Source of the DNA: an uncultured Saprospiraceae bacterium | Lineage (GTDB): Bacteria; Bacteroidota; Bacteroidia; Chitinophagales; Saprospiraceae | Assembly: GCA_964630705.1 (NCBI GenBank) | Contig: CAZVZH010000002.1 | Span: 3,727 to 67,726 of the forward strand | DNA: 64,000 nt | Direction of reading: 5' to 3' | Part shown: positions 1 through 64,000 of the stretch, one piece after another | Position numbering within the stretch: position 1 is the first letter of the stretch | Layout of the letters: every line of letters starts with the position of its first letter | Translations under genes and position numbers: made by a program | Notes under the pieces: model-generated | The model's input: only the letters and a program-made list of their open reading frames with translations | What the model was told of the DNA's origin: nothing | The model's database searches: none

Positions 1-69
1 GCCGCCAACAGGCAGCAGGCGGTCAGTAATTTTTGCATGGTCGTTGAATTTGGGGCATAATTACAAAAA

Positions 70-504
70 CTACCCGACTTGCCCCCGGTAGGCCATAATT
101 TGGGCCAGGGCCAAAAAGAAAAACACGGCGCCGGTGAGCACGATCGGCGGTAAAAAGGTAAAAACAGCCATCACGGCGAAGCAAATGCCGAACACCAACA
201 GGTTGATCCACAGGGCGCCGGTCACGAAAGCGCGGCTGGTGGCATGACGCAGCAAATGCCAGTTGAGGAGTCCGCCGAACAGGTACAACAGGGAAAAACA
301 AGCGCTGAGAGCGATCATCAGTTCTTCCATTGACACGCTGGAGCCGGCGAGGTCTTGCCGGTAGTTGCGCATCAGGTCGATCAGCGTTTTTTCCGTTTCG
401 TTTTTCGCTACCGGATCGTTGAAAAAACTCAGGCTGTGGATGGCGGCAGTCATCCACTGCAGAACGATAGCCGTTTTGAACCAGATTTTAAAATTGCTCA
501 GCAT
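70..504 (-). CDS. hypothetical integral membrane protein (about 4 TM helices)
   Basis: 144-aa ORF with four hydrophobic stretches (e.g. LMIALSACFSLLYLFGGLL, GALWINLLVFGICFAVMAVFTFL, IVLTGAVFFFLALAQIM). No family recognised. Confidence 0.55.
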   Translation of the reverse strand: MLSNFKIWFKTAIVLQWMTAAIHSLSFFNDPVAKNETEKTLIDLMRNYRQDLAGSSVSMEELMIALSACFSLLYLFGGLLNWHLLRHATSRAFVTGALWINLLVFGICFAVMAVFTFLPPIVLTGAVFFFLALAQIMAYRGQVG

Positions 505-644
505 GGTTTTGATTTTTTTGAAAACATAAATCCGCGGTATCCGCTTAAATCCGGGTCATCTGCGCTCCAATTCATCTAAGCCAGTGGATCAGGATAGGAG
601 CGCGGATGACGCAGATTAGGGCGGATAGCAGCGGAATGCTTCGA

Positions 645-3600
645 TTAATCGACGATGGTTACATCCCCTTTCATCACAATTTTTTGCCCGCTGGCCAATT
701 CCACTTCCGCCCACCACACAAATACGGCGGGGTTCATAGGCTGGCCCCGGAAGCGCCCGTTCCAGCCATACTTCTCATCGTTGGGCTGAATGTTTTCCTT
801 GCGGAACACCTGGTTGCCCCAGCGGTCATAAATCTGCAAAGAGTTGATTTTGTTGACCGTGTTGGGTGCGGCAAAAATCAGGAACACGTCGTTTTTCCCG
901 TCTTCGCGGTTCGGACTGATGGCGTTGGGCGCCCAGATGTGCGGATCGTCGACCCGGACAATGACGGTTGCCCGGTCTTCGCAACCTTCCAGGTTAATCA
1001 CCCGCACCTCGAATTGGGTGGTGGTAAACGGCCGTGCTACCACCACGTTGGGTTTGTTAGTTGGCGTCAGGAATTCCAGGGGCGACCAAATGATGGTGTC
1101 TACCTGGTAGATCGGAATGTTGAGCGTAGCCGTAAGGGTGGCCGATTCTCCGTAGGCCAGTGAAATATCCGGATTTAGTCCTACCGCCGGCTCAACCGGC
1201 ACCGGGAACGTCAGGTTTTCCGAGTACTCACATCCGTTGGCATCCTGGATGACCAATTGGTATTGGCCCGGGTTGAGGTTCTGAAAATCGTTGACCGTCA
1301 GGAAGGTGTTCCCGCCGTCGATGGAATACAGGTAGGGACTGTCGCCGCCCAACACTTCCACAAAACGGATCGTGCCTTTTTTGCCGCCGCAGCCCGGCGG
1401 GTCGGTGAACAAGTTGAGGTCGGTGGGATAGTTCGTGTTTTCCGTCACCAGAACGGCGTCGGTAGCCGTACAACCCGTTTGAGTATTGGTCACCAGCAGG
1501 GTGTAGGTGCCTGGCGCGTCGACCTGAGGCGCGACGGCATTGGGCGACGACAAAATGTTTCCATCCGTTGTCGACCACAAGTAAATGAATTGTGGTCCGT
1601 TCGACGAGCCGTTGGCGTTTAACAATCCTGCTTCCACCGAGCAGGTAAGTTCGAAACCTGTACCGGCCTCGGCCGTGGGCGGCTGTATGTTTTGCGTAAC
1701 CGTGGTAGTCGCGCTGGAGGTACAACCGTTTTGATTGTTGACTATCGACAACTGGTAGCTGCCCGGCAGGTTGACCACTGGCTGCAAACTATTGGCCCCG
1801 GAAACGATCCCCGGCCCATTCCAGGAATAGCTGTACTGCGGTCCCTGCGCGCTGGCCGTAGCGTTTACCGGCACCTGGCTGACCACGCAGCTAAGCAGGC
1901 CCGGATGGGCGATACCAATAGCCGGAGCTTGGGTATCGGTAGGTACCAGTACCTGGTCGGTATTGGTACAGCCGTTGTACAGGTCATGGACGACCAGGGT
2001 GTACGTTCCCCCGGTATTCACCATTGGGCTGGCGGTATTGGCCCCGGAAAGGATATTTCCATTCACCGTCGACCAGGCATAGCCGATTCCCAGTGCGCCG
2101 CCCGTTCCCAAGCCATTCAGCGAAAGTTGGGTGATGGCGCAAGTTAGCGTACCGGCTGTTCCGGCTTCGGCTGTCGGTGGCGTGATGTTTTGGCTAACGG
2201 TCACTGTTTGGGTTTCGGAACAGCCGTTAGCGCTGTTGGTCACTTTTAGGGTATAACTGCCGGGTTGGCTGACGACCGGCGACAAGCCCGCGGCTCCGCT
2301 TTGTATCGCCCCGTCGGGGGTGCTCCACTGGTAACTGAAATTGGCGCCCACGCTACTGCCGGCCCCGCTCAGCGTAAGTTGCGGCACATTGCAGGTGAGC
2401 TCGCCCGGCGTGCTGGCGGCGGCAACCGGCGCATTGGCGTCTTGCAGAATTTGCACACTGGCTGTTGTCGTGCAGCCGTTCGACAGGTTGGTCACCACTA
2501 ACGTGTACAAACCCGGGGCGCCGATGGTCGGTTGCAGGGTGGTATCGCCCGACAGGATTTGTCCGTTGGCCGTACTCCATTCATAGCTGAAAACCGGCCC
2601 AGTACTGCTTCCGGCCCCGTTCAGCTGAAGGCTGGGCGTCGTGCAGGTGAGCGTGGTGCTGTTTCCCGCGGCCGCCGTTGGGGCCTGGATATTTTGATTG
2701 ACGGTGACCGAACTGGTCGATGTACACTTGTTATTGTTGTTCGTGACGGTCAGGATGTACAAGCCCGGCGCATTTACCGAAGGCAACAGCGTAGTTGCGC
2801 CAGCCGTGATATTGCCGCCATTTTGGGCAACCCATTGGTAGCTGAATTGCGCGCCGGCGCTGCTGCCGTTGCCATTCAGCACGACGACCGGACTTGAACA
2901 AGTCAGCAATGGCGCTGCGGCCGTAGCCGCTGTGGGCAGGTTTACATTTTGTGAAATAGCGACCTGGTTGGTGGCGGTACAGAAATTGTCGAGGTTCGTC
3001 ACCGTCAGCACGTACACGCCCGGGGCATTGACGACAGGGTTCAGGCTGTTCGCCCCGGAAAGAACATTGCCGTTGGCGGTAGTCCAGCCGTATTGAACAT
3101 TGCTACCCACATTGCTAGCCGAGCCGTTGAGTGTGAGCGTTGTGTTGATGCAATTCAGCTCGGCGGTAGGACCTGCATTGGCCGTTGGCGGGGCTATATT
3201 TTGCGCAACCGTGGTGGACGCTGTGGTTGTGCATCCGTTGGCCGTGTTGGTGATCACCAGGTTGTACACCCCGGGTTTGTTCACCACCGGCGCCGGGCTG
3301 CTGCCGCCCGAGAGGATGTTGCCACCGACAGTTGTCCATTTGTAAGTAAACTGGGCGCCGGCACTGCTCCCGGCGGTGCTGAGCGTGGTTTGACTGACCA
3401 GGCAGTTGAGTACTGCCGGCGTGCCGATTTGTGCAATGGGTGGGACTACATCCACAACTACTGTGGTGGCATCTGTGGAGGTGCAGCCATTGCTGGGGTT
3501 GGTGACGAGCAGTGAATAAGTGCCGGCCGCATTCACCACCGGCGAAAGCGTGGTGTTGCCGCTGACAATATTGCCGCCGTTGGAAGCCGTCCATTGGTAA

Positions 3601-6600
3601 GTGAAATTGGGCCCGACGCTGGTGCCGGCGCCATTGAGGGTAATTTGGCTGGCTACACAAGTGAGGGCCATGCCCGGGCCGGCTTCTGCTTGCGGGGTAT
3701 TTTGGTCCAATAAAATTTGAACCGAGGAGGAGGCTGTACATCCCGTTTGGGTGTTTGTTACCACCAACAGGTAATTCCCCGAGCGGTCGATCTGCGGGTT
3801 GAGGCTGGTAGCGCCGGAAAGGATGTTTCCATTCACCGTACTCCACTGGTAGCTGTACGAACTGCCCTGGCTGGACCCACTGCCGTTCAAGGTCAAAACC
3901 GGGTTGGAGCAAGACAAGACGGCCGGGCTTCCGGCGTTGGCCACTGGGGGCGTCAGGTTCTGTGCAACGTTGACGCTGAACAGCGCCTCGCAGTTGTTGC
4001 TGCTGTTGAACACTGTCAGGGTATACTGCCCGGGCGCATTGACGGTCGGCGTGAGGGTGTTGGCTCCGGAAACAATGTTTCCTCCAGTGGTTGTCCAGTT
4101 GTATTGAATGCCCGCGCCGCTGGTAGAGCCAGTTCCATTTAATTGAATTTGTGTTACCGTGCAGGTCAGCAAACCGGGGGCCACCGCGATGGCTGTCGGC
4201 ACGTTCGCGTCTTTGTTGACCGACACCGAAGCGGTAGCCGTGCAGCCGTTGATGGTATCGGTAACTAATAAGGTATAATTCCCTGGAGCGTCTACTACCG
4301 GGCTAAGCGTGTTCGCCCCGGAGGCGATACTGCCGTTGGCTGTTGTCCAGAGGTAAACAAAAGCGGGTCCGGTGCTACCGCTGCCAGAAAGCGCAACCGT
4401 GGTAGCTGTGCAGGTGATGAGTCCGGGCGGGCCGGCATTGGCGTTGGGCAAGGCGGTGTTTTGTGAAATGTTGACCTGACTGGTAGCCGTGCAGCCGTTG
4501 GTCGTATTGGTAACCAACAAACTGTAGGCGCCGGGCTGGTCGACCACCGGGATGAGCGTGGTAGCGCCGGAAACGATGTTGCCGCCCGGGGAGCTGGTCC
4601 ACTGGTAGGTAAATGGCGCGCCGGTACTCGATCCGTTGCCGTTCAGGCTCAGTTGAGTATTGATACAATTTAACACAGCTGTTGGGCCGGCAACCGCAGT
4701 GGGAGTAGCCACGTCGGCCGGAATCAGCACGCTGGAAGCGGCTGTACAGCCGTTGGTCGTATTGGTAATGAGCAGGTTGTATGCGCCAGGCTGATTGACG
4801 ATCGGTGTCAGGGTGGCGCCGCCGGAAACAATGCCGGGTCCCGTCCAGGCGTAGATGAATTCGCTGCCCTGGCTGGAATTGGTTCCGTTGAGGCTCAGGC
4901 TGGTGACGAGGCAGTTCAGGGTGCTGGGCGGACCGGCGTTTGCCGTGGGCACGCTGGCGTCGGCGGTAACGGTGGTGGAAGCCGTTGCGGTACAGCCATT
5001 GGTCGAGTTCGTTACTATAAGGGTGTAATTACCCGTCGCACTGACTACCGGGTTGAGGGTCGTTTGTCCTGAAACAATGTTCCCGGCGAGGGTAGTCCAG
5101 TTGTAGCTGAAACCCGGGCCGGCGCTGGAGCCGGTACCGTCGAGCGTCAAGGTCGTAACTGTACAGCTCAGCACGCCGCCCAGCGCCACCGTGGCCGTTG
5201 GCAAAGCGGTGTTTTGATTTACGGTTACCGACGCGGCTGCCGTGCATCCGGTTTGGGTATTAATCACCGACAGTTCATAATTGCCAGGGGCGTTGACCAC
5301 TGGCGTGAGGGTATTCGCTCCCGACACAATATTGCCGTTTTGGGTGGTCCACACATAATTATACTGGGAACCCTGGGAAGAGCCGTTGCCGTTCAGGCTG
5401 AGTTGCTGAGCGGTACAGGTCAGCGTTTGGGCAGGCCCGGCGTCTGCTGTGGGGAAGGTTTGCGCGCTGGTCACCTGCACGGTTGTTTGGGCCGTGCAAC
5501 CATTTTCCACATTATACACCGTCAGGACATAAGCGCCCACCTGGTTGACCGTCGGCGTCAGGGTAAGGTGGCCGCTGACAATGTTGCCGTTGGTCGTCGT
5601 CCATTCATAGAAAAACGGATACCCCGCGGAAGAGCCCTGGCCGTTGAGCGTGGTTTGTGGATTTTGGCAGGTGATCGAAGCGGAAGGAATGGCGGTGGCC
5701 ACTGGCGGCGTGAGGTCTTGAGTCACGGTGACTGATGCCGTCGCGGTGCAGGCATTGTCGGTATTTACCACCACCAAATGGTAGGTGCCCACCTTGTCGA
5801 CTTCCGGGTAGGGTGTGCCGTTGCCACTGATGATATTGCCGTTCGGAGTCGTCCAGTTGTAATCAAAATTATTGCCCTGAGAGGAACCGCCGGCATCGAG
5901 TTGAACGGTGCTGAAGGTACAGTTCAGTTGCTGTGCAGGCGCGATGTCTGCCGTTGGATAAATAATATTGTCGTCGATAAACACTTCGTCTTCATCTGTA
6001 CAGCCGTTGGCGGTGTTCGTCACGATCAGGGTGTAAAAACCATAGGCGTTCACCACCGGGTTGAGCGTGTTGGCGCCGCTGACAATATTGCCGGGGTTGG
6101 CGACCCATTGGTAGCTAATGCCGTTGCCGGTGGAGGAGCCGCTGCCGCTGATTTGCAAGCTGGGGCTGGCGCAGGTCAGCTCGTCGTCGCTGCCGGCAAA
6201 AGCCAGGGGAGCGTTCTGGTCGGCCAAAATCGTGACCGAGCTCGAAGCCGTACAACCGTTGTTGAGGTTGGTTACGGTCAGGGAGTAGTTGCCGGCTTGA
6301 TCGACCACAGGGTTGAGCGTGTTTTCACCACTCACGATATTGCCGTTCGAGGTATACCATTCGTAAACAAAATTATTCCCTTGCGAGCCGCTGCCATTCA
6401 GCGTCAGTTGGGCCTGGTTGCAATTGAGCGTGGCGCCCGGTCCGGCGTTGGCTTGCGGCGGATTCAAACTGGCGATCACGATCACTGAGGCGGTGGCGGT
6501 GCAACCGCTTTGGGTGTCGGTGACGAGCAGGTTGTAGGTGCCGGCCTGGTTGACGGTCGGGTAGGGCGAGTTTTGGCCGCTGACAAAATTGCCGTTGGTA

Positions 6601-9600
6601 GTCGTCCAGGTAAAATTGATGTTAGTACCTTGAGTGGAAGCCCCGGCGTCGAGGTCGATTTGTGGCGAATAACAATTGACCTGTTCCGGCGGAGCGATGA
6701 GCGCTACCGGCTGGTCGAAATTGGCGTTTACTTCCACAAAATCCTCCGTCGTGCAACCATTGTTCGTATTCGTCACTACCAGATAGTACACACCCGGTTG
6801 GTTGACCGTGGGCGTGTACGTGTTGGCGCCATTGACAATGTTGCCCGGGTTGGCGGTCCACTGGATGGTGATGCCCGAGCCGCTGGTGCCCGAGCCTTGC
6901 AGTTGTTGGGTTGGGTTCAGGCAATTGAGCAGGAGCGGCGGTCCGGCATTCGCGTTCGGATAATTTTGGTTGGAGCTGACATTTACCGAGGCGGTGCTGG
7001 TGCAGCCGTTGGCCTGGTTGGTTACCTGGAGCACATAAGTGCCCGCCTGGCCCACCACGGGGTTGAGTGTGGTTTCGCCGCTGATAATTTCACCGTTGGT
7101 GGTCGTCCATTCATAGGTGAAATCAGGCCCTGCGCTGGAGCCGTTGCCGTTCAGGGTGAGCATCGGATTGGCGCAGGTGAGTAAGCCCGGCGCGGTAGCC
7201 ACCGCTACCGGAGGCGTGAGGTTGGAACTTACGCTTACCGAGCTGGTGGCGGTACAGCCGCTATCGGTGTTGGTCACGACGAGGGTATAGGTGCCGGCCT
7301 GGTTGACCGTTGGGTTGCTGGTATTTTGTCCGCCGGTGAAGTTGCCGGGGTTAGCCGTCCAGTTGTACGTAATGTTGCCCCCCTGCGAAGAGCCGCTGGC
7401 GTCGAGGTCAATTTCAGGATTGTAACAATTGATCTCCGCCGGGGGGGCGATGCTCGCCGTAGGCACGTCGAAGTTAGCCGTCACTTCCACAAAATCCGCA
7501 CTGGTGCAACCATTGGTCGTATTGGTCACCACCAAGGTGTACAAACCAGGTTGGTTGACCGTAGGCGTGTAGCTGTTGGCGCCGCTGACGATATTGCCGG
7601 GGTTGGCTGTCCACTGAACATTAAAGTTCGGGCCGGTGCTGCCAGAGCCTTGCAGTTGCAGGGTTGGCTGGGTGCAGTTCAACTCCAGCGGAGGCCCGGC
7701 ATTGGCGTCGGGTTGGTCCTGGTTGTCGTTGACATTGACCGTTACGGAGGCGGTGCAGCCGTTGTCGTTGTTGGTTACCACCAATGTGTAACTGCCGCCC
7801 TGGTTGACCACCGGGTTGAGGGTGGTTTCGCCGCTGACGAAGTTTCCGTTGACGGTCGTCCATTCATAGGAAAAATTCGGTCCGGTACTGGAGCCGTTTC
7901 CATTGATGGTCAGGGTTGGGTTTTGGCAGGTGATGGTTCCATTGGCCACGGCTACCGCTACGGGCGGCGTCAAGTTTGCCGTGACCGTGACGCTGGAGCT
8001 GGCCGTGCAATTGTTGTCGGTATTGGTGACGACGAGGGTGTAGGTGCCGCCCTGGTTGACGGTGGGGTTGGTGGTGTTTTGGCCCCCGGTGAAATTGCCG
8101 GGGTTGGCCGTCCAGTTGTACGTAAAATTGCCGCCTTGAGAGGAGCCGCTGCCGTCGAGTTCTATTTCCGGGTTGTTGCAATCTACCACAATGGGCGGCG
8201 CGACGGTCGCAGTGGGAAGGTCGGTATTTCCGCTCACCGTAACCGTCGCTTCTGCGGTACAGCCGTTGTTGGCGTTGGTGACTAAAATGCTGTATTCGCC
8301 GGCCTGGTTGACCTGAGGTTGCAGCGTGTTGGTGCAGCAGACGAAATTGCCGCCGTTGGTGCTCCAGGTGTAGCTGATGCCTGGGCCGGTGGAGGTGCCG
8401 ATGCCATTCAGGGTGACGACCGGCAGGTTGCAGCCGATATTTTGCGGGGTGTTGATATTCGCGTTCGGCGGCGTGTTATTTTCCGTGACGGTGACGGCTA
8501 CGGTGGCCGTGCAGCCGTTGTCGTTGTTGGTGACGGTGAGCGTGTAAGTGCCGCCGGCATTTACCTGGGGTTCCAGAGTATTGCCGCAACAAGTGATGCC
8601 CGGGCCATCCCACTCGTACGTAAACTGGGAGCCTTGCGACGAGCCGGTGCCGTTGATCGTAATTTCAGTATTGGTACAGGTGATCGGCGGCGGTGCGCTG
8701 GCTACGGCAGTGGGTAGGGTAGTGTTGGCTGTAATGCTGACCGTAGCGGTCGTGGAGCAGTTGTTGTTGTCGGTCACTGTGACGGTGTAGGTGCCTCCGG
8801 TGGTAAAGGTGGGGTCTTCGCCGTTGAAGTTATTGCTCCAGTTGAAATTGTACCCTGGGGTGCCGCCGCTCACTTCCAGGTCGGCGCTACCGGTGGGGTT
8901 GTTGCAATCGATATTGGTCGAACTGGTTACGCTGGCGGTCAGCTGGGGCGGTTCATCGAGGGTTACGCTTTCCGTAGCCGTGCAGCCCTGGCCGTTAGTA
9001 GCAGTCACCGTGTAGGTGCCAGGCGGCAGGTTCGATTGGTTGGGTCCGGTACCGCTGGGCGCCCAGGCATACGTGAAGGGCCCGTTTCCGCCGCTGGCGC
9101 TGGCTTGTATGGAGCCGTTGTTAGCGCCGAAACAGAGCGGATCGGTTGCGTTCAGGCTCAGATCGACGGTGATTTCATTGATGGTGACTGTTCCGCTGAC
9201 GGTGCCGGTACAGCCGTTTTGCGTGCTGACACTGGTGAGCGAGTAGGTGCCGGGTTCCGTTACGGTAATGATGGCCGGACTGCTGGTGTAGGTGTAGGTT
9301 TCGTTGGTGCCGTTGTTGTTAAATTCTACCTCCCAGGGCCCGATGCCGGTCATGGTGATGGTCAGGTTGACCGGCGTATTGCTGCCGGCGCAAAAGAACC
9401 CTGAGCCGGAAAGCGTGGCGGTGGGCGCAGGCTCGATGGTCACCGTGGCGGAGGCTGTAGCGGTGGTGCCGCAGTCGTCGCTTACCGTAACGGTGTAAGT
9501 ATGGGTGCCCGGGGTGTTCACGGTGATAGAAGGCGTAGTAGCATTATTGCTCCACAAATAGGTGTAGGGCGGCAGGCCTGGGCTGGTAATGTCCGGACTT

Positions 9601-11192
9601 AGGGTAGCGCCACTGGAGCCGCACACTTCCTGGTCTTCCAGTTCCACTTCGAGCGGGGGTTTGTCTTCGATGTAAAAGGTGAATTCCGAGGAAGCGCAGG
9701 AGCAGGGATTGTCCAGCATAATGATGATGGTTTCCTGTCCTTCAACAATGAAGTCTGCGAAAACACTAATGGGGATCAGTATTTCAGTTTGCCCGGCGGG
9801 TATGGTAACCGATCCCGGCAAGGGTTCGTAGTCGACGCCCGGCGTAGCGGTGCCGCCGATGGTGTAATTGATCACCAGCGGTTCATTGGTATTGCCGCCG
9901 GCCCGGATAAATTTGACAAAACCGCTGTCGCAGCCTTCGATCACATAGTTTTGCCCGGCTGGGTACACCGGTTGCGCTTTCACCACACCGCCGGCGTTGA
10001 ACGAGTTGGCTTTTAGAAAAACGGCGGAGAAAAGCAGGCCGTCGGCGATATCGGCGATGGCCAGTTTGATGTGGTAGGTGGAGCAAGGCGTCAGGCCGGT
10101 AGCATTGGCGGTGAGCACGGTGGTCCAGCCGTCGAGGGCGCATTCGGGGGCACAGCAGGCGCCTACGTTTTGGCAGGGGTTGAAGGTGTTGTTGTTGACG
10201 TAATAATTGGTGTTGGTGAGGTGGTTGACGTTGTTGATGGTGACCGGATTGCTGCTGTTGGGAATCAGCGCCAGGTTGGTCGGACCACTGAACCCGGGGC
10301 CGGAAATGAAAAACCCGAACACGTCATTGTAGTTGGAGTTGACAAACTCGCAGTATTCCTCTGAGCCGAAAACGTAGTCGAACTGAACTTCCGTAGCGGT
10401 GGGTGTAAAGTCGAATTCAATTTTGATAACATCCCACTGGTTGCCATTGGTTAGCGTAGCCAGGTCCGGGTCGTCGGCGGAGTTGACGTTAAAGCCCGCC
10501 GTATTGGCTGAAGTATTGCTGGCGTTGTTCGGGCCGGGCAAACTGTTGACGTTGCCGGTGCAAAGCACCATGCCGGTGGGAATGCCGATATTCGTACCGC
10601 CGTTGGTAAAGGTGCCGCGCGACTGCGCTGGGCCTTGCGAGGTGACGGCGCCAACATCGAAACAATCGCCCCCAATCAGGGTATTGGTAATCAGGCTGGT
10701 AGCCGACACGCCGCCGGTAACCGACAAGTTGGCCATGCCCAAACCTTCCAGATGTTTAACAAACCGGTCCATAAACTCGGAAGCCTCTGGGCAATCCACA
10801 CAGCCGACGGACAGCGAAATGGGCAGGTTGCCCGATTTTTCCGTGGTGTTTACCAACAGGCGCAGGTCTACGCATTCGCTTTCCGCAACAAACTGCCGGT
10901 GCTGCGGCTTGTCGGGCCGCGACATAGCTTTGGCCTTGGCCTCCAAAGCGTCGTCGGAAAGTTCCATTCGGAACGATACCGGCTGCCCTGGATAAGCGCC
11001 TACCGCCACCACGGAGTAGGTGGTGCCCGGACGGAGCCCGCACAGCTGAATAGTATTGACGCCGGCCGTCACCTCGATCGGTGTGCGTTGGCGTTGTTTG
11101 TCCAGCTGAACGGGGATTGCCGTTTGGGCGTACAGGAAAGAGTTGGAAAGGAACAGGGTTAAATACAGCGCATAAGTAAACTTTTGCCCCAT
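645..11192 (-). CDS. giant T9SS-secreted surface adhesin: choice-of-anchor-L-like region, Calx-beta-like module, SprB-type repeats, about 30 Cys-containing ~80-aa modules, T9SS type-B (gliding-motility CHU_C) C-terminal domain
   Basis: Uninterrupted 3515-aa ORF. Signal peptide LFLSNSFLYAQ. Motifs GIPTGMVLCTGNV and FDYVFGSEEYCEFVNSNYNDVFGFFISG (choice-of-anchor L), YTIGGTATPGVDYEPLPGSVTIPAGQTE (Calx-beta), CFGANNGSIQASASGGNGPFTYAW (SprB repeat). C-terminus IWAPNAISPN..DGKNDVF..YDRWGNQVF..GWNG..VFVWW is typical of the type-B T9SS sorting domain. Confidence 0.9.
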   Translation of the reverse strand: MGQKFTYALYLTLFLSNSFLYAQTAIPVQLDKQRQRTPIEVTAGVNTIQLCGLRPGTTYSVVAVGAYPGQPVSFRMELSDDALEAKAKAMSRPDKPQHRQFVAESECVDLRLLVNTTEKSGNLPISLSVGCVDCPEASEFMDRFVKHLEGLGMANLSVTGGVSATSLITNTLIGGDCFDVGAVTSQGPAQSRGTFTNGGTNIGIPTGMVLCTGNVNSLPGPNNASNTSANTAGFNVNSADDPDLATLTNGNQWDVIKIEFDFTPTATEVQFDYVFGSEEYCEFVNSNYNDVFGFFISGPGFSGPTNLALIPNSSNPVTINNVNHLTNTNYYVNNNTFNPCQNVGACCAPECALDGWTTVLTANATGLTPCSTYHIKLAIADIADGLLFSAVFLKANSFNAGGVVKAQPVYPAGQNYVIEGCDSGFVKFIRAGGNTNEPLVINYTIGGTATPGVDYEPLPGSVTIPAGQTEILIPISVFADFIVEGQETIIIMLDNPCSCASSEFTFYIEDKPPLEVELEDQEVCGSSGATLSPDITSPGLPPYTYLWSNNATTPSITVNTPGTHTYTVTVSDDCGTTATASATVTIEPAPTATLSGSGFFCAGSNTPVNLTITMTGIGPWEVEFNNNGTNETYTYTSSPAIITVTEPGTYSLTSVSTQNGCTGTVSGTVTINEITVDLSLNATDPLCFGANNGSIQASASGGNGPFTYAWAPSGTGPNQSNLPPGTYTVTATNGQGCTATESVTLDEPPQLTASVTSSTNIDCNNPTGSADLEVSGGTPGYNFNWSNNFNGEDPTFTTGGTYTVTVTDNNNCSTTATVSITANTTLPTAVASAPPPITCTNTEITINGTGSSQGSQFTYEWDGPGITCCGNTLEPQVNAGGTYTLTVTNNDNGCTATVAVTVTENNTPPNANINTPQNIGCNLPVVTLNGIGTSTGPGISYTWSTNGGNFVCCTNTLQPQVNQAGEYSILVTNANNGCTAEATVTVSGNTDLPTATVAPPIVVDCNNPEIELDGSGSSQGGNFTYNWTANPGNFTGGQNTTNPTVNQGGTYTLVVTNTDNNCTASSSVTVTANLTPPVAVAVANGTITCQNPTLTINGNGSSTGPNFSYEWTTVNGNFVSGETTLNPVVNQGGSYTLVVTNNDNGCTASVTVNVNDNQDQPDANAGPPLELNCTQPTLQLQGSGSTGPNFNVQWTANPGNIVSGANSYTPTVNQPGLYTLVVTNTTNGCTSADFVEVTANFDVPTASIAPPAEINCYNPEIDLDASGSSQGGNITYNWTANPGNFTGGQNTSNPTVNQAGTYTLVVTNTDSGCTATSSVSVSSNLTPPVAVATAPGLLTCANPMLTLNGNGSSAGPDFTYEWTTTNGEIISGETTLNPVVGQAGTYVLQVTNQANGCTSTASVNVSSNQNYPNANAGPPLLLNCLNPTQQLQGSGTSGSGITIQWTANPGNIVNGANTYTPTVNQPGVYYLVVTNTNNGCTTEDFVEVNANFDQPVALIAPPEQVNCYSPQIDLDAGASTQGTNINFTWTTTNGNFVSGQNSPYPTVNQAGTYNLLVTDTQSGCTATASVIVIASLNPPQANAGPGATLNCNQAQLTLNGSGSQGNNFVYEWYTSNGNIVSGENTLNPVVDQAGNYSLTVTNLNNGCTASSSVTILADQNAPLAFAGSDDELTCASPSLQISGSGSSTGNGISYQWVANPGNIVSGANTLNPVVNAYGFYTLIVTNTANGCTDEDEVFIDDNIIYPTADIAPAQQLNCTFSTVQLDAGGSSQGNNFDYNWTTPNGNIISGNGTPYPEVDKVGTYHLVVVNTDNACTATASVTVTQDLTPPVATAIPSASITCQNPQTTLNGQGSSAGYPFFYEWTTTNGNIVSGHLTLTPTVNQVGAYVLTVYNVENGCTAQTTVQVTSAQTFPTADAGPAQTLTCTAQQLSLNGNGSSQGSQYNYVWTTQNGNIVSGANTLTPVVNAPGNYELSVINTQTGCTAAASVTVNQNTALPTATVALGGVLSCTVTTLTLDGTGSSAGPGFSYNWTTLAGNIVSGQTTLNPVVSATGNYTLIVTNSTNGCTATASTTVTADASVPTANAGPPSTLNCLVTSLSLNGTNSSQGSEFIYAWTGPGIVSGGATLTPIVNQPGAYNLLITNTTNGCTAASSVLIPADVATPTAVAGPTAVLNCINTQLSLNGNGSSTGAPFTYQWTSSPGGNIVSGATTLIPVVDQPGAYSLLVTNTTNGCTATSQVNISQNTALPNANAGPPGLITCTATTVALSGSGSTGPAFVYLWTTANGSIASGANTLSPVVDAPGNYTLLVTDTINGCTATASVSVNKDANVPTAIAVAPGLLTCTVTQIQLNGTGSTSGAGIQYNWTTTGGNIVSGANTLTPTVNAPGQYTLTVFNSSNNCEALFSVNVAQNLTPPVANAGSPAVLSCSNPVLTLNGSGSSQGSSYSYQWSTVNGNILSGATSLNPQIDRSGNYLLVVTNTQTGCTASSSVQILLDQNTPQAEAGPGMALTCVASQITLNGAGTSVGPNFTYQWTASNGGNIVSGNTTLSPVVNAAGTYSLLVTNPSNGCTSTDATTVVVDVVPPIAQIGTPAVLNCLVSQTTLSTAGSSAGAQFTYKWTTVGGNILSGGSSPAPVVNKPGVYNLVITNTANGCTTTASTTVAQNIAPPTANAGPTAELNCINTTLTLNGSASNVGSNVQYGWTTANGNVLSGANSLNPVVNAPGVYVLTVTNLDNFCTATNQVAISQNVNLPTAATAAAPLLTCSSPVVVLNGNGSSAGAQFSYQWVAQNGGNITAGATTLLPSVNAPGLYILTVTNNNNKCTSTSSVTVNQNIQAPTAAAGNSTTLTCTTPSLQLNGAGSSTGPVFSYEWSTANGQILSGDTTLQPTIGAPGLYTLVVTNLSNGCTTTASVQILQDANAPVAAASTPGELTCNVPQLTLSGAGSSVGANFSYQWSTPDGAIQSGAAGLSPVVSQPGSYTLKVTNSANGCSETQTVTVSQNITPPTAEAGTAGTLTCAITQLSLNGLGTGGALGIGYAWSTVNGNILSGANTASPMVNTGGTYTLVVHDLYNGCTNTDQVLVPTDTQAPAIGIAHPGLLSCVVSQVPVNATASAQGPQYSYSWNGPGIVSGANSLQPVVNLPGSYQLSIVNNQNGCTSSATTTVTQNIQPPTAEAGTGFELTCSVEAGLLNANGSSNGPQFIYLWSTTDGNILSSPNAVAPQVDAPGTYTLLVTNTQTGCTATDAVLVTENTNYPTDLNLFTDPPGCGGKKGTIRFVEVLGGDSPYLYSIDGGNTFLTVNDFQNLNPGQYQLVIQDANGCEYSENLTFPVPVEPAVGLNPDISLAYGESATLTATLNIPIYQVDTIIWSPLEFLTPTNKPNVVVARPFTTTQFEVRVINLEGCEDRATVIVRVDDPHIWAPNAISPNREDGKNDVFLIFAAPNTVNKINSLQIYDRWGNQVFRKENIQPNDEKYGWNGRFRGQPMNPAVFVWWAEVELASGQKIVMKGDVTIVD
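1425..8720 (-). repeat. intragenic array of ~240-bp (80-aa) coding repeats with a nested ~750-bp three-module super-repeat (approx. 5640-8210)
   Basis: Recurring pattern L(T/N)C..L.G.GSS.G...Y.W....GNIVSG..T..P.V...G.Y.L.VTN...GCT about 30 times. Near-identical strings (NPEI.LD.SGSSQGGN.TYNWTANPGNFTGGQNT.NPTVNQ) recur every ~250 aa. Boundaries are approximate. Confidence 0.75.
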
Positions 11193-11377
11193 AAGTAGTT
11201 CAGTGCAGTAAGGTAAAAAAATGGGTGCGGCCGGATTAAAATTTGAAACACACTGAAAGGCAGATTAAAAATACGGAATTGGGACTTCCTGGAAAAGGAA
11301 TTATTGCGCGAATGTAATAAGCCTACGCTTTTTTGGGGCTACAGGTTGCGCGGCATTTGGAAAGATGTCGGTAATTT

Positions 11378-12904
11378 TCATTTTTGGAGCGGCCTGCGTT
11401 GTTCGAAATCAAGCACTATGAATTCAGCAGGCCGTACCAGGGCAACTTTTACGGATACGCGCAGCACGCCGTCTTGAACATCAGTGGGCGTCATGGTTTT
11501 ACCCAGACCTGCCTCTACGTGAAAGGCATCGTCCGGACTGGCGCCTGCAAGGGCGCCGGATTGCCAAATATTGGTCAGCAGGGCGGCGATTTGCACTTCG
11601 ATATTCGCCCAGGTGCTGGCGTTATTGGGAGCGGTGGCGTAAGGGTCGATGGCGTTTTTGATGGATTGCTCGATAAAGTTCACGGTTCGGCGTACCTGAA
11701 TGTAGCGCCAATCCTGGCTGTTGCCGTCGAGGGTATGCGCCCCCCAGACCAAGGCGCCTTTTCCCGGAAAGGCGCGGATGGCATTAACAGATTTTCCGGA
11801 AAGGGGCAAGTGGAGGTCTTGTTGGTCTTCGTTGCTCAACTCAACAGCGGGCCGTAGCACGGAAGCCATACTAATGTTCGCGGGCGGATGAAATATGCCT
11901 GCTGTACGGTCTACCAAAGCATACAAACCGGCTATGCCGGCACTGGGCGGCAGGAGATTGATCTGTTCCAGTAAGGATGCCATGATGGTTTTATACAGTG
12001 GGCTTAGCGCCAACAAGTTTTGATGAACGGCGTTTGCATCATCTACACTGGTGGTGTTGATTTTGTTGATTTCTGCTTGCACCAATTCCGTCTGGGTTTT
12101 ATTGATGGCGCCCAGCTTAAAACGCGCGTCGGCCTCTTTGACTATGGCCGCCAGTATGTCGGCGCGCGCGTTTTCTTCAACGGATCGAAAATCCAAAACA
12201 TCCGGGCTGGTAATAGTTGTATAGACCCATGGATAATAGGCCGCGCCCCATTGGAGATAGTCGTCAATAGATTCGCGAAACAGTGTAATGACGTCTGCCT
12301 GATGATCCGGACCTCTAGGCTTGAAGCCGTCATGCACATCCAGAATGGCGAAACGATTGCGCTGGTTAAAACCGCAATGTGCCAACATGCTTTTTTGAAT
12401 GGCTGCACAGTCTTCGGCCGGAAGCAGTACGGCATCGGGAATGACCACAATGGTAGGCTCTGTTTCCTTCTCCAGGGTACGAATGCCTTTGAGCACAATG
12501 TTTTTATCGTCGTCGAGTGCCTCGCCGTCCATGTCTTCTTTATTTACCGGAGTATGGTAATTCCCAATCGAAACAATCCAGCAATCGCCGCCGCCGTTGG
12601 CAAAGAAAAATTGAATGGCATAATACAACAGGTAACGGCCCGTAGGTTCAACCAATTCATAGGCCGATGCGCTGTTCGATTTTTTAACCTTGAAAACCGG
12701 TTTTGGCGCTCCGCCAAAGTACGACACATACTCCCCGAACGACGCGATGCGCGTCGGCACATGTTTTAGGTCGCTCTCATTTTTGAGTGCGTACTCCGTG
12801 TACCCAATGAAAGCAGGTACCGCGGACGGAACAGGGGCTGCCGAATTGGGGAATGCGCTGGCGCCGGGAATTTGTATACCTGGTGTTGCTATAATTTTTG
12901 CCAT
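11378..12904 (-). CDS. phage/contractile-injection-system tail sheath family protein (orphan)
   Basis: N-terminus MAKIIATPGIQIPG...VPAFIGYTE. Internal motifs AAYYPWV, LPPSAGIAGLYALVDRTAGIFHPPAN, NAIRAFPGKGALVWGAHTL, DWRYIQVRRTVNFIEQSI and WQSGALAG..PDDAFHV match the conserved sheath core and C-terminal domain. Start moved to the internal ATG at 12904; the ORF track starts at 12925. Confidence 0.85.
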   Translation of the reverse strand: MAKIIATPGIQIPGASAFPNSAAPVPSAVPAFIGYTEYALKNESDLKHVPTRIASFGEYVSYFGGAPKPVFKVKKSNSASAYELVEPTGRYLLYYAIQFFFANGGGDCWIVSIGNYHTPVNKEDMDGEALDDDKNIVLKGIRTLEKETEPTIVVIPDAVLLPAEDCAAIQKSMLAHCGFNQRNRFAILDVHDGFKPRGPDHQADVITLFRESIDDYLQWGAAYYPWVYTTITSPDVLDFRSVEENARADILAAIVKEADARFKLGAINKTQTELVQAEINKINTTSVDDANAVHQNLLALSPLYKTIMASLLEQINLLPPSAGIAGLYALVDRTAGIFHPPANISMASVLRPAVELSNEDQQDLHLPLSGKSVNAIRAFPGKGALVWGAHTLDGNSQDWRYIQVRRTVNFIEQSIKNAIDPYATAPNNASTWANIEVQIAALLTNIWQSGALAGASPDDAFHVEAGLGKTMTPTDVQDGVLRVSVKVALVRPAEFIVLDFEQRRPLQK

Positions 12905-13092
12905 TTTGACATTCTCTGAGTGCAATTTTGTTCGGTAGTGTAGCGGGTGGCCGTTGATTTTAGGCTTGGGCAGATATATACGCGACTATAAAGGTTAAAT
13001 ATTCATACTTCAGGTCGGCGAGTCAGCCTTCTTCTGTTGAACCATCCCCATCGCTTTCGCAAACCACATTTCGTCGGGTATACATTTACGGT

Positions 13093-15498
13093 TCACACCC
13101 AGCTCGCCACACTGCCTGTTTCCCGCAGCTGCACCTCCAAAATATTGGGAAAATAGTCCTTCTGGCTGTCGATATGCGTGACGATATAAATCTGCCGGAA
13201 TTGCTCCTGCAGGAAATACAGGGCCAGCATCATCTCGTGGCGGCGCTCCTCATCCTGGCTGCCGAAAATTTCATCGAAGGCCAGAAACTCGACGCGCTGG
13301 CCGTTGCCGCTGAGGTCCATGATCGCTTTGGTGATGGCGATGCGCAGGCAGAAATTGGCCAGGTCGATCTCGCCGCCCGAGAAGCGTTCGATCGGGTAGA
13401 GGATGCCGCCGTCGGCGATGGCAAAGTCGAAATTTTCGTCCACTTCGATGCGCTCGTATTTCCCTTTGGTGATGCGGCTGAACAGTTCGCTGGCTTCTCG
13501 GGAAATGCTGGGGCTGATCTTTTCGAGAATCTCCGTTTTGAACTGCACCAGCAACTCGCCGAGTTGGCGCAGCACCTCGGCCTCGCCCAGCTTGGCGCTG
13601 ATTTGCCCGCGGATACTTTCGTTGGCCTGGAGCCGGGCCTGGATTTTTTCCATTTGGGTAACTAGCTCGTAGCCGGATTTCTCGAGCGCGCGCACCAGCT
13701 GCGACTGGCTGGAAAAACCTTCGCCAAATTGCGTGAGGGTATTTTTGGCAGCTTCGTATCGCCCGGCGTCGTAGCCGGTTTTTCCGGTTTCCGCTTGTGT
13801 TTGCTGCAGGATTTGGGTAGTTTCTTCGATCTGCGCTTCATGTTCCAGCAGATATTTTTTGGTGGCCGGCACCTCCCGCTCCAGGTAGCTGCGCTCGTTG
13901 GAAAATTGCAGGTACCGCGGCTCGGCAGCGGCTACTTTCGATTTCAGGGCCAGGTAGTCGGCTTCGTCGAATTGTACCGCACCGATTTCGGCCAGGATCG
14001 CCTGGATGCGGGCAGCCTGCGCTTCGAGTCGCCCGAAGGCTTCCTGCTCGCGGTGCTGTTGCTTGGCAATTTCTTCGAGCCGGGTTTGTTCTTCGCGCAG
14101 TTGTTGCTGACTTGTCTGGGCGGCGGCGAGTTGCTGCCGGAGTTGCAGACCTTCCAGCCGCACTGTTTCCTGTTCGGCCTGGAGCGCCTGGAGTTCCTGG
14201 ACTTGCAAGGTTTCGATCTCGAGGTTGAGTTGTTGCAACACATGGTCGTAGGCCTCCTGGACGGGTTGGTAGCAGGTCGGGCAGTTGCCGTCTTTGCCGA
14301 TAGCTTCGAGCTCGCCAATTTTTTTCCGGCGCTCATCGATGCGCACGCCCAGCGCCTCGGCCTGGCTTTTGATGCGGCTGTGGACCTGGAGCTTTTGCTC
14401 AATCTGTTGCTCTATCTGCTGAAGTTGTTGTTGTTTTTCAGCAAGTTCCCGGTCCAGCGCGGCTTTTTTTTGAAGCCGGGCGCCGAGCTCGCTCAGGCGC
14501 TCGCGGCTTTGTTGCAGGTTGGGTTCCAGTTCCTGAAGTTGGAGCAAGTTAGCCTTGCGGTTAAGGTGCTTTTGCCGCAGATTTTCGAGTTCGAGCAGTT
14601 GTTTTTTCTCGTGTTCGAATTCGGTGAATTCCGACAACTGAGCGGCAATTTTTTGCTCCAGTTGCTGCAAGCTGCGCCGTTTGTCTTGCAGGGCGGCAAG
14701 TTGCATGCGCAGCCCGGCCAAGCGTTCTTGTAGCCGGCCGATTTCCTGCTGGAGCGCGAGGTGCCGGCCTTGTTTTTTTTCCTCGGTTTCAAAATTGTTG
14801 CGGGCGGCGCTGTAGTCGCGCTCCACCTGTTGCAGCACTTTTTGCTCCTTTTTCAGCGCTTGCTGCCCCTTGCGCAGTTCACGCTGTTGCGCGGCGAGGT
14901 CTTTTTCCAGCTCGCGCGCAACGGCCGGGTCGAGCAGGTTTTGGCGTTGGCCGGCAATTTGGCTATTGAGGTCGCGGGCATCGATGTTGATCCGCGACTG
15001 TAGGGCGTCGAGGGTGTCGAGGCCGATCATTTTGCGGACCATGCGCTTGCGGGCCTCGCCGCTGGTATCGGACAGTTCGGACAGTTCTTTTTGGCCGGAA
15101 AAAACCGAGCGTTTGAAGGCGTCGCGCTCCATGTTGAGCACCCGCACCACTTCGTCATTCACTGGGGCTACGCCTTTGGCAATCAGTTCGTCGTTTTTGA
15201 ACAACTCGGCCTGCACAGTCATGGTTTTGCCCCGGAATTCGCGCCGCACGCGGTACAGGGCGGGGCCTACGGCAAATTCCAGCTGGAGTACTACCGCGGC
15301 TTTTTCCTCCGAAAAAGTGCTGCGAATCAGGTTTTTATTGCTCTCGTCTTTGCCGTACAAACAGTACAAAATAGCCTCGAACAAGGTCGATTTGCCCGCT
15401 CCGTTGCGCCCGATAATCCCTACCAGCCCCTCGCGGAACTCCAGGTCGAGGCTTTGGTACTGTTTGTAATGTTCCAGGTGTAGCTGGCGGAGGGTCAT
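13093..15498 (-). CDS. sbcC: SbcC/Rad50-family SMC-like ATPase (DNA double-strand break repair exonuclease subunit)
   Basis: Walker A GRNGAGKST. Long Q/E/L-rich coiled coil with a central CxxC zinc hook (GNCPTCYQP). ABC signature FSGGE, Walker B FLAFDEIFGSQD. Starts 3 nt downstream of the sbcD-like stop. Confidence 0.85.
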   Translation of the reverse strand: MTLRQLHLEHYKQYQSLDLEFREGLVGIIGRNGAGKSTLFEAILYCLYGKDESNKNLIRSTFSEEKAAVVLQLEFAVGPALYRVRREFRGKTMTVQAELFKNDELIAKGVAPVNDEVVRVLNMERDAFKRSVFSGQKELSELSDTSGEARKRMVRKMIGLDTLDALQSRINIDARDLNSQIAGQRQNLLDPAVARELEKDLAAQQRELRKGQQALKKEQKVLQQVERDYSAARNNFETEEKKQGRHLALQQEIGRLQERLAGLRMQLAALQDKRRSLQQLEQKIAAQLSEFTEFEHEKKQLLELENLRQKHLNRKANLLQLQELEPNLQQSRERLSELGARLQKKAALDRELAEKQQQLQQIEQQIEQKLQVHSRIKSQAEALGVRIDERRKKIGELEAIGKDGNCPTCYQPVQEAYDHVLQQLNLEIETLQVQELQALQAEQETVRLEGLQLRQQLAAAQTSQQQLREEQTRLEEIAKQQHREQEAFGRLEAQAARIQAILAEIGAVQFDEADYLALKSKVAAAEPRYLQFSNERSYLEREVPATKKYLLEHEAQIEETTQILQQTQAETGKTGYDAGRYEAAKNTLTQFGEGFSSQSQLVRALEKSGYELVTQMEKIQARLQANESIRGQISAKLGEAEVLRQLGELLVQFKTEILEKISPSISREASELFSRITKGKYERIEVDENFDFAIADGGILYPIERFSGGEIDLANFCLRIAITKAIMDLSGNGQRVEFLAFDEIFGSQDEERRHEMMLALYFLQEQFRQIYIVTHIDSQKDYFPNILEVQLRETGSVASWV

Positions 15499-15501
15499 GG
15501 T

Positions 15502-16629
15502 TTACGGTGTGCTGTGAAAATAGTAGGCGGCTTTTTCCGCGATTTGGGCGGCGAGTTGGGGATTGTCGGGAAACTTCTCGCGGATGTAGTCGTTGAAAAT
15601 CTGGTCGAGCCGGTCAAACTGGTCGGCTTCGAGCTGGCGCACGAAATTCCGGTCGGAAAAGCTGCGGCGGCGCGGCAGGATTTGAAGGGCTTCCGGGAAA
15701 AGCTCCTTCAAAAATGCGTTGGAGAGTTCGAGCGACTGTTCCACTTTTATATCGTTGAAAATCAGGGAAATGATCGCTCCTGAAGTGGTTTGCTGCCCGG
15801 CGAATTGCTCGAGCGCCCCCCGAAGTTCAGCCACTGGTTTTTGCCGGCAATTTTGAATTTCAAGTTTCAACCAGGGCCGGGTGGGCACCGCTTCAAAGCG
15901 CGTGGCGCATTGGCCTTTTTTATCTATTTCCAGCACCATGAACCCTTTTTCCGAGCCGATTTCAGTTTCGCTCAGTCGTTCGATGGAGCCGCAATACCAG
16001 GCATTGGCATGGAGGTCTATTTTTTGAAAATTGTGCCAGTGGCCCAGGGCGATGTATTGGAAGCCGGCGAGTTTTTCGATAAAATTTTCCGGGAACATTT
16101 GCTCGCCGTATTCCTCCATCAAAAAACGTTTGCCCAGGGAGGTGTGCAGCATCAGGAGGTTGAATTTGCCCGCCCGGGGCTGCATTTTTTCCAATTGCTC
16201 CTGCAAAATCCGGGTGTCGTTGATGTGCGGCAGGCCGTGGATGACCAGACCGTCCAGTTCGGCCGTTTCCCAGGCTTCGCCGAAAAAGGGGCGCACGCAG
16301 TCGAGGCTGCGAAAAGCGCGCAGGATCGGGCTGGTAAAAACGGTTTTGGGCGTTTCGTGGTTGCCGGCGATGACGTACACCGGAATGCGGGCGTCGCACA
16401 AGCGGCGGAGTTGCTCCAGTGCGACGGTGAGCGCCCGGTTGGAGGGGCTGGGTCGGTGGAAAAAATCGCCGGAGTGGACCACAGCGTCGGGTTTCAACTC
16501 GAGGATGCGTTGAATGGTGTGCGCGAAGGCGTCATATACATCCTGTTCCCGGGCGTTGATGCCCTGGGGCGTTACCTGGTCGAAAGCCTGAAAACCCAGG
16601 TGGGTGTCGGAAAAATGGACGATGCGCAT
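15502..16629 (-). CDS. sbcD: SbcD/Mre11-family metallophosphoesterase nuclease
   Basis: MRIVHFSDTHLG, HSGDFFH, IAGNHE and GHWH calcineurin-like phosphoesterase motifs. Directly upstream of sbcC. Confidence 0.85.
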   Translation of the reverse strand: MRIVHFSDTHLGFQAFDQVTPQGINAREQDVYDAFAHTIQRILELKPDAVVHSGDFFHRPSPSNRALTVALEQLRRLCDARIPVYVIAGNHETPKTVFTSPILRAFRSLDCVRPFFGEAWETAELDGLVIHGLPHINDTRILQEQLEKMQPRAGKFNLLMLHTSLGKRFLMEEYGEQMFPENFIEKLAGFQYIALGHWHNFQKIDLHANAWYCGSIERLSETEIGSEKGFMVLEIDKKGQCATRFEAVPTRPWLKLEIQNCRQKPVAELRGALEQFAGQQTTSGAIISLIFNDIKVEQSLELSNAFLKELFPEALQILPRRRSFSDRNFVRQLEADQFDRLDQIFNDYIREKFPDNPQLAAQIAEKAAYYFHSTP

Positions 16630-16665
16630 GGCGGTGCTGTTTGGGCAAAAGTCAAAAAACTAGCG

Positions 16666-17172
16666 CTAGTTCTGGTCGCGTACCCGAACGTAGGCAATGT
16701 AATCCGTTTGCGGCGGGTCGGTCAGTCCCAGTTTGCGGGCCATCGTCACCAGTTGGCCGCGGTGGTAGGTGCTGTGTTGCAGGCAGTGCAGCAGCACCTC
16801 TGCGTTGGGGGTGGTGAATAAATCGCCTTTGGTGTTGCGGTAGCGGATTTCAGCCTGAAAAAAAGCGTCGGCCGCCCGTTGGACGAAATCGGAAAAAGCG
16901 CGGCTGTTGGCCAGCAGGCCGTCCATCATTTCCTCTGCGGAGCCCGAAAAATAGGTGCTGGGAAAAACCATGGCGGGTTCGCCCTGCAAGCGGAGCAACC
17001 AGATTTGTTGTGCATCCCAGATGTGTAGCATGGTCAGCCGCAGGGAGGGGAAACTGGAGGGCGTCTCTTGTTGGAGCAGGGCGTCTGGCGCAGCCCGGAG
17101 CCAGTTGACCATTTTTTCATTGGCCCAGAGGTTGTAGCGGGCAAAATCTTTTAACAATTCAGGGAGTTGCAT
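16666..17172 (-). CDS. DinB-family (damage-inducible, four-helix-bundle) protein
   Basis: N-terminus LLKDFARYNLWANEKMVNWL and C-terminal HSTYHRGQL are typical of the DinB/YfiT-like family. Confidence 0.75.
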   Translation of the reverse strand: MQLPELLKDFARYNLWANEKMVNWLRAAPDALLQQETPSSFPSLRLTMLHIWDAQQIWLLRLQGEPAMVFPSTYFSGSAEEMMDGLLANSRAFSDFVQRAADAFFQAEIRYRNTKGDLFTTPNAEVLLHCLQHSTYHRGQLVTMARKLGLTDPPQTDYIAYVRVRDQN

Positions 17173-17190
17173 GCGAGGTGTTTTTAAACT

Positions 17191-18534
17191 TCAGATTCGC
17201 TCCAACAGGGCCATGTAAAATCCGTCGAAGCCTTCGTCTTGCGGCAAGATACGACGTTCGGCGAGCAGGCGAAATTGGGCGCCGGCCGGGCTGTTCAAAA
17301 ACGCTGCCACCTGTCCTTCGTTTTCAGAAGGCAAAATACTGCAAGTGGCGTACACCAGCCGGCCGCCGGGTTTTACGATGGGACTATAGTCGCGTAAAAT
17401 TTCCTGTTGGGTTTGCCGCAACGCTTCGATTTGTTCCGGTTGGAGTTTCCATTTGGCGTCGGGGTTGCGGCGCAGCACGCCAAGCCCGCTGCAGGGGACA
17501 TCGAGCAGGAGCCGGTCGGCGCTGCCGAACAGGCGTTTGACCACCTTGCGGTTGTCGATCGGCCGGGTTTCGATGTTGGAAACGCCGGCGCGGCGGGCGC
17601 GTTTTTTCAGCTCGTCCAGTTTCCAGCCGTGGGTATCGAGCGCGATGAGTTGGCCTTTGTTTTCCAGCAGCGCGGCCAGGTGGAGCGACTTGCCGCCGCC
17701 GCCGGCGCAGGCGTCGACCACGCGCATGCCGGGCGTGGGCGCGAGGAAAGCGGCGACGAGTTGGCTGCTGTAATCCTGGATTTCAAAAAGGCCATTTTTA
17801 AAAGCGGCCGTGCGAAAAACATTCAACCGGCGGTTCAAAACGAGCGCGTCCTGGTCGCCGTGCGGATGGCTTTCCACACCTTCCTGAGCTAGTGCATCGC
17901 GGAGCGCTTCCCGGGTGGTTTTCAGGCGGTTGGCGCGCAACACCACTTGGGCGGGCTGGTTGAGGGCCTGCAGGGTGGCATCCCATTGTTGCCCGAGTTC
18001 CTGCTGGCCGAGTTGGTCCAGCCAATCGGGGATGCTTTCGCGCAGGGCGCGGGCGGTTTGGAGCGCGGTTGCTTTGGATAAGATTTCGGCGGCGTGGAGG
18101 TCTTGGAATTCGGTCCAGCCGGGTAGGGTAGCGCTCGTTGGATCGGTTGGCGCCTCTGTTTTGTTTTTTAATTTGGACAGGGTTTGCAGCAGGTCTTTTC
18201 CGGGTTTGGATGCCGGCTCAGGTTCGGTGCGGTAGCCGGCGGAAAGGATCAGGTGGATGCCGATGATTTTCCAAAAGTCCGCTTCGGCGGAGGGTGTTTT
18301 TCCTAAAACTTCAGCGTACAGGCGGTAAAACCGGACCACTTCGTAGGTGGTTTCGGCGATAAACGCCCGGTCGCGGCTGCCCGCTTTGGGTTGGCTGCGC
18401 AGGGTGTGCTCGATCACTTTGTCGGCCTGGCGGCCTTCCAAGAAAATCGACTGGAGCGTCTGTGCGACGGTGCGGACGAGAATTGGGTGCAGTTTGCGGT
18501 CGGCGAAAGACGCCTTTTCGGGAGTAGAACGCAT
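17191..18534 (-). CDS. RsmB/NOL1/NOP2/Sun-family rRNA cytosine-C5 methyltransferase
   Basis: SAM-binding motif VVDACAGGGGKS, catalytic region LLLDVPCSGLGVLRRNPD and LVYATCSILPSENE. Start uncertain (18534 or 18591). Confidence 0.8.
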   Translation of the reverse strand: MRSTPEKASFADRKLHPILVRTVAQTLQSIFLEGRQADKVIEHTLRSQPKAGSRDRAFIAETTYEVVRFYRLYAEVLGKTPSAEADFWKIIGIHLILSAGYRTEPEPASKPGKDLLQTLSKLKNKTEAPTDPTSATLPGWTEFQDLHAAEILSKATALQTARALRESIPDWLDQLGQQELGQQWDATLQALNQPAQVVLRANRLKTTREALRDALAQEGVESHPHGDQDALVLNRRLNVFRTAAFKNGLFEIQDYSSQLVAAFLAPTPGMRVVDACAGGGGKSLHLAALLENKGQLIALDTHGWKLDELKKRARRAGVSNIETRPIDNRKVVKRLFGSADRLLLDVPCSGLGVLRRNPDAKWKLQPEQIEALRQTQQEILRDYSPIVKPGGRLVYATCSILPSENEGQVAAFLNSPAGAQFRLLAERRILPQDEGFDGFYMALLERI

Positions 18535-18599
18535 ATGAATTCGTAAAGGTAAAATATCCCCTGCGAATCGGGACGCCAGTTTCGCAGGCATACTCTAAC

Positions 18600-20372
18600 T
18601 TGCCCAGGCAAACACTTTTTCCCATGCAACTGCGCCAAGCATACCTCAAACTGAAAAGTGAAGGCCGAACTAAATTGTATGCCCTGCAACCGGGCCGGGT
18701 AAATTCTTTCGATGAAATCCACATTTCCTTCGAAGCCGAACCAGCAGCCGGCGGCACCCGCTACGCGCTGTTTTTGCACCCAAAAACCGATGTGGAATTG
18801 CTCCGCCTGGAGGTTGAATTTTCCCTTCAGCCTGATCCTGACGCGCGCTTTTTTGCCAACGGCTTCCAATCGTGGAGCGAAAGCCGGCTGCTGCCGCTCG
18901 ACGGGCAAATTCCCGGCCTGCGCTCAATCGCTCGGAAATACCTGGGCTTTTCGGGCGACGACCACATCTCGGGGATCCCACGCGGTACCGGTAATTTGCA
19001 CTCCTGGACGTATACTTATTTCCAGCAAAAAAATGAACGGGCTCTTTTTTGGGGCTCTCTGGCAGAGCACACCGGCTTTACTTTGTTCCTTTGGAATGCC
19101 GACCAGCAACTGCTGACGGTGCGCAAGGATGTCGAAGGCTTGCACTTGCAGCACTCCTTCCCGGCACTTGACTTTTGGGTAGGAGCGGGTGCTGAGTCTG
19201 AAGTGTTTGAGCGGTATTTTGAATTGCTAGCGCTGCATCAGCCGGGTTTCCGGACGCCTCAGCAAGTGCTGGAGCCGGCTTTGGGCTGGACGAGTTGGTA
19301 CCGGTATTTCAACCGGATTTCTGCTGAAATAATTTTGAAAAATGCCGAGGCCATTGCTTCCAGTGGTTTGCCTTTCCGGGAATTTCAACTTGATGACGGC
19401 TGGCAAACGGCTGTCGGCGACTGGCGGTCGGTGCGGCCTGAATTTCCGGAAGGTATGGGGGCTTTGGCAAAAAATATTAAGGCGCTGGGCTTGCGGCCGG
19501 GCTTGTGGTTGGCGCCTTTTGTAGCAGCGGCGAATTCCCGGTTGGTTCGGGAGCATCCGGACTGGTTGTTGAAAAACCAACGGGGGAACCCGCTGCGGGC
19601 AGGCTGGAATCCCCTGTGGGGCGGCTGGTATTATGCCTTGGATTTTTACCATCCGGGCGTGCAGGATTATCTCAGCGGCGTCTTTCACATTGTGTTCGAC
19701 CATTGGGGCTACGAGCTGGTCAAACTGGATTTCCTTTTTGCTGTTTGCCTGGCGGCGGCGCCGGGCAAAACCCGCGGGCAGGTAATGCGCGAGGCTATGG
19801 AGTTTTTGCGCCTGCAAACGGGTTCCAGAACGCTGCTGGCTTGCGGTGTGCCCCTGGGTGCTGCTTTTGGCGTGGCCGACATATGCCGCATCGGCGGCGA
19901 TGTGCACCTGCGCTGGGAACACCGCTTGCTGGCGGGGCTCCGGCACCGGGAGCGGGTGAGCACGCTGGCCAGTTTACGCGCTACCTTAGGCCGTTGGCAC
20001 CTGAACCGACGTGCCTTTTTGAACGATCCCGATGTGTTTATTCTGCGGTCGGAACACCAGCACCTGACCCCCATGCAGCAGCATACCTTACTGACGGTGA
20101 ACCGGTTGCTCGGCGGCGCCTGGTTTACGTCTGATCAGGTGAGCGAATATAGTCCGGAGCAGCGTAGTGAATTGGAAGAGACTTTGGAATGGGGCGGCGC
20201 TGCGGTTTCGTCGGTAGCGGAAATCGCGCCCGATGTGTTCTGTATTTGTTTTGATTATTCCGGTAAGGCCTGGGCAGCGTGGGTCAATTTGAATGCCCGG
20301 CAGGTGGAGGTAGAAAATAAAAACGGCCGGATCGGGATACAGCCGTTCGAGACTATTATTTTGAACAGTTAA
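18600..20372 (+). CDS. alpha-galactosidase / melibiase-like glycoside hydrolase (GH36/GH27 clan)
   Basis: FQLDDGWQ, GLWLAPF, YELVKLDFLF and LNDPDV motifs are typical of clan GH-D alpha-galactosidases. Start uncertain (18600 or 18624). Confidence 0.7.
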   Translation: MPRQTLFPMQLRQAYLKLKSEGRTKLYALQPGRVNSFDEIHISFEAEPAAGGTRYALFLHPKTDVELLRLEVEFSLQPDPDARFFANGFQSWSESRLLPLDGQIPGLRSIARKYLGFSGDDHISGIPRGTGNLHSWTYTYFQQKNERALFWGSLAEHTGFTLFLWNADQQLLTVRKDVEGLHLQHSFPALDFWVGAGAESEVFERYFELLALHQPGFRTPQQVLEPALGWTSWYRYFNRISAEIILKNAEAIASSGLPFREFQLDDGWQTAVGDWRSVRPEFPEGMGALAKNIKALGLRPGLWLAPFVAAANSRLVREHPDWLLKNQRGNPLRAGWNPLWGGWYYALDFYHPGVQDYLSGVFHIVFDHWGYELVKLDFLFAVCLAAAPGKTRGQVMREAMEFLRLQTGSRTLLACGVPLGAAFGVADICRIGGDVHLRWEHRLLAGLRHRERVSTLASLRATLGRWHLNRRAFLNDPDVFILRSEHQHLTPMQQHTLLTVNRLLGGAWFTSDQVSEYSPEQRSELEETLEWGGAAVSSVAEIAPDVFCICFDYSGKAWAAWVNLNARQVEVENKNGRIGIQPFETIILNS

Positions 20373-20373
20373 A

Positions 20374-20934
20374 TCAGTTCCAGCTGATATTCTCCGGCAT
20401 GTCGGAGAGGATTTCGAAAATATCGCCCTTGTTGTACATGATCTGGCGCCAGAGCCGGTTGGGTTTGAGTTTAAAAATGTAGTTGGCGTCCATCTCGCCG
20501 GGCACCCAGGAGCCGTATTCTACTTCATCTTTCAGTTGGCCCGCCGACCAGCCCGAATAGCCTACGAAAAAGCGGATATTGGACGAATCGATTTTTTGCT
20601 GGGAAACCAACATTTTCAGCTGGTCAAAATCGCCGCCCCACCACACGCCTTCGGCAATTTTTACACTGTCGTCCAGTTGGTTGCCCAGGTTATGGACGTA
20701 GTGCAGGGTGTCGGTTTGCACGGGGCCGCCATAGAAGATTTCGGCGTCGAAGGGTGGGAAGTCAGACATCAGGTCGTTGATGCCCATCTCGATATTTTTG
20801 TTCAGAATGAATCCAATCGTGCCTTCATTGTGGTGTTCGCACAGGAGTACGACCGAGCGCCTGAAGTAGGGGTCGAGCATAAAAGGTTCGGCAATCAGTA
20901 CCTGTCCGCTTCGGATCATCGTGTTTGCAGCCAT
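20374..20934 (-). CDS. YqgE/AlgH family (UPF0301) protein
   Basis: GQVLIAEPFMLDPYFRRSVVLLCEHHNEGTIGFILNK ... GGPV ... GYSGWSAGQL, the family signature. Confidence 0.85.
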   Translation of the reverse strand: MAANTMIRSGQVLIAEPFMLDPYFRRSVVLLCEHHNEGTIGFILNKNIEMGINDLMSDFPPFDAEIFYGGPVQTDTLHYVHNLGNQLDDSVKIAEGVWWGGDFDQLKMLVSQQKIDSSNIRFFVGYSGWSAGQLKDEVEYGSWVPGEMDANYIFKLKPNRLWRQIMYNKGDIFEILSDMPENISWN

Positions 20935-21049
20935 ATACTATTCCACTTTTAGTAACAGGAACGAATGTAGGGTGGAAAGGGTTGCAAATGCAAGAGCAAT
21001 GCTGGAATTGTGCCGTATTTTATCCGATTGGCCGGTTGATATCTGTGGC

Positions 21050-21931
21050 TTACAGCGTGTCGGTTGCTACGCTGCCGTCAATTTTCCGGATCATGCCGCG
21101 CAACACCGGGCTGCCGCCGCCCACTTCGACAAATTCGGTTATGCCGGCACGGACCATGTTTTGAATGGTTTGCGTCCAACGAACAGGGGCAGTGAGTTGA
21201 GCGATCAGGTTGCGGCGGATTTCTTCCGGCTCGGTGACTGCTCCGGCGTGTACATTTTGGTACACCGGGCATACCGGCTTTTGAAAAGGCGTAGCCTTAA
21301 TGGCTTCAGCCAGTTCGTCTTGCGCCGGTTGCATCAATGGCGAGTGAAATGCTCCACCAACGGCCAAGACCACCACTCGTTTGGCGCCGGCTTCCTGAAG
21401 CAGGGCAACTGCGCGTTCGATTCCTTTTATGGAGCCGGAAATGACGAGTTGCCCTGGCGTGTTGTAGTTGGCCGGCACAACAACATCATCGGTGATCGAA
21501 GCGCAAACGGCTTCTACATCGGCGTCTTCCATGCCCAGCACAGCCGCCATGGTGCTCTCCGCCAGTTCACAGGCTTTTTGCATGGCAAAAGCCCGCTGAC
21601 TAACCAACTTCAGGGCATCGGCAAAGGAAAGCGCGCCGGCAGCAGCCAGGGCTGAAAATTCGCCCAGGGAGTGCCCGGCTACGGCATCCGGCCGAAACTC
21701 AGCGCCGGCGATTTTAGCCCGGATCATGCTTTCCAGAAACACGGCCGGTTGTGTCACTTTAGTTTGGGTCAGGTCTTCTTTCGTACCGGCAAACATGAGG
21801 TCCGTGATGCGCCAACCGAGCAGGCTGTTGGCTTCTTCAAAAAGATCTTTCGCCATAGAATTGGATTCGTACAAGGCTTTTCCCATACCTTCAAATTGGG
21901 AGCCTTGACCGGGAAATACGTATGCGCGCAT
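21050..21931 (-). CDS. fabD: malonyl-CoA:ACP transacylase
   Basis: FPGQGSQ N-terminus, active-site GHSLGEFSAL, 293 aa. Confidence 0.9.
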   Translation of the reverse strand: MRAYVFPGQGSQFEGMGKALYESNSMAKDLFEEANSLLGWRITDLMFAGTKEDLTQTKVTQPAVFLESMIRAKIAGAEFRPDAVAGHSLGEFSALAAAGALSFADALKLVSQRAFAMQKACELAESTMAAVLGMEDADVEAVCASITDDVVVPANYNTPGQLVISGSIKGIERAVALLQEAGAKRVVVLAVGGAFHSPLMQPAQDELAEAIKATPFQKPVCPVYQNVHAGAVTEPEEIRRNLIAQLTAPVRWTQTIQNMVRAGITEFVEVGGGSPVLRGMIRKIDGSVATDTL

Positions 21932-21952
21932 GTTGATATCGGTTGATTTTAT

Positions 21953-22381
21953 TTACAGAAATAATTGTTGCAACGCCTGCCAAAGTCTGGTTTTCAGGGT
22001 TTTGTCCGGCTCCAGCGCGGCAAGCGTGTCGGCAAATAAAAAGGTAGCGCCGTAAAATTCTACCGGCTGGTACAGCGGGCATTGGATATTTATTCCGATT
22101 TCGAAAGGCTGAAGTCCAAAAACCAAAACATGTTCGGGTTGTTTTTCTTTCAAAACGGGTAAAACAGCAACGGCCTGCCCGTGTTCAACCGTTGCAAAGA
22201 GCGCGTCCTGTTCCAAATGAAGGCCGGCTGCGGTGAGCACTTTGTTTAAAAATGCGGGCTCATTCGTATGGCCGGCGGGGTGCCGGGCGATCACAAATAC
22301 GCGTTTGGCAAACCGGCCTTGGGCCTGTTCCAGCAATATGCGGCCGGGGATCGAGTAGACGGTATCGTTGTTTGAAAACAT
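21953..22381 (-). CDS. hypothetical protein
   Basis: ORF with coding-like composition. Start chosen at the internal ATG (MFSNNDTVYSIPG). No family recognised. Confidence 0.45.
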   Translation of the reverse strand: MFSNNDTVYSIPGRILLEQAQGRFAKRVFVIARHPAGHTNEPAFLNKVLTAAGLHLEQDALFATVEHGQAVAVLPVLKEKQPEHVLVFGLQPFEIGINIQCPLYQPVEFYGATFLFADTLAALEPDKTLKTRLWQALQQLFL

Positions 22382-22543
22382 AGTACAAAGGCTTGCAAAA
22401 ACAGCGTGTTCGCTGCAACTAGCGTGTTGTGGCACAAAAATATAAATATCCTTCGAATCCTGCCTTTGGGAATAATAATTTGGCAAACTCGGCCCTTTAA
22501 TTTTTCATTTGAAATATTATTTTTAGAATCCCCTTAGACTTTT

Positions 22544-22551
22544 TACCTTTG
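22544..22551 (+). promoter_or_regulatory. candidate Bacteroidota -7 promoter box (TAnnTTTG)
   Basis: TACCTTTG lies 46 nt upstream of the ilvE ATG at 22597. It overlaps the TTG start used by the ORF track, which argues for the downstream ATG. Confidence 0.35.
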
Positions 22552-22596
22552 CAGCGCAAAACCACCACCCATGTTCACCGTGCAAACCTTCTCAAC

Positions 22597-23718
22597 ATGG
22601 CTTTAAAATATCCAATTTCAGTTACCCGAACCAAGCAATCCCGTTTGTCCGAAGTAGACTTCGGCAACCTACCATTTGGCAAGGTCATTTCCGATCACAT
22701 GTTTATCGCCGATTTTGACGGTGAACGCTGGATAAAACCCCGTATCGAACCATTTCACAAGTTAGAAATTTCTCCGGCAAACCTGGCTCTGCACTATGGC
22801 CAAAGCATTTTCGAAGGTATGAAAGCCACGAAGCGGAATGGCGAACCGGTCCTCTTTCGGGCCGATGCGCACGCCCGCCGTTTGAATGTTTCTGCCGAGC
22901 GCATGTGCATGCCGCAGCTTCCGGAAGATCTTTTTCTGGAAGGCCTCAAAATGCTGATTGATCTCGATCGGGACTGGATTCCGGAGGAAGAAGGCCACTC
23001 GTTGTATGTTCGCCCCCTGATGTTTGCTACCGATGAATATTTTGGCGTACATGCTTCCACGACTTACCGTTTTTTGATCTTCACCGGTCCGGTTGGCCCG
23101 TACTACCCCAAACCCGTCAAACTCTGGGTGGAAGAAGTATTCACCCGCGCAGCCCAGGGCGGCGTGGGCGAGGCAAAGTGCGCCGGCAACTACGGTGCTT
23201 CCCTCCTACCAGCGCAGCGCGCCAAAAAAGCGGGCTACGACCAGGTCATGTGGATGGATTCGGTGGAGAAAAAATACGTGCAGGAAGTGGGCACCATGAA
23301 TCTGTTTTTTGTCATGGACGGCAAGGTGATCACCCCGGCGACCACCGGTACGATTTTGCGCGGTATCACCCGCGATAGTTTTGTGACTTTGCTGAAAGAT
23401 TGGGGTTATACGGTGGAAGACCGCCTGCTCAGTATTGCTGAAATTGCCGACGCCTACTGGCGCGGCACTTTGCAGGAATGTTTCGGCGCTGGCACGGCAG
23501 CGGTGGTGAGCCACGTCAGTGAAATTACCTGGCGCGACCGTAAACTGGAATTGCCCCCTGTCGACGAACAACACCGCCCGGTGGGCACCCGACTGAAAAA
23601 ACACATCAACCAGCTCCGCATGGGTGTGTTGGCGGATGAATACGATTGGTTGCAAAGTTGTGAGAATTCCGGGGTTTGGAACCTGGTTGGCGCACAGGCC
23701 GAACCCGCTACTGTTTGA
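22597..23718 (+). CDS. ilvE: branched-chain amino acid aminotransferase
   Basis: LHYGQSIFEGMKA, YVRPL, GEAKCAGNY and GITR motifs of class IV aminotransferases, about 373 aa. Confidence 0.85.
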   Translation: MALKYPISVTRTKQSRLSEVDFGNLPFGKVISDHMFIADFDGERWIKPRIEPFHKLEISPANLALHYGQSIFEGMKATKRNGEPVLFRADAHARRLNVSAERMCMPQLPEDLFLEGLKMLIDLDRDWIPEEEGHSLYVRPLMFATDEYFGVHASTTYRFLIFTGPVGPYYPKPVKLWVEEVFTRAAQGGVGEAKCAGNYGASLLPAQRAKKAGYDQVMWMDSVEKKYVQEVGTMNLFFVMDGKVITPATTGTILRGITRDSFVTLLKDWGYTVEDRLLSIAEIADAYWRGTLQECFGAGTAAVVSHVSEITWRDRKLELPPVDEQHRPVGTRLKKHINQLRMGVLADEYDWLQSCENSGVWNLVGAQAEPATV

Positions 23719-23759
23719 TTAGAAACCTGTGTTTTTTAAACACCCGATATAACATCTGA

Positions 23760-23791
23760 GGCGCCGGAGTTGATCCGGCGTCTTTTTTTTT
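23760..23791 (+). terminator. rho-independent terminator after ilvE
   Basis: Stem GGCGCCGGA/TCCGGCGTC (one G-U pair), 5-nt loop, followed by T9. Confidence 0.7.
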
Positions 23792-23809
23792 ATTCAAAAA
23801 ACATAACCA

Positions 23810-24136
23810 ATGGAACTGCTTGCACAAACGCCGCCGCCGCCTTATTTCGCTGTAATTTTTAGTTCTGTTCGGACCGAAGGAGATGCCGCCGGATATGCCG
23901 ATACCGCCGAACGCATGGTAGAACTGGCTGCGGAGCAACCAGGGTTCCTGGGCGTTGAATCCGCGCGAAACGCTATCGGAATCACGGTTTCGTATTGGGA
24001 AGACCTCGAGTCGATCCGAAACTGGAAAAATCAGGCGGACCACCTCCTGGCCCAACAGCTCGGCCGCGAGCGTTGGTACCGCCAATACCAAACCCGGATT
24101 TGCCGGGTAGAACGGGACTACGGCTTTGGACGGTAG
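23810..24136 (+). CDS. antibiotic biosynthesis monooxygenase (ABM) family protein
   Basis: 108 aa. YFAVIFSS...GFLGVES...ITVSYWEDLESIRNWK is the typical ABM ferredoxin-like fold signature. Confidence 0.7.
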   Translation: MELLAQTPPPPYFAVIFSSVRTEGDAAGYADTAERMVELAAEQPGFLGVESARNAIGITVSYWEDLESIRNWKNQADHLLAQQLGRERWYRQYQTRICRVERDYGFGR

Positions 24137-24138
24137 CG

Positions 24139-24438
24139 CTAAAACAGATAAACGCCAAAGCGGAACAGCCAAATAAAGGCGAGTATTGCCGTGGCAATCA
24201 CCACGCCGCGCATCGACAAATCCCAACGTCTGCGACGGTAAATATTGAGCGGAATCAGATTGAGCGCCAAAGCGACAATGGCCAGGGTGCGTTCCCTGAA
24301 ATTGGCCGAAAAGCCTTCCCCGCTGGCGGCGCCGCGCGCTTCGAGCAAGCCGAATAAATTGTACAGCAGGAGATACCCTATGGCTGGCAACAAGAGACCG
24401 AACAGCAGGCCTGCCCAAAGTTCATTTCGGTTCAACAT
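24139..24438 (-). CDS. small hypothetical membrane protein (3 TM)
   Basis: Start taken at the internal ATG (MLNRNELWAGLLFGLLLPAIGYLLLY) so it does not overlap surE. Hydrophobic throughout. Confidence 0.5.
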   Translation of the reverse strand: MLNRNELWAGLLFGLLLPAIGYLLLYNLFGLLEARGAASGEGFSANFRERTLAIVALALNLIPLNIYRRRRWDLSMRGVVIATAILAFIWLFRFGVYLF

Positions 24439-24448
24439 AGTTTTAGAT

Positions 24449-25243
24449 TCAAGTGTGAGTGGGATGATGAGAAGCCAGGTTTTGCAGCGAGTGCCTGGCC
24501 TCGAAGGCGGTGTAATCCGTAAGATCATGCATCGAAGGCACAACGGAGATATAGCCGTTTTCGAGCGCCCAAATGTCGGTGTCATCGCTGGGGTCGTCGT
24601 TTACGAATTTTCCGGTAAGCCAGTAGTAGGGTTGGTTGTTCGGGTCGCGTCCTTCCATAAACTCCTCTACCCAGCGGGCATTGGCCTGCCGGCAAATCCG
24701 GATGCCCTGAATATCCGTTTCCGGGAGTTTAGGAATGTTGACGTTCAGGAGTTTGCCTGCGGCGAAATTATTTTCCAGGGCGAAGGCAATGATTTTCCTG
24801 ATCCAAGTTTTTCCGGGTTCAAAATCGGCTTCGAAACTGTAATCCAGGAGCGAAAAGCCGATGCTTTTGATGCCTTCCAGCGAGGCCTCCATGGCAGCGG
24901 AAAGGGTGCCGGAGTACAAAATATTGATCGAGGCATTGCTGCCGTGGTTGATGCCGGAAACACAAAGGTCGATCTGGCGATCTTTCAACACGATGTGCTT
25001 GGCCAGCTTCACACAATCGACTGGCGTGCCGGAACATTCCCAGGCTTCTACGCCGGAAAAAACCTGAACGTGCTTGAGACGCAGGGGGTCGTGCATAGTG
25101 ATCGCATGCCCTTTTCCGCTTTGCGGCGAGTCGGGCGCCACCACGACCACTTCGCCAAATTCACGCGCAATTTCTACCAGTGCCCGAATGCCTGGCGCAA
25201 CGATCCCGTCGTCGTTGGTTACTAAAATCAATGGCTTTGACAT
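24449..25243 (-). CDS. surE: 5'/3'-nucleotidase SurE
   Basis: ILVTNDDGI and SGINHGSN motifs. Start moved to MSKPLILVTNDDG. Confidence 0.9.
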   Translation of the reverse strand: MSKPLILVTNDDGIVAPGIRALVEIAREFGEVVVVAPDSPQSGKGHAITMHDPLRLKHVQVFSGVEAWECSGTPVDCVKLAKHIVLKDRQIDLCVSGINHGSNASINILYSGTLSAAMEASLEGIKSIGFSLLDYSFEADFEPGKTWIRKIIAFALENNFAAGKLLNVNIPKLPETDIQGIRICRQANARWVEEFMEGRDPNNQPYYWLTGKFVNDDPSDDTDIWALENGYISVVPSMHDLTDYTAFEARHSLQNLASHHPTHT

Positions 25244-25537
25244 ACGACAAAGGTAAGCCGGCGGGTTGTATCGGCGACCAGGGCCGGCGTATTTCACGGC
25301 AAATTAAATTCGGATGCTCAAAGCCGGGCTTTCAAAGGCTGTATTTCGATACAAATTGCGTTATTCTGCCGCCAGGCTCCGGCAAATCCTTTGTTTTTTT
25401 GCGCACAGTTTGAAATCTTGTCCTGTCGGTGAAAAGGATTTTTAAATAATTTGCCTTAATCTTGCAGTAACAATCCCGAATTCAAAACAAAAAATACAAT
25501 TTTCCAACCTACCCGATTTTTCAATAAACAGCCACGT

Positions 25538-27400
25538 ATGAAACAAGTATTTCTTCCCCTTTTGAGCCTTTTTTTTGTAGGCCAACTCACTGCCCAGCAG
25601 GGGCCGCTATATTTAATGTACAATGCAACTTGCATGGATCAACTGGAGTACCGTTACGTTTATGCAGGTACTTCTGTAGTGGCCTATTCCATCAACCCAT
25701 CGGCTAATGAACAGTATATCCTGACCACAGGATCAAGCGGCATCAACTCACCCACTTTGCCGCCGAACACGGTCAATTGCCGCGATTACGCGTTCAACGA
25801 AAAATTTCTGAACGAGGTCAATACTGTTTCCCGTCAGGTATACATCGTCCAGCAGCAACAGCGTGGCTTTCTGTTGTTGCCGGTAATTGCCGCTACCCAA
25901 TTGATCCGGAGCGGGTCGTATTATTTGTTCCGCGCCCCGAACTATTCATTCGCCATCGACACTTCCAATATGGTGTATGAAAGCAACATCGCCACGGGCA
26001 GTTCGAACTGGTACATTTATTTTAATGGCCTGAAAATTCGCGGCTGCTACTACGAATACTCCTTCAAACGCGAACCCACCAAAGTTAGCCAGGAACGCTC
26101 CGAGTTCGATTTTATCCCAGGCATCGGTATCTCCACCGAGCGCACCGGCATGACGGCAGTTGAGGCCGAAAACAACCAATACCGCCTGGTCAAGGTGAAC
26201 GGTCTGGCGCTCGAAGATTATATCGTGGCCCGCTGCCAAGGAAAAACAGCATCTGGTACGGCGCCCTTGTCCAAATATACACCGCAAGTAAACTACGGCC
26301 CGGGCGCCGTTCGGGAAGGCGACAAAGAGTTCAATTCCATGCCGAAATACGATCAATACCCGGCAGGGACGACGACCGGCAGCCTGCCCGGTTTGGTGAA
26401 TTGCCCGGATTACCCCGGCGAGGGCTACCACATCGTTCAGCCGGGCGAAACCCTGAACGGGATAGCCCGCGCCTACAATGTCTCGGTAAAAGCACTGGTC
26501 AACTGGAATGGCCTTAAAGACCCCGATGTTATCCAGGTTTGCCAAAAAATCTGGTTGAAAAAGCCGCCGGTCGCAACCGAAAGAACGCTGGCATCCAAAG
26601 GAGATGCCCAGGGAGCCAAACCTGCTCCGGAGGGCCCGGCGGTGCGCCGGCAGGATGCGTACTGGAACGCCAATGTCAGTTATGAACCGGCGCCGTATTC
26701 CAATATTCAGCCGCCTGCAGCAGCCGCCTACACGCCGCCGGCGCAAGCCTTGGTGCACGTCGTCCAAAAAGGCGAAACGCTTTACGGGATTGCCCAGCGG
26801 TATCAACGAACAGAAGCAGATGTCCGCCGGCTGAACAATTTTCCGGCAACTGGGCAAGTCGTTTTACAGCCTGGCATGCAACTTCTGGTGGCCGATTGCT
26901 GCCCGGAACAAGTAGGTAATCCGGTGAACCCTGCTGCCAATCCAGTTCAGCCGTACTACCAACCGCAGCAACCGTATTATCAACCCCAACAACCTGGCTA
27001 TCAGCCGCAACAACCTGGCTATCAGCCGCAACAACCTGGATATCAGCCGCAACAACCTGGATATCAGCCGCAACAACCCGGCTATCAGCCGCAACAACCC
27101 TACAACCCCGGCACTTCCGACCCGGGTATGTTACCGGAATTGTTTAGTACGCCCGGAGGCACCCAACCAACTCCAGGAACACTTACCAATCCCGGAGGTA
27201 CCAGTAATCAGCCAGCAATCAGTAACCAGCCGGCCGCTAAAGCAACCTATTTTCAGGAATACATCGTCCGCGAAGGCGACACGATCAATTCCGTAGCCAT
27301 CAAATTTAAAGTAAACGCCCAGGAGTTGGCCCTGGTGAACAACAAGGAGCCCAACGAAACCCTCATCGCCGGGCAACGCCTGCTGATTCCCAGAAATTAA
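25538..27400 (+). CDS. secreted LysM-domain protein (3 LysM modules) with Q/P/Y-rich heptad repeat
   Basis: Signal peptide LLSLFFVGQLTAQ. LysM modules YHIVQPGETLNGIARAYNVSVKALVNWNGL, HVVQKGETLYGIAQRYQRTEADVRRLNNF and YIVREGDTINSVAIKFKVNAQELALVNN. Confidence 0.85.
   Translation: MKQVFLPLLSLFFVGQLTAQQGPLYLMYNATCMDQLEYRYVYAGTSVVAYSINPSANEQYILTTGSSGINSPTLPPNTVNCRDYAFNEKFLNEVNTVSRQVYIVQQQQRGFLLLPVIAATQLIRSGSYYLFRAPNYSFAIDTSNMVYESNIATGSSNWYIYFNGLKIRGCYYEYSFKREPTKVSQERSEFDFIPGIGISTERTGMTAVEAENNQYRLVKVNGLALEDYIVARCQGKTASGTAPLSKYTPQVNYGPGAVREGDKEFNSMPKYDQYPAGTTTGSLPGLVNCPDYPGEGYHIVQPGETLNGIARAYNVSVKALVNWNGLKDPDVIQVCQKIWLKKPPVATERTLASKGDAQGAKPAPEGPAVRRQDAYWNANVSYEPAPYSNIQPPAAAAYTPPAQALVHVVQKGETLYGIAQRYQRTEADVRRLNNFPATGQVVLQPGMQLLVADCCPEQVGNPVNPAANPVQPYYQPQQPYYQPQQPGYQPQQPGYQPQQPGYQPQQPGYQPQQPGYQPQQPYNPGTSDPGMLPELFSTPGGTQPTPGTLTNPGGTSNQPAISNQPAAKATYFQEYIVREGDTINSVAIKFKVNAQELALVNNKEPNETLIAGQRLLIPRN
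26948..27103 (+). repeat. in-frame 21-bp tandem repeat (about 7.4 units) encoding QPQQPGY heptads
   Basis: CAGCCGCAACAACCTGGCTAT and variants differing only at synonymous positions, repeated head to tail. Confidence 0.9.
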
Positions 27401-27423
27401 TACGGATTAGGTTTCGAACGATT

Positions 27424-27465
27424 AGCCGGGCCGACTCTTAAAGGGTCGGCCCGGCTATTTTTGTT
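27424..27465. terminator. rho-independent (bidirectional) terminator between convergent genes
   Basis: Perfect 12-bp stem AGCCGGGCCGAC/GTCGGCCCGGCT, 9-nt loop, followed by ATTTTTGTT. Confidence 0.8.
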
Positions 27466-27468
27466 CGC

Positions 27469-29733
27469 TTAAAACTCCAGGCGCAGGGTGCCCATCCAGT
27501 TACGTCCGGCTTGGGGAAAATAGCCTGCCTGATGGTACACGTTGCCGCTTTCCAGGCGGGCGTATGGATTGTACGGGCGTTCGTCGAAGCCTGCCGATTG
27601 ATACCGGTAGATCCAGCCGTTCGATACGAATTGCGCATCGAACAGGTTTTGCAAAGCTAAAATCAGGCTGATTTTAGTGTCGGCCCAAACCTTAAAATTC
27701 CAATTGATCCGAAGGTCAGAAAACGAGTAGGCATCCAGTTTGCTCCATGGACTGGAGCTATTGTCCAGATACTGGGCCCCAACATATTTTGTGGAAAAGC
27801 TCGCCGCCAACGCTGTATTTTTCGAATTGGGTAAAACATTCCAGGTCAACTCTAATCTTCCCAACAAGTTGGGCGAAAATGCGAGGTCTGTATCTTTCAA
27901 TTCCAACTGGTCCTGACCGCCGGAGTCCCAATTATCTTGAAATGCAATAAACTCCCGCGCTTTGTTGCGGCTCCAGGAGAGGTTACCGGTCAGGCTAAAT
28001 GCATGGTTCAATTTAGCTTGTGCCTCTACTTCCATACCTGCCCGGTAGCTATCTGGCACATTGAAGCGGATATAGGCGCCTACATCGTTGATGCGGCCGT
28101 CGAGCAGCAGTTGGTCGCGGTAGCGCATGTAATAGAAATTAGCCTGCAGGCTCCAGCCGTTGAGGTTGATTTTAACGCCGGACTCCAAATTACTCAGCCG
28201 TTCGGGCCTTGGCCGCGATGCTGGCGTCGATTGGGTGTAGTCATCCCGGTTGGGTTCCCGGTGCGCTACTCCCCAAAAGGCATAGGCCGTCCAATTGGGG
28301 TGAAAGGCCCAATTCAGACCAATTTTGGGATTAAAAAAATGCAATTGTACCGCTTGGGCGACATTTTGTCGGTTTTGATCGAAGCCCAGAAAAGTGTATC
28401 CCACTCGGCGGTATTGTAAATCCACTAGTGTAGTTAGCCGGGGCCTTAGCTGAAATTCAAATTTGCCGTACACGTTGGCATCTAGTTTTTTAGCATCATT
28501 ATCGTAGTACCGAAAATCCTTGGGTACACCGTAGTCGCCCCAAATCAATTGGCCAAAATGGGCGCCGTCGTACCTGCTCCAGGCGCCGCCCAGAAGCAGT
28601 TCTGGCTCCTTAGAAAAAGTCAGAATCGACCCTGGCCGCCAACGCAAGGCGAATGTGCCGCCATAAAAATGGTTGTCGAGCCAACGCCGGCGGATCAAAT
28701 CTGTTTGGGTGAGTAGCGAATCGCCCAGCAGCGGTTGGGGCAAACCGTAATCCAAAAAATCTTCCGCCGCTTTGTATTGTTCATAAAAACCTGCCCCGCG
28801 GGTGTAATGGCCATTGAGTTGTATGGCCAGTTGCGGTGTCCACTCCAATTTGTAATGCAGTAGAATATGGCGCTGGGTATAGTCGTCAACTTCATCCGCA
28901 TAAGGCGCCCCCGGCTTTTCCGTTCCGGCAACATTGTACCGGCGCAGGCTGTCCACATCGAGGTATTGCGCCGGCAATCCGTACCAAGCCTGGTAGGTAC
29001 GTTCCTGGCCGGAAAGGAGGTGGACTTGCAGGGACTGCCGGTTGCCGAGGAAAGCGCCGGACAAATGGTACGACTTTAAATTGGCGAAGGCGCGGTCTAC
29101 ATACCCATCGGATAAAATATGCGACAATCTGCCCGAAAAAGCCAGTTTGCCGCCCAGCAAGCCAGTTCCGGTGTAAATGCTGTGTCTGCGCGTATTAAAA
29201 CTACCCAGCGTATTGCTGATGACGGCGAAGGGCTCGGCTTGTACCCGGGAAATATCCAGGTTTACGGTAGCGCCAAACGCTCCGGCGCCATTGGTACTGA
29301 CGCCGACGCCGCGTTGAACCTGAATTTCTGCCGCTGAACTGGCCAGATCGGGCAAGTCTACCCAAAAAACCCCCTGACTTTCGGCGTCGTTGAGCGGTAT
29401 GCCGTTGATCGTGACATTTATCCGGGTGGGGTCGCTGCCGCGAATGCGCATGCCAGTGTAGCCAATGCCGGTACCTGCATCGGAACTTTCGACCAGCGAG
29501 GGCGTGCTGCTGAGCAAAAACGGAATATCCTGGGCTTGCAGCAGTTGTGTGATTTTTCCGGAAGAAAAATTGTTGTGCGGCACAGGCGAGTTAGCCCCGG
29601 TGCGGGTGGCCTGTATCACCACGGTTTGCAGCAGGGCGGTGTCAGGCAGGGGTGTGGTTTGAGCAATAGCTTGAAATGGAAACACGCAAGCGCCGATCAG
29701 GAGCGATCGCAACAGGCGGAAAAGTAAAAACAT
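27469..29733 (-). CDS. TonB-dependent outer-membrane receptor (probable thiamine/thiamine-precursor uptake, riboswitch controlled)
   Basis: Signal peptide, plug region (VVIQATR..., GMRIRG, INGIPLND), beta-barrel with C-terminal ...GTLRLEF. Preceded by a THI-box. Confidence 0.85.
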   Translation of the reverse strand: MFLLFRLLRSLLIGACVFPFQAIAQTTPLPDTALLQTVVIQATRTGANSPVPHNNFSSGKITQLLQAQDIPFLLSSTPSLVESSDAGTGIGYTGMRIRGSDPTRINVTINGIPLNDAESQGVFWVDLPDLASSAAEIQVQRGVGVSTNGAGAFGATVNLDISRVQAEPFAVISNTLGSFNTRRHSIYTGTGLLGGKLAFSGRLSHILSDGYVDRAFANLKSYHLSGAFLGNRQSLQVHLLSGQERTYQAWYGLPAQYLDVDSLRRYNVAGTEKPGAPYADEVDDYTQRHILLHYKLEWTPQLAIQLNGHYTRGAGFYEQYKAAEDFLDYGLPQPLLGDSLLTQTDLIRRRWLDNHFYGGTFALRWRPGSILTFSKEPELLLGGAWSRYDGAHFGQLIWGDYGVPKDFRYYDNDAKKLDANVYGKFEFQLRPRLTTLVDLQYRRVGYTFLGFDQNRQNVAQAVQLHFFNPKIGLNWAFHPNWTAYAFWGVAHREPNRDDYTQSTPASRPRPERLSNLESGVKINLNGWSLQANFYYMRYRDQLLLDGRINDVGAYIRFNVPDSYRAGMEVEAQAKLNHAFSLTGNLSWSRNKAREFIAFQDNWDSGGQDQLELKDTDLAFSPNLLGRLELTWNVLPNSKNTALAASFSTKYVGAQYLDNSSSPWSKLDAYSFSDLRINWNFKVWADTKISLILALQNLFDAQFVSNGWIYRYQSAGFDERPYNPYARLESGNVYHQAGYFPQAGRNWMGTLRLEF

Positions 29734-29794
29734 GGGAAAAAAATTGAGTGAAACATCCGCTGCCGAAGGGGTTTCGGAAACGTAGTGATGCCAC

Positions 29795-29892
29795 TACCCG
29801 TCTCAGTTCCCTTCCCGGCATGACCCGGGCAGGTTCGATGGGTATAATCTCAGCCCGGACAGCATGTGTGCAGGCACCCCAATGAGGAATTG
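29795..29892 (-). promoter_or_regulatory. TPP (THI-box) riboswitch aptamer
   Basis: Minus-strand RNA reads CUCAUUGGGGUGCCUGCACACAUGCUGUCCGGGCUGAGAUUAUACCCAUCGAACCUGCCCGGGUCAUGCCGGGAAGGGAACUGAGA. It contains the conserved GGGGUGC, GCUGAGA, UACCC, GAACCUG and GGGAA blocks in canonical order (compare the E. coli thiM aptamer). Confidence 0.85.
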
Positions 29893-29893
29893 G

Positions 29894-30442
29894 CTACAAA
29901 GGTCGGAAAAACTTATTTATTGCCGAAATGGCTATTTCCAACCGTGCTTCTTGTGCGCCTTGAACCATCAGGAAAGGCAAATGCAGGTCGGTGAGCAATT
30001 TTTCATAAAGCAGGAACAGTTCGCCCCGCGTTTCCGGATCTTCGCGCAGCGGATCCGGCTGCCAGGGGAAATCGGGCGCGCAGAGCAAATAGAGTTGGGT
30101 GGTTGTTTGCGGCATAGCGTCTTGCCAGGCCCAAACGCCCGAAGGTGGCGGGCCAAAGCGGAATTGCTCCCAGATTTGAAGCACTGTCCAATCAGTATCG
30201 CAAAACAACAGCCTGGAAGCGTGCTGACCGTACCAGTTTTCCCAGGCACGCTGCCCTTGACCAATGATACTGAGGTCCTCCCTGGTATAGCGTTCCTGTT
30301 TTGCCGCTAAATAAAAACGGGCAAACTCGGGCGCCGAAACGGTTCCGTAATGTGCAGCCAAGCTTTTGGTCAGGGTGGTTTTGCCAGATGATTCCGGCCC
30401 AGTTGCTACAATTTTGAAAGTATGTTGTTTCTGTTCGTTCAT
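29894..30442 (-). CDS. NadR-type P-loop kinase (ribosylnicotinamide-kinase-like AAA ATPase)
   Basis: Walker A TGPESSGKTTL, LLFCDTDWTVLQIW, PDFPWQPDPLRED. Resembles the NadR C-terminal RNK domain. Confidence 0.65.
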   Translation of the reverse strand: MNEQKQHTFKIVATGPESSGKTTLTKSLAAHYGTVSAPEFARFYLAAKQERYTREDLSIIGQGQRAWENWYGQHASRLLFCDTDWTVLQIWEQFRFGPPPSGVWAWQDAMPQTTTQLYLLCAPDFPWQPDPLREDPETRGELFLLYEKLLTDLHLPFLMVQGAQEARLEIAISAINKFFRPL

Positions 30443-30494
30443 TTTTTTGCTTTGCTACCAGGGCTGTACTTTTGCCGGTAATAATACTTCCATC

Positions 30495-31079
30495 ATGCAC
30501 GATATCGAACCGCATTTTCGGTGGCGCGATCAATATATTGCCGCTCAAGATACCCGGTCTCCTTTTTTCGGTAGAAAATACAGCGAATACTACGAAAGCA
30601 ACCGGTTGTACAACTTTTTCCTGCACCCGCAATGGGATGAATTCGGCTCTTCCACCTTGTATTTGAAAATCCTGTTTGCGGACTACGAATCAGGATTTGC
30701 TTTGATTGAAATGATTGGCGAGTGGAACGATACTTTGCACAACGACATCATGTTTTTAAAACGTGAAGTCGCTGATCCCCTCTTGCAGGAAGGGGTACAC
30801 AAATTTGTATTTTTTTGCGACAATGTCCTCAACTTCCATGGCGCCGATGACGATTATTACGCGGAATGGTACGATGACTTGCAGGACGAAAACGGCTGGA
30901 TTGCACTTTTGAATACCCGCCAGCATGTCGAGGAAGAACTGCAAGAAAACCACCTGTACCACTATTTAAATTTCGGCCCCGGTTTCAACGACATCGAATG
31001 GCGGGTTCACAAACCACAACTGGTTTGTCAATTGGTAGATGCTGTAGTCCAAAATCAGGTCAGGGGGCTGGTCGGATAG
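30495..31079 (+). CDS. hypothetical protein
   Basis: 194-aa ORF from the ATG at 30495 (MHDIEPHFRWRDQY...), acidic and aromatic-rich. No family recognised. Confidence 0.5.
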   Translation: MHDIEPHFRWRDQYIAAQDTRSPFFGRKYSEYYESNRLYNFFLHPQWDEFGSSTLYLKILFADYESGFALIEMIGEWNDTLHNDIMFLKREVADPLLQEGVHKFVFFCDNVLNFHGADDDYYAEWYDDLQDENGWIALLNTRQHVEEELQENHLYHYLNFGPGFNDIEWRVHKPQLVCQLVDAVVQNQVRGLVG

Positions 31080-31105
31080 CCAGACTTGGCTAAAATTCGC
31101 GACCT

Positions 31106-32068
31106 TTGTCCTCCATCAAGTTATTTCAGATGTCCTCCGAGCCCAGTATCCCCTCAGAAAATCAATCGAATACACCCTTCCGGTCCGGATTTGTAAACAT
31201 CGTTGGGCGGCCAAACGCTGGCAAATCCACACTCATGAACGCACTCGTTGGGGAGCGGATGAGTATCATTACGCACAAGCCGCAAACCACCCGGCACCGG
31301 ATCATCGGGATTTTAAGCGGCACCGGTTTCCAAGTAGTGTTTTCTGACACACCGGGTTACGTGCGCGATCCGGCCTACCGGATGCACACGGCGATGAACA
31401 AGTTTGTCGAACAAACGTTGGCCGATGCCGACTTGCTGCTGCTGGTATTCGACCTGACAGAGGAGCTCGACCCTGAAAATCCGCTCCTGACTATACTGGC
31501 CACTGCGCGGGCTCCACTATTTTTGGTGTTGAATAAGAAAGATCTGGTTCACGAACAACGTATCGATGACGCGACAAACTGGTGGAAAAAGCGGCTCGAA
31601 ATCCGGGAAAGCCTGGCCATCTCGGCTTTGTCGGGTGAAAATACCCCGCAATTGTTGAGCCGAATCCTCTCTTATATGCCGGAAGGTCCGGCTTATTATC
31701 CCCCGGATCAGCTCACTGACCGTCCGGAGCGTTTTTTTACAGCGGAAATTATTCGCGAAAAAATATTTCTCCTGTACGGCGAGGAAATACCGTATTCCTG
31801 TGAGGTTGGTATCGAGTCGTTTCAGGAAACCGCCACCAAAACGGGCGAACCGCTTGCACGTATACGCGCCAATATTTACGTGTTGCGCGAAACGCAGAAA
31901 GGAATCATACTCGGCAACCGCGGGAGCGCCATTAAAAAGTTGGGCACCGCATCGCGCTTAGCCATCGAGTCCTTTTTGCAAACCAAAGTATTTCTGGAAC
32001 TGACCGTGAAGGTGCGCAGCAATTGGCGGGATGATGAACGGTCGCTGCGCGATTTTGGGTATAAATAA
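31106..32068 (+). CDS. era: GTPase Era
   Basis: G1 GRPNAGKST, G3 DTPG, G4 NKKD, C-terminal KH domain (IYVLRETQKGIILG..G..IK). Start may be at 31130. Confidence 0.9.
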   Translation: MSSIKLFQMSSEPSIPSENQSNTPFRSGFVNIVGRPNAGKSTLMNALVGERMSIITHKPQTTRHRIIGILSGTGFQVVFSDTPGYVRDPAYRMHTAMNKFVEQTLADADLLLLVFDLTEELDPENPLLTILATARAPLFLVLNKKDLVHEQRIDDATNWWKKRLEIRESLAISALSGENTPQLLSRILSYMPEGPAYYPPDQLTDRPERFFTAEIIREKIFLLYGEEIPYSCEVGIESFQETATKTGEPLARIRANIYVLRETQKGIILGNRGSAIKKLGTASRLAIESFLQTKVFLELTVKVRSNWRDDERSLRDFGYK

Positions 32069-32074
32069 AAAAAA

Positions 32075-32102
32075 GACGGCAGGATGTTAACACCCTACCG
32101 TC
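32075..32102. terminator. candidate hairpin terminator after era
   Basis: A8 run, then GACGGCAGG...CCTACCGTC (one mismatch) around a central GTTAAC. No downstream T-tract. Confidence 0.35.
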
Positions 32103-32456
32103 AGAAATATAACCCCAAAAAACCTAGGTCAAAGATAAAGCCCTTTGAATAACCTGTGCAAGTATTTTCCAAAAAAAAATTTTTTGCGGAAAGCAGGTGC
32201 AAAAAAAAGTCCCTCCCCATTCGTTAACGGAGAAGGACGTCATCAAAACACGCTTCATTTTAAACCTAATTCTTGGCTTTGCCGTGGGGCTTTGTTGATA
32301 AATTTGAGAAGCGTTTGCCGATGATTAATTTTGGTGGTTCAAAATTATGGTCAACTTAAACAAAAACCATGCTTGATTGCATAATTTTTTGAAACTGATT
32401 GATTTTTATGCAGCCAAATCGCAGTTTTTTATGCAGCACCCAATCAAAAATTTTAG

Positions 32457-33791
32457 ATGTCGACAGTATTAATTAGAAATGGGCTTTTGGTAAACCGCGG
32501 TCGGATTTGGCCGGCCGACATTTTTATCCGCAATGGTCGGATCGAGAAAATTGACAAGGAAATAAACCAATTGGCACAACTTGAACTGGACGTGAAAGGC
32601 AACCTGGTTCTCCCAGGTATTATTGACGATCAGGTCCATTTCCGCGAGCCAGGCTTGACGCACAAGGCGACCATTTTTACAGAAAGCCGGGCCGCTGTAG
32701 CTGGGGGCGTTACCTCTTACATGGAAATGCCAAACGTCAACCCGCCTTCGGTTACCCGCGAACTACTGGAACAAAAATACCAGATCGGAGCCAGGCAGTC
32801 GTTGGCCAATTATTCCTTTTATATGGGCACGACCAATGACAACTTGGAAGAAGTGTTGCGTACTGACCCACAGCGCGTATGCGGCATTAAAATTTTCATG
32901 GGGAGCAGCACCGGCAACATGCTGGTTGACGCCCCGAATGTGCTGGAAAAACTTTTCGCAGCCGCGCCTATGCTCATTGCCACACACTGCGAGGACGAAG
33001 CGACCGTCCGACACAATCTCGAGATTTTCAAAGCCAAGTATGGCGGTAAGGCCGATGCCAGCATGCATCCGATGATTCGAAATGTGGAGGCTTGCCTTCG
33101 TTCATCCTCCTTTGCGGTCGATCTGGCTCGAAAGCACAATACCCGCCTGCATGTGCTGCATATTTCTACTAAAGACGAGCTGAATCTGTTTGATCATTCC
33201 ATTCCACTCGCTCAAAAACGGATTACCGCCGAGGTATGCGTGCACCACCTTTGGTTCCATGCGGGCGATTATGCACAATACGGCAACCAAATCAAATGCA
33301 ACCCGGCGATTAAAAGCCGGGAGCACCAGGATGCTCTTTTGCCAGCCTTGCTCGACGACCGGCTGGATGTAGTGGCAACCGACCATGCACCGCACACCTG
33401 GGATGAAAAATCCCAACCGTACTTTGAAGCGCCCTCTGGCATCCCCTTGATACAACACAGCCTGAATCTCATGCTTGAATTATACCACGCCGGCAAAATC
33501 AGCCTGGAAAGAATAGTGGAAAAAATGTGCCATGCGCCAGCGATCGCATTCCAGGTCGCAGAACGTGGATTTCTGGACGAAGGCTATTGGGCCGATCTGG
33601 CTATCGTAGACCCAAATTTTGAATGGCAAGTCCGGCCCGAAAGCCTGTTCTATAAGTGTGGCTGGTCGCCGTTTGCACAACAGCACTTCAAAGGCAAAGT
33701 ACTGACCACTTTGGTGAACGGACACCCGGCTTGGCACAATAATGCTTTCCATGAAGCGCAAATGGGCCAGCGGATGCTTTTTAAACGGTAG
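32457..33791 (+). CDS. pyrC: dihydroorotase (cyclic amidohydrolase family)
   Basis: VLPGIIDDQVHFREPG metal-binding motif, 444 aa, ATDHAPH motif. Confidence 0.75.
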   Translation: MSTVLIRNGLLVNRGRIWPADIFIRNGRIEKIDKEINQLAQLELDVKGNLVLPGIIDDQVHFREPGLTHKATIFTESRAAVAGGVTSYMEMPNVNPPSVTRELLEQKYQIGARQSLANYSFYMGTTNDNLEEVLRTDPQRVCGIKIFMGSSTGNMLVDAPNVLEKLFAAAPMLIATHCEDEATVRHNLEIFKAKYGGKADASMHPMIRNVEACLRSSSFAVDLARKHNTRLHVLHISTKDELNLFDHSIPLAQKRITAEVCVHHLWFHAGDYAQYGNQIKCNPAIKSREHQDALLPALLDDRLDVVATDHAPHTWDEKSQPYFEAPSGIPLIQHSLNLMLELYHAGKISLERIVEKMCHAPAIAFQVAERGFLDEGYWADLAIVDPNFEWQVRPESLFYKCGWSPFAQQHFKGKVLTTLVNGHPAWHNNAFHEAQMGQRMLFKR

Positions 33792-33941
33792 TGGCCACCA
33801 ATTTCTCCCAAGCCATTTCTTTACGGCCAGCTGATAGTATTCCCCGGGGAAACTTTGAACTTTACCCTCCAAAATGGAAGATCATCACAACTACCCCCGA
33901 CTTACCGGGGAAATTTTCAACTTTATTACAGCATTGACAAT

Positions 33942-35339
33942 ATGAAAGAAGTAAAAAAGTACCTGGACGACCACCAGGAACGCTTTTTGGAAGAATTACT
34001 CGAATTGTTGCGCATTCCCTCCGTTAGCGCCGATCCGAGTTTTAAAACCGATGTCGCCCGCATGGCCGAGGCTACGGCCAAACATTTGCGCCAGGTAGGG
34101 CTGGACCAAGTGGAGGTGCATACCACTCCCGGCCATCCCATAGTTTACGGTGAAAAAATGGTAGGCCCGAAAGCGCCAACTGTTCTGGTGTACGGCCATT
34201 ACGATGTGCAACCGCCCGACCCGCTCGATTTGTGGGAAAACCCGCCGTTTGAACCGGTGGTCAAAAAAACCAAACTGCACCCGCAGGGCGCCATTTTTGC
34301 CCGGGGCGCATGCGACGACAAAGGCCAGTTTTTTATGCACGTCAAAGCATTTGAAGCCATGCTGCAAAACAATGCCCTGCCCTGCAATGTCAAATTTATG
34401 ATCGAAGGCGAGGAAGAGGTTGGCTCCAAGCACTTGGAGCAGTTTTGCAAAGCCAATAAGAAAAAACTTGCCTGCGATGTCGTCCTGATTTCCGATACCA
34501 GCATCATCGCCAACAATACGCCCAGTCTCACCGTCGGCTTGCGCGGCTTGGCCTATATGGAAGTCGAAGTAACCGGCCCAAATAAAGACCTCCACTCCGG
34601 CGTTTACGGCGGCGCAGTGGCCAATCCGGCCAATGTACTGTGCCAAATGATCGCTTCCTTGCACGACAAAAAACACCGCGTTACTGTCAAAGGCTTTTAC
34701 GACGATGTTAAAAAGCACAACAACAAGGAGCGCAAACGAATCAACGAGGCGCCTTTTAATGAAAAATCCTACATGAAAGAACTCGGCGTCCAGGGCCTTC
34801 TGGGCGAAGACGGCTATTCTACGATCGAACGCACGGGCATTCGCCCGACCCTGGACGTGAACGGTATCTGGGGCGGCTATACCGGCGAAGGCGCCAAAAC
34901 TGTGCTTCCGTCAAAAGCCAGCGCAAAAATTTCGATGCGCCTGGTGCCGGACCAAAACCCGAAGAAAATCGAGAAACTTTTTCAAAAACATTTCGAGAGC
35001 CTGGCGCCCAAGTCCGTATCAGTGCGCGTTACGGCCTTGCACGGCGGATACCCGGTCGTTACGCCAACCGACTCCATCGAGTACAAAGCCGCAGAAAAGG
35101 CCATGGAAGCCACTTTCGGGAAAAAACCGCTTCCGCAGCATGGCGGCGGCAGTATTCCGATCGTAGCCATGTTCGATCAGGTGCTCGATGCCCGTTCGGT
35201 GCTCATGGGTTTTGGCCTGGACTCCGACGATATCCACTCGCCCAACGAACACTACGGCCTGTTCAATTTTTACAAAGGCATCGAAACTATCCCGTATTTC
35301 TACCAACATTATGCTGCGCTTAAAAGCAAAGGCAAATAA
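33942..35339 (+). CDS. M20-family dipeptidase
   Basis: LLRIPSVSAD, YGHYDVQP, RGACDDKGQ, EGEEEVGS, SPNEH motifs. Start moved to the ATG at 33942. Confidence 0.85.
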   Translation: MKEVKKYLDDHQERFLEELLELLRIPSVSADPSFKTDVARMAEATAKHLRQVGLDQVEVHTTPGHPIVYGEKMVGPKAPTVLVYGHYDVQPPDPLDLWENPPFEPVVKKTKLHPQGAIFARGACDDKGQFFMHVKAFEAMLQNNALPCNVKFMIEGEEEVGSKHLEQFCKANKKKLACDVVLISDTSIIANNTPSLTVGLRGLAYMEVEVTGPNKDLHSGVYGGAVANPANVLCQMIASLHDKKHRVTVKGFYDDVKKHNNKERKRINEAPFNEKSYMKELGVQGLLGEDGYSTIERTGIRPTLDVNGIWGGYTGEGAKTVLPSKASAKISMRLVPDQNPKKIEKLFQKHFESLAPKSVSVRVTALHGGYPVVTPTDSIEYKAAEKAMEATFGKKPLPQHGGGSIPIVAMFDQVLDARSVLMGFGLDSDDIHSPNEHYGLFNFYKGIETIPYFYQHYAALKSKGK

Positions 35340-35380
35340 TTTCTCCTAACAACATTTGGTTATCAATTTTTTAAAGAAAA

Positions 35381-36076
35381 ATGAAAAAAGCAGTTTTATT
35401 TTTTTGCATCAGTTCGCTCGCCCTCACGCTTCCGGCTCAGGCGCCCTTGAAAAATGCTCAGGACAGCGCCAGCTACGCCTTCGGGGTGTTGATCGGGAAA
35501 AATTTGCAGCGCCAGTTGCCAACCGAATTGAACATGGACCTGGTCATGCAAGCCATGTCGGCAGCGATCAAAAACCAGCCGCTGCTCTTCGACCAGCAAA
35601 AAGCCTCTGAAGTGTTCAGCCAGTTCAACGAACAAATGCAGGCTGAAGCCGAAGCCCAAAGCAAAGTAGAAGGCGAAAAGAACAAAGCCTCCGGAGAACA
35701 ATTCCTGGCTGAAAACAAAAAACGCCAGGGCGTTACCACCACCGCCAGCGGCCTTCAATATGAAGTGTTGAAGCGCGGTACCGGTACCGTTTCACCCAAA
35801 GCTACCGACAAAGTAAAAGTGCATTACCACGGCACCAATATCGACGGCTCGGTTTTCGACAGCAGCGTAGAACGCGGCGAAACGATTACTTTCGGCCTCA
35901 ATCAGGTGATCTCCGGCTGGACGGAAGGCTTGCAACTCATGAAAGTTGGCGACAAATTCAAGTTTTACATCCCCGCCAACCTGGCCTACGGCGACCGTAG
36001 CCCCAGCCCGGCCATCAAACCCAACGCAACCTTAATTTTTGAAGTTGAGCTCTTCGATATCAACCCGAAAGAGTAA
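35381..36076 (+). CDS. FKBP-type peptidyl-prolyl cis-trans isomerase (FkpA/Mip-like, secreted)
   Basis: Signal peptide. C-terminal FKBP domain VHYHGTNIDGSVFDSS...VISGWTEGLQLMKVGDKFKFYIPANLAYG. Confidence 0.9.
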   Translation: MKKAVLFFCISSLALTLPAQAPLKNAQDSASYAFGVLIGKNLQRQLPTELNMDLVMQAMSAAIKNQPLLFDQQKASEVFSQFNEQMQAEAEAQSKVEGEKNKASGEQFLAENKKRQGVTTTASGLQYEVLKRGTGTVSPKATDKVKVHYHGTNIDGSVFDSSVERGETITFGLNQVISGWTEGLQLMKVGDKFKFYIPANLAYGDRSPSPAIKPNATLIFEVELFDINPKE

Positions 36077-36098
36077 GCTGCAATACCGGGTACTGGCC

Positions 36099-36713
36099 AT
36101 GCTCCTGGTATACGGCCTGCTCAGCTACTTGGGCGGATCGCTCGGGCGCATGGTCCTGTACCCGGTAACGCTTTTGGTTACTTTTCTGCACGAATTCGGC
36201 CACGCCCTCGGCGCGCTGCTTACCGGTGGCAGTGTCGCCGGGATGCAAATCAACCCCGACGGCAGCGGATACACCCTCACGCGCGGCGGCAGCCAGGCTG
36301 TTGTGTTGATGGGGGGCTACCTCGGCAGCGCGATTTTGGGCAACCTCCTTTTTCGCATCGGCGCGCAACACCGCCGACTGACGCACCATACCTTGCTGGT
36401 ACTGGCCGGTTTGATGGTGCTGGCCGGACTGATTTGGTTCCAATCGTTCACCAGCACCGGACTTTTGATCGGCTTCGGTTGCGTACTCGGCGCTATTGCC
36501 TTGAAAACCAATTGGGATCAGGACGTTTTGATGTTTCTGGGCTTGGCGGCGGTATTGTATATTATTCAGGACTTCAACGTCGGCCCTAAAAGCGACCTGG
36601 CCCGCTACGAACAGGTGGTCGGCGTGCTGCCCTCGCAACTTTGGATGTATATCTGGCTGGCCCTTGCAGGGCTGTTGTTTTTCTGGAATTTGAAGGATAT
36701 GTTCAAACGCTAA
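36099..36713 (+). CDS. M50-like (site-2-protease-like) integral membrane metallopeptidase
   Basis: HEFGHALGA zinc motif within a polytopic membrane protein. Start uncertain (36039 or 36099). Confidence 0.7.
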   Translation: MLLVYGLLSYLGGSLGRMVLYPVTLLVTFLHEFGHALGALLTGGSVAGMQINPDGSGYTLTRGGSQAVVLMGGYLGSAILGNLLFRIGAQHRRLTHHTLLVLAGLMVLAGLIWFQSFTSTGLLIGFGCVLGAIALKTNWDQDVLMFLGLAAVLYIIQDFNVGPKSDLARYEQVVGVLPSQLWMYIWLALAGLLFFWNLKDMFKR

Positions 36714-36722
36714 ATACCGGCT

Positions 36723-37727
36723 ATGGTGTCCGACAAATTTTCGTTGCAACGCGCAACTACTCTGGTGCTTCTTTACATGTTTTTCGCTTTCGGTTGGTGG
36801 GCCTATCAGCTGTGGCAGGAAAATGACCGGGCTTTTGACTTGGCCTATGAACTACTCGAGTTGCAACACGGCGGCCCCAACCGCGGCGTCAACCTTACCG
36901 AACTCCAGGCTACAACCGAATACCAAAACCTGGTGAGCCGGCAGGAACGCCGCAGGCGCATGGTGCTCGCCGAGGGTATTTTTTTTACCTTTTGCCTGGC
37001 ATTCGGGCTTTATGTGATCAACCGGGCAGCAAAACGGGAAATGGAATTGTCGCGCCAGCGCCGCAATTTTCTGCTCAGTATCACCCACGAACTAAAGTCC
37101 CCCATTGCTGCCATTCGCCTTATTTTGGAAACGCTGCAACGACGCCAGCTCCAACCCGACCAGCTCCAAAAACTTTATAACAACGGCATGCGCGACGCCA
37201 ACCGCCTCCAAAACCTGGTAGAAAGCCTGCTCCTCGCCGCCCGGCTCGACGACAACTGGCGCCCTGCTCCCGAACCCATTCAACTGCCTGAAATTGCCCT
37301 GGAAATTATCCATAGCCTCAAATTGCGCTTCCCGGATGCCGAATTTCAAACCGATTTTCCAGCCGACTTGCCCCCTGTTCTGGCCGATAAATCCGGAATG
37401 ACGGCTGCGTTGCAAAATTTACTCGAAAACGCAGTCAAGTATTCAAAACCCCAAGCACGGGTCAGGCTAAGCATCGTCCGGGAAAATCAAAAAAACATTG
37501 TCCGGGTGGCCGACCAGGGCATTGGAATTCCCAACTCCGAGCGCGCCCATGTTTTTGAAAAATTCTACCGCATCGGCAACGAAGATACCCGTCAAACTAC
37601 CGGCACAGGCCTTGGCCTGTACATTGTCAAACAAGTGGTGGAAGCTCACCGCGGCCGCATCCAAATTCACGACAACAAACCGCAGGGCACTGTTTTTACC
37701 ATTGAACTTCCCGCTGGCGAATCATGA
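36723..37727 (+). CDS. sensor histidine kinase (2 TM, HisKA, HATPase_c)
   Basis: H-box SITHELKSPIA, N-box LENAVKY, G-boxes DQGIGI and GTGLGL. No cognate response regulator adjacent. Confidence 0.85.
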   Translation: MVSDKFSLQRATTLVLLYMFFAFGWWAYQLWQENDRAFDLAYELLELQHGGPNRGVNLTELQATTEYQNLVSRQERRRRMVLAEGIFFTFCLAFGLYVINRAAKREMELSRQRRNFLLSITHELKSPIAAIRLILETLQRRQLQPDQLQKLYNNGMRDANRLQNLVESLLLAARLDDNWRPAPEPIQLPEIALEIIHSLKLRFPDAEFQTDFPADLPPVLADKSGMTAALQNLLENAVKYSKPQARVRLSIVRENQKNIVRVADQGIGIPNSERAHVFEKFYRIGNEDTRQTTGTGLGLYIVKQVVEAHRGRIQIHDNKPQGTVFTIELPAGES

Positions 37728-38560
37728 CGAAAAAGGAGGCGCAAACGCTCCTGATCGAGCACCTCACCCCGCGGTACGGCGCCGGAGAAGCGTCCAGTAT
37801 TGCCCGCATCGTGTTTGAAGATGTGTTCCCCAACTGGGCAGATGCCATGATCGACCGCTTTGGGGCAATTCTGCGCCGCCTGGAAACAGGCGAACCCGTT
37901 CAATACGTGCTCGGTCAGGCAGATTTTTTCGGATTAAAATTTCAGGTAAATGCTTCCGTACTGATTCCCCGGCAGGAAACCGAAGAACTCGTAGCCTGGG
38001 CCTTGGCCTGGCTGCGACAGCACCAGATTCCCGCGCCAACCGTGGCCGATATCGGCCTGGGAAGCGGCTGTATCGCCATTGCGCTCAAGGTGAAACGGCG
38101 CATGATCCGGATTTTTGGACTGGAAAAAAGTCCGGAGGCCCTGGAACTCGCCAGCACGAACGCCGCCAATCTGCTGGGGGCGAATGATTTTTCCTTTTTT
38201 CAGGGCGATATTTTGGACGAATCGTCCTGGGAGCTCTTTCCCGAACTCGACCTGGTTATCAGCAACCCGCCCTACATTCCGCACGCCGAGCAAGCCCAAA
38301 TGCCCGAACACGTACTGAATTGGGAGCCCCGGCTCGCTTTGTTTGTGGAAGACGACGACCCGCTTCTTTTTTACCGGATACTGGCCAAATTCGCCAAGAA
38401 AAAACTACGGCCAGACGGCGCCCTGTTTTTGGAGTGTAATGAATTCAATGCCCGGGCGGTCGTCCAACTTTTAAGCAGCCTGGGCTTTGCCGATGTGGAA
38501 TTGCGGCAGGATATCAGCAGCGCCGACCGTATGATTCGGGCACAGGGCTTCCATTCCTGA
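37724..38560 (+). CDS. prmC: release factor glutamine N5-methyltransferase
   Basis: QYVLGQADFFGLKFQV, DIGLGSGCIA, SNPPY motifs. Overlaps the kinase stop by 4 nt. Confidence 0.85.
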   Translation: MTKKEAQTLLIEHLTPRYGAGEASSIARIVFEDVFPNWADAMIDRFGAILRRLETGEPVQYVLGQADFFGLKFQVNASVLIPRQETEELVAWALAWLRQHQIPAPTVADIGLGSGCIAIALKVKRRMIRIFGLEKSPEALELASTNAANLLGANDFSFFQGDILDESSWELFPELDLVISNPPYIPHAEQAQMPEHVLNWEPRLALFVEDDDPLLFYRILAKFAKKKLRPDGALFLECNEFNARAVVQLLSSLGFADVELRQDISSADRMIRAQGFHS

Positions 38561-38608
38561 GCCGGCCAGCCCTTCACTTTCTCGCCGCCTGCGCCGTACC
38601 TTCGCCGC

Positions 38609-39757
38609 ATGTTTGATCCTTCCAAAAAAATTGGCGTACTCGGCGGCGGCCAGCTGGGTAAAATGCTGTGCCTGGCCGCTGCAAACTGGGATTTCAAGAT
38701 CTGCGTGCTCGACGCTCGTCCCAATTATCCGGCCGGCGCAGTATGTGCCGAATTCACCACCGGCGATTTCAACAACTACGACGATGTGCTGGCCTTCGGG
38801 CAAGACAAAGACGTGCTGACCATCGAAATCGAGCATGTCAATACCCAAGCCCTGCGCGACCTGGAACAAGCCGGGAAAAAGATTTTTCCGGCGCCTGCCT
38901 TGCTCGACATTATTAAAGATAAAGGCCGGCAAAAGGCGTTTTACCGCGAACATGGCATTCCAACGGCTGATTTCCAATTGTTTAAAGATGAAAAAGCCTT
39001 GGAAAAAGCCCTCGAGAAGGGCGATTGGCCGTACCCTTTGGTGCAAAAAACCCGCACTGCAGGATACGATGGCCGAGGGGTTTCCGTACTTCGATCTGCC
39101 GGCGATTTACCCGAAAAATTACTTTCCGGACCCTGCCTGGCCGAGCACTTGGTGCCGGTCCGAACCGAGTTGGCCGTCATAGTAGCGCGCAACGAACGCG
39201 ACGAAGTAGCGGTTTACCCGCCGGTGGAAATGGACTTTCACCCGGAAGCCAATTTGGTGGAGTTCCTGATCTGTCCGGCGCGCGTGCCAGCGCTGGTTGC
39301 CGCCCGGGCGGAAGCCTTGGCGGAGCGCGTAATCCGCGCTTTTGATCTGTACGGCTTGCTTGCCGTGGAAATGTTTTGGACCGAATCCGGTGAGTTGTTG
39401 GTCAACGAGGTGGCGCCCCGCCCGCACAACAGCGGCCACCACACGATCGACAGCGCAGCCACCAGCCAGTTTCAACAACACCTGCGCGCTATTTGCAACC
39501 TTCCATTGGGCGATACGCAACAACTGCAACCCGCCGTAATGGTCAACCTGCTGGGCGAACCGGAGCACTCCGGCCCGGTCCGGTACGAAGGCGTCGAAGC
39601 CAGCCTGGCGATCCCAGGCGTGCACGTGCATTTGTACGGCAAAACGGTAACTTCGCCCTACCGAAAAATGGGGCACGTCACCGTCACCGCGCCAAGGCTC
39701 GAAACGGCACTGGAAAATGCCCGCCGGGTCAAAGAAATTCTGAAAGTGGTCAGCTAA
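38609..39757 (+). CDS. purK: 5-(carboxyamino)imidazole ribonucleotide synthase
   Basis: ATP-grasp: GVLGGGQLG, ENEVAPRPHNSGH-like NEVAPRPHNSGHHT, GKTV..YRKMGHV. Confidence 0.9.
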   Translation: MFDPSKKIGVLGGGQLGKMLCLAAANWDFKICVLDARPNYPAGAVCAEFTTGDFNNYDDVLAFGQDKDVLTIEIEHVNTQALRDLEQAGKKIFPAPALLDIIKDKGRQKAFYREHGIPTADFQLFKDEKALEKALEKGDWPYPLVQKTRTAGYDGRGVSVLRSAGDLPEKLLSGPCLAEHLVPVRTELAVIVARNERDEVAVYPPVEMDFHPEANLVEFLICPARVPALVAARAEALAERVIRAFDLYGLLAVEMFWTESGELLVNEVAPRPHNSGHHTIDSAATSQFQQHLRAICNLPLGDTQQLQPAVMVNLLGEPEHSGPVRYEGVEASLAIPGVHVHLYGKTVTSPYRKMGHVTVTAPRLETALENARRVKEILKVVS

Positions 39758-39780
39758 TATTGTAGAAAAATCAAGCGACT

Positions 39781-40263
39781 ATGGTAGCAATCATCATGGG
39801 CTCCGATTCCGATTTGCCGGTCATGCAAAAAGCCGCCGATGTTCTTTCGACGCTGCAAGTGCCGTTCGAAATGACGATCGTTTCCGCCCACCGTACCCCG
39901 CAGCGCATGTTTGAGTTTGCGGGTAGCGCGCGCGCGCGGGGCATCCGGGTGATTATCGCCGGCGCAGGCGGCGCGGCGCACTTGCCGGGCATGGTGGCGG
40001 CGATCAGCCCGCTTCCGGTGATCGGCGTTCCGGTGAAATCCAGCAATTCCCTCGACGGTTGGGACAGTATTTTGTCTATCCTGCAAATGCCGGAGGGGGT
40101 GCCTGTGGCCACGGTTGCGCTCAATGCGGCGCGCAACGCCGGTATCTTGGCCGCTCAAATCCTGGGCGCTGCCGACCCCGCCGTTTTGGACCGGGTGGCG
40201 GCGTATAAAAAATCGCTGGAACAAACCGTGCTGGAAAAAGCCCGGAAAATGGAACAGGAGTAA
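39781..40263 (+). CDS. purE: N5-CAIR mutase
   Basis: [29 protein letters not shown] motifs. Confidence 0.92.
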
Positions 40264-40267
40264 ATTT

Positions 40268-41794
40268 CTACTTCGGCAACAGTTTTTTTACCTCCGTTAC
40301 GATATCATTGTAGGCTGCGTCGCTGTTGGGGAAATCCGACACCGTACGATTCATGGTCGGCAGCGAGCGCAGTTTTTCCAGGCCGGTGCCGTCGATGTCG
40401 AGTTTTTCGATATGTACGGGTATGACCCGTTTCCCAGCTCCCATGGCGCTCAAAAGGAGATGAAACCAGGTTTCCTCGTTGAACAGGTTGGGCGTGATCA
40501 GCACCATGATGTAATCGGCCGAAGCCAGTTCGGCTTCAGCGCGCGCTTTTACATCCTCACCGGCAGGCGCTTCGTGCACATTGTAAATCTGAATTTTTTT
40601 AGTCGCCTTCAGAATGAACAAGTGCCGGTTGAATACCTGGCAGTGCGGCGTGTCCTGCACATCGTACACCACCACAAATTTGGGCACGGCATTGGCGGCG
40701 GGTGGCGCCGGCGTGGGGGCGGGCGCTTGTGCGGATTCTGTTCCGCCGGAACTTGCTGCGGGCGCCGGATTCGTTCTGGGTGCGGCTGTTTTTCCTAAAA
40801 CCTGAAAAATATCGCGAAACAACACCCCCCGGTTAGCGCCTTTCCGGTCGCCTTTGGCATTGATCTGTAAGCCGCCCTCGGCTTCGGTTTTGCCGGCGTG
40901 GTGGATGGCGATCACCTTCCAGTCTTTGTTGAACACCGGAGCGCCGCTGCTGCCCGGTTCGGTATCGGTCGTGTAGTACACGTGTTGGTTCCACACGCTG
41001 AGCACTTCGTTGGCGTTGAGGGCAATTTGTTTGTCCTGACCTTTCGGGTGCTGGATGATCGTCACCGGCTCGCCAACGGTAGGAATGGCGCTGGGGTCGA
41101 ACTGGACGAAGCCCCACTGGCGGAGCGGCGTTTGCGGGTTGTCAATGATTTTTACCCGGCAAAAATCAAACTGGTCGGGCGTGCTGGTTTGAAAATCGGA
41201 GGGGTCCAATTGGTACGAGGTCCGGGTTTTGGTATTTCCGGCTGCGTCCATTTCATAGTTGAATTCAATCCGGGCGTCGCGGGCCACATCTGCCGAAGGG
41301 ATCACGTGGTTGTTGGTAAACAGATACCCGTCTTCTGTGAGAAATCCGCTGCCCAATTCGCCGTCGGCGCACACCACCCGGCAAACGGCCTTCGATGCCT
41401 GAAGGGCTTTTTCCAGCCAATTTATTTTAAGCAGGTTATTCTGCGGGCCGATAATTTTTTCCAAACGGGCTTCATCGGGCACCTGGAATTGAAAGGTGGT
41501 CAGGCTTCGAATTTGCGCGTCGCGGTCGATGCGGCGGGGCACCTCTTTCATCAATTCCAGCAGGCCGAAACAAGTGCGCGCCGAGATGCGGGAATACTCT
41601 TCGAAGCTGATCATGCCCCGTTGGAACATTTTGCTGGCCTCTTTGAAATTGCCCGATTGTAAAATGATGTCCTGCCGCAAGCCCGCTTGCGCCTGCTTGT
41701 CGAGTTCGAGCAGGGCGTCGAGGGCTTTTTCCACCTCTTTGTCGGCGAGGAGGCCTTCAATGGTTTGCAGGTATACGAGTTGAGCGTTTTGCAT
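40268..41794 (-). CDS. three-module predicted conflict effector: N-terminal helical adaptor-like domain, trypsin-fold serine protease, TIR-like domain
   Basis: aa 1-85 helical. Protease triad candidates are His in FTNNHVIP, Asp in QFDFCRVKI and Ser in TEPGSSGAPVF. P/A-rich linker. C-terminal KFVVVYDVQD...AGEDVKARAEAELASADYIMVLITPNLFNEETW...KRVIPVHIEKLD matches the TIR_2 pattern. Confidence 0.75.
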   Translation of the reverse strand: MQNAQLVYLQTIEGLLADKEVEKALDALLELDKQAQAGLRQDIILQSGNFKEASKMFQRGMISFEEYSRISARTCFGLLELMKEVPRRIDRDAQIRSLTTFQFQVPDEARLEKIIGPQNNLLKINWLEKALQASKAVCRVVCADGELGSGFLTEDGYLFTNNHVIPSADVARDARIEFNYEMDAAGNTKTRTSYQLDPSDFQTSTPDQFDFCRVKIIDNPQTPLRQWGFVQFDPSAIPTVGEPVTIIQHPKGQDKQIALNANEVLSVWNQHVYYTTDTEPGSSGAPVFNKDWKVIAIHHAGKTEAEGGLQINAKGDRKGANRGVLFRDIFQVLGKTAAPRTNPAPAASSGGTESAQAPAPTPAPPAANAVPKFVVVYDVQDTPHCQVFNRHLFILKATKKIQIYNVHEAPAGEDVKARAEAELASADYIMVLITPNLFNEETWFHLLLSAMGAGKRVIPVHIEKLDIDGTGLEKLRSLPTMNRTVSDFPNSDAAYNDIVTEVKKLLPK

Positions 41795-41834
41795 GAAATT
41801 ACTTGGTTTTTAGTCTGTTCGGTGGCGGGCGCGT

Positions 41835-42347
41835 TTACACCAGGCGCCGGTGCCAGCTTTGCGAAAAAGGCAGCAGCCATTTTTCCTGGAGTTCCAGTTT
41901 GTTTTGCACCAGGGTGTTGACCATGAGCGTGTCGGCTGTGATGGTTTTTTCGGCAAGATGCCGGCTGAGCTCTTCCCGGCCTGCAAATTGAAGTTTGCTT
42001 TCGTGCACCCAGGCAAAGCGCATGCGTTCGAAAAAATCGATATTCAGCTGGTGCCCCAGCGCTTCGAGGAAATGTACGGACTTGTCGATGGAGCAGCCGC
42101 TGGCGCCGGCTTGCGTTTCGTCGACCATGAGGACAACAAACTGGTTTTCAAAAATTTCTGCAGTGGCCTTCAACGCCTGGTTGTGCGCTGTCCATTGTCG
42201 CACAAAGTGCGCGAGCGCCTGTTCGGCCACTTCCTTTTCTTCGGCATTGAGCGGCCGGCTGATCGTATACACCCAAACACGGGATTGGGGAGCATAACCG
42301 GCAGCGGAGGCCAGGCTGGGGGTCAGTGAAGTTGGCGTACTGGTCAT
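41835..42347 (-). CDS. conserved hypothetical protein
   Basis: 170-aa ORF whose start overlaps the upstream gene's stop by 4 nt. No catalytic motif recognised. Confidence 0.55.
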   Translation of the reverse strand: MTSTPTSLTPSLASAAGYAPQSRVWVYTISRPLNAEEKEVAEQALAHFVRQWTAHNQALKATAEIFENQFVVLMVDETQAGASGCSIDKSVHFLEALGHQLNIDFFERMRFAWVHESKLQFAGREELSRHLAEKTITADTLMVNTLVQNKLELQEKWLLPFSQSWHRRLV

Positions 42348-43126
42348 GATTTAATATTGTTCAAAATTAACTCCGAGAGGTCGAACACCATGACCTGCTC
42401 GTTCTTTTCCTTGGCTTTCAAGCCGTCTTGCAGCATGGTGATGCAAAACGGGCAATTGGCCGCGACAGTTGGCGCGCCGGTGCTCAGCGCCTCCTCGACG
42501 CGTTCAGTATTGATGCGTTTGTCGCCGGGCTCGTCTTCTTTCCACATTTGCGCGCCCCCGGCCCCGCAGCAGAGGCCGTTCTTCCGGGAGCGTTTCATTT
42601 CCACCAGATCGGCGTCGAGGGCTTCGAGCAAAGCCCGCGGGGCTTCGTACACCTCGTTGGCGCGGCCCAGGTAGCAGGAGTCGTGGTAGGTAATGCGTTT
42701 TCCTTTAAATGCGCCGCCTTCGCGGAGTTTCAGCCGGCCGGTTTGAATCAGTTCTTGAAGCAGTTGGGTGTGGTGCACCACCTCGTAGTTGCCGCCGAGT
42801 TCGGGGTATTCGTTTTTTAAAATATTGAAACAGTGCGGGCAGGCCGTGACGATTTTTTGGACGCCGTACAGGTTCAGCGTTTCGATGTTCATCATGGCCG
42901 TCAGTTGAAAAAGGAACTCGTTGCCGGCCCGCCGGGCGGGGTCGCCGGTGCAGCGTTCTTCCTGGCCCAGGATGGCAAATTCGACGCCGGCCAGTTGTAA
43001 AATTTCGCAGAGCGCCTGCGTCACCTTTTGCGCGCGGGCATCGAAAGAGCCGGCGCAGCCGACCCAGAAAAGGATTTCCGGACTTTTTCCTTCCGATTGA
43101 TATTCAGCGTATGTTTTTGCGAGCAT
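42344..43126 (-). CDS. (Fe-S)-binding protein with two cysteine-rich CCG domains (HdrD/GlpC/LutA-like)
   Basis: WVGCAGSFD, TACPHCFN, YHDSCYLGR, LCCGAGG, ANCPFC motifs. Start moved to the ATG at 43126. Confidence 0.8.
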   Translation of the reverse strand: MLAKTYAEYQSEGKSPEILFWVGCAGSFDARAQKVTQALCEILQLAGVEFAILGQEERCTGDPARRAGNEFLFQLTAMMNIETLNLYGVQKIVTACPHCFNILKNEYPELGGNYEVVHHTQLLQELIQTGRLKLREGGAFKGKRITYHDSCYLGRANEVYEAPRALLEALDADLVEMKRSRKNGLCCGAGGAQMWKEDEPGDKRINTERVEEALSTGAPTVAANCPFCITMLQDGLKAKEKNEQVMVFDLSELILNNIKS

Positions 43127-43139
43127 GCAAATAATGTGT

Positions 43140-44450
43140 TTAGTGGTTGTGGCGCCAGGCGTCGCGGTCGTCCGACATGGCCCAGGCGGCGCCATTGTTT
43201 TCGATAGCGTTGAACATGGGCAGCCACTCCGACGGCCCGGCGGAAAGCGTCAGTATTTCGTAGCGGCGGAGCTGTAAAATAATATCCAGCGGATTGATTA
43301 ACACCGGACAAGCCTCTACGCAGGCGTTGCAGGTCGTGCAGGCGTGCAGTTCTTCCGGACTGATAGCGTCGAACAGCGATTTTCCATCGTTGTAATTTTC
43401 CAGGCTTTGCGCGCCGCTGTCCAACTGGCGGCCGACCTCTTCGGCGCGGTCGCGGACATCCATCATGATTTTTCTGGGCGATAGTTTTTTGCCTGTCAGG
43501 TTGGCCGGGCAGGCGGCCGTGCAGCGCCCGCATTCTGTGCAGGTATAGGCTTGCAGCAGGTTGTTCCGGCTGAGGGAAAACACGTCGTTGGCGCCGAATT
43601 CCGGCAGTTCGGCAGCGCCCGAGTCCGCCTGCTCCAGCCCCATCATGATGCGCACTTCTTTTTGAATCTCAGGCATATTCGTCATTTGCCCCTTTGGCGT
43701 CTGCCGGGCCAGCCAGGTGTTGGGAAAGGCTAACAAAATATGCAGGTGTTTGGAATAGGGCAGGTAGCATAAAAACCCAAAAACTGTAGTGATGTGCAGC
43801 CACCAGCCAAAGCGCTCGATGGCCATAACCGCGCCATCGCTCAGGCCACCGAACAACATCGGCCCCAACCAACTGCTCACCGCAAAGGCGCCGGTCGGCG
43901 GGTAGTGTTCCAGGCCGCGGCTTTGCAGCACCTTGTCGCCGCCGTTCATGCAGCAAATACCGGCAATGAGGATGATCTCGCCAAGCAGGATGAGGTTGGC
44001 GTCTTTGAACGGCCAGCCTTTCATTTCCGGTTTGTGGAAGCGGGGCACGCGCAGCAGGTTGCGGCGGGCCAGAAAAATCAGGGTGGCGACCAGCGCCAGC
44101 ACAGAAAGTATTTCAATAAAACTGATGACAAAAGTGTAGAAACCGCCCAGGCTGGAGGCAAAAAAACGGTGACTTCCCGTCAGCCCATCTACCAGGATTT
44201 CCACAAGTTCGATCTGCGTGATGACAAAAGCGGCGTAAATAAAAAAGTGCAGAACAGCCGGCAGCCAGTTTTTAAACATTTTCTGCTGGCCGAATGCCAC
44301 CAACAGCAGGTTGCGCCAGCGCTGGCCGGTATCACCTTCCGTTTTCACGGATTTGCCCAGGGCGATGTTGCGCCAAACGCGGCGGTACCCCTTCCATGCA
44401 AACCATGCGCTGAAGCCCAAAAGGACGATAAAAAGTAAAATTTGCCCCAT
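43140..44450 (-). CDS. membrane-anchored 4Fe-4S dicluster protein (HdrD/DsrK-like oxidoreductase subunit)
   Basis: N-terminal polytopic membrane region. CTECGRCTAACP and CTTCNACVEACP ferredoxin motifs. Start moved to MGQILLFIVLL (44450). Confidence 0.8.
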   Translation of the reverse strand: MGQILLFIVLLGFSAWFAWKGYRRVWRNIALGKSVKTEGDTGQRWRNLLLVAFGQQKMFKNWLPAVLHFFIYAAFVITQIELVEILVDGLTGSHRFFASSLGGFYTFVISFIEILSVLALVATLIFLARRNLLRVPRFHKPEMKGWPFKDANLILLGEIILIAGICCMNGGDKVLQSRGLEHYPPTGAFAVSSWLGPMLFGGLSDGAVMAIERFGWWLHITTVFGFLCYLPYSKHLHILLAFPNTWLARQTPKGQMTNMPEIQKEVRIMMGLEQADSGAAELPEFGANDVFSLSRNNLLQAYTCTECGRCTAACPANLTGKKLSPRKIMMDVRDRAEEVGRQLDSGAQSLENYNDGKSLFDAISPEELHACTTCNACVEACPVLINPLDIILQLRRYEILTLSAGPSEWLPMFNAIENNGAAWAMSDDRDAWRHNH

Positions 44451-44575
44451 AATTTTCAATTTGACGGCCCAAAATACTGCGTTAAAACGAGTAGCGGCAA
44501 AGGATACGGCACGCTTTTCTTCAGCAGATAAACCGGCCGGTTGCGTACCTTCGCACAATTATAACAACATCTGAA

Positions 44576-45076
44576 ATGAAAATACTGGACAACCGTCAAA
44601 TTCGGCAAAAGATCAAACGGCTGGCGATCGAAATCCTGGAACACCACTTCGGCGAGCCGGAGTTGATCCTGGCCGGACTGAACAACAACGGGGTTCAGTT
44701 TGCCCAACTATTGCTCGACGAACTGCAGCCCCTGGCTCCTCCCGACATGCAGATCCAGCTGACCCGTATCCGGCTCAACCCCGCCAACCCCCTGGAATAC
44801 CCGCCGGCTATCGAACTTCCGGTAGAGCGCTTGCACAACAAGCCGATTATTATTGTAGACGATGTGGCGAACACCGGGCGCACCATTTTTTACGCTGTTC
44901 AGCCCTTGCTGCCCATTTTACCTAAACAAGTAGAAGTGGCGGTTTTGGTTGATCGCAAACACAAATCGTTTCCGATCAAAGCGGACTATGTGGGCCTGTC
45001 GCTCTACACTACGCTCAAAAACGATATTGAAGTGCAATTGCGGGGTGTGGGAGAGCTGGCTGTGTTTCTCAACTAA
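44576..45076 (+). CDS. pyrR: PyrR-like phosphoribosyltransferase (pyr operon regulator / uracil PRTase family)
   Basis: MKILDNRQIRQKIKRLAIEILE N-terminus resembles PyrR. PRPP-binding loop IIIVDDVANTGRT. Confidence 0.65.
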   Translation: MKILDNRQIRQKIKRLAIEILEHHFGEPELILAGLNNNGVQFAQLLLDELQPLAPPDMQIQLTRIRLNPANPLEYPPAIELPVERLHNKPIIIVDDVANTGRTIFYAVQPLLPILPKQVEVAVLVDRKHKSFPIKADYVGLSLYTTLKNDIEVQLRGVGELAVFLN

Positions 45077-45079
45077 AAT

Positions 45080-45808
45080 TTATGTGCCAGGCGCCGCCTG
45101 AGCCAACCGCGCTTCCTGTGCAAGCCGCGCTTTGCGGGCGCGTTTTTGGTCGGCATTACTGTCGTACAGGCAATACTGATCGTATTTGACTCGGTCGCGC
45201 TCCGCCCAGATGTCCTTGCCGATGTCGCACAGCACCACAAGTTCCTGGTAAATTTTGTTGCCCTGATCGACTCGGCGCTCCACGCCAATGTCGCGGTCGT
45301 GGATTTTATCCTGTTGAATGTTCAGCGCTTTTTCAAATGCGGTGCAAGCGTCGAGCACGCGTTGAATGATGTTTTCATTGACGCCGGCATCAGCCAGAAA
45401 ATCAATTTGCGCGCGGGCAACGCGGGCTACCCGGCGGCCACAAAACAGCAGTTGCGGGTCGCTCATATCGCCCAGCCTGGCCGTGCCGAATTTGCGGTAT
45501 CGCCCGGTTCTGTCGTGAAATTTCATGGATACACGGGTCATGAGCGAGCGGATGGCGGCGCGCAGTTTGTCGGCCGCCTGGTTTTTCTTTTCGGTACAAA
45601 TCATTTGCTCGCCAACCATCTCGTCATCATCCGGCAATTGGTGAAATTGCGCGCAGAGCAACTGGAAGGCTTTGATTCGATCCGCGCTGTATCCGTATTG
45701 CTGGAAAAACTCCAGATCGCGGTGCGCCTGGCGGATGGCTTGCATGCAGGTCACATACAACTCGGGGTCAGAAACATTGTGCTTGCGGTGTCCGGCTTGT
45801 TTTTTCAT
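45080..45808 (-). CDS. hypothetical protein
   Basis: 242-261 aa ORF (start 45808 or 45865), basic K/R/A-rich C-terminal tail. No family recognised. Confidence 0.5.
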   Translation of the reverse strand: MKKQAGHRKHNVSDPELYVTCMQAIRQAHRDLEFFQQYGYSADRIKAFQLLCAQFHQLPDDDEMVGEQMICTEKKNQAADKLRAAIRSLMTRVSMKFHDRTGRYRKFGTARLGDMSDPQLLFCGRRVARVARAQIDFLADAGVNENIIQRVLDACTAFEKALNIQQDKIHDRDIGVERRVDQGNKIYQELVVLCDIGKDIWAERDRVKYDQYCLYDSNADQKRARKARLAQEARLAQAAPGT

Positions 45809-45933
45809 AATGACCGTCGTCTTGATGCCAACAACTGATTGCCGGAATAAGCTTTTTGTTTTCAAATAAAAATGTGCTACAAGTGCTTATTGCCTCTGCA
45901 AATCAGTGTTTTACAAAATTTAAAAACACAGGG

Positions 45934-45941
45934 CAAATATA
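45934..45941 (-). promoter_or_regulatory. candidate -7 promoter box (TATATTTG on minus strand)
   Basis: Plus-strand CAAATATA in an AT-rich spacer upstream of the 45080-45808/45865 ORF. Confidence 0.3.
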
Positions 45942-46077
45942 GCCGGCTTAAAAATATAAAACAAAATATTTTTAATGAAAATTAATTTCTTACTCATTCG
46001 GAATTTCCCCGGCAGGTTTTTTGGTGTCCATTAAAAAGCTCAGGCATCAGACCGGCTTGGGGCGACTTTTGGGTGTG

Positions 46078-47283
46078 CTAATCCGCCAATTGTTGCCATA
46101 CTCGGGCAGCCAGCGTTTCGCCAATGGCCAGCGAAGCAGTAGCCGCCGGGCTGGGGGCATTGCACACCTGAATCAGGGCGGGTTTTTCGAGGATCAGAAA
46201 ATCGTCGTGGAGCTGGCCGTCTGGGGTGCAGGCCATGGCGCGAACGCCGCTGCGCCCGGGCCGGACATCCTGCGTCTTTAGTTCCGGCACCAGGCGCTGC
46301 AGGGCCTGAACAAAGCGCTTTTTGGAATACGAGCGCTGCAACTCTGCCCAGCCGTCGCGCCAGTATTTCCGGGCAAGCCGCCGGAAGCCGGGGTAGGCGA
46401 GGGTCTCCAACAACTCGCCCAGGTGCAGGTCTGAACGGTGGTACCCTTCCCGGCGGAAGGCCAGCACAGCATTCGGTCCCGCCTCGATGCCGCCTTCGAT
46501 CATGCGGGTAAAGTGCACCCCCAAAAAGGGAAAGTTGGGGTTGGGCACCGGGTAGATCAGGTTGCGCACCAGGTGCTGGCGTTCCGAAACCAATTCGTAG
46601 TATTCCCCTCGGAACGGAATAATTTGTACCCCGGGATTTTCCCCGCTTTTTCGAGCCAGATGGTCGGAGTAAAGTCCGCCGCAAACAACCGCCAGGCGTG
46701 CAGAACCTTCCCAGTTTTCAGCTTCCAGCCGCACCGCCCCGGGCGCCTGCCGGATGCCGGTTATCCGGACACCGGTTTGAATTTGACCGCCGGCAGCCAA
46801 AATCAGTTCGGCGTATTTTTGGGCCACATGTCCGTAGTTGACAATACCTGCCTGCGGCACCCAAACCGCTTCCACAGCACGCGCAAAGGGCTCGATTTCA
46901 CGGGTTTCGTCCGGTCCGATTTTTCGAAGGCCCTTTAGGCCGTTGGCCAACCCCCGCTGGTAAATCTGCTCCAAAGGGCCGCGTTCTGAGGCCTCCACCG
47001 CGACGATGATTTTTCCGCAAATGTCAAACGGCAGTCCCTGCTCGCGGCAAAATTCGAGGAGCAACTGATAGCCGCGCCGGCAGTTGGTGGCGCGCAAACT
47101 GCCCGGCCGGTAATAAATTCCGCTGTGGATGACACCGCTGTTTCGGCTGCTTTGATGACTGGCCACGGCCTTTTCTTTTTCCACGACCAGCAGCCGCAAA
47201 TCAGGTCTTTTTTGCAATAATTGCCAGGCGGTAGCCAGGCCTACGATACCGCCGCCAACCACGATAATATCTTGTTGAACCAT
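46078..47283 (-). CDS. lhgO: L-2-hydroxyglutarate oxidase (FAD-dependent)
   Basis: DIIVVGGGIVGLATA dinucleotide fold. ASHQSSRNSGVIHSGIYY is typical of LhgO/YgaF. Start moved to the ATG at 47283. Confidence 0.75.
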   Translation of the reverse strand: MVQQDIIVVGGGIVGLATAWQLLQKRPDLRLLVVEKEKAVASHQSSRNSGVIHSGIYYRPGSLRATNCRRGYQLLLEFCREQGLPFDICGKIIVAVEASERGPLEQIYQRGLANGLKGLRKIGPDETREIEPFARAVEAVWVPQAGIVNYGHVAQKYAELILAAGGQIQTGVRITGIRQAPGAVRLEAENWEGSARLAVVCGGLYSDHLARKSGENPGVQIIPFRGEYYELVSERQHLVRNLIYPVPNPNFPFLGVHFTRMIEGGIEAGPNAVLAFRREGYHRSDLHLGELLETLAYPGFRRLARKYWRDGWAELQRSYSKKRFVQALQRLVPELKTQDVRPGRSGVRAMACTPDGQLHDDFLILEKPALIQVCNAPSPAATASLAIGETLAARVWQQLAD

Positions 47284-47347
47284 ACCCTTTATGTTTTTGA
47301 CGGCAAAGTTGACGAATTCACGCCTTGGTTTGGAAAATGAGCTAAGA

Positions 47348-47460
47348 GGAAGCGCCCACACTACTGGACAACATTTTGTTCTTCGGGTGAATCCAGACCT
47401 TCCAGGTTTGAGAAACCTGGAAGGTCTTTACCGAAAATATCCAGTAGTGTGGGAAGCGCC
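47348..47460. mobile_element. MITE-like element: 95-bp body with 12-bp terminal inverted repeats, flanked by a 9-bp direct repeat
   Basis: GGAAGCGCC|CACACTACTGGA...(internal perfect 14-bp hairpin GACCTTCCAGGTTT-GAGA-AAACCTGGAAGGTC)...TCCAGTAGTGTG|GGAAGCGCC. Confidence 0.5.
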
Positions 47461-47528
47461 TGCCTTGTTGTTTTTCAATATTTTGAGATAAAAGCCAACT
47501 TTTTGTCTGGTACAATCTATTTCAAGTC

Positions 47529-47558
47529 CTTTGAAATAGCGCGTTGCGGCTATCTTTG
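47529..47558 (+). promoter_or_regulatory. candidate Bacteroidota sigma-A promoter (-33 TTTG, -7 TATCTTTG)
   Basis: TATCTTTG at 47551-47558, 22 nt upstream of the receptor ATG. TTTG lies about 18 nt further upstream. Confidence 0.4.
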
Positions 47559-47579
47559 CCGCCCTCTAACATAGCATTG

Positions 47580-49862
47580 ATGAAAAATTACACGACGCTT
47601 ATTGCTTTTCTGTTGATTCCCTTTTGTTTGCTGGCGCAAAAAGCCGGAAAAGGAACGGTCCGGGGAAATGTGTACGACAAGGAAACGGCTCAGCCCCTGG
47701 CCTTTGCAACCGTCCAGCTGGACGGCGCCGGAATGGGCACAGCTACCGACATTAATGGTTTTTTTTCCATCGCCAATGCCCCGGTCGGTCAATACCAGCT
47801 CAAGGTGAGCTATTTGGGCTACAATGATTTTAGCACTATGGTTCAAATTGCCAGCGAGGCCATCGTTTACCAAACGGTATATCTCCAAGAGAGCGGGACC
47901 AACCTGGATGAAATCGTTATTTCCGGAAAAAAAGAACAAGCGCGCAGCGAAGTTCAGGTTTCCAAACTGACGGTGACGCCCAAGCAAATCCGGGCGCTGC
48001 CATCCACCGGGGGGCAGGCCGACATAGCGCAGTACCTGACGGTGCTCCCGGGCGTAATTTTTACCGGCGACCAGGGCGGCCAGTTGTATATCCGGGGCGG
48101 CTCGCCTGTCCAAAACCGCATTTTGCTCGATGGGATGACCATTTACAACCCCTTCCACAGCATCGGTTTTTTCTCGGTTTTTGAAACGGAATTGATCCGA
48201 AACGTCGACGTGCTTACGGGTGGTTTCAATGCCGATTACGGCGGCCGGATTTCCGCCATTGTCGATGTGAAAACCCGCGAAGGCAACCGCAAACGCTTGG
48301 CCGGCCTGGTTTCGGCCAGCCCCTTTCAGGCAAAAGCGATGATCGAAGGGCCGATTATTCCGTTGAAAGAAGACGGCGGCGCCAGCATATCGTTTGTGCT
48401 AACGGGTAAACAAGCGCTGATCGATCAAACTGCTTCCAGCCTGTACAAATATGTAAACGACAGCTCGGGTATCCCGTTCAACTACCGCGATCTGTATGGC
48501 AAACTCTCGCTGATGACCGGCAACGGCAGCAAACTGAATGTGTTCGGTTTCAACTACGACGATGGCGTCCAATACCCGATTACCAGTTTCGACTGGACGA
48601 GTTCGGGAGGCGGCTTCGATTTTACGCTCGTGCCCTCCAACTCCAACACGATTGTCGGCGGAACGCTCACCTTTACTACCTACGATTCGCGCATCGAAGA
48701 GGCCGACCGCAAACCCCGCCAAAGCGGAATCAACGGGTTCTATGCCGGTCTGAATTTTACTAACTTCGACCGGAATAATGAATTAAAATACGGCCTCGAA
48801 CTCACCGGTTTCCGCACGGAATTCAGTTTCCAGAACTTTCGCGGATTTACGATCGAACAGTTCGAAAACACCACCGAAATCAGCGCTTACCTCCGTTGGA
48901 AACGCAAGTTCGGCAACCTGGTGCTGGAACCCGGCTTCCGGATTCAATACTACCAGTCGCTCAACGACGTATCGCCGGAGCCGCGCCTCGGCCTCAAATA
49001 CAATATTACCGACCGCCTGCGCTTCAAAGCTGCCGGCGGCTTATACTCGCAAAACCTGCTCTCCACGGTCAACGAACGCGACATTGTCAACCTGTTCGTC
49101 GGTTTTCTCTCCGGACCCGAAGAAGCCGTGTACAAACCCGGCTCCGCCAACGAACGCGTCGATCACCGGCTGCAAAAATCACTGCACGGCGTGGCGGGTT
49201 TCGAGGTGGACGTGACGAGCAATTTGGAACTAAATATTGAAGGGTACTACAAGGATTTTACCCAGCTACTGGCACTCAACCGCAACAAAACCGTCGCTCA
49301 AGACCCGAATTACGTGGTGGAAACGGGCGAAGCTTATGGCCTCGACCTCTCCTTGAAATGGGAAGCCAAACGGTTCTATGTTTGGGGCGCATATTCGCTG
49401 GGCTATGTGACCCGTTTTGACGGCGAACAAACGTACCCGCCGGTATTCGACCGCCGCCACAACCTCAACCTGGTTACAACCTACCAGATGGGCGCCAAAA
49501 AAGAATGGGAATTTGGCGCCCGCTGGAATTTCGGCTCCGGCTTCCCCTTTACCCTCACCCAAGGTTTCTTCAACAGCCTCAACTTCGACCAGGGTATCGG
49601 CTCCGACGTGCTCACCGGCAACGGCGATTTGGGGATCATTTACGCCGAAAAGCGCAATGGCGGCCGCCTGCCGTATTACCACCGCCTCGATATTTCGCTG
49701 AAGCGCACCATTTCCTTTTCGAAATACGGTAAAGTGGAAATCACAGCCTCCTGCACCAATGTGTACGACCGGGAAAATATTTTTTACTTCGATCGCGTGC
49801 GGTATACCCGGGTCAATCAACTCCCCATTTTGCCCAGCTTGAGCATGACGGTTCAATTTTAA
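47580..49862 (+). CDS. TonB-dependent receptor with N-terminal carboxypeptidase-regulatory-like domain
   Basis: Signal peptide [33 protein letters not shown] (CarboxypepD_reg-like), plug ([21 protein letters not shown]), barrel ending in ...SMTVQF. Confidence 0.85.
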
Positions 49863-50905
49863 TGGAAGAAACAGTAAAACTCACCCAATACTCCCACGGC
49901 GCCGGCTGCGGCTGCAAAATTGCGCCGAAAGTGCTCGACCGCATTCTGCAACACAGCCCCGCTGCCGCTGCGCATTTTCCTGCCCTGCTGGTCGGAAATG
50001 AAGACCGCGACGACGCCGCTGTGTACGACCTGGGCGACGGTACGGCCCTTATCAGTACGACCGACTTTTTTATGCCCATCGTCGACGATCCGGAAGATTT
50101 CGGCCGGATTGCCGCTGTGAATGCAATTTCCGATATCTACGCCATGGGCGGCGCTCCGCTGCTGGCTATTGCGATCCTGGGTTGGCCGGTCAATGACTTG
50201 CCCCCGGAAGTGGCCAGTCGCGTAGTGGAAGGCGGGCGCCAAGCTTGTTTGGAAGCGGGGATTCCGCTGGCCGGCGGCCACAGCATCGACAGCCCGGAAC
50301 CTATTTTCGGGCTGGCCGTCAGCGGCCGGGTGCGCCTGGAGCACCTGAAAAAAAATGGCGGCGCAAAGCCTGGCGCCCAGTTGTTTCTCACCAAACCGCT
50401 GGGCGTAGGGATTCTAACTACTGCCCAGAAAAAAGGCCTTTTAAAACCGGAACACGCCGAAATCGCTCCCGCCAGCATGAAAAGGCTCAACCAGATCGGC
50501 GAACAATTCGGCCGGCTGCCCTATGTGCAAGCCATGACGGACGTGACTGGCTTCGGCCTGCTCGGCCACCTGTCTGAACTCTGCGCTGCCAGCCAGGCCA
50601 GCGCTGTGGTGCATTTCGACCGGGTGCCGGCAATCGACCGGACGGTGCTGGATTTTTATCTGGAAAACAAGTGCATCCCCGGCGGCACACACCGCAACTG
50701 GGACAGCTACGGGCATAAAATCGCCGGCGCCTCCGAACTCCAGCGCTACCTGCTCGCCGACCCGCAAACCAGCGGCGGCCTGTTGGTGGCGGTTGACCCG
50801 GATGCTGTGTCCGAATTCCGGGAAGTCGCACAAAAAGCCGGATTCGACCTCGAACCGTTCGGATTTTTAATCGAAGAGCAGCCTATCGCGATCACGGTAG
50901 TTTAG
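49862..50905 (+). CDS. selD: selenide, water dikinase (selenophosphate synthetase), Cys-type
   Basis: N-terminus [21 protein letters not shown] closely matches the E. coli SelD N-terminus as recalled. The ATG overlaps the upstream TAA (TAATG). Confidence 0.9.
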
Positions 50906-50922
50906 CTTGCCGCTCGAGAGCG

Positions 50923-51013
50923 TTTCACCCCTAAAGGCACTAAAAAACACTAAACCACACTAAAGACTTTCCTTAGTGTGGTTTAGTGTTTTTTAGTGCC
51001 TTTAGTGGTGAAA
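50923..51013. terminator. 91-bp near-perfect palindrome (41-nt arms, one mismatch, 9-nt loop); probable bidirectional terminator or REP-like element
   Basis: TTTCACC(C)CTAAAGGCACTAAAAAACACTAAACCACACTAA-agactttcc-TTAGTGTGGTTTAGTGTTTTTTAGTGCCTTTAG(T)GGTGAAA. Lies between the stop codons at 50905 and 51017. Confidence 0.7.
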
Positions 51014-51016
51014 AAT

Positions 51017-52465
51017 TTACTGCCGTTGCTGTTGCGCGCGTTCTTGCTGGAACCGCATGAGGTCTTCCATCACCTGAATAAGTTGCTCGGCGCCGATGCG
51101 TTTCATCAGGATTTCGTGCTTGCGGTCGAGGATAAAAATTTGGGGCGTCGACTGCACGTCGTACAACGTTTTATAGCGGCTTTGGATGTAGGGATCGTAA
51201 GTGTTGATGAACAGGAAATCGCTGAATTCTTTTTCCTCCACCCCTTTCCAGCACTCAGGACCTTTGTCGGTTACGGCGGTGCACACAGCAAAAACCTTGA
51301 CGCCGCGGTCTTTGAATTTTTTAGCAAACTCTACCAGGTCGGGAGCGGCTTTTTTGCAGTGGCTGCAATCGGGGGCCCAGAAAAACAACACCGTATAGTC
51401 GGCATCCACATCCCACAGGCTGAGCGGTTGGTTGTCGCGGTTGAGCACGGTGATGTTGGGCGCAATTTTACCGATCAGAATGGGTTCCAGACGGCGGGCG
51501 TTGTCGCAAATTTTTTCCAAATCCTCCCCTTTTACCCAGGATGCGCCACCGTTGCAATAATACTTCAAGGCCAGGTGGACATAGCAGGCATCCATGCCAA
51601 CCACTTTCGACTTGGCGTAGGTGTTCAGGAAATGGATGAGGTAATATTTGTAGTTTTCCGGGCTGTCTTTCATGAGCCCGATCACATAGTCGAGTCCGAC
51701 ATTGATGCTGTCGGGGTGCTGCGGGACAATTTTCGTAATATAGGTTTCAATTTTTTGGTGCAGCACCGGGCTGCGCAGCATGCATGGGTCGGCGATGTTG
51801 AGGTTGTCGAAATAGTGGGCGCGGTACCAGTAGTACTTCTGGAGTTGAACGGCTTTGGGGTCGTCGCCTTCAAATTCGGGGATTTCGGGCTCGAGCGAGC
51901 TGCGGATGATTTTAGCCGTCAGGGTACCGTTGTGTTTGCGCAGCAGGTCGGTTTGATATTTCCGCACCTGTTTGTCGAGCGCTGTGCTGGCTTCCACCAA
52001 GCGCAATGAATCGGCAGGGTTGTTTTTCAGGACTTCCAACTGGGCTTTTATGGTATCGGCTTGCGTGCGCATACGGTTGAGAAAGCCGAGGTATTCGTAA
52101 AATACGGCATTGTCTTCCGAGCCTTTTACTTTCATGGTATTCACGGCATCTTTGGCATCGAAGGTGATGGTGAAATCCTGATCGTCATCGGGCAGCAACA
52201 CTTGCACGAAACCGTTGTCGGGCTTCAGCACCAGGAGGTACACGCCACAGGGCAGCAGCGTATCGGCTTGAAACGTAAAATAACCGTCGGGGCCGGCTTG
52301 TACGGTGTCTTTGACGTACTGTTTGTCGCCGTAATGAAAACCGAGTATGAGTTCGGTTTCGGTGTAATTTTCGGGTTTGACCCGAATTTTATAGCCCGAT
52401 TGGGCGGTCAGCGACCAACTCGCGCATAAGCTGCAAGCGAGAACAAAAACAAACGTACGGATCAT
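51017..52465 (-). CDS. TlpA/thioredoxin-fold thiol:disulfide oxidoreductase with long N-terminal extension
   Basis: Signal peptide. C-terminal redox domain with FWAPDCSHCKK (CxxC). Confidence 0.8.
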   Translation of the reverse strand: MIRTFVFVLACSLCASWSLTAQSGYKIRVKPENYTETELILGFHYGDKQYVKDTVQAGPDGYFTFQADTLLPCGVYLLVLKPDNGFVQVLLPDDDQDFTITFDAKDAVNTMKVKGSEDNAVFYEYLGFLNRMRTQADTIKAQLEVLKNNPADSLRLVEASTALDKQVRKYQTDLLRKHNGTLTAKIIRSSLEPEIPEFEGDDPKAVQLQKYYWYRAHYFDNLNIADPCMLRSPVLHQKIETYITKIVPQHPDSINVGLDYVIGLMKDSPENYKYYLIHFLNTYAKSKVVGMDACYVHLALKYYCNGGASWVKGEDLEKICDNARRLEPILIGKIAPNITVLNRDNQPLSLWDVDADYTVLFFWAPDCSHCKKAAPDLVEFAKKFKDRGVKVFAVCTAVTDKGPECWKGVEEKEFSDFLFINTYDPYIQSRYKTLYDVQSTPQIFILDRKHEILMKRIGAEQLIQVMEDLMRFQQERAQQQRQ

Positions 52466-52571
52466 GAGTAATTTAATTTGAGTTCGGGTTCAGGATGGGG
52501 CAAATATCCGAAGTGCTGCCCGGCGCTCCGGACGTTTTTGGTTTTGTTAACATTCAGCCGGGAGGAGTGTG

Positions 52572-53852
52572 TTACAAGTCGTATTGTTTGATCTTCCGGT
52601 ACAGGGTGCGTTCCGAAATCTTCAGTTCTTCGGCCGCCTCCTTGCGTCGTCCATTGTATTTTTTCAGCGCCCGGCGGATGGCATCTTTTTCGATTTCATC
52701 CATGGCTAGCGGCGCGTCTTCCACTTCAGAACGGTCGAAAACGTTGGCGTTGGAGGGCTTGGAAGGTTCCAGGATAATGGGCGTCACCCTGCCGGATTCC
52801 GCTGCTGCGGTATCGCGCGGCCGGTAAGGCTCGTCGGCTTCGTCATCGGTTGGAGGAAAGCCCAGTGAAGGTTGCAAGCGCCGGTAGCTGTTTGGGTCGG
52901 GCACGCGCAGGTCGTTGTTGTGAATGAGCTCAAAAATCAGGGATTTGAGATCGTTCAGGTCGGTTTTCATATCGACCAGAAGTTTGTAAAAGATTTCGCG
53001 CTCCTGAAAATCGCCGCCGGGTTTGCGGTTGTGCCAATCTGATACCATCGGCAGGTTGCGGGAAAGCACCTGTGGCATCTGTTGCTGTAAGGCCTGCGCG
53101 GTAACCTCCCGGTCTTCGGAGAGAATGGACAGTTGCTCGGCGATATTTTTGAGCTCGCGAATATTGCCTGGCCAACGGTACGATTCGAGCGCATACTGCG
53201 CCTGGTCGTCGAGCCGGATCGGTTGCATCCGGTATTTTTCCGCAAAATCAGACGCAAATTTCCGGAACAACAGCATGATGTCTTCCCGCCGGTCTTTTAG
53301 CGCGGGCACCCGGATGGGCACGGTGCTGAGACGGTAGTACAGGTCTTCCCGAAATTTGCCCTTCCGCACCCGTTCTTCCAAATCGACATTCGTAGCGGCA
53401 ATAACGCGCACGTCCGTTTTTTGAACTTTGGAAGAGCCGACCCGCAAAAACTCGCCCGACTCCAGCACGCGCAGCAGAAAGGCTTGGGTGTCGAGCGGCA
53501 TTTCTGCAATCTCATCGAGAAAAATCGTGCCGCCATTGACGGTTTCAAAATAACCCTTACGGTCGGATACTGCGCCGGTGAACGAGCCTTTTTCGTGGCC
53601 GAAAAGTTCGGAGTTGATGGTGCCTTCAGGAATGGCGCCGCAGTTGACCGCGATGAACTCGTTGTGTTTGCGGGCGCTGAGCGCATGAATTATTTTTGAA
53701 AAAACCTCCTTGCCTACGCCACTTTCGCCCATGATGAGTACGCTCAGATCGGTAGGCGCCACTCGGGCGGCGGTTTCCAAAGCTGCGTCGAGGAGATGGG
53801 AATTACCCACTATCCCGAATCGCGCTTTTATTCCTTGCAATTGATTGGCCAT
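52572..53852 (-). CDS. sigma-54-dependent transcriptional activator (AAA+ and Fis-type HTH, no receiver domain)
   Basis: Walker A GESGVGKE, GAFTGA-like GSFTGAV, ELFGHEKG, WPGNIRELKN, C-terminal HTH (ISERTLYRKIKQY). Confidence 0.9.
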   Translation of the reverse strand: MANQLQGIKARFGIVGNSHLLDAALETAARVAPTDLSVLIMGESGVGKEVFSKIIHALSARKHNEFIAVNCGAIPEGTINSELFGHEKGSFTGAVSDRKGYFETVNGGTIFLDEIAEMPLDTQAFLLRVLESGEFLRVGSSKVQKTDVRVIAATNVDLEERVRKGKFREDLYYRLSTVPIRVPALKDRREDIMLLFRKFASDFAEKYRMQPIRLDDQAQYALESYRWPGNIRELKNIAEQLSILSEDREVTAQALQQQMPQVLSRNLPMVSDWHNRKPGGDFQEREIFYKLLVDMKTDLNDLKSLIFELIHNNDLRVPDPNSYRRLQPSLGFPPTDDEADEPYRPRDTAAAESGRVTPIILEPSKPSNANVFDRSEVEDAPLAMDEIEKDAIRRALKKYNGRRKEAAEELKISERTLYRKIKQYDL

Positions 53853-53858
53853 GTTTTT

Positions 53859-54608
53859 TTAGTTGCAACCTGGGCTCAAGCGTACGTTCGCTTCGTCGTT
53901 CCATACCCAGCCTTCGATGTTTTTGTAGCGGACTTTTAAAAACTCGATTTCTCCCAATTCGGCGTCAGTTTGAATTTTTGTCTCCAAGACTTCCAATGCT
54001 ACATCGGCGGGCACCATGCCGGCTTCCAAGGCTGCATGATCGGCCTCCTCCAGCAGTTGAATGTCTTCCAGCGTTGTCAGATAGCAACCGCTCGTTTCGT
54101 CGGCTCCGGCCGGATCGGCTGCGGCGGCGCCAGCGGCGCTTCCAGTGTCAGTTTCATGGAATTCGGTTGCTTGCCCCGCATCGGTTGCGCCAGTATCGCA
54201 CATGCTAATCCCGACGACAAAGAGTGCGATGGCGCCAATAGCGACGACGATGTATTTGTAAACGTTATTTCCGCCGGCGCCCGCAGCCGCAGCGCCAACC
54301 GCCGGCGGAGCGGCTGAAAAAATCGGATGCTCATCACTTTTGCCGGTAAGGGCGTCGGTCAGGCTCAGCATCGAAACCCGAATCTGGTTGCGGTTGCGCT
54401 CGGCTTGCTCGAAGGCGATCAGCCCTTGCAATTCGGCTTTTTTTACCTCCGAAATCTGCCCCTGCAAGTGGATGATTTCATTTCTCACCTTGTTCGCCTG
54501 GCCAGACGACAGGTTGGATTCGGCGTAGGTGCCCAGCAGTTTTACAGCATCTTCCAGATCGCCTTTTGCCAGCAGTTCTTTTACTTGGGTAATGATCAGT
54601 GGTTCCAT
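53859..54608 (-). CDS. hypothetical bitopic membrane protein: N-terminal helical adaptor-like module, single TM, SH3-like C-terminal domain
   Basis: aa 1-90 helical, resembling the N-terminus of the 40268-41794 protein. TM YKYIVVAIGAIALFVVGISM. C-terminus ...EIEFLKVRYKNIEGWVWNDEANV is SH3b-like. Confidence 0.6.
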   Translation of the reverse strand: MEPLIITQVKELLAKGDLEDAVKLLGTYAESNLSSGQANKVRNEIIHLQGQISEVKKAELQGLIAFEQAERNRNQIRVSMLSLTDALTGKSDEHPIFSAAPPAVGAAAAGAGGNNVYKYIVVAIGAIALFVVGISMCDTGATDAGQATEFHETDTGSAAGAAAADPAGADETSGCYLTTLEDIQLLEEADHAALEAGMVPADVALEVLETKIQTDAELGEIEFLKVRYKNIEGWVWNDEANVRLSPGCN

Positions 54609-54641
54609 TTGATAACGTATTTTTTAGGAGGCCGGCTTTCG

Positions 54642-56078
54642 TCAGGAAAGCACGGTCCCAATCAGGGTTGCACTGGTAGCTTCGTGAATGCGTACCTGGA
54701 CATAGTCGCCGGGTTTAAGTCCATCTTTTTTGGGGAACACCACCATTTTGTTTTGGGTGTTCCGGCCGCAAAAATCCTGGTCCGACTTCCGGGAATCGCG
54801 CTCGATGAGCACTTCGAAGGTTTTCCCGATGTCGGCCTGGTTGTGGCGCAGGCTTACAGCCGTTTGCAGGCGAATGACCTCGTTCAAGCGGCGTTTTTTG
54901 ATGGCCTCCGGAATGTCGTCGGCATATTTCCGGGCGGCCAGGGTGCCGGGCCGCTCGGAGTAGAAAAACATATACGACATGGAAAAATTCGCCCATTCGA
55001 TAATGCTCAAGGTATCCTGGTGCTCTTCCTCGGTTTCGGTGCAAAAACCCGTGATGATGTCGCTGGAAACAGCCGCCTCGGGCAGGATGCGGCGGATCGC
55101 CTCGATGCGTTGTTCGTACCAGGGGCGGTCGTACGTGCGGTTCATCAGCTCGAGAATGCGGCTGTTGCCCGATTGCACCGGCAGGTGAATGTATTTGCAA
55201 ATGTTGGGGTACCGGGCCATGGTGTGCAACACCTTGTCGGTCATGTCTTTCGGGTGGCTGGTGCTGAACCGCACGCGCAGCAGTGGACTGACCTGGGCGG
55301 TCATTTCCAGCAAGTCGGCAAAATCGACGCGTTCGCCAGTTTCCGGATGATCCCATTTATAGGAGTCGACATTTTGCCCGAGCAGGGTCACCTCGCGATA
55401 GCCGTTTTGAAACAAATCGGCGGCTTCGGCGACAACACTGTGCGGATCGCGCGAGCGCTCGCGGCCCCGGGTAAAGGGCACTACGCAGAATGAACACATG
55501 TTGTCGCAACCGCGCATAATGCTGATAAACGCAGTAATTCCGTTCGATTCGAGGCGTACCGGGTTGATGTCGGCGTAGGTTTCTTCACGGCTCAACAGCA
55601 CGTTCACCATGCGTTGGCCGTCTTCAGCGGCGCCAATGAGGCTGGGCAGGTCGCGGTAAGCATCAGGGCCGACGACGAGGTCGACCAGTTTTTCTTCCTC
55701 CAACCATTTTTTCTTCAACCGTTCGGCCATGCAGCCCAGCACGCCGACGAGGGCGCCGGGCCGTTGCTGTTTAACCGCCTCAAAATACCGCAGGCGTTTG
55801 CGCACGGTTTCTTCCGCTTTTTCCCGGATCGAGCAGGTGTTGATCAGGATTAAATCGCTCTCTTCGGCATTGCGAGTGGGCGAAAAACCCACTTCGGCCA
55901 AAATGGAGGCCACGATTTCGCTGTCGGAAAAATTCATCTGGCAGCCGTAGCTTTCGATGTAAAACCTCTTGCCGCCGGCGGTTGGCGATGCTTGCCAGTG
56001 CTCCTTGAACAGCGCCTTGCCCTGGATAGATTCGTCGATGTGTTTGAGCCCGGTCAGGGTCGGATTGTTATCGTACAT
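54642..56078 (-). CDS. miaB: tRNA-i6A37 methylthiotransferase
   Basis: [11 protein letters not shown] (UPF0004 domain), radical-SAM [13 protein letters not shown]-terminus. Confidence 0.92.
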
Positions 56079-56150
56079 AAATTATTGTCAGAATGCGCCG
56101 CAAAGGTACTGTGTTTTCAAAGAAAAATGCCAAAATGGCAGAAGCCGGGA

Positions 56151-56193
56151 CCAAAAAATATGCCCGGCGGAAACGCATCCGGCCGGGCATATT
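56151..56193 (-). terminator. rho-independent terminator after the 112-aa ORF
   Basis: Minus strand has a perfect 12-bp stem AATATGCCCGGC...GCCGGGCATATT followed by a T-run. Confidence 0.75.
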
Positions 56194-56213
56194 AAAATGA
56201 AAAGGATGGCGGC

Positions 56214-56552
56214 TTAAATAGCGGCAACCACTGTAATCGCCGTGCGCAGCAGGAGCCGTACCACATCTTCCGACACGAGGTCGAATTTAGCTTTTGAAAT
56301 GGCGGCCTGTTCGAGCAATTCAATTTTTACCAGTTCGCCCCGGCCGCGCACCAAAAACTCGAAGTCCTCCTCGGAAATCTTCCGGCTTTCCAACAATTCG
56401 GAATAGCGGATCACATCGTCGCGCATGCCGTTTTTAAGTTCTATCGCAGCTTTTTCATACGCTTTTTTACGGCGTTTCACGAAGTTGCCGACAATATCCA
56501 GCACCTGGTCGTCCAGGTTGGCGAGCGCTTTTTCAACATCTTTTTTTGGCAT
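56214..56552 (-). CDS. hypothetical protein (helical, C-terminal hydrophobic tail)
   Basis: 112-aa ORF followed by a strong terminator. No family recognised. Confidence 0.5.
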   Translation of the reverse strand: MPKKDVEKALANLDDQVLDIVGNFVKRRKKAYEKAAIELKNGMRDDVIRYSELLESRKISEEDFEFLVRGRGELVKIELLEQAAISKAKFDLVSEDVVRLLLRTAITVVAAI

Positions 56553-56597
56553 AAGAATGCGTGTTGGTTGGTGATCAAATGTTCAGCAGGGGAGTGC

Positions 56598-57041
56598 TTA
56601 TTTAGGTTTTGATTCTTCCGCCCGGATAATGGAGGCAATGGCGCTTTTCACCTGATCGGTGGCTTCCTTCACAAAGTCCTTGTCCAGCTTGCCTTTTTCT
56701 TTCCAACGATCGAGAAAGGGTTGCACCATTTTGTCGCGCAGTAGTCGGTACTGTTCCGTCACTTCTTTGTTTTTGGGCGTGGCAGCTGCCCGGTCGTAGG
56801 CGGCCGTGAGGCTGGCTACGATGGCTTTCACTTCCGGTTCGTTTTCGGAATAGGCTTTGGTGGCTTTGAGCATCAGCGCCGGGACGTTTTTTGCCAAATT
56901 TTTGGCATTTTCGATCGCCACAGTGTCGATACGGGCGCTGGTACAGCTGGCCACCAGGGCCAGCAGGGCCGCCAGCGCAAAGCTGGTCCAGGCCGTAGCA
57001 GGACGGAAGATCGAAGGGCTGATCGAGCGGATGGTTCTCAT
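56598..57041 (-). CDS. hypothetical lipoprotein
   Basis: Start at MRTIRS. Lipobox LLALVASC follows a signal sequence. Confidence 0.55.
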   Translation of the reverse strand: MRTIRSISPSIFRPATAWTSFALAALLALVASCTSARIDTVAIENAKNLAKNVPALMLKATKAYSENEPEVKAIVASLTAAYDRAAATPKNKEVTEQYRLLRDKMVQPFLDRWKEKGKLDKDFVKEATDQVKSAIASIIRAEESKPK

Positions 57042-57115
57042 AAAAAATCGTTTTTGGTGAACGTGAAGGTATAACAGGCGAAATGAACGATCAAAAGTAG
57101 GATAAATGATGCAGA

Positions 57116-57994
57116 TCAAATACCGGCTGAAATTTTTTCCAGGGTGCGCTCGATCAGCCGCTGCACGGTTTGGCCGGGCGCCGCGCTGAATTTGCCCAAG
57201 GGCCGGTTGGCAATAATGGCGCTGAGCGAAATGGCGCGGTGCCCCAGGAGCCGGGCCAGTCCGAACATGGCAGCCGTTTCCATTTCCAGATTCAACACCC
57301 GGCGGCCTTCAAATTCAAAGGTATGCAGCCAATCGAGGTATTCGGGCAACCGCACCGGCGCCCGAAGTTGCCGGCCTTGCGGACCATAAAAGCCGGGGTT
57401 GGTGGCGGTCAGCCCTTGGTAAAATCCATCGCTGAAAACCTGCGCCAAACCGGCGTCGGCTTCGGCGTAATAGGGCGCCAACGGAAACGACCAGCGCGGG
57501 CCAAAATGCGCCCGCAGGGCCTGCACCAGGGCGTGTTCCTGCTGTTCCGGCGCCTGATAAAATTGGAGCAGCCCGTCGAGGCCAATGCCGCCGGTTGAGG
57601 CCACAAAACTGTCGGCGGGCACCTCCGCCTGCAGGCCGCCGGCGGTGCCGATGCGGATGATGGTCAGGCTGGTCGTTTGGGCTTTGACTTGCCGCTGGTC
57701 CAGGTCGATGTTGAACAGCGCGTCGAGTTCATTAAAAACGATGTCGATGTTGTCGGGGCCGATACCTGTCGATAACACGCTCAGCCGGGTATTGCCCAAC
57801 CAGCCGGTGTGGGTGACAAATTCCCGTTTTTGCACCCGGTGCTCCACCCGGTCAAAATAGCGGCTCACCCGCTCCACGCGGTCTTGATCGCCCACGGTAA
57901 TGATGATCGGAGCCACTTGTTCGGGCTGCAGGTTGAGGTGGTAAATGCTTCCGTCGGCGTTGCGGATCAGTTCGGATTCCTGAATCTTTTTCAT
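57116..57994 (-). CDS. nucleoside phosphorylase (PNP/UDP family, uridine-phosphorylase-like)
   Basis: IYHLNL...IITVGDQDRV...VLSTGIGPDN...IRIGTAGG...LNLEMETAA motifs. Confidence 0.75.
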   Translation of the reverse strand: MKKIQESELIRNADGSIYHLNLQPEQVAPIIITVGDQDRVERVSRYFDRVEHRVQKREFVTHTGWLGNTRLSVLSTGIGPDNIDIVFNELDALFNIDLDQRQVKAQTTSLTIIRIGTAGGLQAEVPADSFVASTGGIGLDGLLQFYQAPEQQEHALVQALRAHFGPRWSFPLAPYYAEADAGLAQVFSDGFYQGLTATNPGFYGPQGRQLRAPVRLPEYLDWLHTFEFEGRRVLNLEMETAAMFGLARLLGHRAISLSAIIANRPLGKFSAAPGQTVQRLIERTLEKISAGI

Positions 57995-58066
57995 TTTTCA
58001 GCGATTTGTTTACTGCCGTGAAAATACAGGGCAATTCCCCGTTTCTTTGCAGCTGAACGGAAAAAG

Positions 58067-59344
58067 ATGCCTACGCTTTTGAAAAACAATCCGACGCCCA
58101 AATCTTCCCCGCTAGCCCCCATTTTCCTAACCGTTTTTCTCGACATGCTGGGAGTTGGGATCATCATTCCGGTTTTGCCGGCCCTGTTTATTTCACCCGA
58201 CACCAGCATTTTGGCCGCCGATACTACCCTGACTGATCGCTCGCTGCTGTACGGTTACCTGATTGCCATTTACCCGCTGATGCAATTTTTTGGCGCGCCG
58301 GTATTGGGGGCCTTGTCTGACCGGTATGGCCGCCGGCCCATGCTCGTCGTATCTTTAGCCGGCACTTTGCTGGGCTACCTGCTGTTTGGCTGGGCTATTT
58401 TATTAAAAAACTTACCCCTGCTGTTTTTGAGCCGCGCACTGCCAGGATTTACCGGCGGCAATATCAGCATCGTGTATTCCGCTATTTCCGACCTTACCGT
58501 GAAGATGCCGGAAAACCGGCCCAAGTACTTCGGTTTGATCGGTATGGCCTTCGGACTCGGGTTTATCCTCGGCCCCGCCCTGGGCGGCCTGCTCGCCGAC
58601 AACACGGTGCTTTCCTGGTTCGATCACGCTACGCCTTTTTGGTTTACTGCCGGACTCACGCTGCTCAACATCCTGTTGTTGTGGCGCTTGTTTCCGGAAA
58701 CGCTGCCTGAAAAGCGCGACACGCCGGTTCGTTTTACTACCGGTATCCGCAACATCCGCAAAGCGTTTTCGTCGCCTAACCTTCGGGGGATTTTCCAGGT
58801 GTCGATGTTGCTTTCGCTGGGCTTCTCTTTTTTCGCCCAGTTTTTTGCCGTGTATTTGATGCAGCGCTTCGGGATGAAGGAAAAAGACATTGGGCTGATT
58901 TTCGCCTGGGTGGGTATCTGGCTGGTGTTCACGCAGGGCGTGACGGTCCGGCAGTTGTCGAAGCGAGTACCCTCTCAAAAAATTCTGCGCTATTCCATCG
59001 TGTTGTTGAGCATTTCCGTACCCCTGGTGCTGTTGGTCGACAGCCCCTGGATGGTCCTGTGGGTCAATCCTTTGATCGCCACCTTCCAAGGCATCACCGC
59101 GCCGAACCTCACCACAGTGGTCAGCGCTCAGGCCAGCGCCCAGGAGCAAGGTGAAATTTTGGGCATCAACCAAAGCATGATTTCGGTAGGGCAGCTCGTG
59201 CCGCCCCTGATCGCCGGCTATTTGAACAGCCTGGATGGGGCTTATCCAATTCTGGCGGCTGGAATGACCATCTTTCTCGGCTGGATCGTGTACATTCGCC
59301 TGCGTTTAGACCAGGACAAAACCGCCGCAGCGCCCACATTATGA
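58067..59344 (+). CDS. MFS transporter (TetA/TCR-like drug:H+ antiporter family)
   Basis: 12 predicted TM helices. Motif GALSDRYGRRP between TM2 and TM3. Confidence 0.85.
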   Translation: MPTLLKNNPTPKSSPLAPIFLTVFLDMLGVGIIIPVLPALFISPDTSILAADTTLTDRSLLYGYLIAIYPLMQFFGAPVLGALSDRYGRRPMLVVSLAGTLLGYLLFGWAILLKNLPLLFLSRALPGFTGGNISIVYSAISDLTVKMPENRPKYFGLIGMAFGLGFILGPALGGLLADNTVLSWFDHATPFWFTAGLTLLNILLLWRLFPETLPEKRDTPVRFTTGIRNIRKAFSSPNLRGIFQVSMLLSLGFSFFAQFFAVYLMQRFGMKEKDIGLIFAWVGIWLVFTQGVTVRQLSKRVPSQKILRYSIVLLSISVPLVLLVDSPWMVLWVNPLIATFQGITAPNLTTVVSAQASAQEQGEILGINQSMISVGQLVPPLIAGYLNSLDGAYPILAAGMTIFLGWIVYIRLRLDQDKTAAAPTL

Positions 59345-59631
59345 AAAAGAAAAACGACTTTTCGTTGCAGGAAGCCATGCAGGATATGATCCGGCAATAC
59401 CGTTTGCAGCCCCAGTTGAACGAAACGCGGGTTAAAATGCTGTGGGAAAAACTGATGGGAAAAACCATTGCAACCTACACCTCGAACATCCGGTTGCAGA
59501 AAAACGTCTTGCACCTCACCATCCTCTCCGCCCCGCTCAAGCACGAGCTGTCTTTCGGCAAGGAAAAAATTATGGCCTTGCTCAACGAAGAAATCGGCGA
59601 AGACCTGATTAAAGAAGTGGTGATCCGCTAG
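59341..59631 (+). CDS. DUF721 (DciA-like) protein
   Basis: 96 aa. W..LMGK.IA..T......KNVLHLTI.SAP.K.EL pattern. ATGA overlap with the MFS stop. Confidence 0.7.
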   Translation: MKKKNDFSLQEAMQDMIRQYRLQPQLNETRVKMLWEKLMGKTIATYTSNIRLQKNVLHLTILSAPLKHELSFGKEKIMALLNEEIGEDLIKEVVIR

Positions 59632-59634
59632 CGC

Positions 59635-60615
59635 TTATTTGTCGGGGCGTTTGCCCTGATGCAAAAACTCCTGATACGCTTTGAGCTCTGCCCATTCGCC
59701 ATTGGCAGCCAGCAATGCTTGCGACGGCCAGGTGCCAGGGTCGTGTACGACGAAACGGGGGCCCGCATCAGCCAAAATGTTTTTGATTTGTTGAACGCCG
59801 GTGGCCGCCAGTTGGCCGTAAGTCGTGATGCCCGCTTGAAACAGCACCTCTTCGATTTTCGGCCCGATGCCTTCTACAATTTTCAGGTCGTCGTGCGGGC
59901 CCTTGGTTACCGCGGCGATCACGGACGGCTCCTGCTCCGCAGGCTTGGCCGGCGTTTTTTGGGCAACCGGCTCCTCCGCTTCCGCAATACCTTCTTCCAA
60001 ATGCTCCTCCGCCACCGGGGCGATAAAAATTGGCGACGGGATGGCGGCTGCTCCGGCGTCTGCATTTTCCTTTAAGGCTGCCAGCTGGGGCTCCGCATCC
60101 AGTGCCGGCGTTTGGGAAAGGTTTTCCGGATCGGCAATGCTGGCTTCCAGGTCGGGAAGGTCGCCGTCGAGCGGCCGGCTGGGCAGCGGAGCGGGGATTT
60201 CCAGGCTGTGCGCGCCGGCCTCGGGTTCGTGCGCCATGCCGAATTCGGATTCCAGTTGCCGGTTGCGGGCCTGCACTTTTTCAAGGTCGCTTTGCAGGAC
60301 GGTCAGTTGGTTGCGCAGGTTTTCGCTGTCCCAGTTCAGGCTTTGTACCTGGCTTTCCAGGCTGGCGTAGCCCGATTCCGCTTCGGCCAGTTTATTTTTC
60401 AAACTTTCTTGTTCGGTGCGCAAGGTGGTCGCCGTGGCGTCGAGGCTGACGTTTTCGATGCGCAGGCGTTCGGCTTCCTGGCGGAAGCGACTCCACAGTA
60501 CCCATCCCAGCCAAAGCCCGAGCAGGAACATGACGCCGAGCATGAACAGAATTTCAAACGTGTGGGTGGTAAAGGTGCCCGTTCCGGGGCCTTGAAAGAC
60601 ATTTTGTTCGAACAT
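59635..60615 (-). CDS. membrane-anchored coiled-coil protein with C-terminal helix-hairpin-helix-like domain
   Basis: N-terminal TM ILFMLGVMFLLGLWLGWVLW, coiled coil, acidic/Pro-rich spacer. C-terminus DDLKIVEGIGPKIEEVLFQAGITTYGQLA. Confidence 0.6.
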   Translation of the reverse strand: MFEQNVFQGPGTGTFTTHTFEILFMLGVMFLLGLWLGWVLWSRFRQEAERLRIENVSLDATATTLRTEQESLKNKLAEAESGYASLESQVQSLNWDSENLRNQLTVLQSDLEKVQARNRQLESEFGMAHEPEAGAHSLEIPAPLPSRPLDGDLPDLEASIADPENLSQTPALDAEPQLAALKENADAGAAAIPSPIFIAPVAEEHLEEGIAEAEEPVAQKTPAKPAEQEPSVIAAVTKGPHDDLKIVEGIGPKIEEVLFQAGITTYGQLAATGVQQIKNILADAGPRFVVHDPGTWPSQALLAANGEWAELKAYQEFLHQGKRPDK

Positions 60616-60653
60616 AGCGGAGTTGGAATTAGCGAATTATGGCGTGCAGCGGT

Positions 60654-61274
60654 TTATTTAACCCGGATTTCGACCCGGCGATTTTGGTAGCGTCCTTTGG
60701 GGTGATCGTTAGAGGCAATGGGCTTGCGCTCGCCGTACGATTTACAAACGATCTGTTTTTTTGCCACCCCTTTTTTTATCAGCAAATCGCGGATGTTTTT
60801 GGCCCGGCGCAGGGCGAAGGCCTCATTGGTTTTGCTGTCGCCCACATTGTCGGTATGGCCCGTGAGCGTGACGGTTCCGCCGCCGTCGATCAGCTGGCGC
60901 GCCAGCCGGCTCAGGTACGCGTCGATGGCGGCATCCTCTTCTTTTCTGGTGGAATTGTACGGGAAATGGATCAGCGCATGGTCGGCCAGTTCTTCTACCT
61001 GTACGCGGTTGATATCCGGCTCGGCAGCTGGAGCGGTACTGGTTGGCGGAGTCACGCTGGAACTGGCGCTGTCAGACTCCAAAGGCGTAAACGCCGGCTG
61101 GCTGTTGTTGGGGCCTTGATCGCCTTCCAGCGATTCAGCTTCGAAGGGGATGGCTTGCTGCGCCAGGGCCGGCGCCGTAGCGCCGCACACTTGTTTGATG
61201 CCGCAAACATACCGGTAGCAACACAGGGCACTCCACAATACAACAACCGCCAGTACCAGTGTTTTAGAACTCAT
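60654..61274 (-). CDS. OmpA-family peptidoglycan-associated protein
   Basis: C-terminal OmpA_C motifs LTGHTDNVGD...NEAFALRRAKN...NRRVEI. Confidence 0.85.
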   Translation of the reverse strand: MSSKTLVLAVVVLWSALCCYRYVCGIKQVCGATAPALAQQAIPFEAESLEGDQGPNNSQPAFTPLESDSASSSVTPPTSTAPAAEPDINRVQVEELADHALIHFPYNSTRKEEDAAIDAYLSRLARQLIDGGGTVTLTGHTDNVGDSKTNEAFALRRAKNIRDLLIKKGVAKKQIVCKSYGERKPIASNDHPKGRYQNRRVEIRVK

Positions 61275-61503
61275 GATGATCGGTTTTCCGCTAAAAAAAA
61301 AGTTTGTAAATCGGGTGTTAGTTGCGGCTTTTTGAATGGTTTGACAAAACTACGGTAATTTTACCGGGCAAAAAAATATACGCGGGCTACTTGCCATTGC
61401 CGGTCGCCAGCCATTTAATCCCAGGCGTTGCCAGCCAGAATAAATTTACTTTAAACCGCAACCTTCGGTCCCAATCCGGGTTCCTGTTCGGAAGATTCCC
61501 GTT

Positions 61504-63288
61504 ATGAACACATCAGAAACCAAAGCCAGGCTTTCCCGCGAAAGCCTGCGCGAGGCGCTCAAGATTTTTGAATATGTGCGCCCTTACCAGGCCCAGTTTA
61601 TCTGGGGACTCGTTCTGCTTTTTTTATCGAGCGGCATTTTCATGCTCTTCCCTTATCTGATCGGCAAAATGCTCGATGTGGCGCAGGGCGTTACGCTCGA
61701 TTTTGATTTAAAAAAAATGGGTTTGCTGCTCATCGGCATCCTGGCGGTACAAGGCGTGATCTCCTATTTGCGGGTCATGATGTTTGCCGTCGTCAGCGAA
61801 AAAGGCACCGCCGATGTGCGCAAGGCTTTGTACCAAAAACTGATCTCCCTGCCCATCGTTTTTTTTGAAAAAAGCAGGGTAGGGGAGTTGGTTAGCCGGC
61901 TGACCAACGATGTGGAAAAACTCTACAACACCTTTTATTTTATCCTGGCGGAGTTTATTCGCCAGGTCATCATCCTCGTCGGCGGCATCGTCATGCTCAC
62001 CTGGATGACGCCCAAACTGGCGGGCGTCATGCTCATCACCTTTCCGGTGATCGTCGTCGGCGCCTTGTTTTTCGGGCGCTGGGTGCGCAAACTATCCAAG
62101 CGGCGCCAGGAAATACTCGGCGAAACCAACACGGTGCTGGATGAAACGCTCCAGTCGATCCATGCCGTAAAGGCCTTTACCAACGAAGCTTTTGAACAAC
62201 TGCGTTACCGCCGCTCAAACGACGAAGTGGTCGACGTATCGATGCGCTATGCGCGCGGCAGGGCCGTTTTTGCTGTGTTTATCATCACCATGCTCTTCGG
62301 CGCACTCTTTTTTGTCATCGGCTTCGGGATGTACATGGTGCAATCCAAACAAATTACCGCGGGCGAGCTCATCACCTTCGTCACCTACACGGCGGTGATC
62401 GGAGCAGCCATTGCCGGACTCGGCAATTTTTACACCGAACTGGTCGGCACAGTAGGCGCCACCGAGCGCATCCGGGAAATCCTGCGCAGCGCGTCTGAAG
62501 TGGAGGAGCGCCCTCAGTCCAACCAACCGGCTGGGCGACTCACCGGTGATGTCGTCTTCGACGACGTACATTTTTCCTACCCAACCCGGCCCGACATGCC
62601 GGTGCTGCGGGGCGTCAGCCTGACCATTCCTTCCGGCAAAAAAGTGGCGCTGGTCGGTCAAAGCGGCGCGGGAAAGTCGACTATCATGCAACTGCTGTTG
62701 CAGTTTCACCGCCTCGACAGCGGCACAATCAGCATCGACGGTACGGATATTAACGCTTATGACCTGGCGTCGTACCGGCACAATTTTGCCATCGTACCAC
62801 AAGAGGTGATCCTGTTCGGCGGCACTATCCGGGAAAATATTTTGTACGGAAAACCCGAGGCCACGGAGGCCGAACTGGAAGCCGCTGCCCGCAAAGCGAA
62901 CGCCTGGGAATTTATCCAGCGCTTTCCGGAGGGCATGAACACGGTGGTCGGCGAGCGCGGCATCAAACTGTCGGGCGGACAGCGCCAACGCATCGCCATC
63001 GCCCGGGCTATCCTGCGCGACCCGGCTATTTTGCTGCTCGACGAAGCCACCTCCTCGCTCGATGCCGAAAGTGAAAAAGTGGTGCAAGACGCGCTCAACA
63101 ACCTGATGGAAGGCCGCACCAGCATCATCATCGCGCACCGCCTGGCTACCGTGCGGGAAGTCGATTGTATTTATGTGCTGGAAAGCGGCGGGATTGTCGA
63201 GCAAGGCACCCACGAGCAGCTTTCCGCCGTGGAATCCGGCGTGTACAGCAGCCTGGCCAAGTTACAGTTCGACCTGAATCCCAACTAA
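61504..63288 (+). CDS. ABC transporter, fused permease/ATPase (MsbA-like type I exporter)
   Basis: 6-TM domain followed by an NBD with Walker A GQSGAGKST, signature LSGGQRQR and Walker B ILLLDEATS. Confidence 0.9.
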   Translation: MNTSETKARLSRESLREALKIFEYVRPYQAQFIWGLVLLFLSSGIFMLFPYLIGKMLDVAQGVTLDFDLKKMGLLLIGILAVQGVISYLRVMMFAVVSEKGTADVRKALYQKLISLPIVFFEKSRVGELVSRLTNDVEKLYNTFYFILAEFIRQVIILVGGIVMLTWMTPKLAGVMLITFPVIVVGALFFGRWVRKLSKRRQEILGETNTVLDETLQSIHAVKAFTNEAFEQLRYRRSNDEVVDVSMRYARGRAVFAVFIITMLFGALFFVIGFGMYMVQSKQITAGELITFVTYTAVIGAAIAGLGNFYTELVGTVGATERIREILRSASEVEERPQSNQPAGRLTGDVVFDDVHFSYPTRPDMPVLRGVSLTIPSGKKVALVGQSGAGKSTIMQLLLQFHRLDSGTISIDGTDINAYDLASYRHNFAIVPQEVILFGGTIRENILYGKPEATEAELEAAARKANAWEFIQRFPEGMNTVVGERGIKLSGGQRQRIAIARAILRDPAILLLDEATSSLDAESEKVVQDALNNLMEGRTSIIIAHRLATVREVDCIYVLESGGIVEQGTHEQLSAVESGVYSSLAKLQFDLNPN

Positions 63289-63498
63289 TCTGGCCTGCTG
63301 TTCGCATAAAAACTGGAGCAGTTTTTGACCAGAGATTTCCCCTCGCGCTACCGGACATTTTTCGAAAGGGCGGCGGTGGTATTGCCAAACCCCGTGCTTT
63401 GCGACGCTGCCGAACGGGGTTCGGCAGTACGCATCGGAAAACAATCGGCCGTTACAGCCGTTTGAACGAAACCAAATTTTACTGGCTAAATAAAACCT

Positions 63499-64000
63499 AT
63501 GTCCTATTTCAAATCATTCGCCCGCTACTGGGCGCTCCCCATCTTGCTTTTTACCCTTTTCGCCGGAACAGGCGCCGCTCAAACGAACGCCGACGGCTGG
63601 GAGCTGAAAAATGAAAAGAACGGCGTGAAAGTTTATTACCGGAAAACGCCCGGCGTGTATGAATTGAAACTGACCACCTCGATCAAAGTCCCGCTCTCCG
63701 GCATCGTCTCCCTGTTCGACGAAGTTGCCAAATACCCGGAGTGGGGCTACAAAGTCGCCGAGGCCCGGCTGCTCAAGCGGGTATCGCCGACCGAAATGTA
63801 CTACTACTCCCGCATCGATTTCCCCTGGCCCATGAGCGACCGCGATGTCGTGCTGCATACTACCCTGGAACAAAATCCGCACAACCACACCGTTACGTCT
63901 ACCAGCGTTGCCGTTTCGGGCTGGGCGCCGGAGGTCAAAGATGTTGTCCGGCTCAAACGCGCCACCACGCGCTGGACACTTATTCCAGGCGCCGGCGGCT
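63499..64000 (+). CDS. START/lipid-binding-domain-like secreted protein (3' end outside window)
   Basis: My own translation from the ATG at 63499 gives MSYFKSFARYWALPILLFTLFAGTGAAQTNADGWELKNEKNGVKVYYRK...VAKYPEWGY...FPWPMSDRD. The frame is open to the window edge, so it is absent from the ORF track. Confidence 0.6.
   Translation, partial: MSYFKSFARYWALPILLFTLFAGTGAAQTNADGWELKNEKNGVKVYYRKTPGVYELKLTTSIKVPLSGIVSLFDEVAKYPEWGYKVAEARLLKRVSPTEMYYYSRIDFPWPMSDRDVVLHTTLEQNPHNHTVTSTSVAVSGWAPEVKDVVRLKRATTRWTLIPGAGG

Follow-up and report, generated by a model that had tools for sequence, protein, structure and literature searches.

The gene at 40268..41794 (minus strand) of the 64-kb window, by which we mean the whole stretch of DNA analysed, joins in one reading frame what elsewhere is a two-gene module, an EAD11-protease followed by an EAD11-TIR-like protein. 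Judged from sequence comparison, the best reading of this protease-TIR fusion is a variant of the computationally described Effector-Associated Domain (EAD) conflict systems that is new in composition. We suggest, with a probability of roughly 0.5, that its 508-aa product is one component of an EAD11 adaptor network, in which the protease would be recruited by its adaptor and activated by clustering, and the TIR-like domain would act as a scaffold or regulator. Because it fuses a two-gene module that filamentous Saprospiraceae inherit stably, the protein probably works within an adaptor-linked protease pathway, and a stand-alone defence toxin that destroys NAD is not the likely reading.

Domain architecture of the fusion protein

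The ORF is a genuine gene for a three-part protein composed of a docking adaptor (EAD11), an S1B serine protease and a TIR-fold domain. It has an ATG start in the ORF list, lies on the minus strand as do all features located below, and its product has 731 homologues in the homology search. The orthologues of 45-84% identity share both the MQNAQ start and the domain architecture, and the AF2 model of the whole protein has a mean pLDDT of 87.2. The original prediction had read four parts in this ORF, with the same coordinates and length, and each of them (EAD11, Trypsin_2, a disordered linker and a TIR fold) was recovered by Pfam, the model and Foldseek; its remark that this exact composition is without a characterised counterpart also holds.

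The EAD11 adaptor is terminal in the fusion protein and is followed by Trypsin_2 and the TIR-like domain. It occupies aa 1-95 (41510..41794) and is an all-helical, predicted homotypic docking module according to Pfam PF19964 and the model. Residues 9-86 score 54.3 bits against Pfam EAD11, with a cut-off of 26 (E = 1.4e-14), and four helices are modelled (aa 2-17, 21-35, 40-58 and 64-95). The suggestion that this helical module is an Effector-Associated Domain is thereby borne out.

A conserved helical lead-in and a V8/Spl-type (S1B) trypsin-fold protease make up aa 105-335 (40790..41482), as assigned by Trypsin_2 (aa 148-297, E = 1.5e-24), Foldseek and phmmer. The fold matches those of FAM111A, V8, Esp, Spl and DegS (Foldseek E = 1e-13 to 1e-10), and phmmer too matches the domain to S1B-type proteases, with which it shares the GSSG...IHxxG motifs; the PADLOC models RT-Protease_XI and LmuA match it weakly. 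Most of its residues have pLDDT >90 and the model superposes on active proteases. The family alignment places the triad in the canonical His/Asp/Ser order, at H163 (codon 41306-41308; kept in 81/83 family members), D210 (41165-41167; 83/83) and S283 (40946-40948; 80/83), and this conservation suggests a catalytically intact serine protease. A specificity for Glu was considered from the IHHAG motif and dropped, since the same His occurs in Spl proteases of other specificities; the IHxxG His is common to S1B proteases of differing specificity, so the P1 preference is not readable from the sequence.

Fused and split forms of one module

The split form of the module consists of two adjacent genes and is found in about 25 related species. 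At locus L006, for instance, an EAD11-protease that is 65% identical to aa 1-335 of the fusion protein is followed by an EAD11-TIR-like protein that is 57% identical to aa 358-508 (E = 6e-60). This 242-aa neighbour was also considered as a counterpart of the membrane-anchored EAD11 protein described below, but BLASTP identified it as the EAD11-TIR-like half of the fusion protein. The 85 loci compared, most of them from species-representative genomes, comprise 35 fused, 25 split and 25 protease-only cases. Fused and split forms interleave on the protease-domain tree, and the same slot (Fer4-CCG-170aa-[X]-purE) holds the fused form in some relatives and the split form in others. Other partners also follow related EAD11-proteases, Amidohydro_2 being found in five loci. 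In three split loci (L033, L035 and L037) an insert of ~4 kb between the 170-aa ORF and the pair was examined as a possible partner NTPase; it holds an ORF of ~1160 aa with a signal-peptide-like N-terminus and was rejected.

The protein had originally been described as a stand-alone effector. This description fails because the adaptor is also carried by a second protein in the window and by NTPases elsewhere in the family; the fusion is one form of a widespread EAD11-protease / EAD11-TIR-like operon, and it has retained the docking adaptor.

The EAD11 family and a proposed mechanism

The EAD principle was laid out, and homotypic EAD-EAD interaction predicted, in two computational studies that describe EAD networks for conflict and cell-death systems of multicellular bacteria (PMC7159879, PMC8195603). 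EAD11 appears in these studies only as LRR-AP-GTPase-COR-EAD11, in the supplement of PMC8195603, where the entry is from Haliscomenobacter hydrossis; the fused/split protease-TIR family is absent there. In the published profile network EAD11 matches itself alone and has no connection to death-like domains.

Our exhaustive search of representatives found the EAD11 profile in 1729 cluster representatives, superseding a word-indexed search with the 95-aa EAD11 profile that had returned 4 fragments only. On the NTPase side, EAD11 is fused family-wide to Roc, COR, LRR, nSTAND1, AAA_16 and KAP cores, and on the effector side to trypsin, TIR, caspase/CHAT, SIR2 and PNPase domains. An EAD11-trypsin-caspase protein (P0141) represents a parallel architecture. 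The proposed overall likeness to NTPase-centred conflict systems holds. More than one EAD11 gene may occur in a genome, as with the second copy at 53859..54608 of the window and with split relatives that have two or three in tandem.

In the adaptor-network reading, the protease would be the sole enzymatic output. The protease monomer would be kept inactive and clustering would switch on its activity, through EAD11-EAD11 contacts with other EAD11 proteins. Such contacts might be made with the membrane-anchored EAD11 protein, whose gene is 12 kb distant, or with any EAD11-bearing Roc-COR/STAND NTPases encoded in the remaining genome. Self-association of the TIR-like domain may provide a further route to clustering, comparable to MyD88 or CARD/caspase platforms. 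In the split form EAD11 would unite the protease and the TIR-like protein; in the fused form this link would be hard-wired, and the remaining EAD11 would tie the protein to the other network members. The output could be abortive infection, a regulated lysis within filaments or a stress response.

Some observations count against an adaptor network: no EAD11-tagged NTPase lies within the 64-kb window, the two EAD11 domains of the window are only 23% identical, and the deep conservation and housekeeping context of the fusion gene are unusual for an immune effector.

The linker and its conserved Glu-Ser motif

The protease and the TIR-like domain are joined by a disordered Pro/Ala-rich linker (aa 336-367; 40694..40789), with pLDDT <50 over aa 336-360 and 362-367 of the model. 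Both its length and its sequence vary extremely among family members, the segment equivalent to aa 326-374 spanning 45-102 residues in the linker alignment. Within it the alignment reveals a G-x-E-S island (GTESA, aa 351-355; 40730..40744), of which E353 is kept in 74/83 members, S354 in 65/83 and G351 in 50/83. Split genes have a related motif, (G/A)L-x-E-(S/T)-D-F, ~20 aa before the TIR-like domain. The Glu-Ser motif may be a processing site, and in the adaptor network it could mediate mutual control of protease and TIR-like domain, as a point of cleavage or a pseudo-substrate.

A possible, if unlikely, alternative gives this motif the central role. Here the TIR-like domain would be a substrate or cargo and would not organise the complex. 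Once activated, the protease would cut at Glu-Ser, or in split proteins at the E-S/T-D-F junction that follows EAD11, so that the TIR-like domain is set loose and can act at another place, much as trypsin-like proteases unmask MBL pro-nucleases. An acidic motif conserved within a hypervariable disordered linker, in fused and split forms alike, would agree with this, and the S1B group is sequence-specific and includes glutamyl endopeptidases. Protease/proenzyme pairs also have experimental precedent (PMC12799240), and related EAD11-proteases occur with other partners, namely the Amidohydro_2 proteins and a fused caspase. However, a freed TIR-like domain would have no evident catalytic residue, cleavage specificity cannot be taken from the protease sequence, and the motif could merely cap the last EAD11 helix in split proteins or be an inherited remnant in fused ones.

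A TIR fold lacking the canonical catalytic Glu

The C-terminal domain (aa 368-508; 40271..40693) was assigned to the TIR fold by a domain-only model (pLDDT 87.5, pTM 0.82) and Foldseek. Its top 50 fold matches in the PDB are almost all TIR domains, including SARM1, RPS4, MyD88, TRAM, BtpA, AbTir and ThsB (E = 2e-5 to 8e-4, TM up to 0.68); the TIR domains of MyD88, MAL and TRAM are among the best, and related NDT/MilB folds with differently placed acids are found as well. Fold comparison was needed for this assignment: a sequence-only profile search against the PDB gave weak TIR matches (best E about 0.5), and the Pfam TIR_2 scores of 20.4-23.2 bits are under the cut-off of 28. Some orthologues nevertheless have a precomputed PF13676 match, and aa 374-504 match PADLOC ThsB1 (E = 2.2e-7).

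In the alignment with ThsB, the W-V-R-Y-E of that protein corresponds to W-F-G-.-L in the family, so that the catalytic Glu falls on a hydrophobic column. The fusion protein has W443-F-H-L-L447 (40454-40468) in place of WxxxE. None of 60 domains (34 fused and 26 split) has Glu at position 446 or 447, and a residue of the Leu/Val/Ile type stands at the Glu position throughout. W443, D381 and the Gly/Asp of the BB-loop are conserved. The GTGLE motif (aa 469-473; 40376-40390), which recalls the GTxxE of LOG/SLOG proteins, was considered as the site of a relocated catalytic acid; its E473 is kept in 76/83 fused members but gives way to Val or Ala in the deepest-branching split lineages, and this candidate was downgraded. 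Hence there is no universal acid at either candidate position and, with the canonical Glu absent from every domain compared, the TIR-like domain is probably no NADase. The claim that both enzymatic heads are on one chain is thus not upheld. The original prediction had itself named the absence of a catalytic Glu as evidence against it, and at the WxxxE position this is what we found.

It is unlikely that both heads are enzymes, with the TIR-like domain acting as an NADase or signal generator through a non-canonical acid such as E473 and, together with the protease, giving an abortive-infection toxin complete in itself, or a cis-wired pair of the type IV Thoeris kind. The TIR fold and the ThsB1 match would agree with such a protein, as would the conserved W443, D381 and BB-loop residues, the frequency of E473 in fused members and the NDT/MilB folds among the matches, and operons of TIR and protease genes have experimental precedent in type IV Thoeris (10.1101/2024.10.24.620036). 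Against this stand the hydrophobic Glu column, the loss of E473 in the deepest split lineages, and a locus that is no defence island, has no viral relatives and has no ThsA-like, caspase-like or signal-binding partner near the fusion gene.

A second EAD11 gene in the window

Besides the fusion gene, EAD11 is found in a gene at 53859..54608 (Pfam EAD11, E = 1.7e-14), which encodes a membrane-anchored protein of 249 aa and is located 12 kb from the fusion gene, directly upstream of a sensor-less sigma54-type AAA+ ATPase. The protein comprises a cytoplasmic EAD11 domain (54324-54608; Pfam), a single TM helix (54198-54263; hydropathy), an acidic spacer and a C-terminal domain of ~75 aa with two invariant Cys (53862-54095; family alignment A7). 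The order miaB / EAD11-TM / sigma54-AAA+ is kept at four other loci (L086, L087, L088 and L090), and the EAD11-TM gene co-occurs with an orthologue of the fusion gene in the MAG ERZ24842498. We regard the EAD11-TM protein as a candidate docking partner of the fusion protein. The original prediction of no STAND/NACHT/AAA partner within about 20 kb is right for STAND and NACHT, and neither these nor Roc NTPases were found within the window, but it is incomplete for AAA, given the sigma54-type AAA+ gene beside the second EAD11 gene.

These genes could belong to a more specific scheme, which seems to us rather improbable. Filamentous Saprospiraceae would possess a chromosomally fixed pathway resembling the animal Myddosome or apoptosome. 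In it the EAD11-TM protein, encoded with the sensor-less PspF/RtcR-like sigma54 AAA+ activator, would sense envelope damage or invasion and, by EAD11-EAD11 contacts, recruit the EAD11-protease with its non-enzymatic TIR scaffold. Regulated proteolysis would follow, for instance as programmed cell death or breakage of filaments, perhaps together with a transcriptional response through sigma54. The TIR scaffold would resemble MyD88 where the genes are split and would be built in where they are fused, and the outer domain of the EAD11-TM protein would be small and disulfide-containing. If true, a death-fold/TIR/protease pathway would here have been domesticated and passed on vertically, in contrast to a mobile phage-defence gene.

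Locus and evolutionary history

The module has long resided in the Saprospiraceae chromosome and is inherited vertically. As read from orthologue loci, the neighbours of the fusion gene are purE, purK, Fer4, CCG and the 170-aa ORF, in agreement with its earlier placement between purE and an Fe-S (Fer4/CCG) cluster. On the same strand, only 40 nt separate it from the upstream 170-aa ORF, which belongs to the Fer4-CCG cluster, and this adjacency persists down to 39-49% identity. Its divergence rate is about that of its housekeeping neighbours. The pair has a second conserved slot that is also housekeeping (NAD kinase / pair / SecDF), and in L004 and L016 the 170-aa ORF stays with CCG although the module gene is elsewhere; the association with the Fe-S genes is thus one of position and is dispensable. 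We infer the operon structure from the spacing, as the counts of sigma70 promoters and terminators around the gene were not above those in shuffled sequence, in a scan that does not cover Bacteroidota promoters.

The scan of viral contigs returned no relatives of the fusion gene, PADLOC found no defence proteins among its unknown neighbours, and tRNA and Rfam scans of the 64-kb window gave nothing. An abortive-infection effector in the defence-island sense is not supported by a syntenic gene with a housekeeping-like rate and no viral relatives. Universal conservation in synteny, with no toxicity or NADase activity, had been named beforehand as evidence against such an effector; of this, the synteny was observed, across relatives of 39-82% identity.

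The least probable explanation, a domesticated regulatory protease of normal physiology that is co-transcribed with the upstream Fe-S oxidoreductase cluster and has no conflict or cell-death role, would suit the short same-strand spacing with no terminator above chance, the persistent adjacency, the neighbour-like divergence and the second housekeeping slot, but every domain is typical of conflict and cell-death systems, EAD11 otherwise occurs with NTPase sensors, caspases, TIR and SIR2, and the Fe-S linkage is positional.

Implications and comparison with known systems

EAD adaptors are proposed bacterial counterparts of the death-fold adaptors of animals. To our knowledge, almost nothing about them has been tested by experiment, and the fused/split family is a convenient small system for doing so. 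Its two modules exist both as an EAD11-linked pair and as a covalent fusion, which is natural genetic evidence for EAD11 replacing a physical link. The family suggests that bacteria may retain a TIR fold over hundreds of species after losing the catalytic Glu, and this would point to scaffold or regulatory TIRs in bacteria, comparable to MyD88 and TLRs of animals. In annotation, the WxxxE Glu should be checked before a TIR call is read as an NADase. Conflict-type architectures can moreover be stable syntenic residents in multicellular bacteria, which bears on the domestication of immune and cell-death modules.

The protease domain resembles the S1B proteases (V8/GluV8, Esp, SplA-F and exfoliative toxins) and FAM111A in fold, triad and GSSG...IHxxG motifs. 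Unlike the secreted S1B toxins and nuclear FAM111A, the fusion protein is cytoplasmic, has no signal peptide and has its protease flanked by an adaptor and a TIR-like domain. The latter shares with ThsB and other bacterial TIR NADases (6LHY, 9B7D, AbTir) the fold, the Trp of WxxxE and the PADLOC ThsB1 match, while its catalytic Glu is replaced by Leu/Val and a ThsA-type effector is missing. Thoeris is recognised by a TIR gene beside a signal-activated effector such as ThsA SIR2/SLOG, Macro-TM or caspase-like ThsE, and no such pair is present at the locus. Type IV Thoeris (10.1101/2024.10.24.620036) relies on an active TIR whose product, N7-cADPR, switches on a caspase-like protease. It shares with the module the joint encoding of a TIR-fold protein and a protease, but here the protease is trypsin-fold (S1B), the TIR is Glu-less, EAD11 is on both partners or on the fusion, and there is no defence island.

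A trypsin-like protease with a dedicated partner is also known from the trypsin/MBL pro-nuclease pairs of Hachiman, Avs, Lamassu and DRT (PMC12799240), where the partner is activated by proteolysis and a protease-fused domain (HamA) without its own catalytic motif is regulatory. This loss of a motif in favour of regulation, and the oligomerisation-dependent activation, resemble what is proposed for the fusion protein. The differences are a TIR-fold partner, with no MBL gene in the neighbourhood of the fusion gene, the lack of a Hachiman, Avs, Lamassu or RT core, and coupling by EAD11. The second gene of the split form, with a homotypic adaptor (EAD11) and a Glu-less TIR, resembles MyD88 with its death domain and non-enzymatic TIR, by analogy only; unlike MyD88 and CARD-caspase platforms, there is no kinase and the output would be a serine protease.

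From the EAD effectors of NTP-dependent conflict systems (Kaur, Burroughs, Iyer and Aravind; PMC7159879, PMC8195603) the fusion differs in that no NTPase core lies next to it or anywhere in the window, that one chain combines two effector-type domains, that the TIR is Glu-less, and that the gene is fixed, syntenic and slowly evolving in place of variable. It shares with them the small helical terminal adaptor, here joined to effector-type domains of the trypsin and TIR kinds, the presence of one EAD in several genes of a genome, the occurrence of that EAD on Roc-COR, STAND and KAP NTPases, and a filamentous (multicellular) lineage.

Domain architecture of the fused protein

The gene at 40268..41794 on the reverse strand encodes a protein of 508 aa, in which the original prediction had read a helical module, a trypsin-like protease, a linker and a TIR-like domain, and this four-part division is borne out by domain profiles, structural models and fold comparisons. 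Pfam identifies EAD11 (PF19964) at aa 9-86 (E = 1.4e-14, above the curated cut-off) and Trypsin_2 at aa 148-297 (E = 1.5e-24), and gives a sub-threshold match to TIR_2 (20.4 bits vs a cut-off of 28). Among the PADLOC models, ThsB1 matches aa 374-504 (E = 2.2e-7) and RT-Protease_XI the protease region. The AlphaFold2 model of the full-length protein, built from an alignment of 83 family members (mean pLDDT 87.2), begins with a four-helix module (aa 2-95) and a trypsin-fold domain with two conserved helices ahead of it (aa 105-335). A linker with pLDDT below 50, predicted to be disordered (aa 336-367), connects these to a compact domain of alternating beta and alpha elements (aa 372-504). Relatives are publicly annotated as trypsin-like peptidase or TIR domain proteins, and two of the proteins recovered, P0012 (a partial NCBI entry) and P0273, show 100% identity to proteins of the window, which comes from a Saprospiraceae bacterium.

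The protease domain resembles the FAM111A, V8, Esp, Spl, exfoliative-toxin and DegS structures (Foldseek, E = 1e-13 to 1e-10), and we assign it to subfamily S1B because its sequence matches are to Spl proteases and glutamyl endopeptidases. In sequence, its catalytic triad is intact and conserved throughout the family (H163 in 81, D210 in 83 and S283 in 80 of the 83 members).

Loss of the catalytic Glu in the TIR-like domain

Modelled alone, the C-terminal domain (pLDDT 87.5, pTM 0.82) is predicted to adopt the TIR fold. Almost all of its top 50 PDB matches are TIR domains, including SARM1, RPS4, TRR-2, TRAM, BtpA, MyD88, MAL, AbTir, ThsB and SpbK, and the few others are the related deoxyribosyltransferase and MilB folds. 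In catalytic TIRs (AbTir, ThsB, SARM1 and those of plants), helix alpha-C bears a WxxxE motif. In the profile alignment of the C-terminal domain, W-V-R-Y-E-I-M of ThsB (6LHY, 9B7D) aligns to W-F-G-.-L-V-L of the family, the ThsB Glu falling in a hydrophobic column, and the target itself reads W443-F-H-L-L447. In the 34 fused and 26 split-gene domains compared, position 446 is mostly Leu, Met or Val, position 447 mostly Val, Ile, Leu, Ala or Met, and Glu occurs at neither position in any of them. An NADase or cyclase activity of a known kind is unlikely on these alignments. The original prediction had itself listed the lack of a catalytic Glu among the findings that would refute it, and its active TIR head is not supported by the hydrophobic Glu column in all 60 domains. 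The domain might still be an active enzyme of a non-canonical type; the sole other well-conserved acid that could substitute is E473 of a GTGLE motif (76 of 83 fused members), but Val or Ala takes its place in the split lineages that branch deepest, so that neither candidate catalytic position is universally acidic. We prefer a non-catalytic role for the domain.

Fused and split forms

The modules of the target are also found on two adjacent genes. On L006, a Saprospiraceae contig of 3.67 Mb, a 334-aa EAD11-protease that shares 65% identity with target aa 1-335 is followed 86 nt downstream by the gene for an EAD11-TIR-like protein of 242 aa. The TIR-like part of the latter has 57% identity to target aa 358-508 (E = 6e-60). 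A scan of one genome per species, with six further loci added, gave 85 loci, which local profiles of the three modules divide into 35 fused genes, 25 split pairs and 25 EAD11-proteases only; some loci possess additional paralogues in tandem, or a gene with EAD11 alone that separates the pair (L035, L041). Fused and split forms interleave when the protease domains are placed on a neighbour-joining tree, a rough tree which indicates that fusion or fission probably occurred more than once. That the modules occur both fused and split argues strongly, on genomic grounds, for protease and TIR-like module acting together, and suggests that the EAD11 pair of the split form replaces the covalent link of the fused form.

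In a more distant group (L065, L067, L069, L075 and L082), the gene after the EAD11-protease encodes a metal hydrolase of the Amidohydro_2 type (~437 aa) in place of the TIR-like protein (for instance, L082:11040-12353), suggesting a general module of EAD11-protease plus variable partner. L082 also encodes, about 2 kb from the module, a protein of 429 aa whose EAD11 is C-terminal. Moreover, an EAD11-protease homologue (38% identity) is present on the chromosome of Archangium gephyra (L081, 9971-10966), a myxobacterium, which belongs to a further multicellular lineage outside Bacteroidota.

The linker is highly variable in length and sequence, the segment corresponding to aa 326-374 ranging from 45 to 102 residues across the family. 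Within it, a G-x-E-S island is conserved (E353 in 74, S354 in 65 and G351 in 50 of 83 members). A related motif, (G/A)L-x-E-(S/T)-D-F, occurs in the EAD11-TIR-like genes of the split form where EAD11 meets the linker, some 20 residues ahead of the TIR-like domain. Since S1B proteases cut specific sequences, and several of them are glutamyl endopeptidases, the island is a candidate processing or pseudo-substrate site, a role that we can only infer since the specificity of the protease is not readable from its sequence. Alternatively, the TIR-like domain might be a cargo that is released; we favour a role for it in clustering.

Chromosomal slots and inheritance

The order Pribosyltran, Fer4, CCG, a 165-172-aa ORF and the gene is kept in orthologues at 82%, 74% and 49% identity, followed in the two closer ones by purE, purK, PrmC and HisKA on the opposite strand. 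Across the 85 loci, the Fer4-CCG slot is occupied in many lineages by the fused gene, in distant ones (39-45% identity; L063, L064, L066, L072 and L073) by the split pair, and in L033, L035 and L037 by the split pair with a gene for a ~1160-aa secreted protein inserted upstream. Most other split pairs (among L042, L039 and L043-L055) share a second slot, directly after an NAD kinase gene and before SecDF (12-13 loci); the position of a TIR-fold gene beside NAD kinase may be coincidence.

The divergence of the target follows that of its neighbours (81% identity vs 65-90% for neighbouring genes in L001, 73% vs 57-86% in L002, and 49% vs 48-80% in L005). Its GC content is unremarkable, PADLOC detects no defence proteins among its uncharacterised neighbours, and no relatives were found in viral contigs. 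The gene is a stable chromosomal resident. It could also encode a domesticated housekeeping protease, a reading that we place behind that of a protease activated by clustering.

The conserved 170-aa ORF (41835..42347, reverse strand) has no Pfam or PADLOC match, always comes after the CCG/Fer4 Fe-S genes with a 4-nt overlap with CCG, and usually has the EAD11-protease module directly downstream. Its stop lies 40 nt from the start of the target with no terminator signal above chance, making co-transcription of the target with the Fe-S cluster plausible. In L004 and L016 this ORF remains with CCG while the target-type gene sits elsewhere, and the linkage to the Fe-S genes is hence regarded as positional.

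A second EAD11 gene and the wider EAD11 family

The window contains a second EAD11 gene, EAD11-TM (53859..54608, reverse strand; E = 1.7e-14), flanked by miaB and the gene for a sigma54-interaction AAA+ ATPase. Its product joins EAD11, on the cytoplasmic side of a single transmembrane helix, through an acidic spacer to a C-terminal domain of ~75 aa, in which two Cys are invariant and a GWV motif is present. The ATPase (52572..53852, reverse strand) consists of AAA+ from residue 14 and a C-terminal Fis-type HTH, and lacks a receiver, a CARF or any other sensor domain at its N-terminus; it matches only positions 164-416 of 481 in the PADLOC model RtcR_PspF2 (the AAA+/HTH part) and may be regulated in trans, as PspF is. 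Only 6 nt separate the EAD11-TM stop from the ATPase start, and the order miaB, EAD11-TM, sigma54-AAA+ is kept in four other contigs (gap to the ATPase gene 7-60 nt). One of these four, L090, belongs to the same MAG as the 82% target orthologue (ERZ24842498, Saprospiraceae_M3007_2), so that both EAD11 genes co-occur in at least two genomes. No further EAD11 and no EAD11-tagged P-loop protein were found in the window. The target is hence not the stand-alone gene that had been proposed: it shares the window with another EAD11 gene, and its split relatives constitute a two-gene module.

An exhaustive profile search recovered EAD11 in 1729 cluster representatives. Among the best 143 of these, EAD11 is fused to effector-type domains (Trypsin_2, TIR_2/TIR/ThsB_TIR, caspase/CHAT, SIR2, PNPase and calcineurin-type), to NTPase-type domains (AAA_16, nSTAND1, Roc, COR-A/B, LRR and KAP) and to other EADs; single architectures include WD40-COR-trypsin-EAD11, COR-trypsin-HTH-EAD11 and EAD11-trypsin-caspase. 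In the deepest lineages, a third type of EAD11 protein, with EAD11, a poly-Pro linker and a ~90-aa C-terminal domain rich in Trp, Tyr, Phe and Met, is encoded ~5 kb from the split pair (L064:16460-17113, L066:16006-16590, L072:15953-16585 and L073:15910-16734).

Other genes of the window

A giant ORF of 3515 aa (645..11192, reverse strand) with a signal-peptide-like N-terminus probably encodes a secreted or surface protein. At 13093..16629 on the reverse strand, an SMC/SbcC-like ABC ATPase (801 aa) has downstream of it an SbcD/Mre11-like phosphoesterase (375 aa; N-terminus MRIVHFSDTHLG). The ATPase gives generic PADLOC matches to the LmuB, AriA and GajA N-terminal ATPase regions, and the pair is most simply explained as SbcCD repair genes and no defence system. 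Neither tRNA genes nor Rfam families at the gathering threshold were detected in the 64 kb.

A proposed protease activated by clustering

EADs were described by Kaur et al. as small non-catalytic terminal domains, enriched in multicellular bacteria, with one copy on a core component and others on effectors encoded either in its operon or at another place in the genome, and were proposed to couple core and effectors by homotypic interaction (PMC7159879, PMC8195603). In the texts searched, EAD11 appears only in the supplement of PMC8195603, as LRR-AP-GTPase-COR-EAD11 of the filamentous Haliscomenobacter hydrossis; it was not found in a supplement of the 2020 paper. The target belongs to this computationally defined class of EAD-coupled effectors. 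We suggest that its sole enzymatic output would be the protease, activated by clustering, which would be driven both when EAD11 docks homotypically to other EAD11 proteins and when the non-catalytic TIR-like domain associates with itself; the fused gene would then be a hard-wired version of the pairing of protease and TIR-like protein for which the split form relies on EAD11. Taken whole, we give this model about an even chance (roughly 0.5). The data establish the domain architecture, the triad, the loss of the TIR Glu, the relation of fused to split forms, the synteny and the presence of several EAD11 genes, whereas the interactions, the mode of activation, cleavage of the linker and the output in the cell are proposed. 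Although this makes the target a less striking protein than a self-contained toxin with two enzymes, nature here provides a neat case on which the EAD hypothesis, and the idea of bacterial TIRs that are not enzymes, can be tested.

As far as the literature searched shows, the fused/split EAD11-protease/TIR-like family is new, as are the systematic absence of the catalytic Glu from its TIR-like domains, the stable synteny in two housekeeping slots and the companion EAD11-TM gene beside a sensor-less AAA+ activator. The logic of the proposed mechanism is supported by experimentally studied systems: trypsin-like proteases activate partner proenzymes, and HamA domains fused to proteases have lost their catalytic motif (PMC12799240). 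Type IV Thoeris likewise pairs a TIR with a protease, but there, unlike in the target, the TIR is catalytic (10.1101/2024.10.24.620036).
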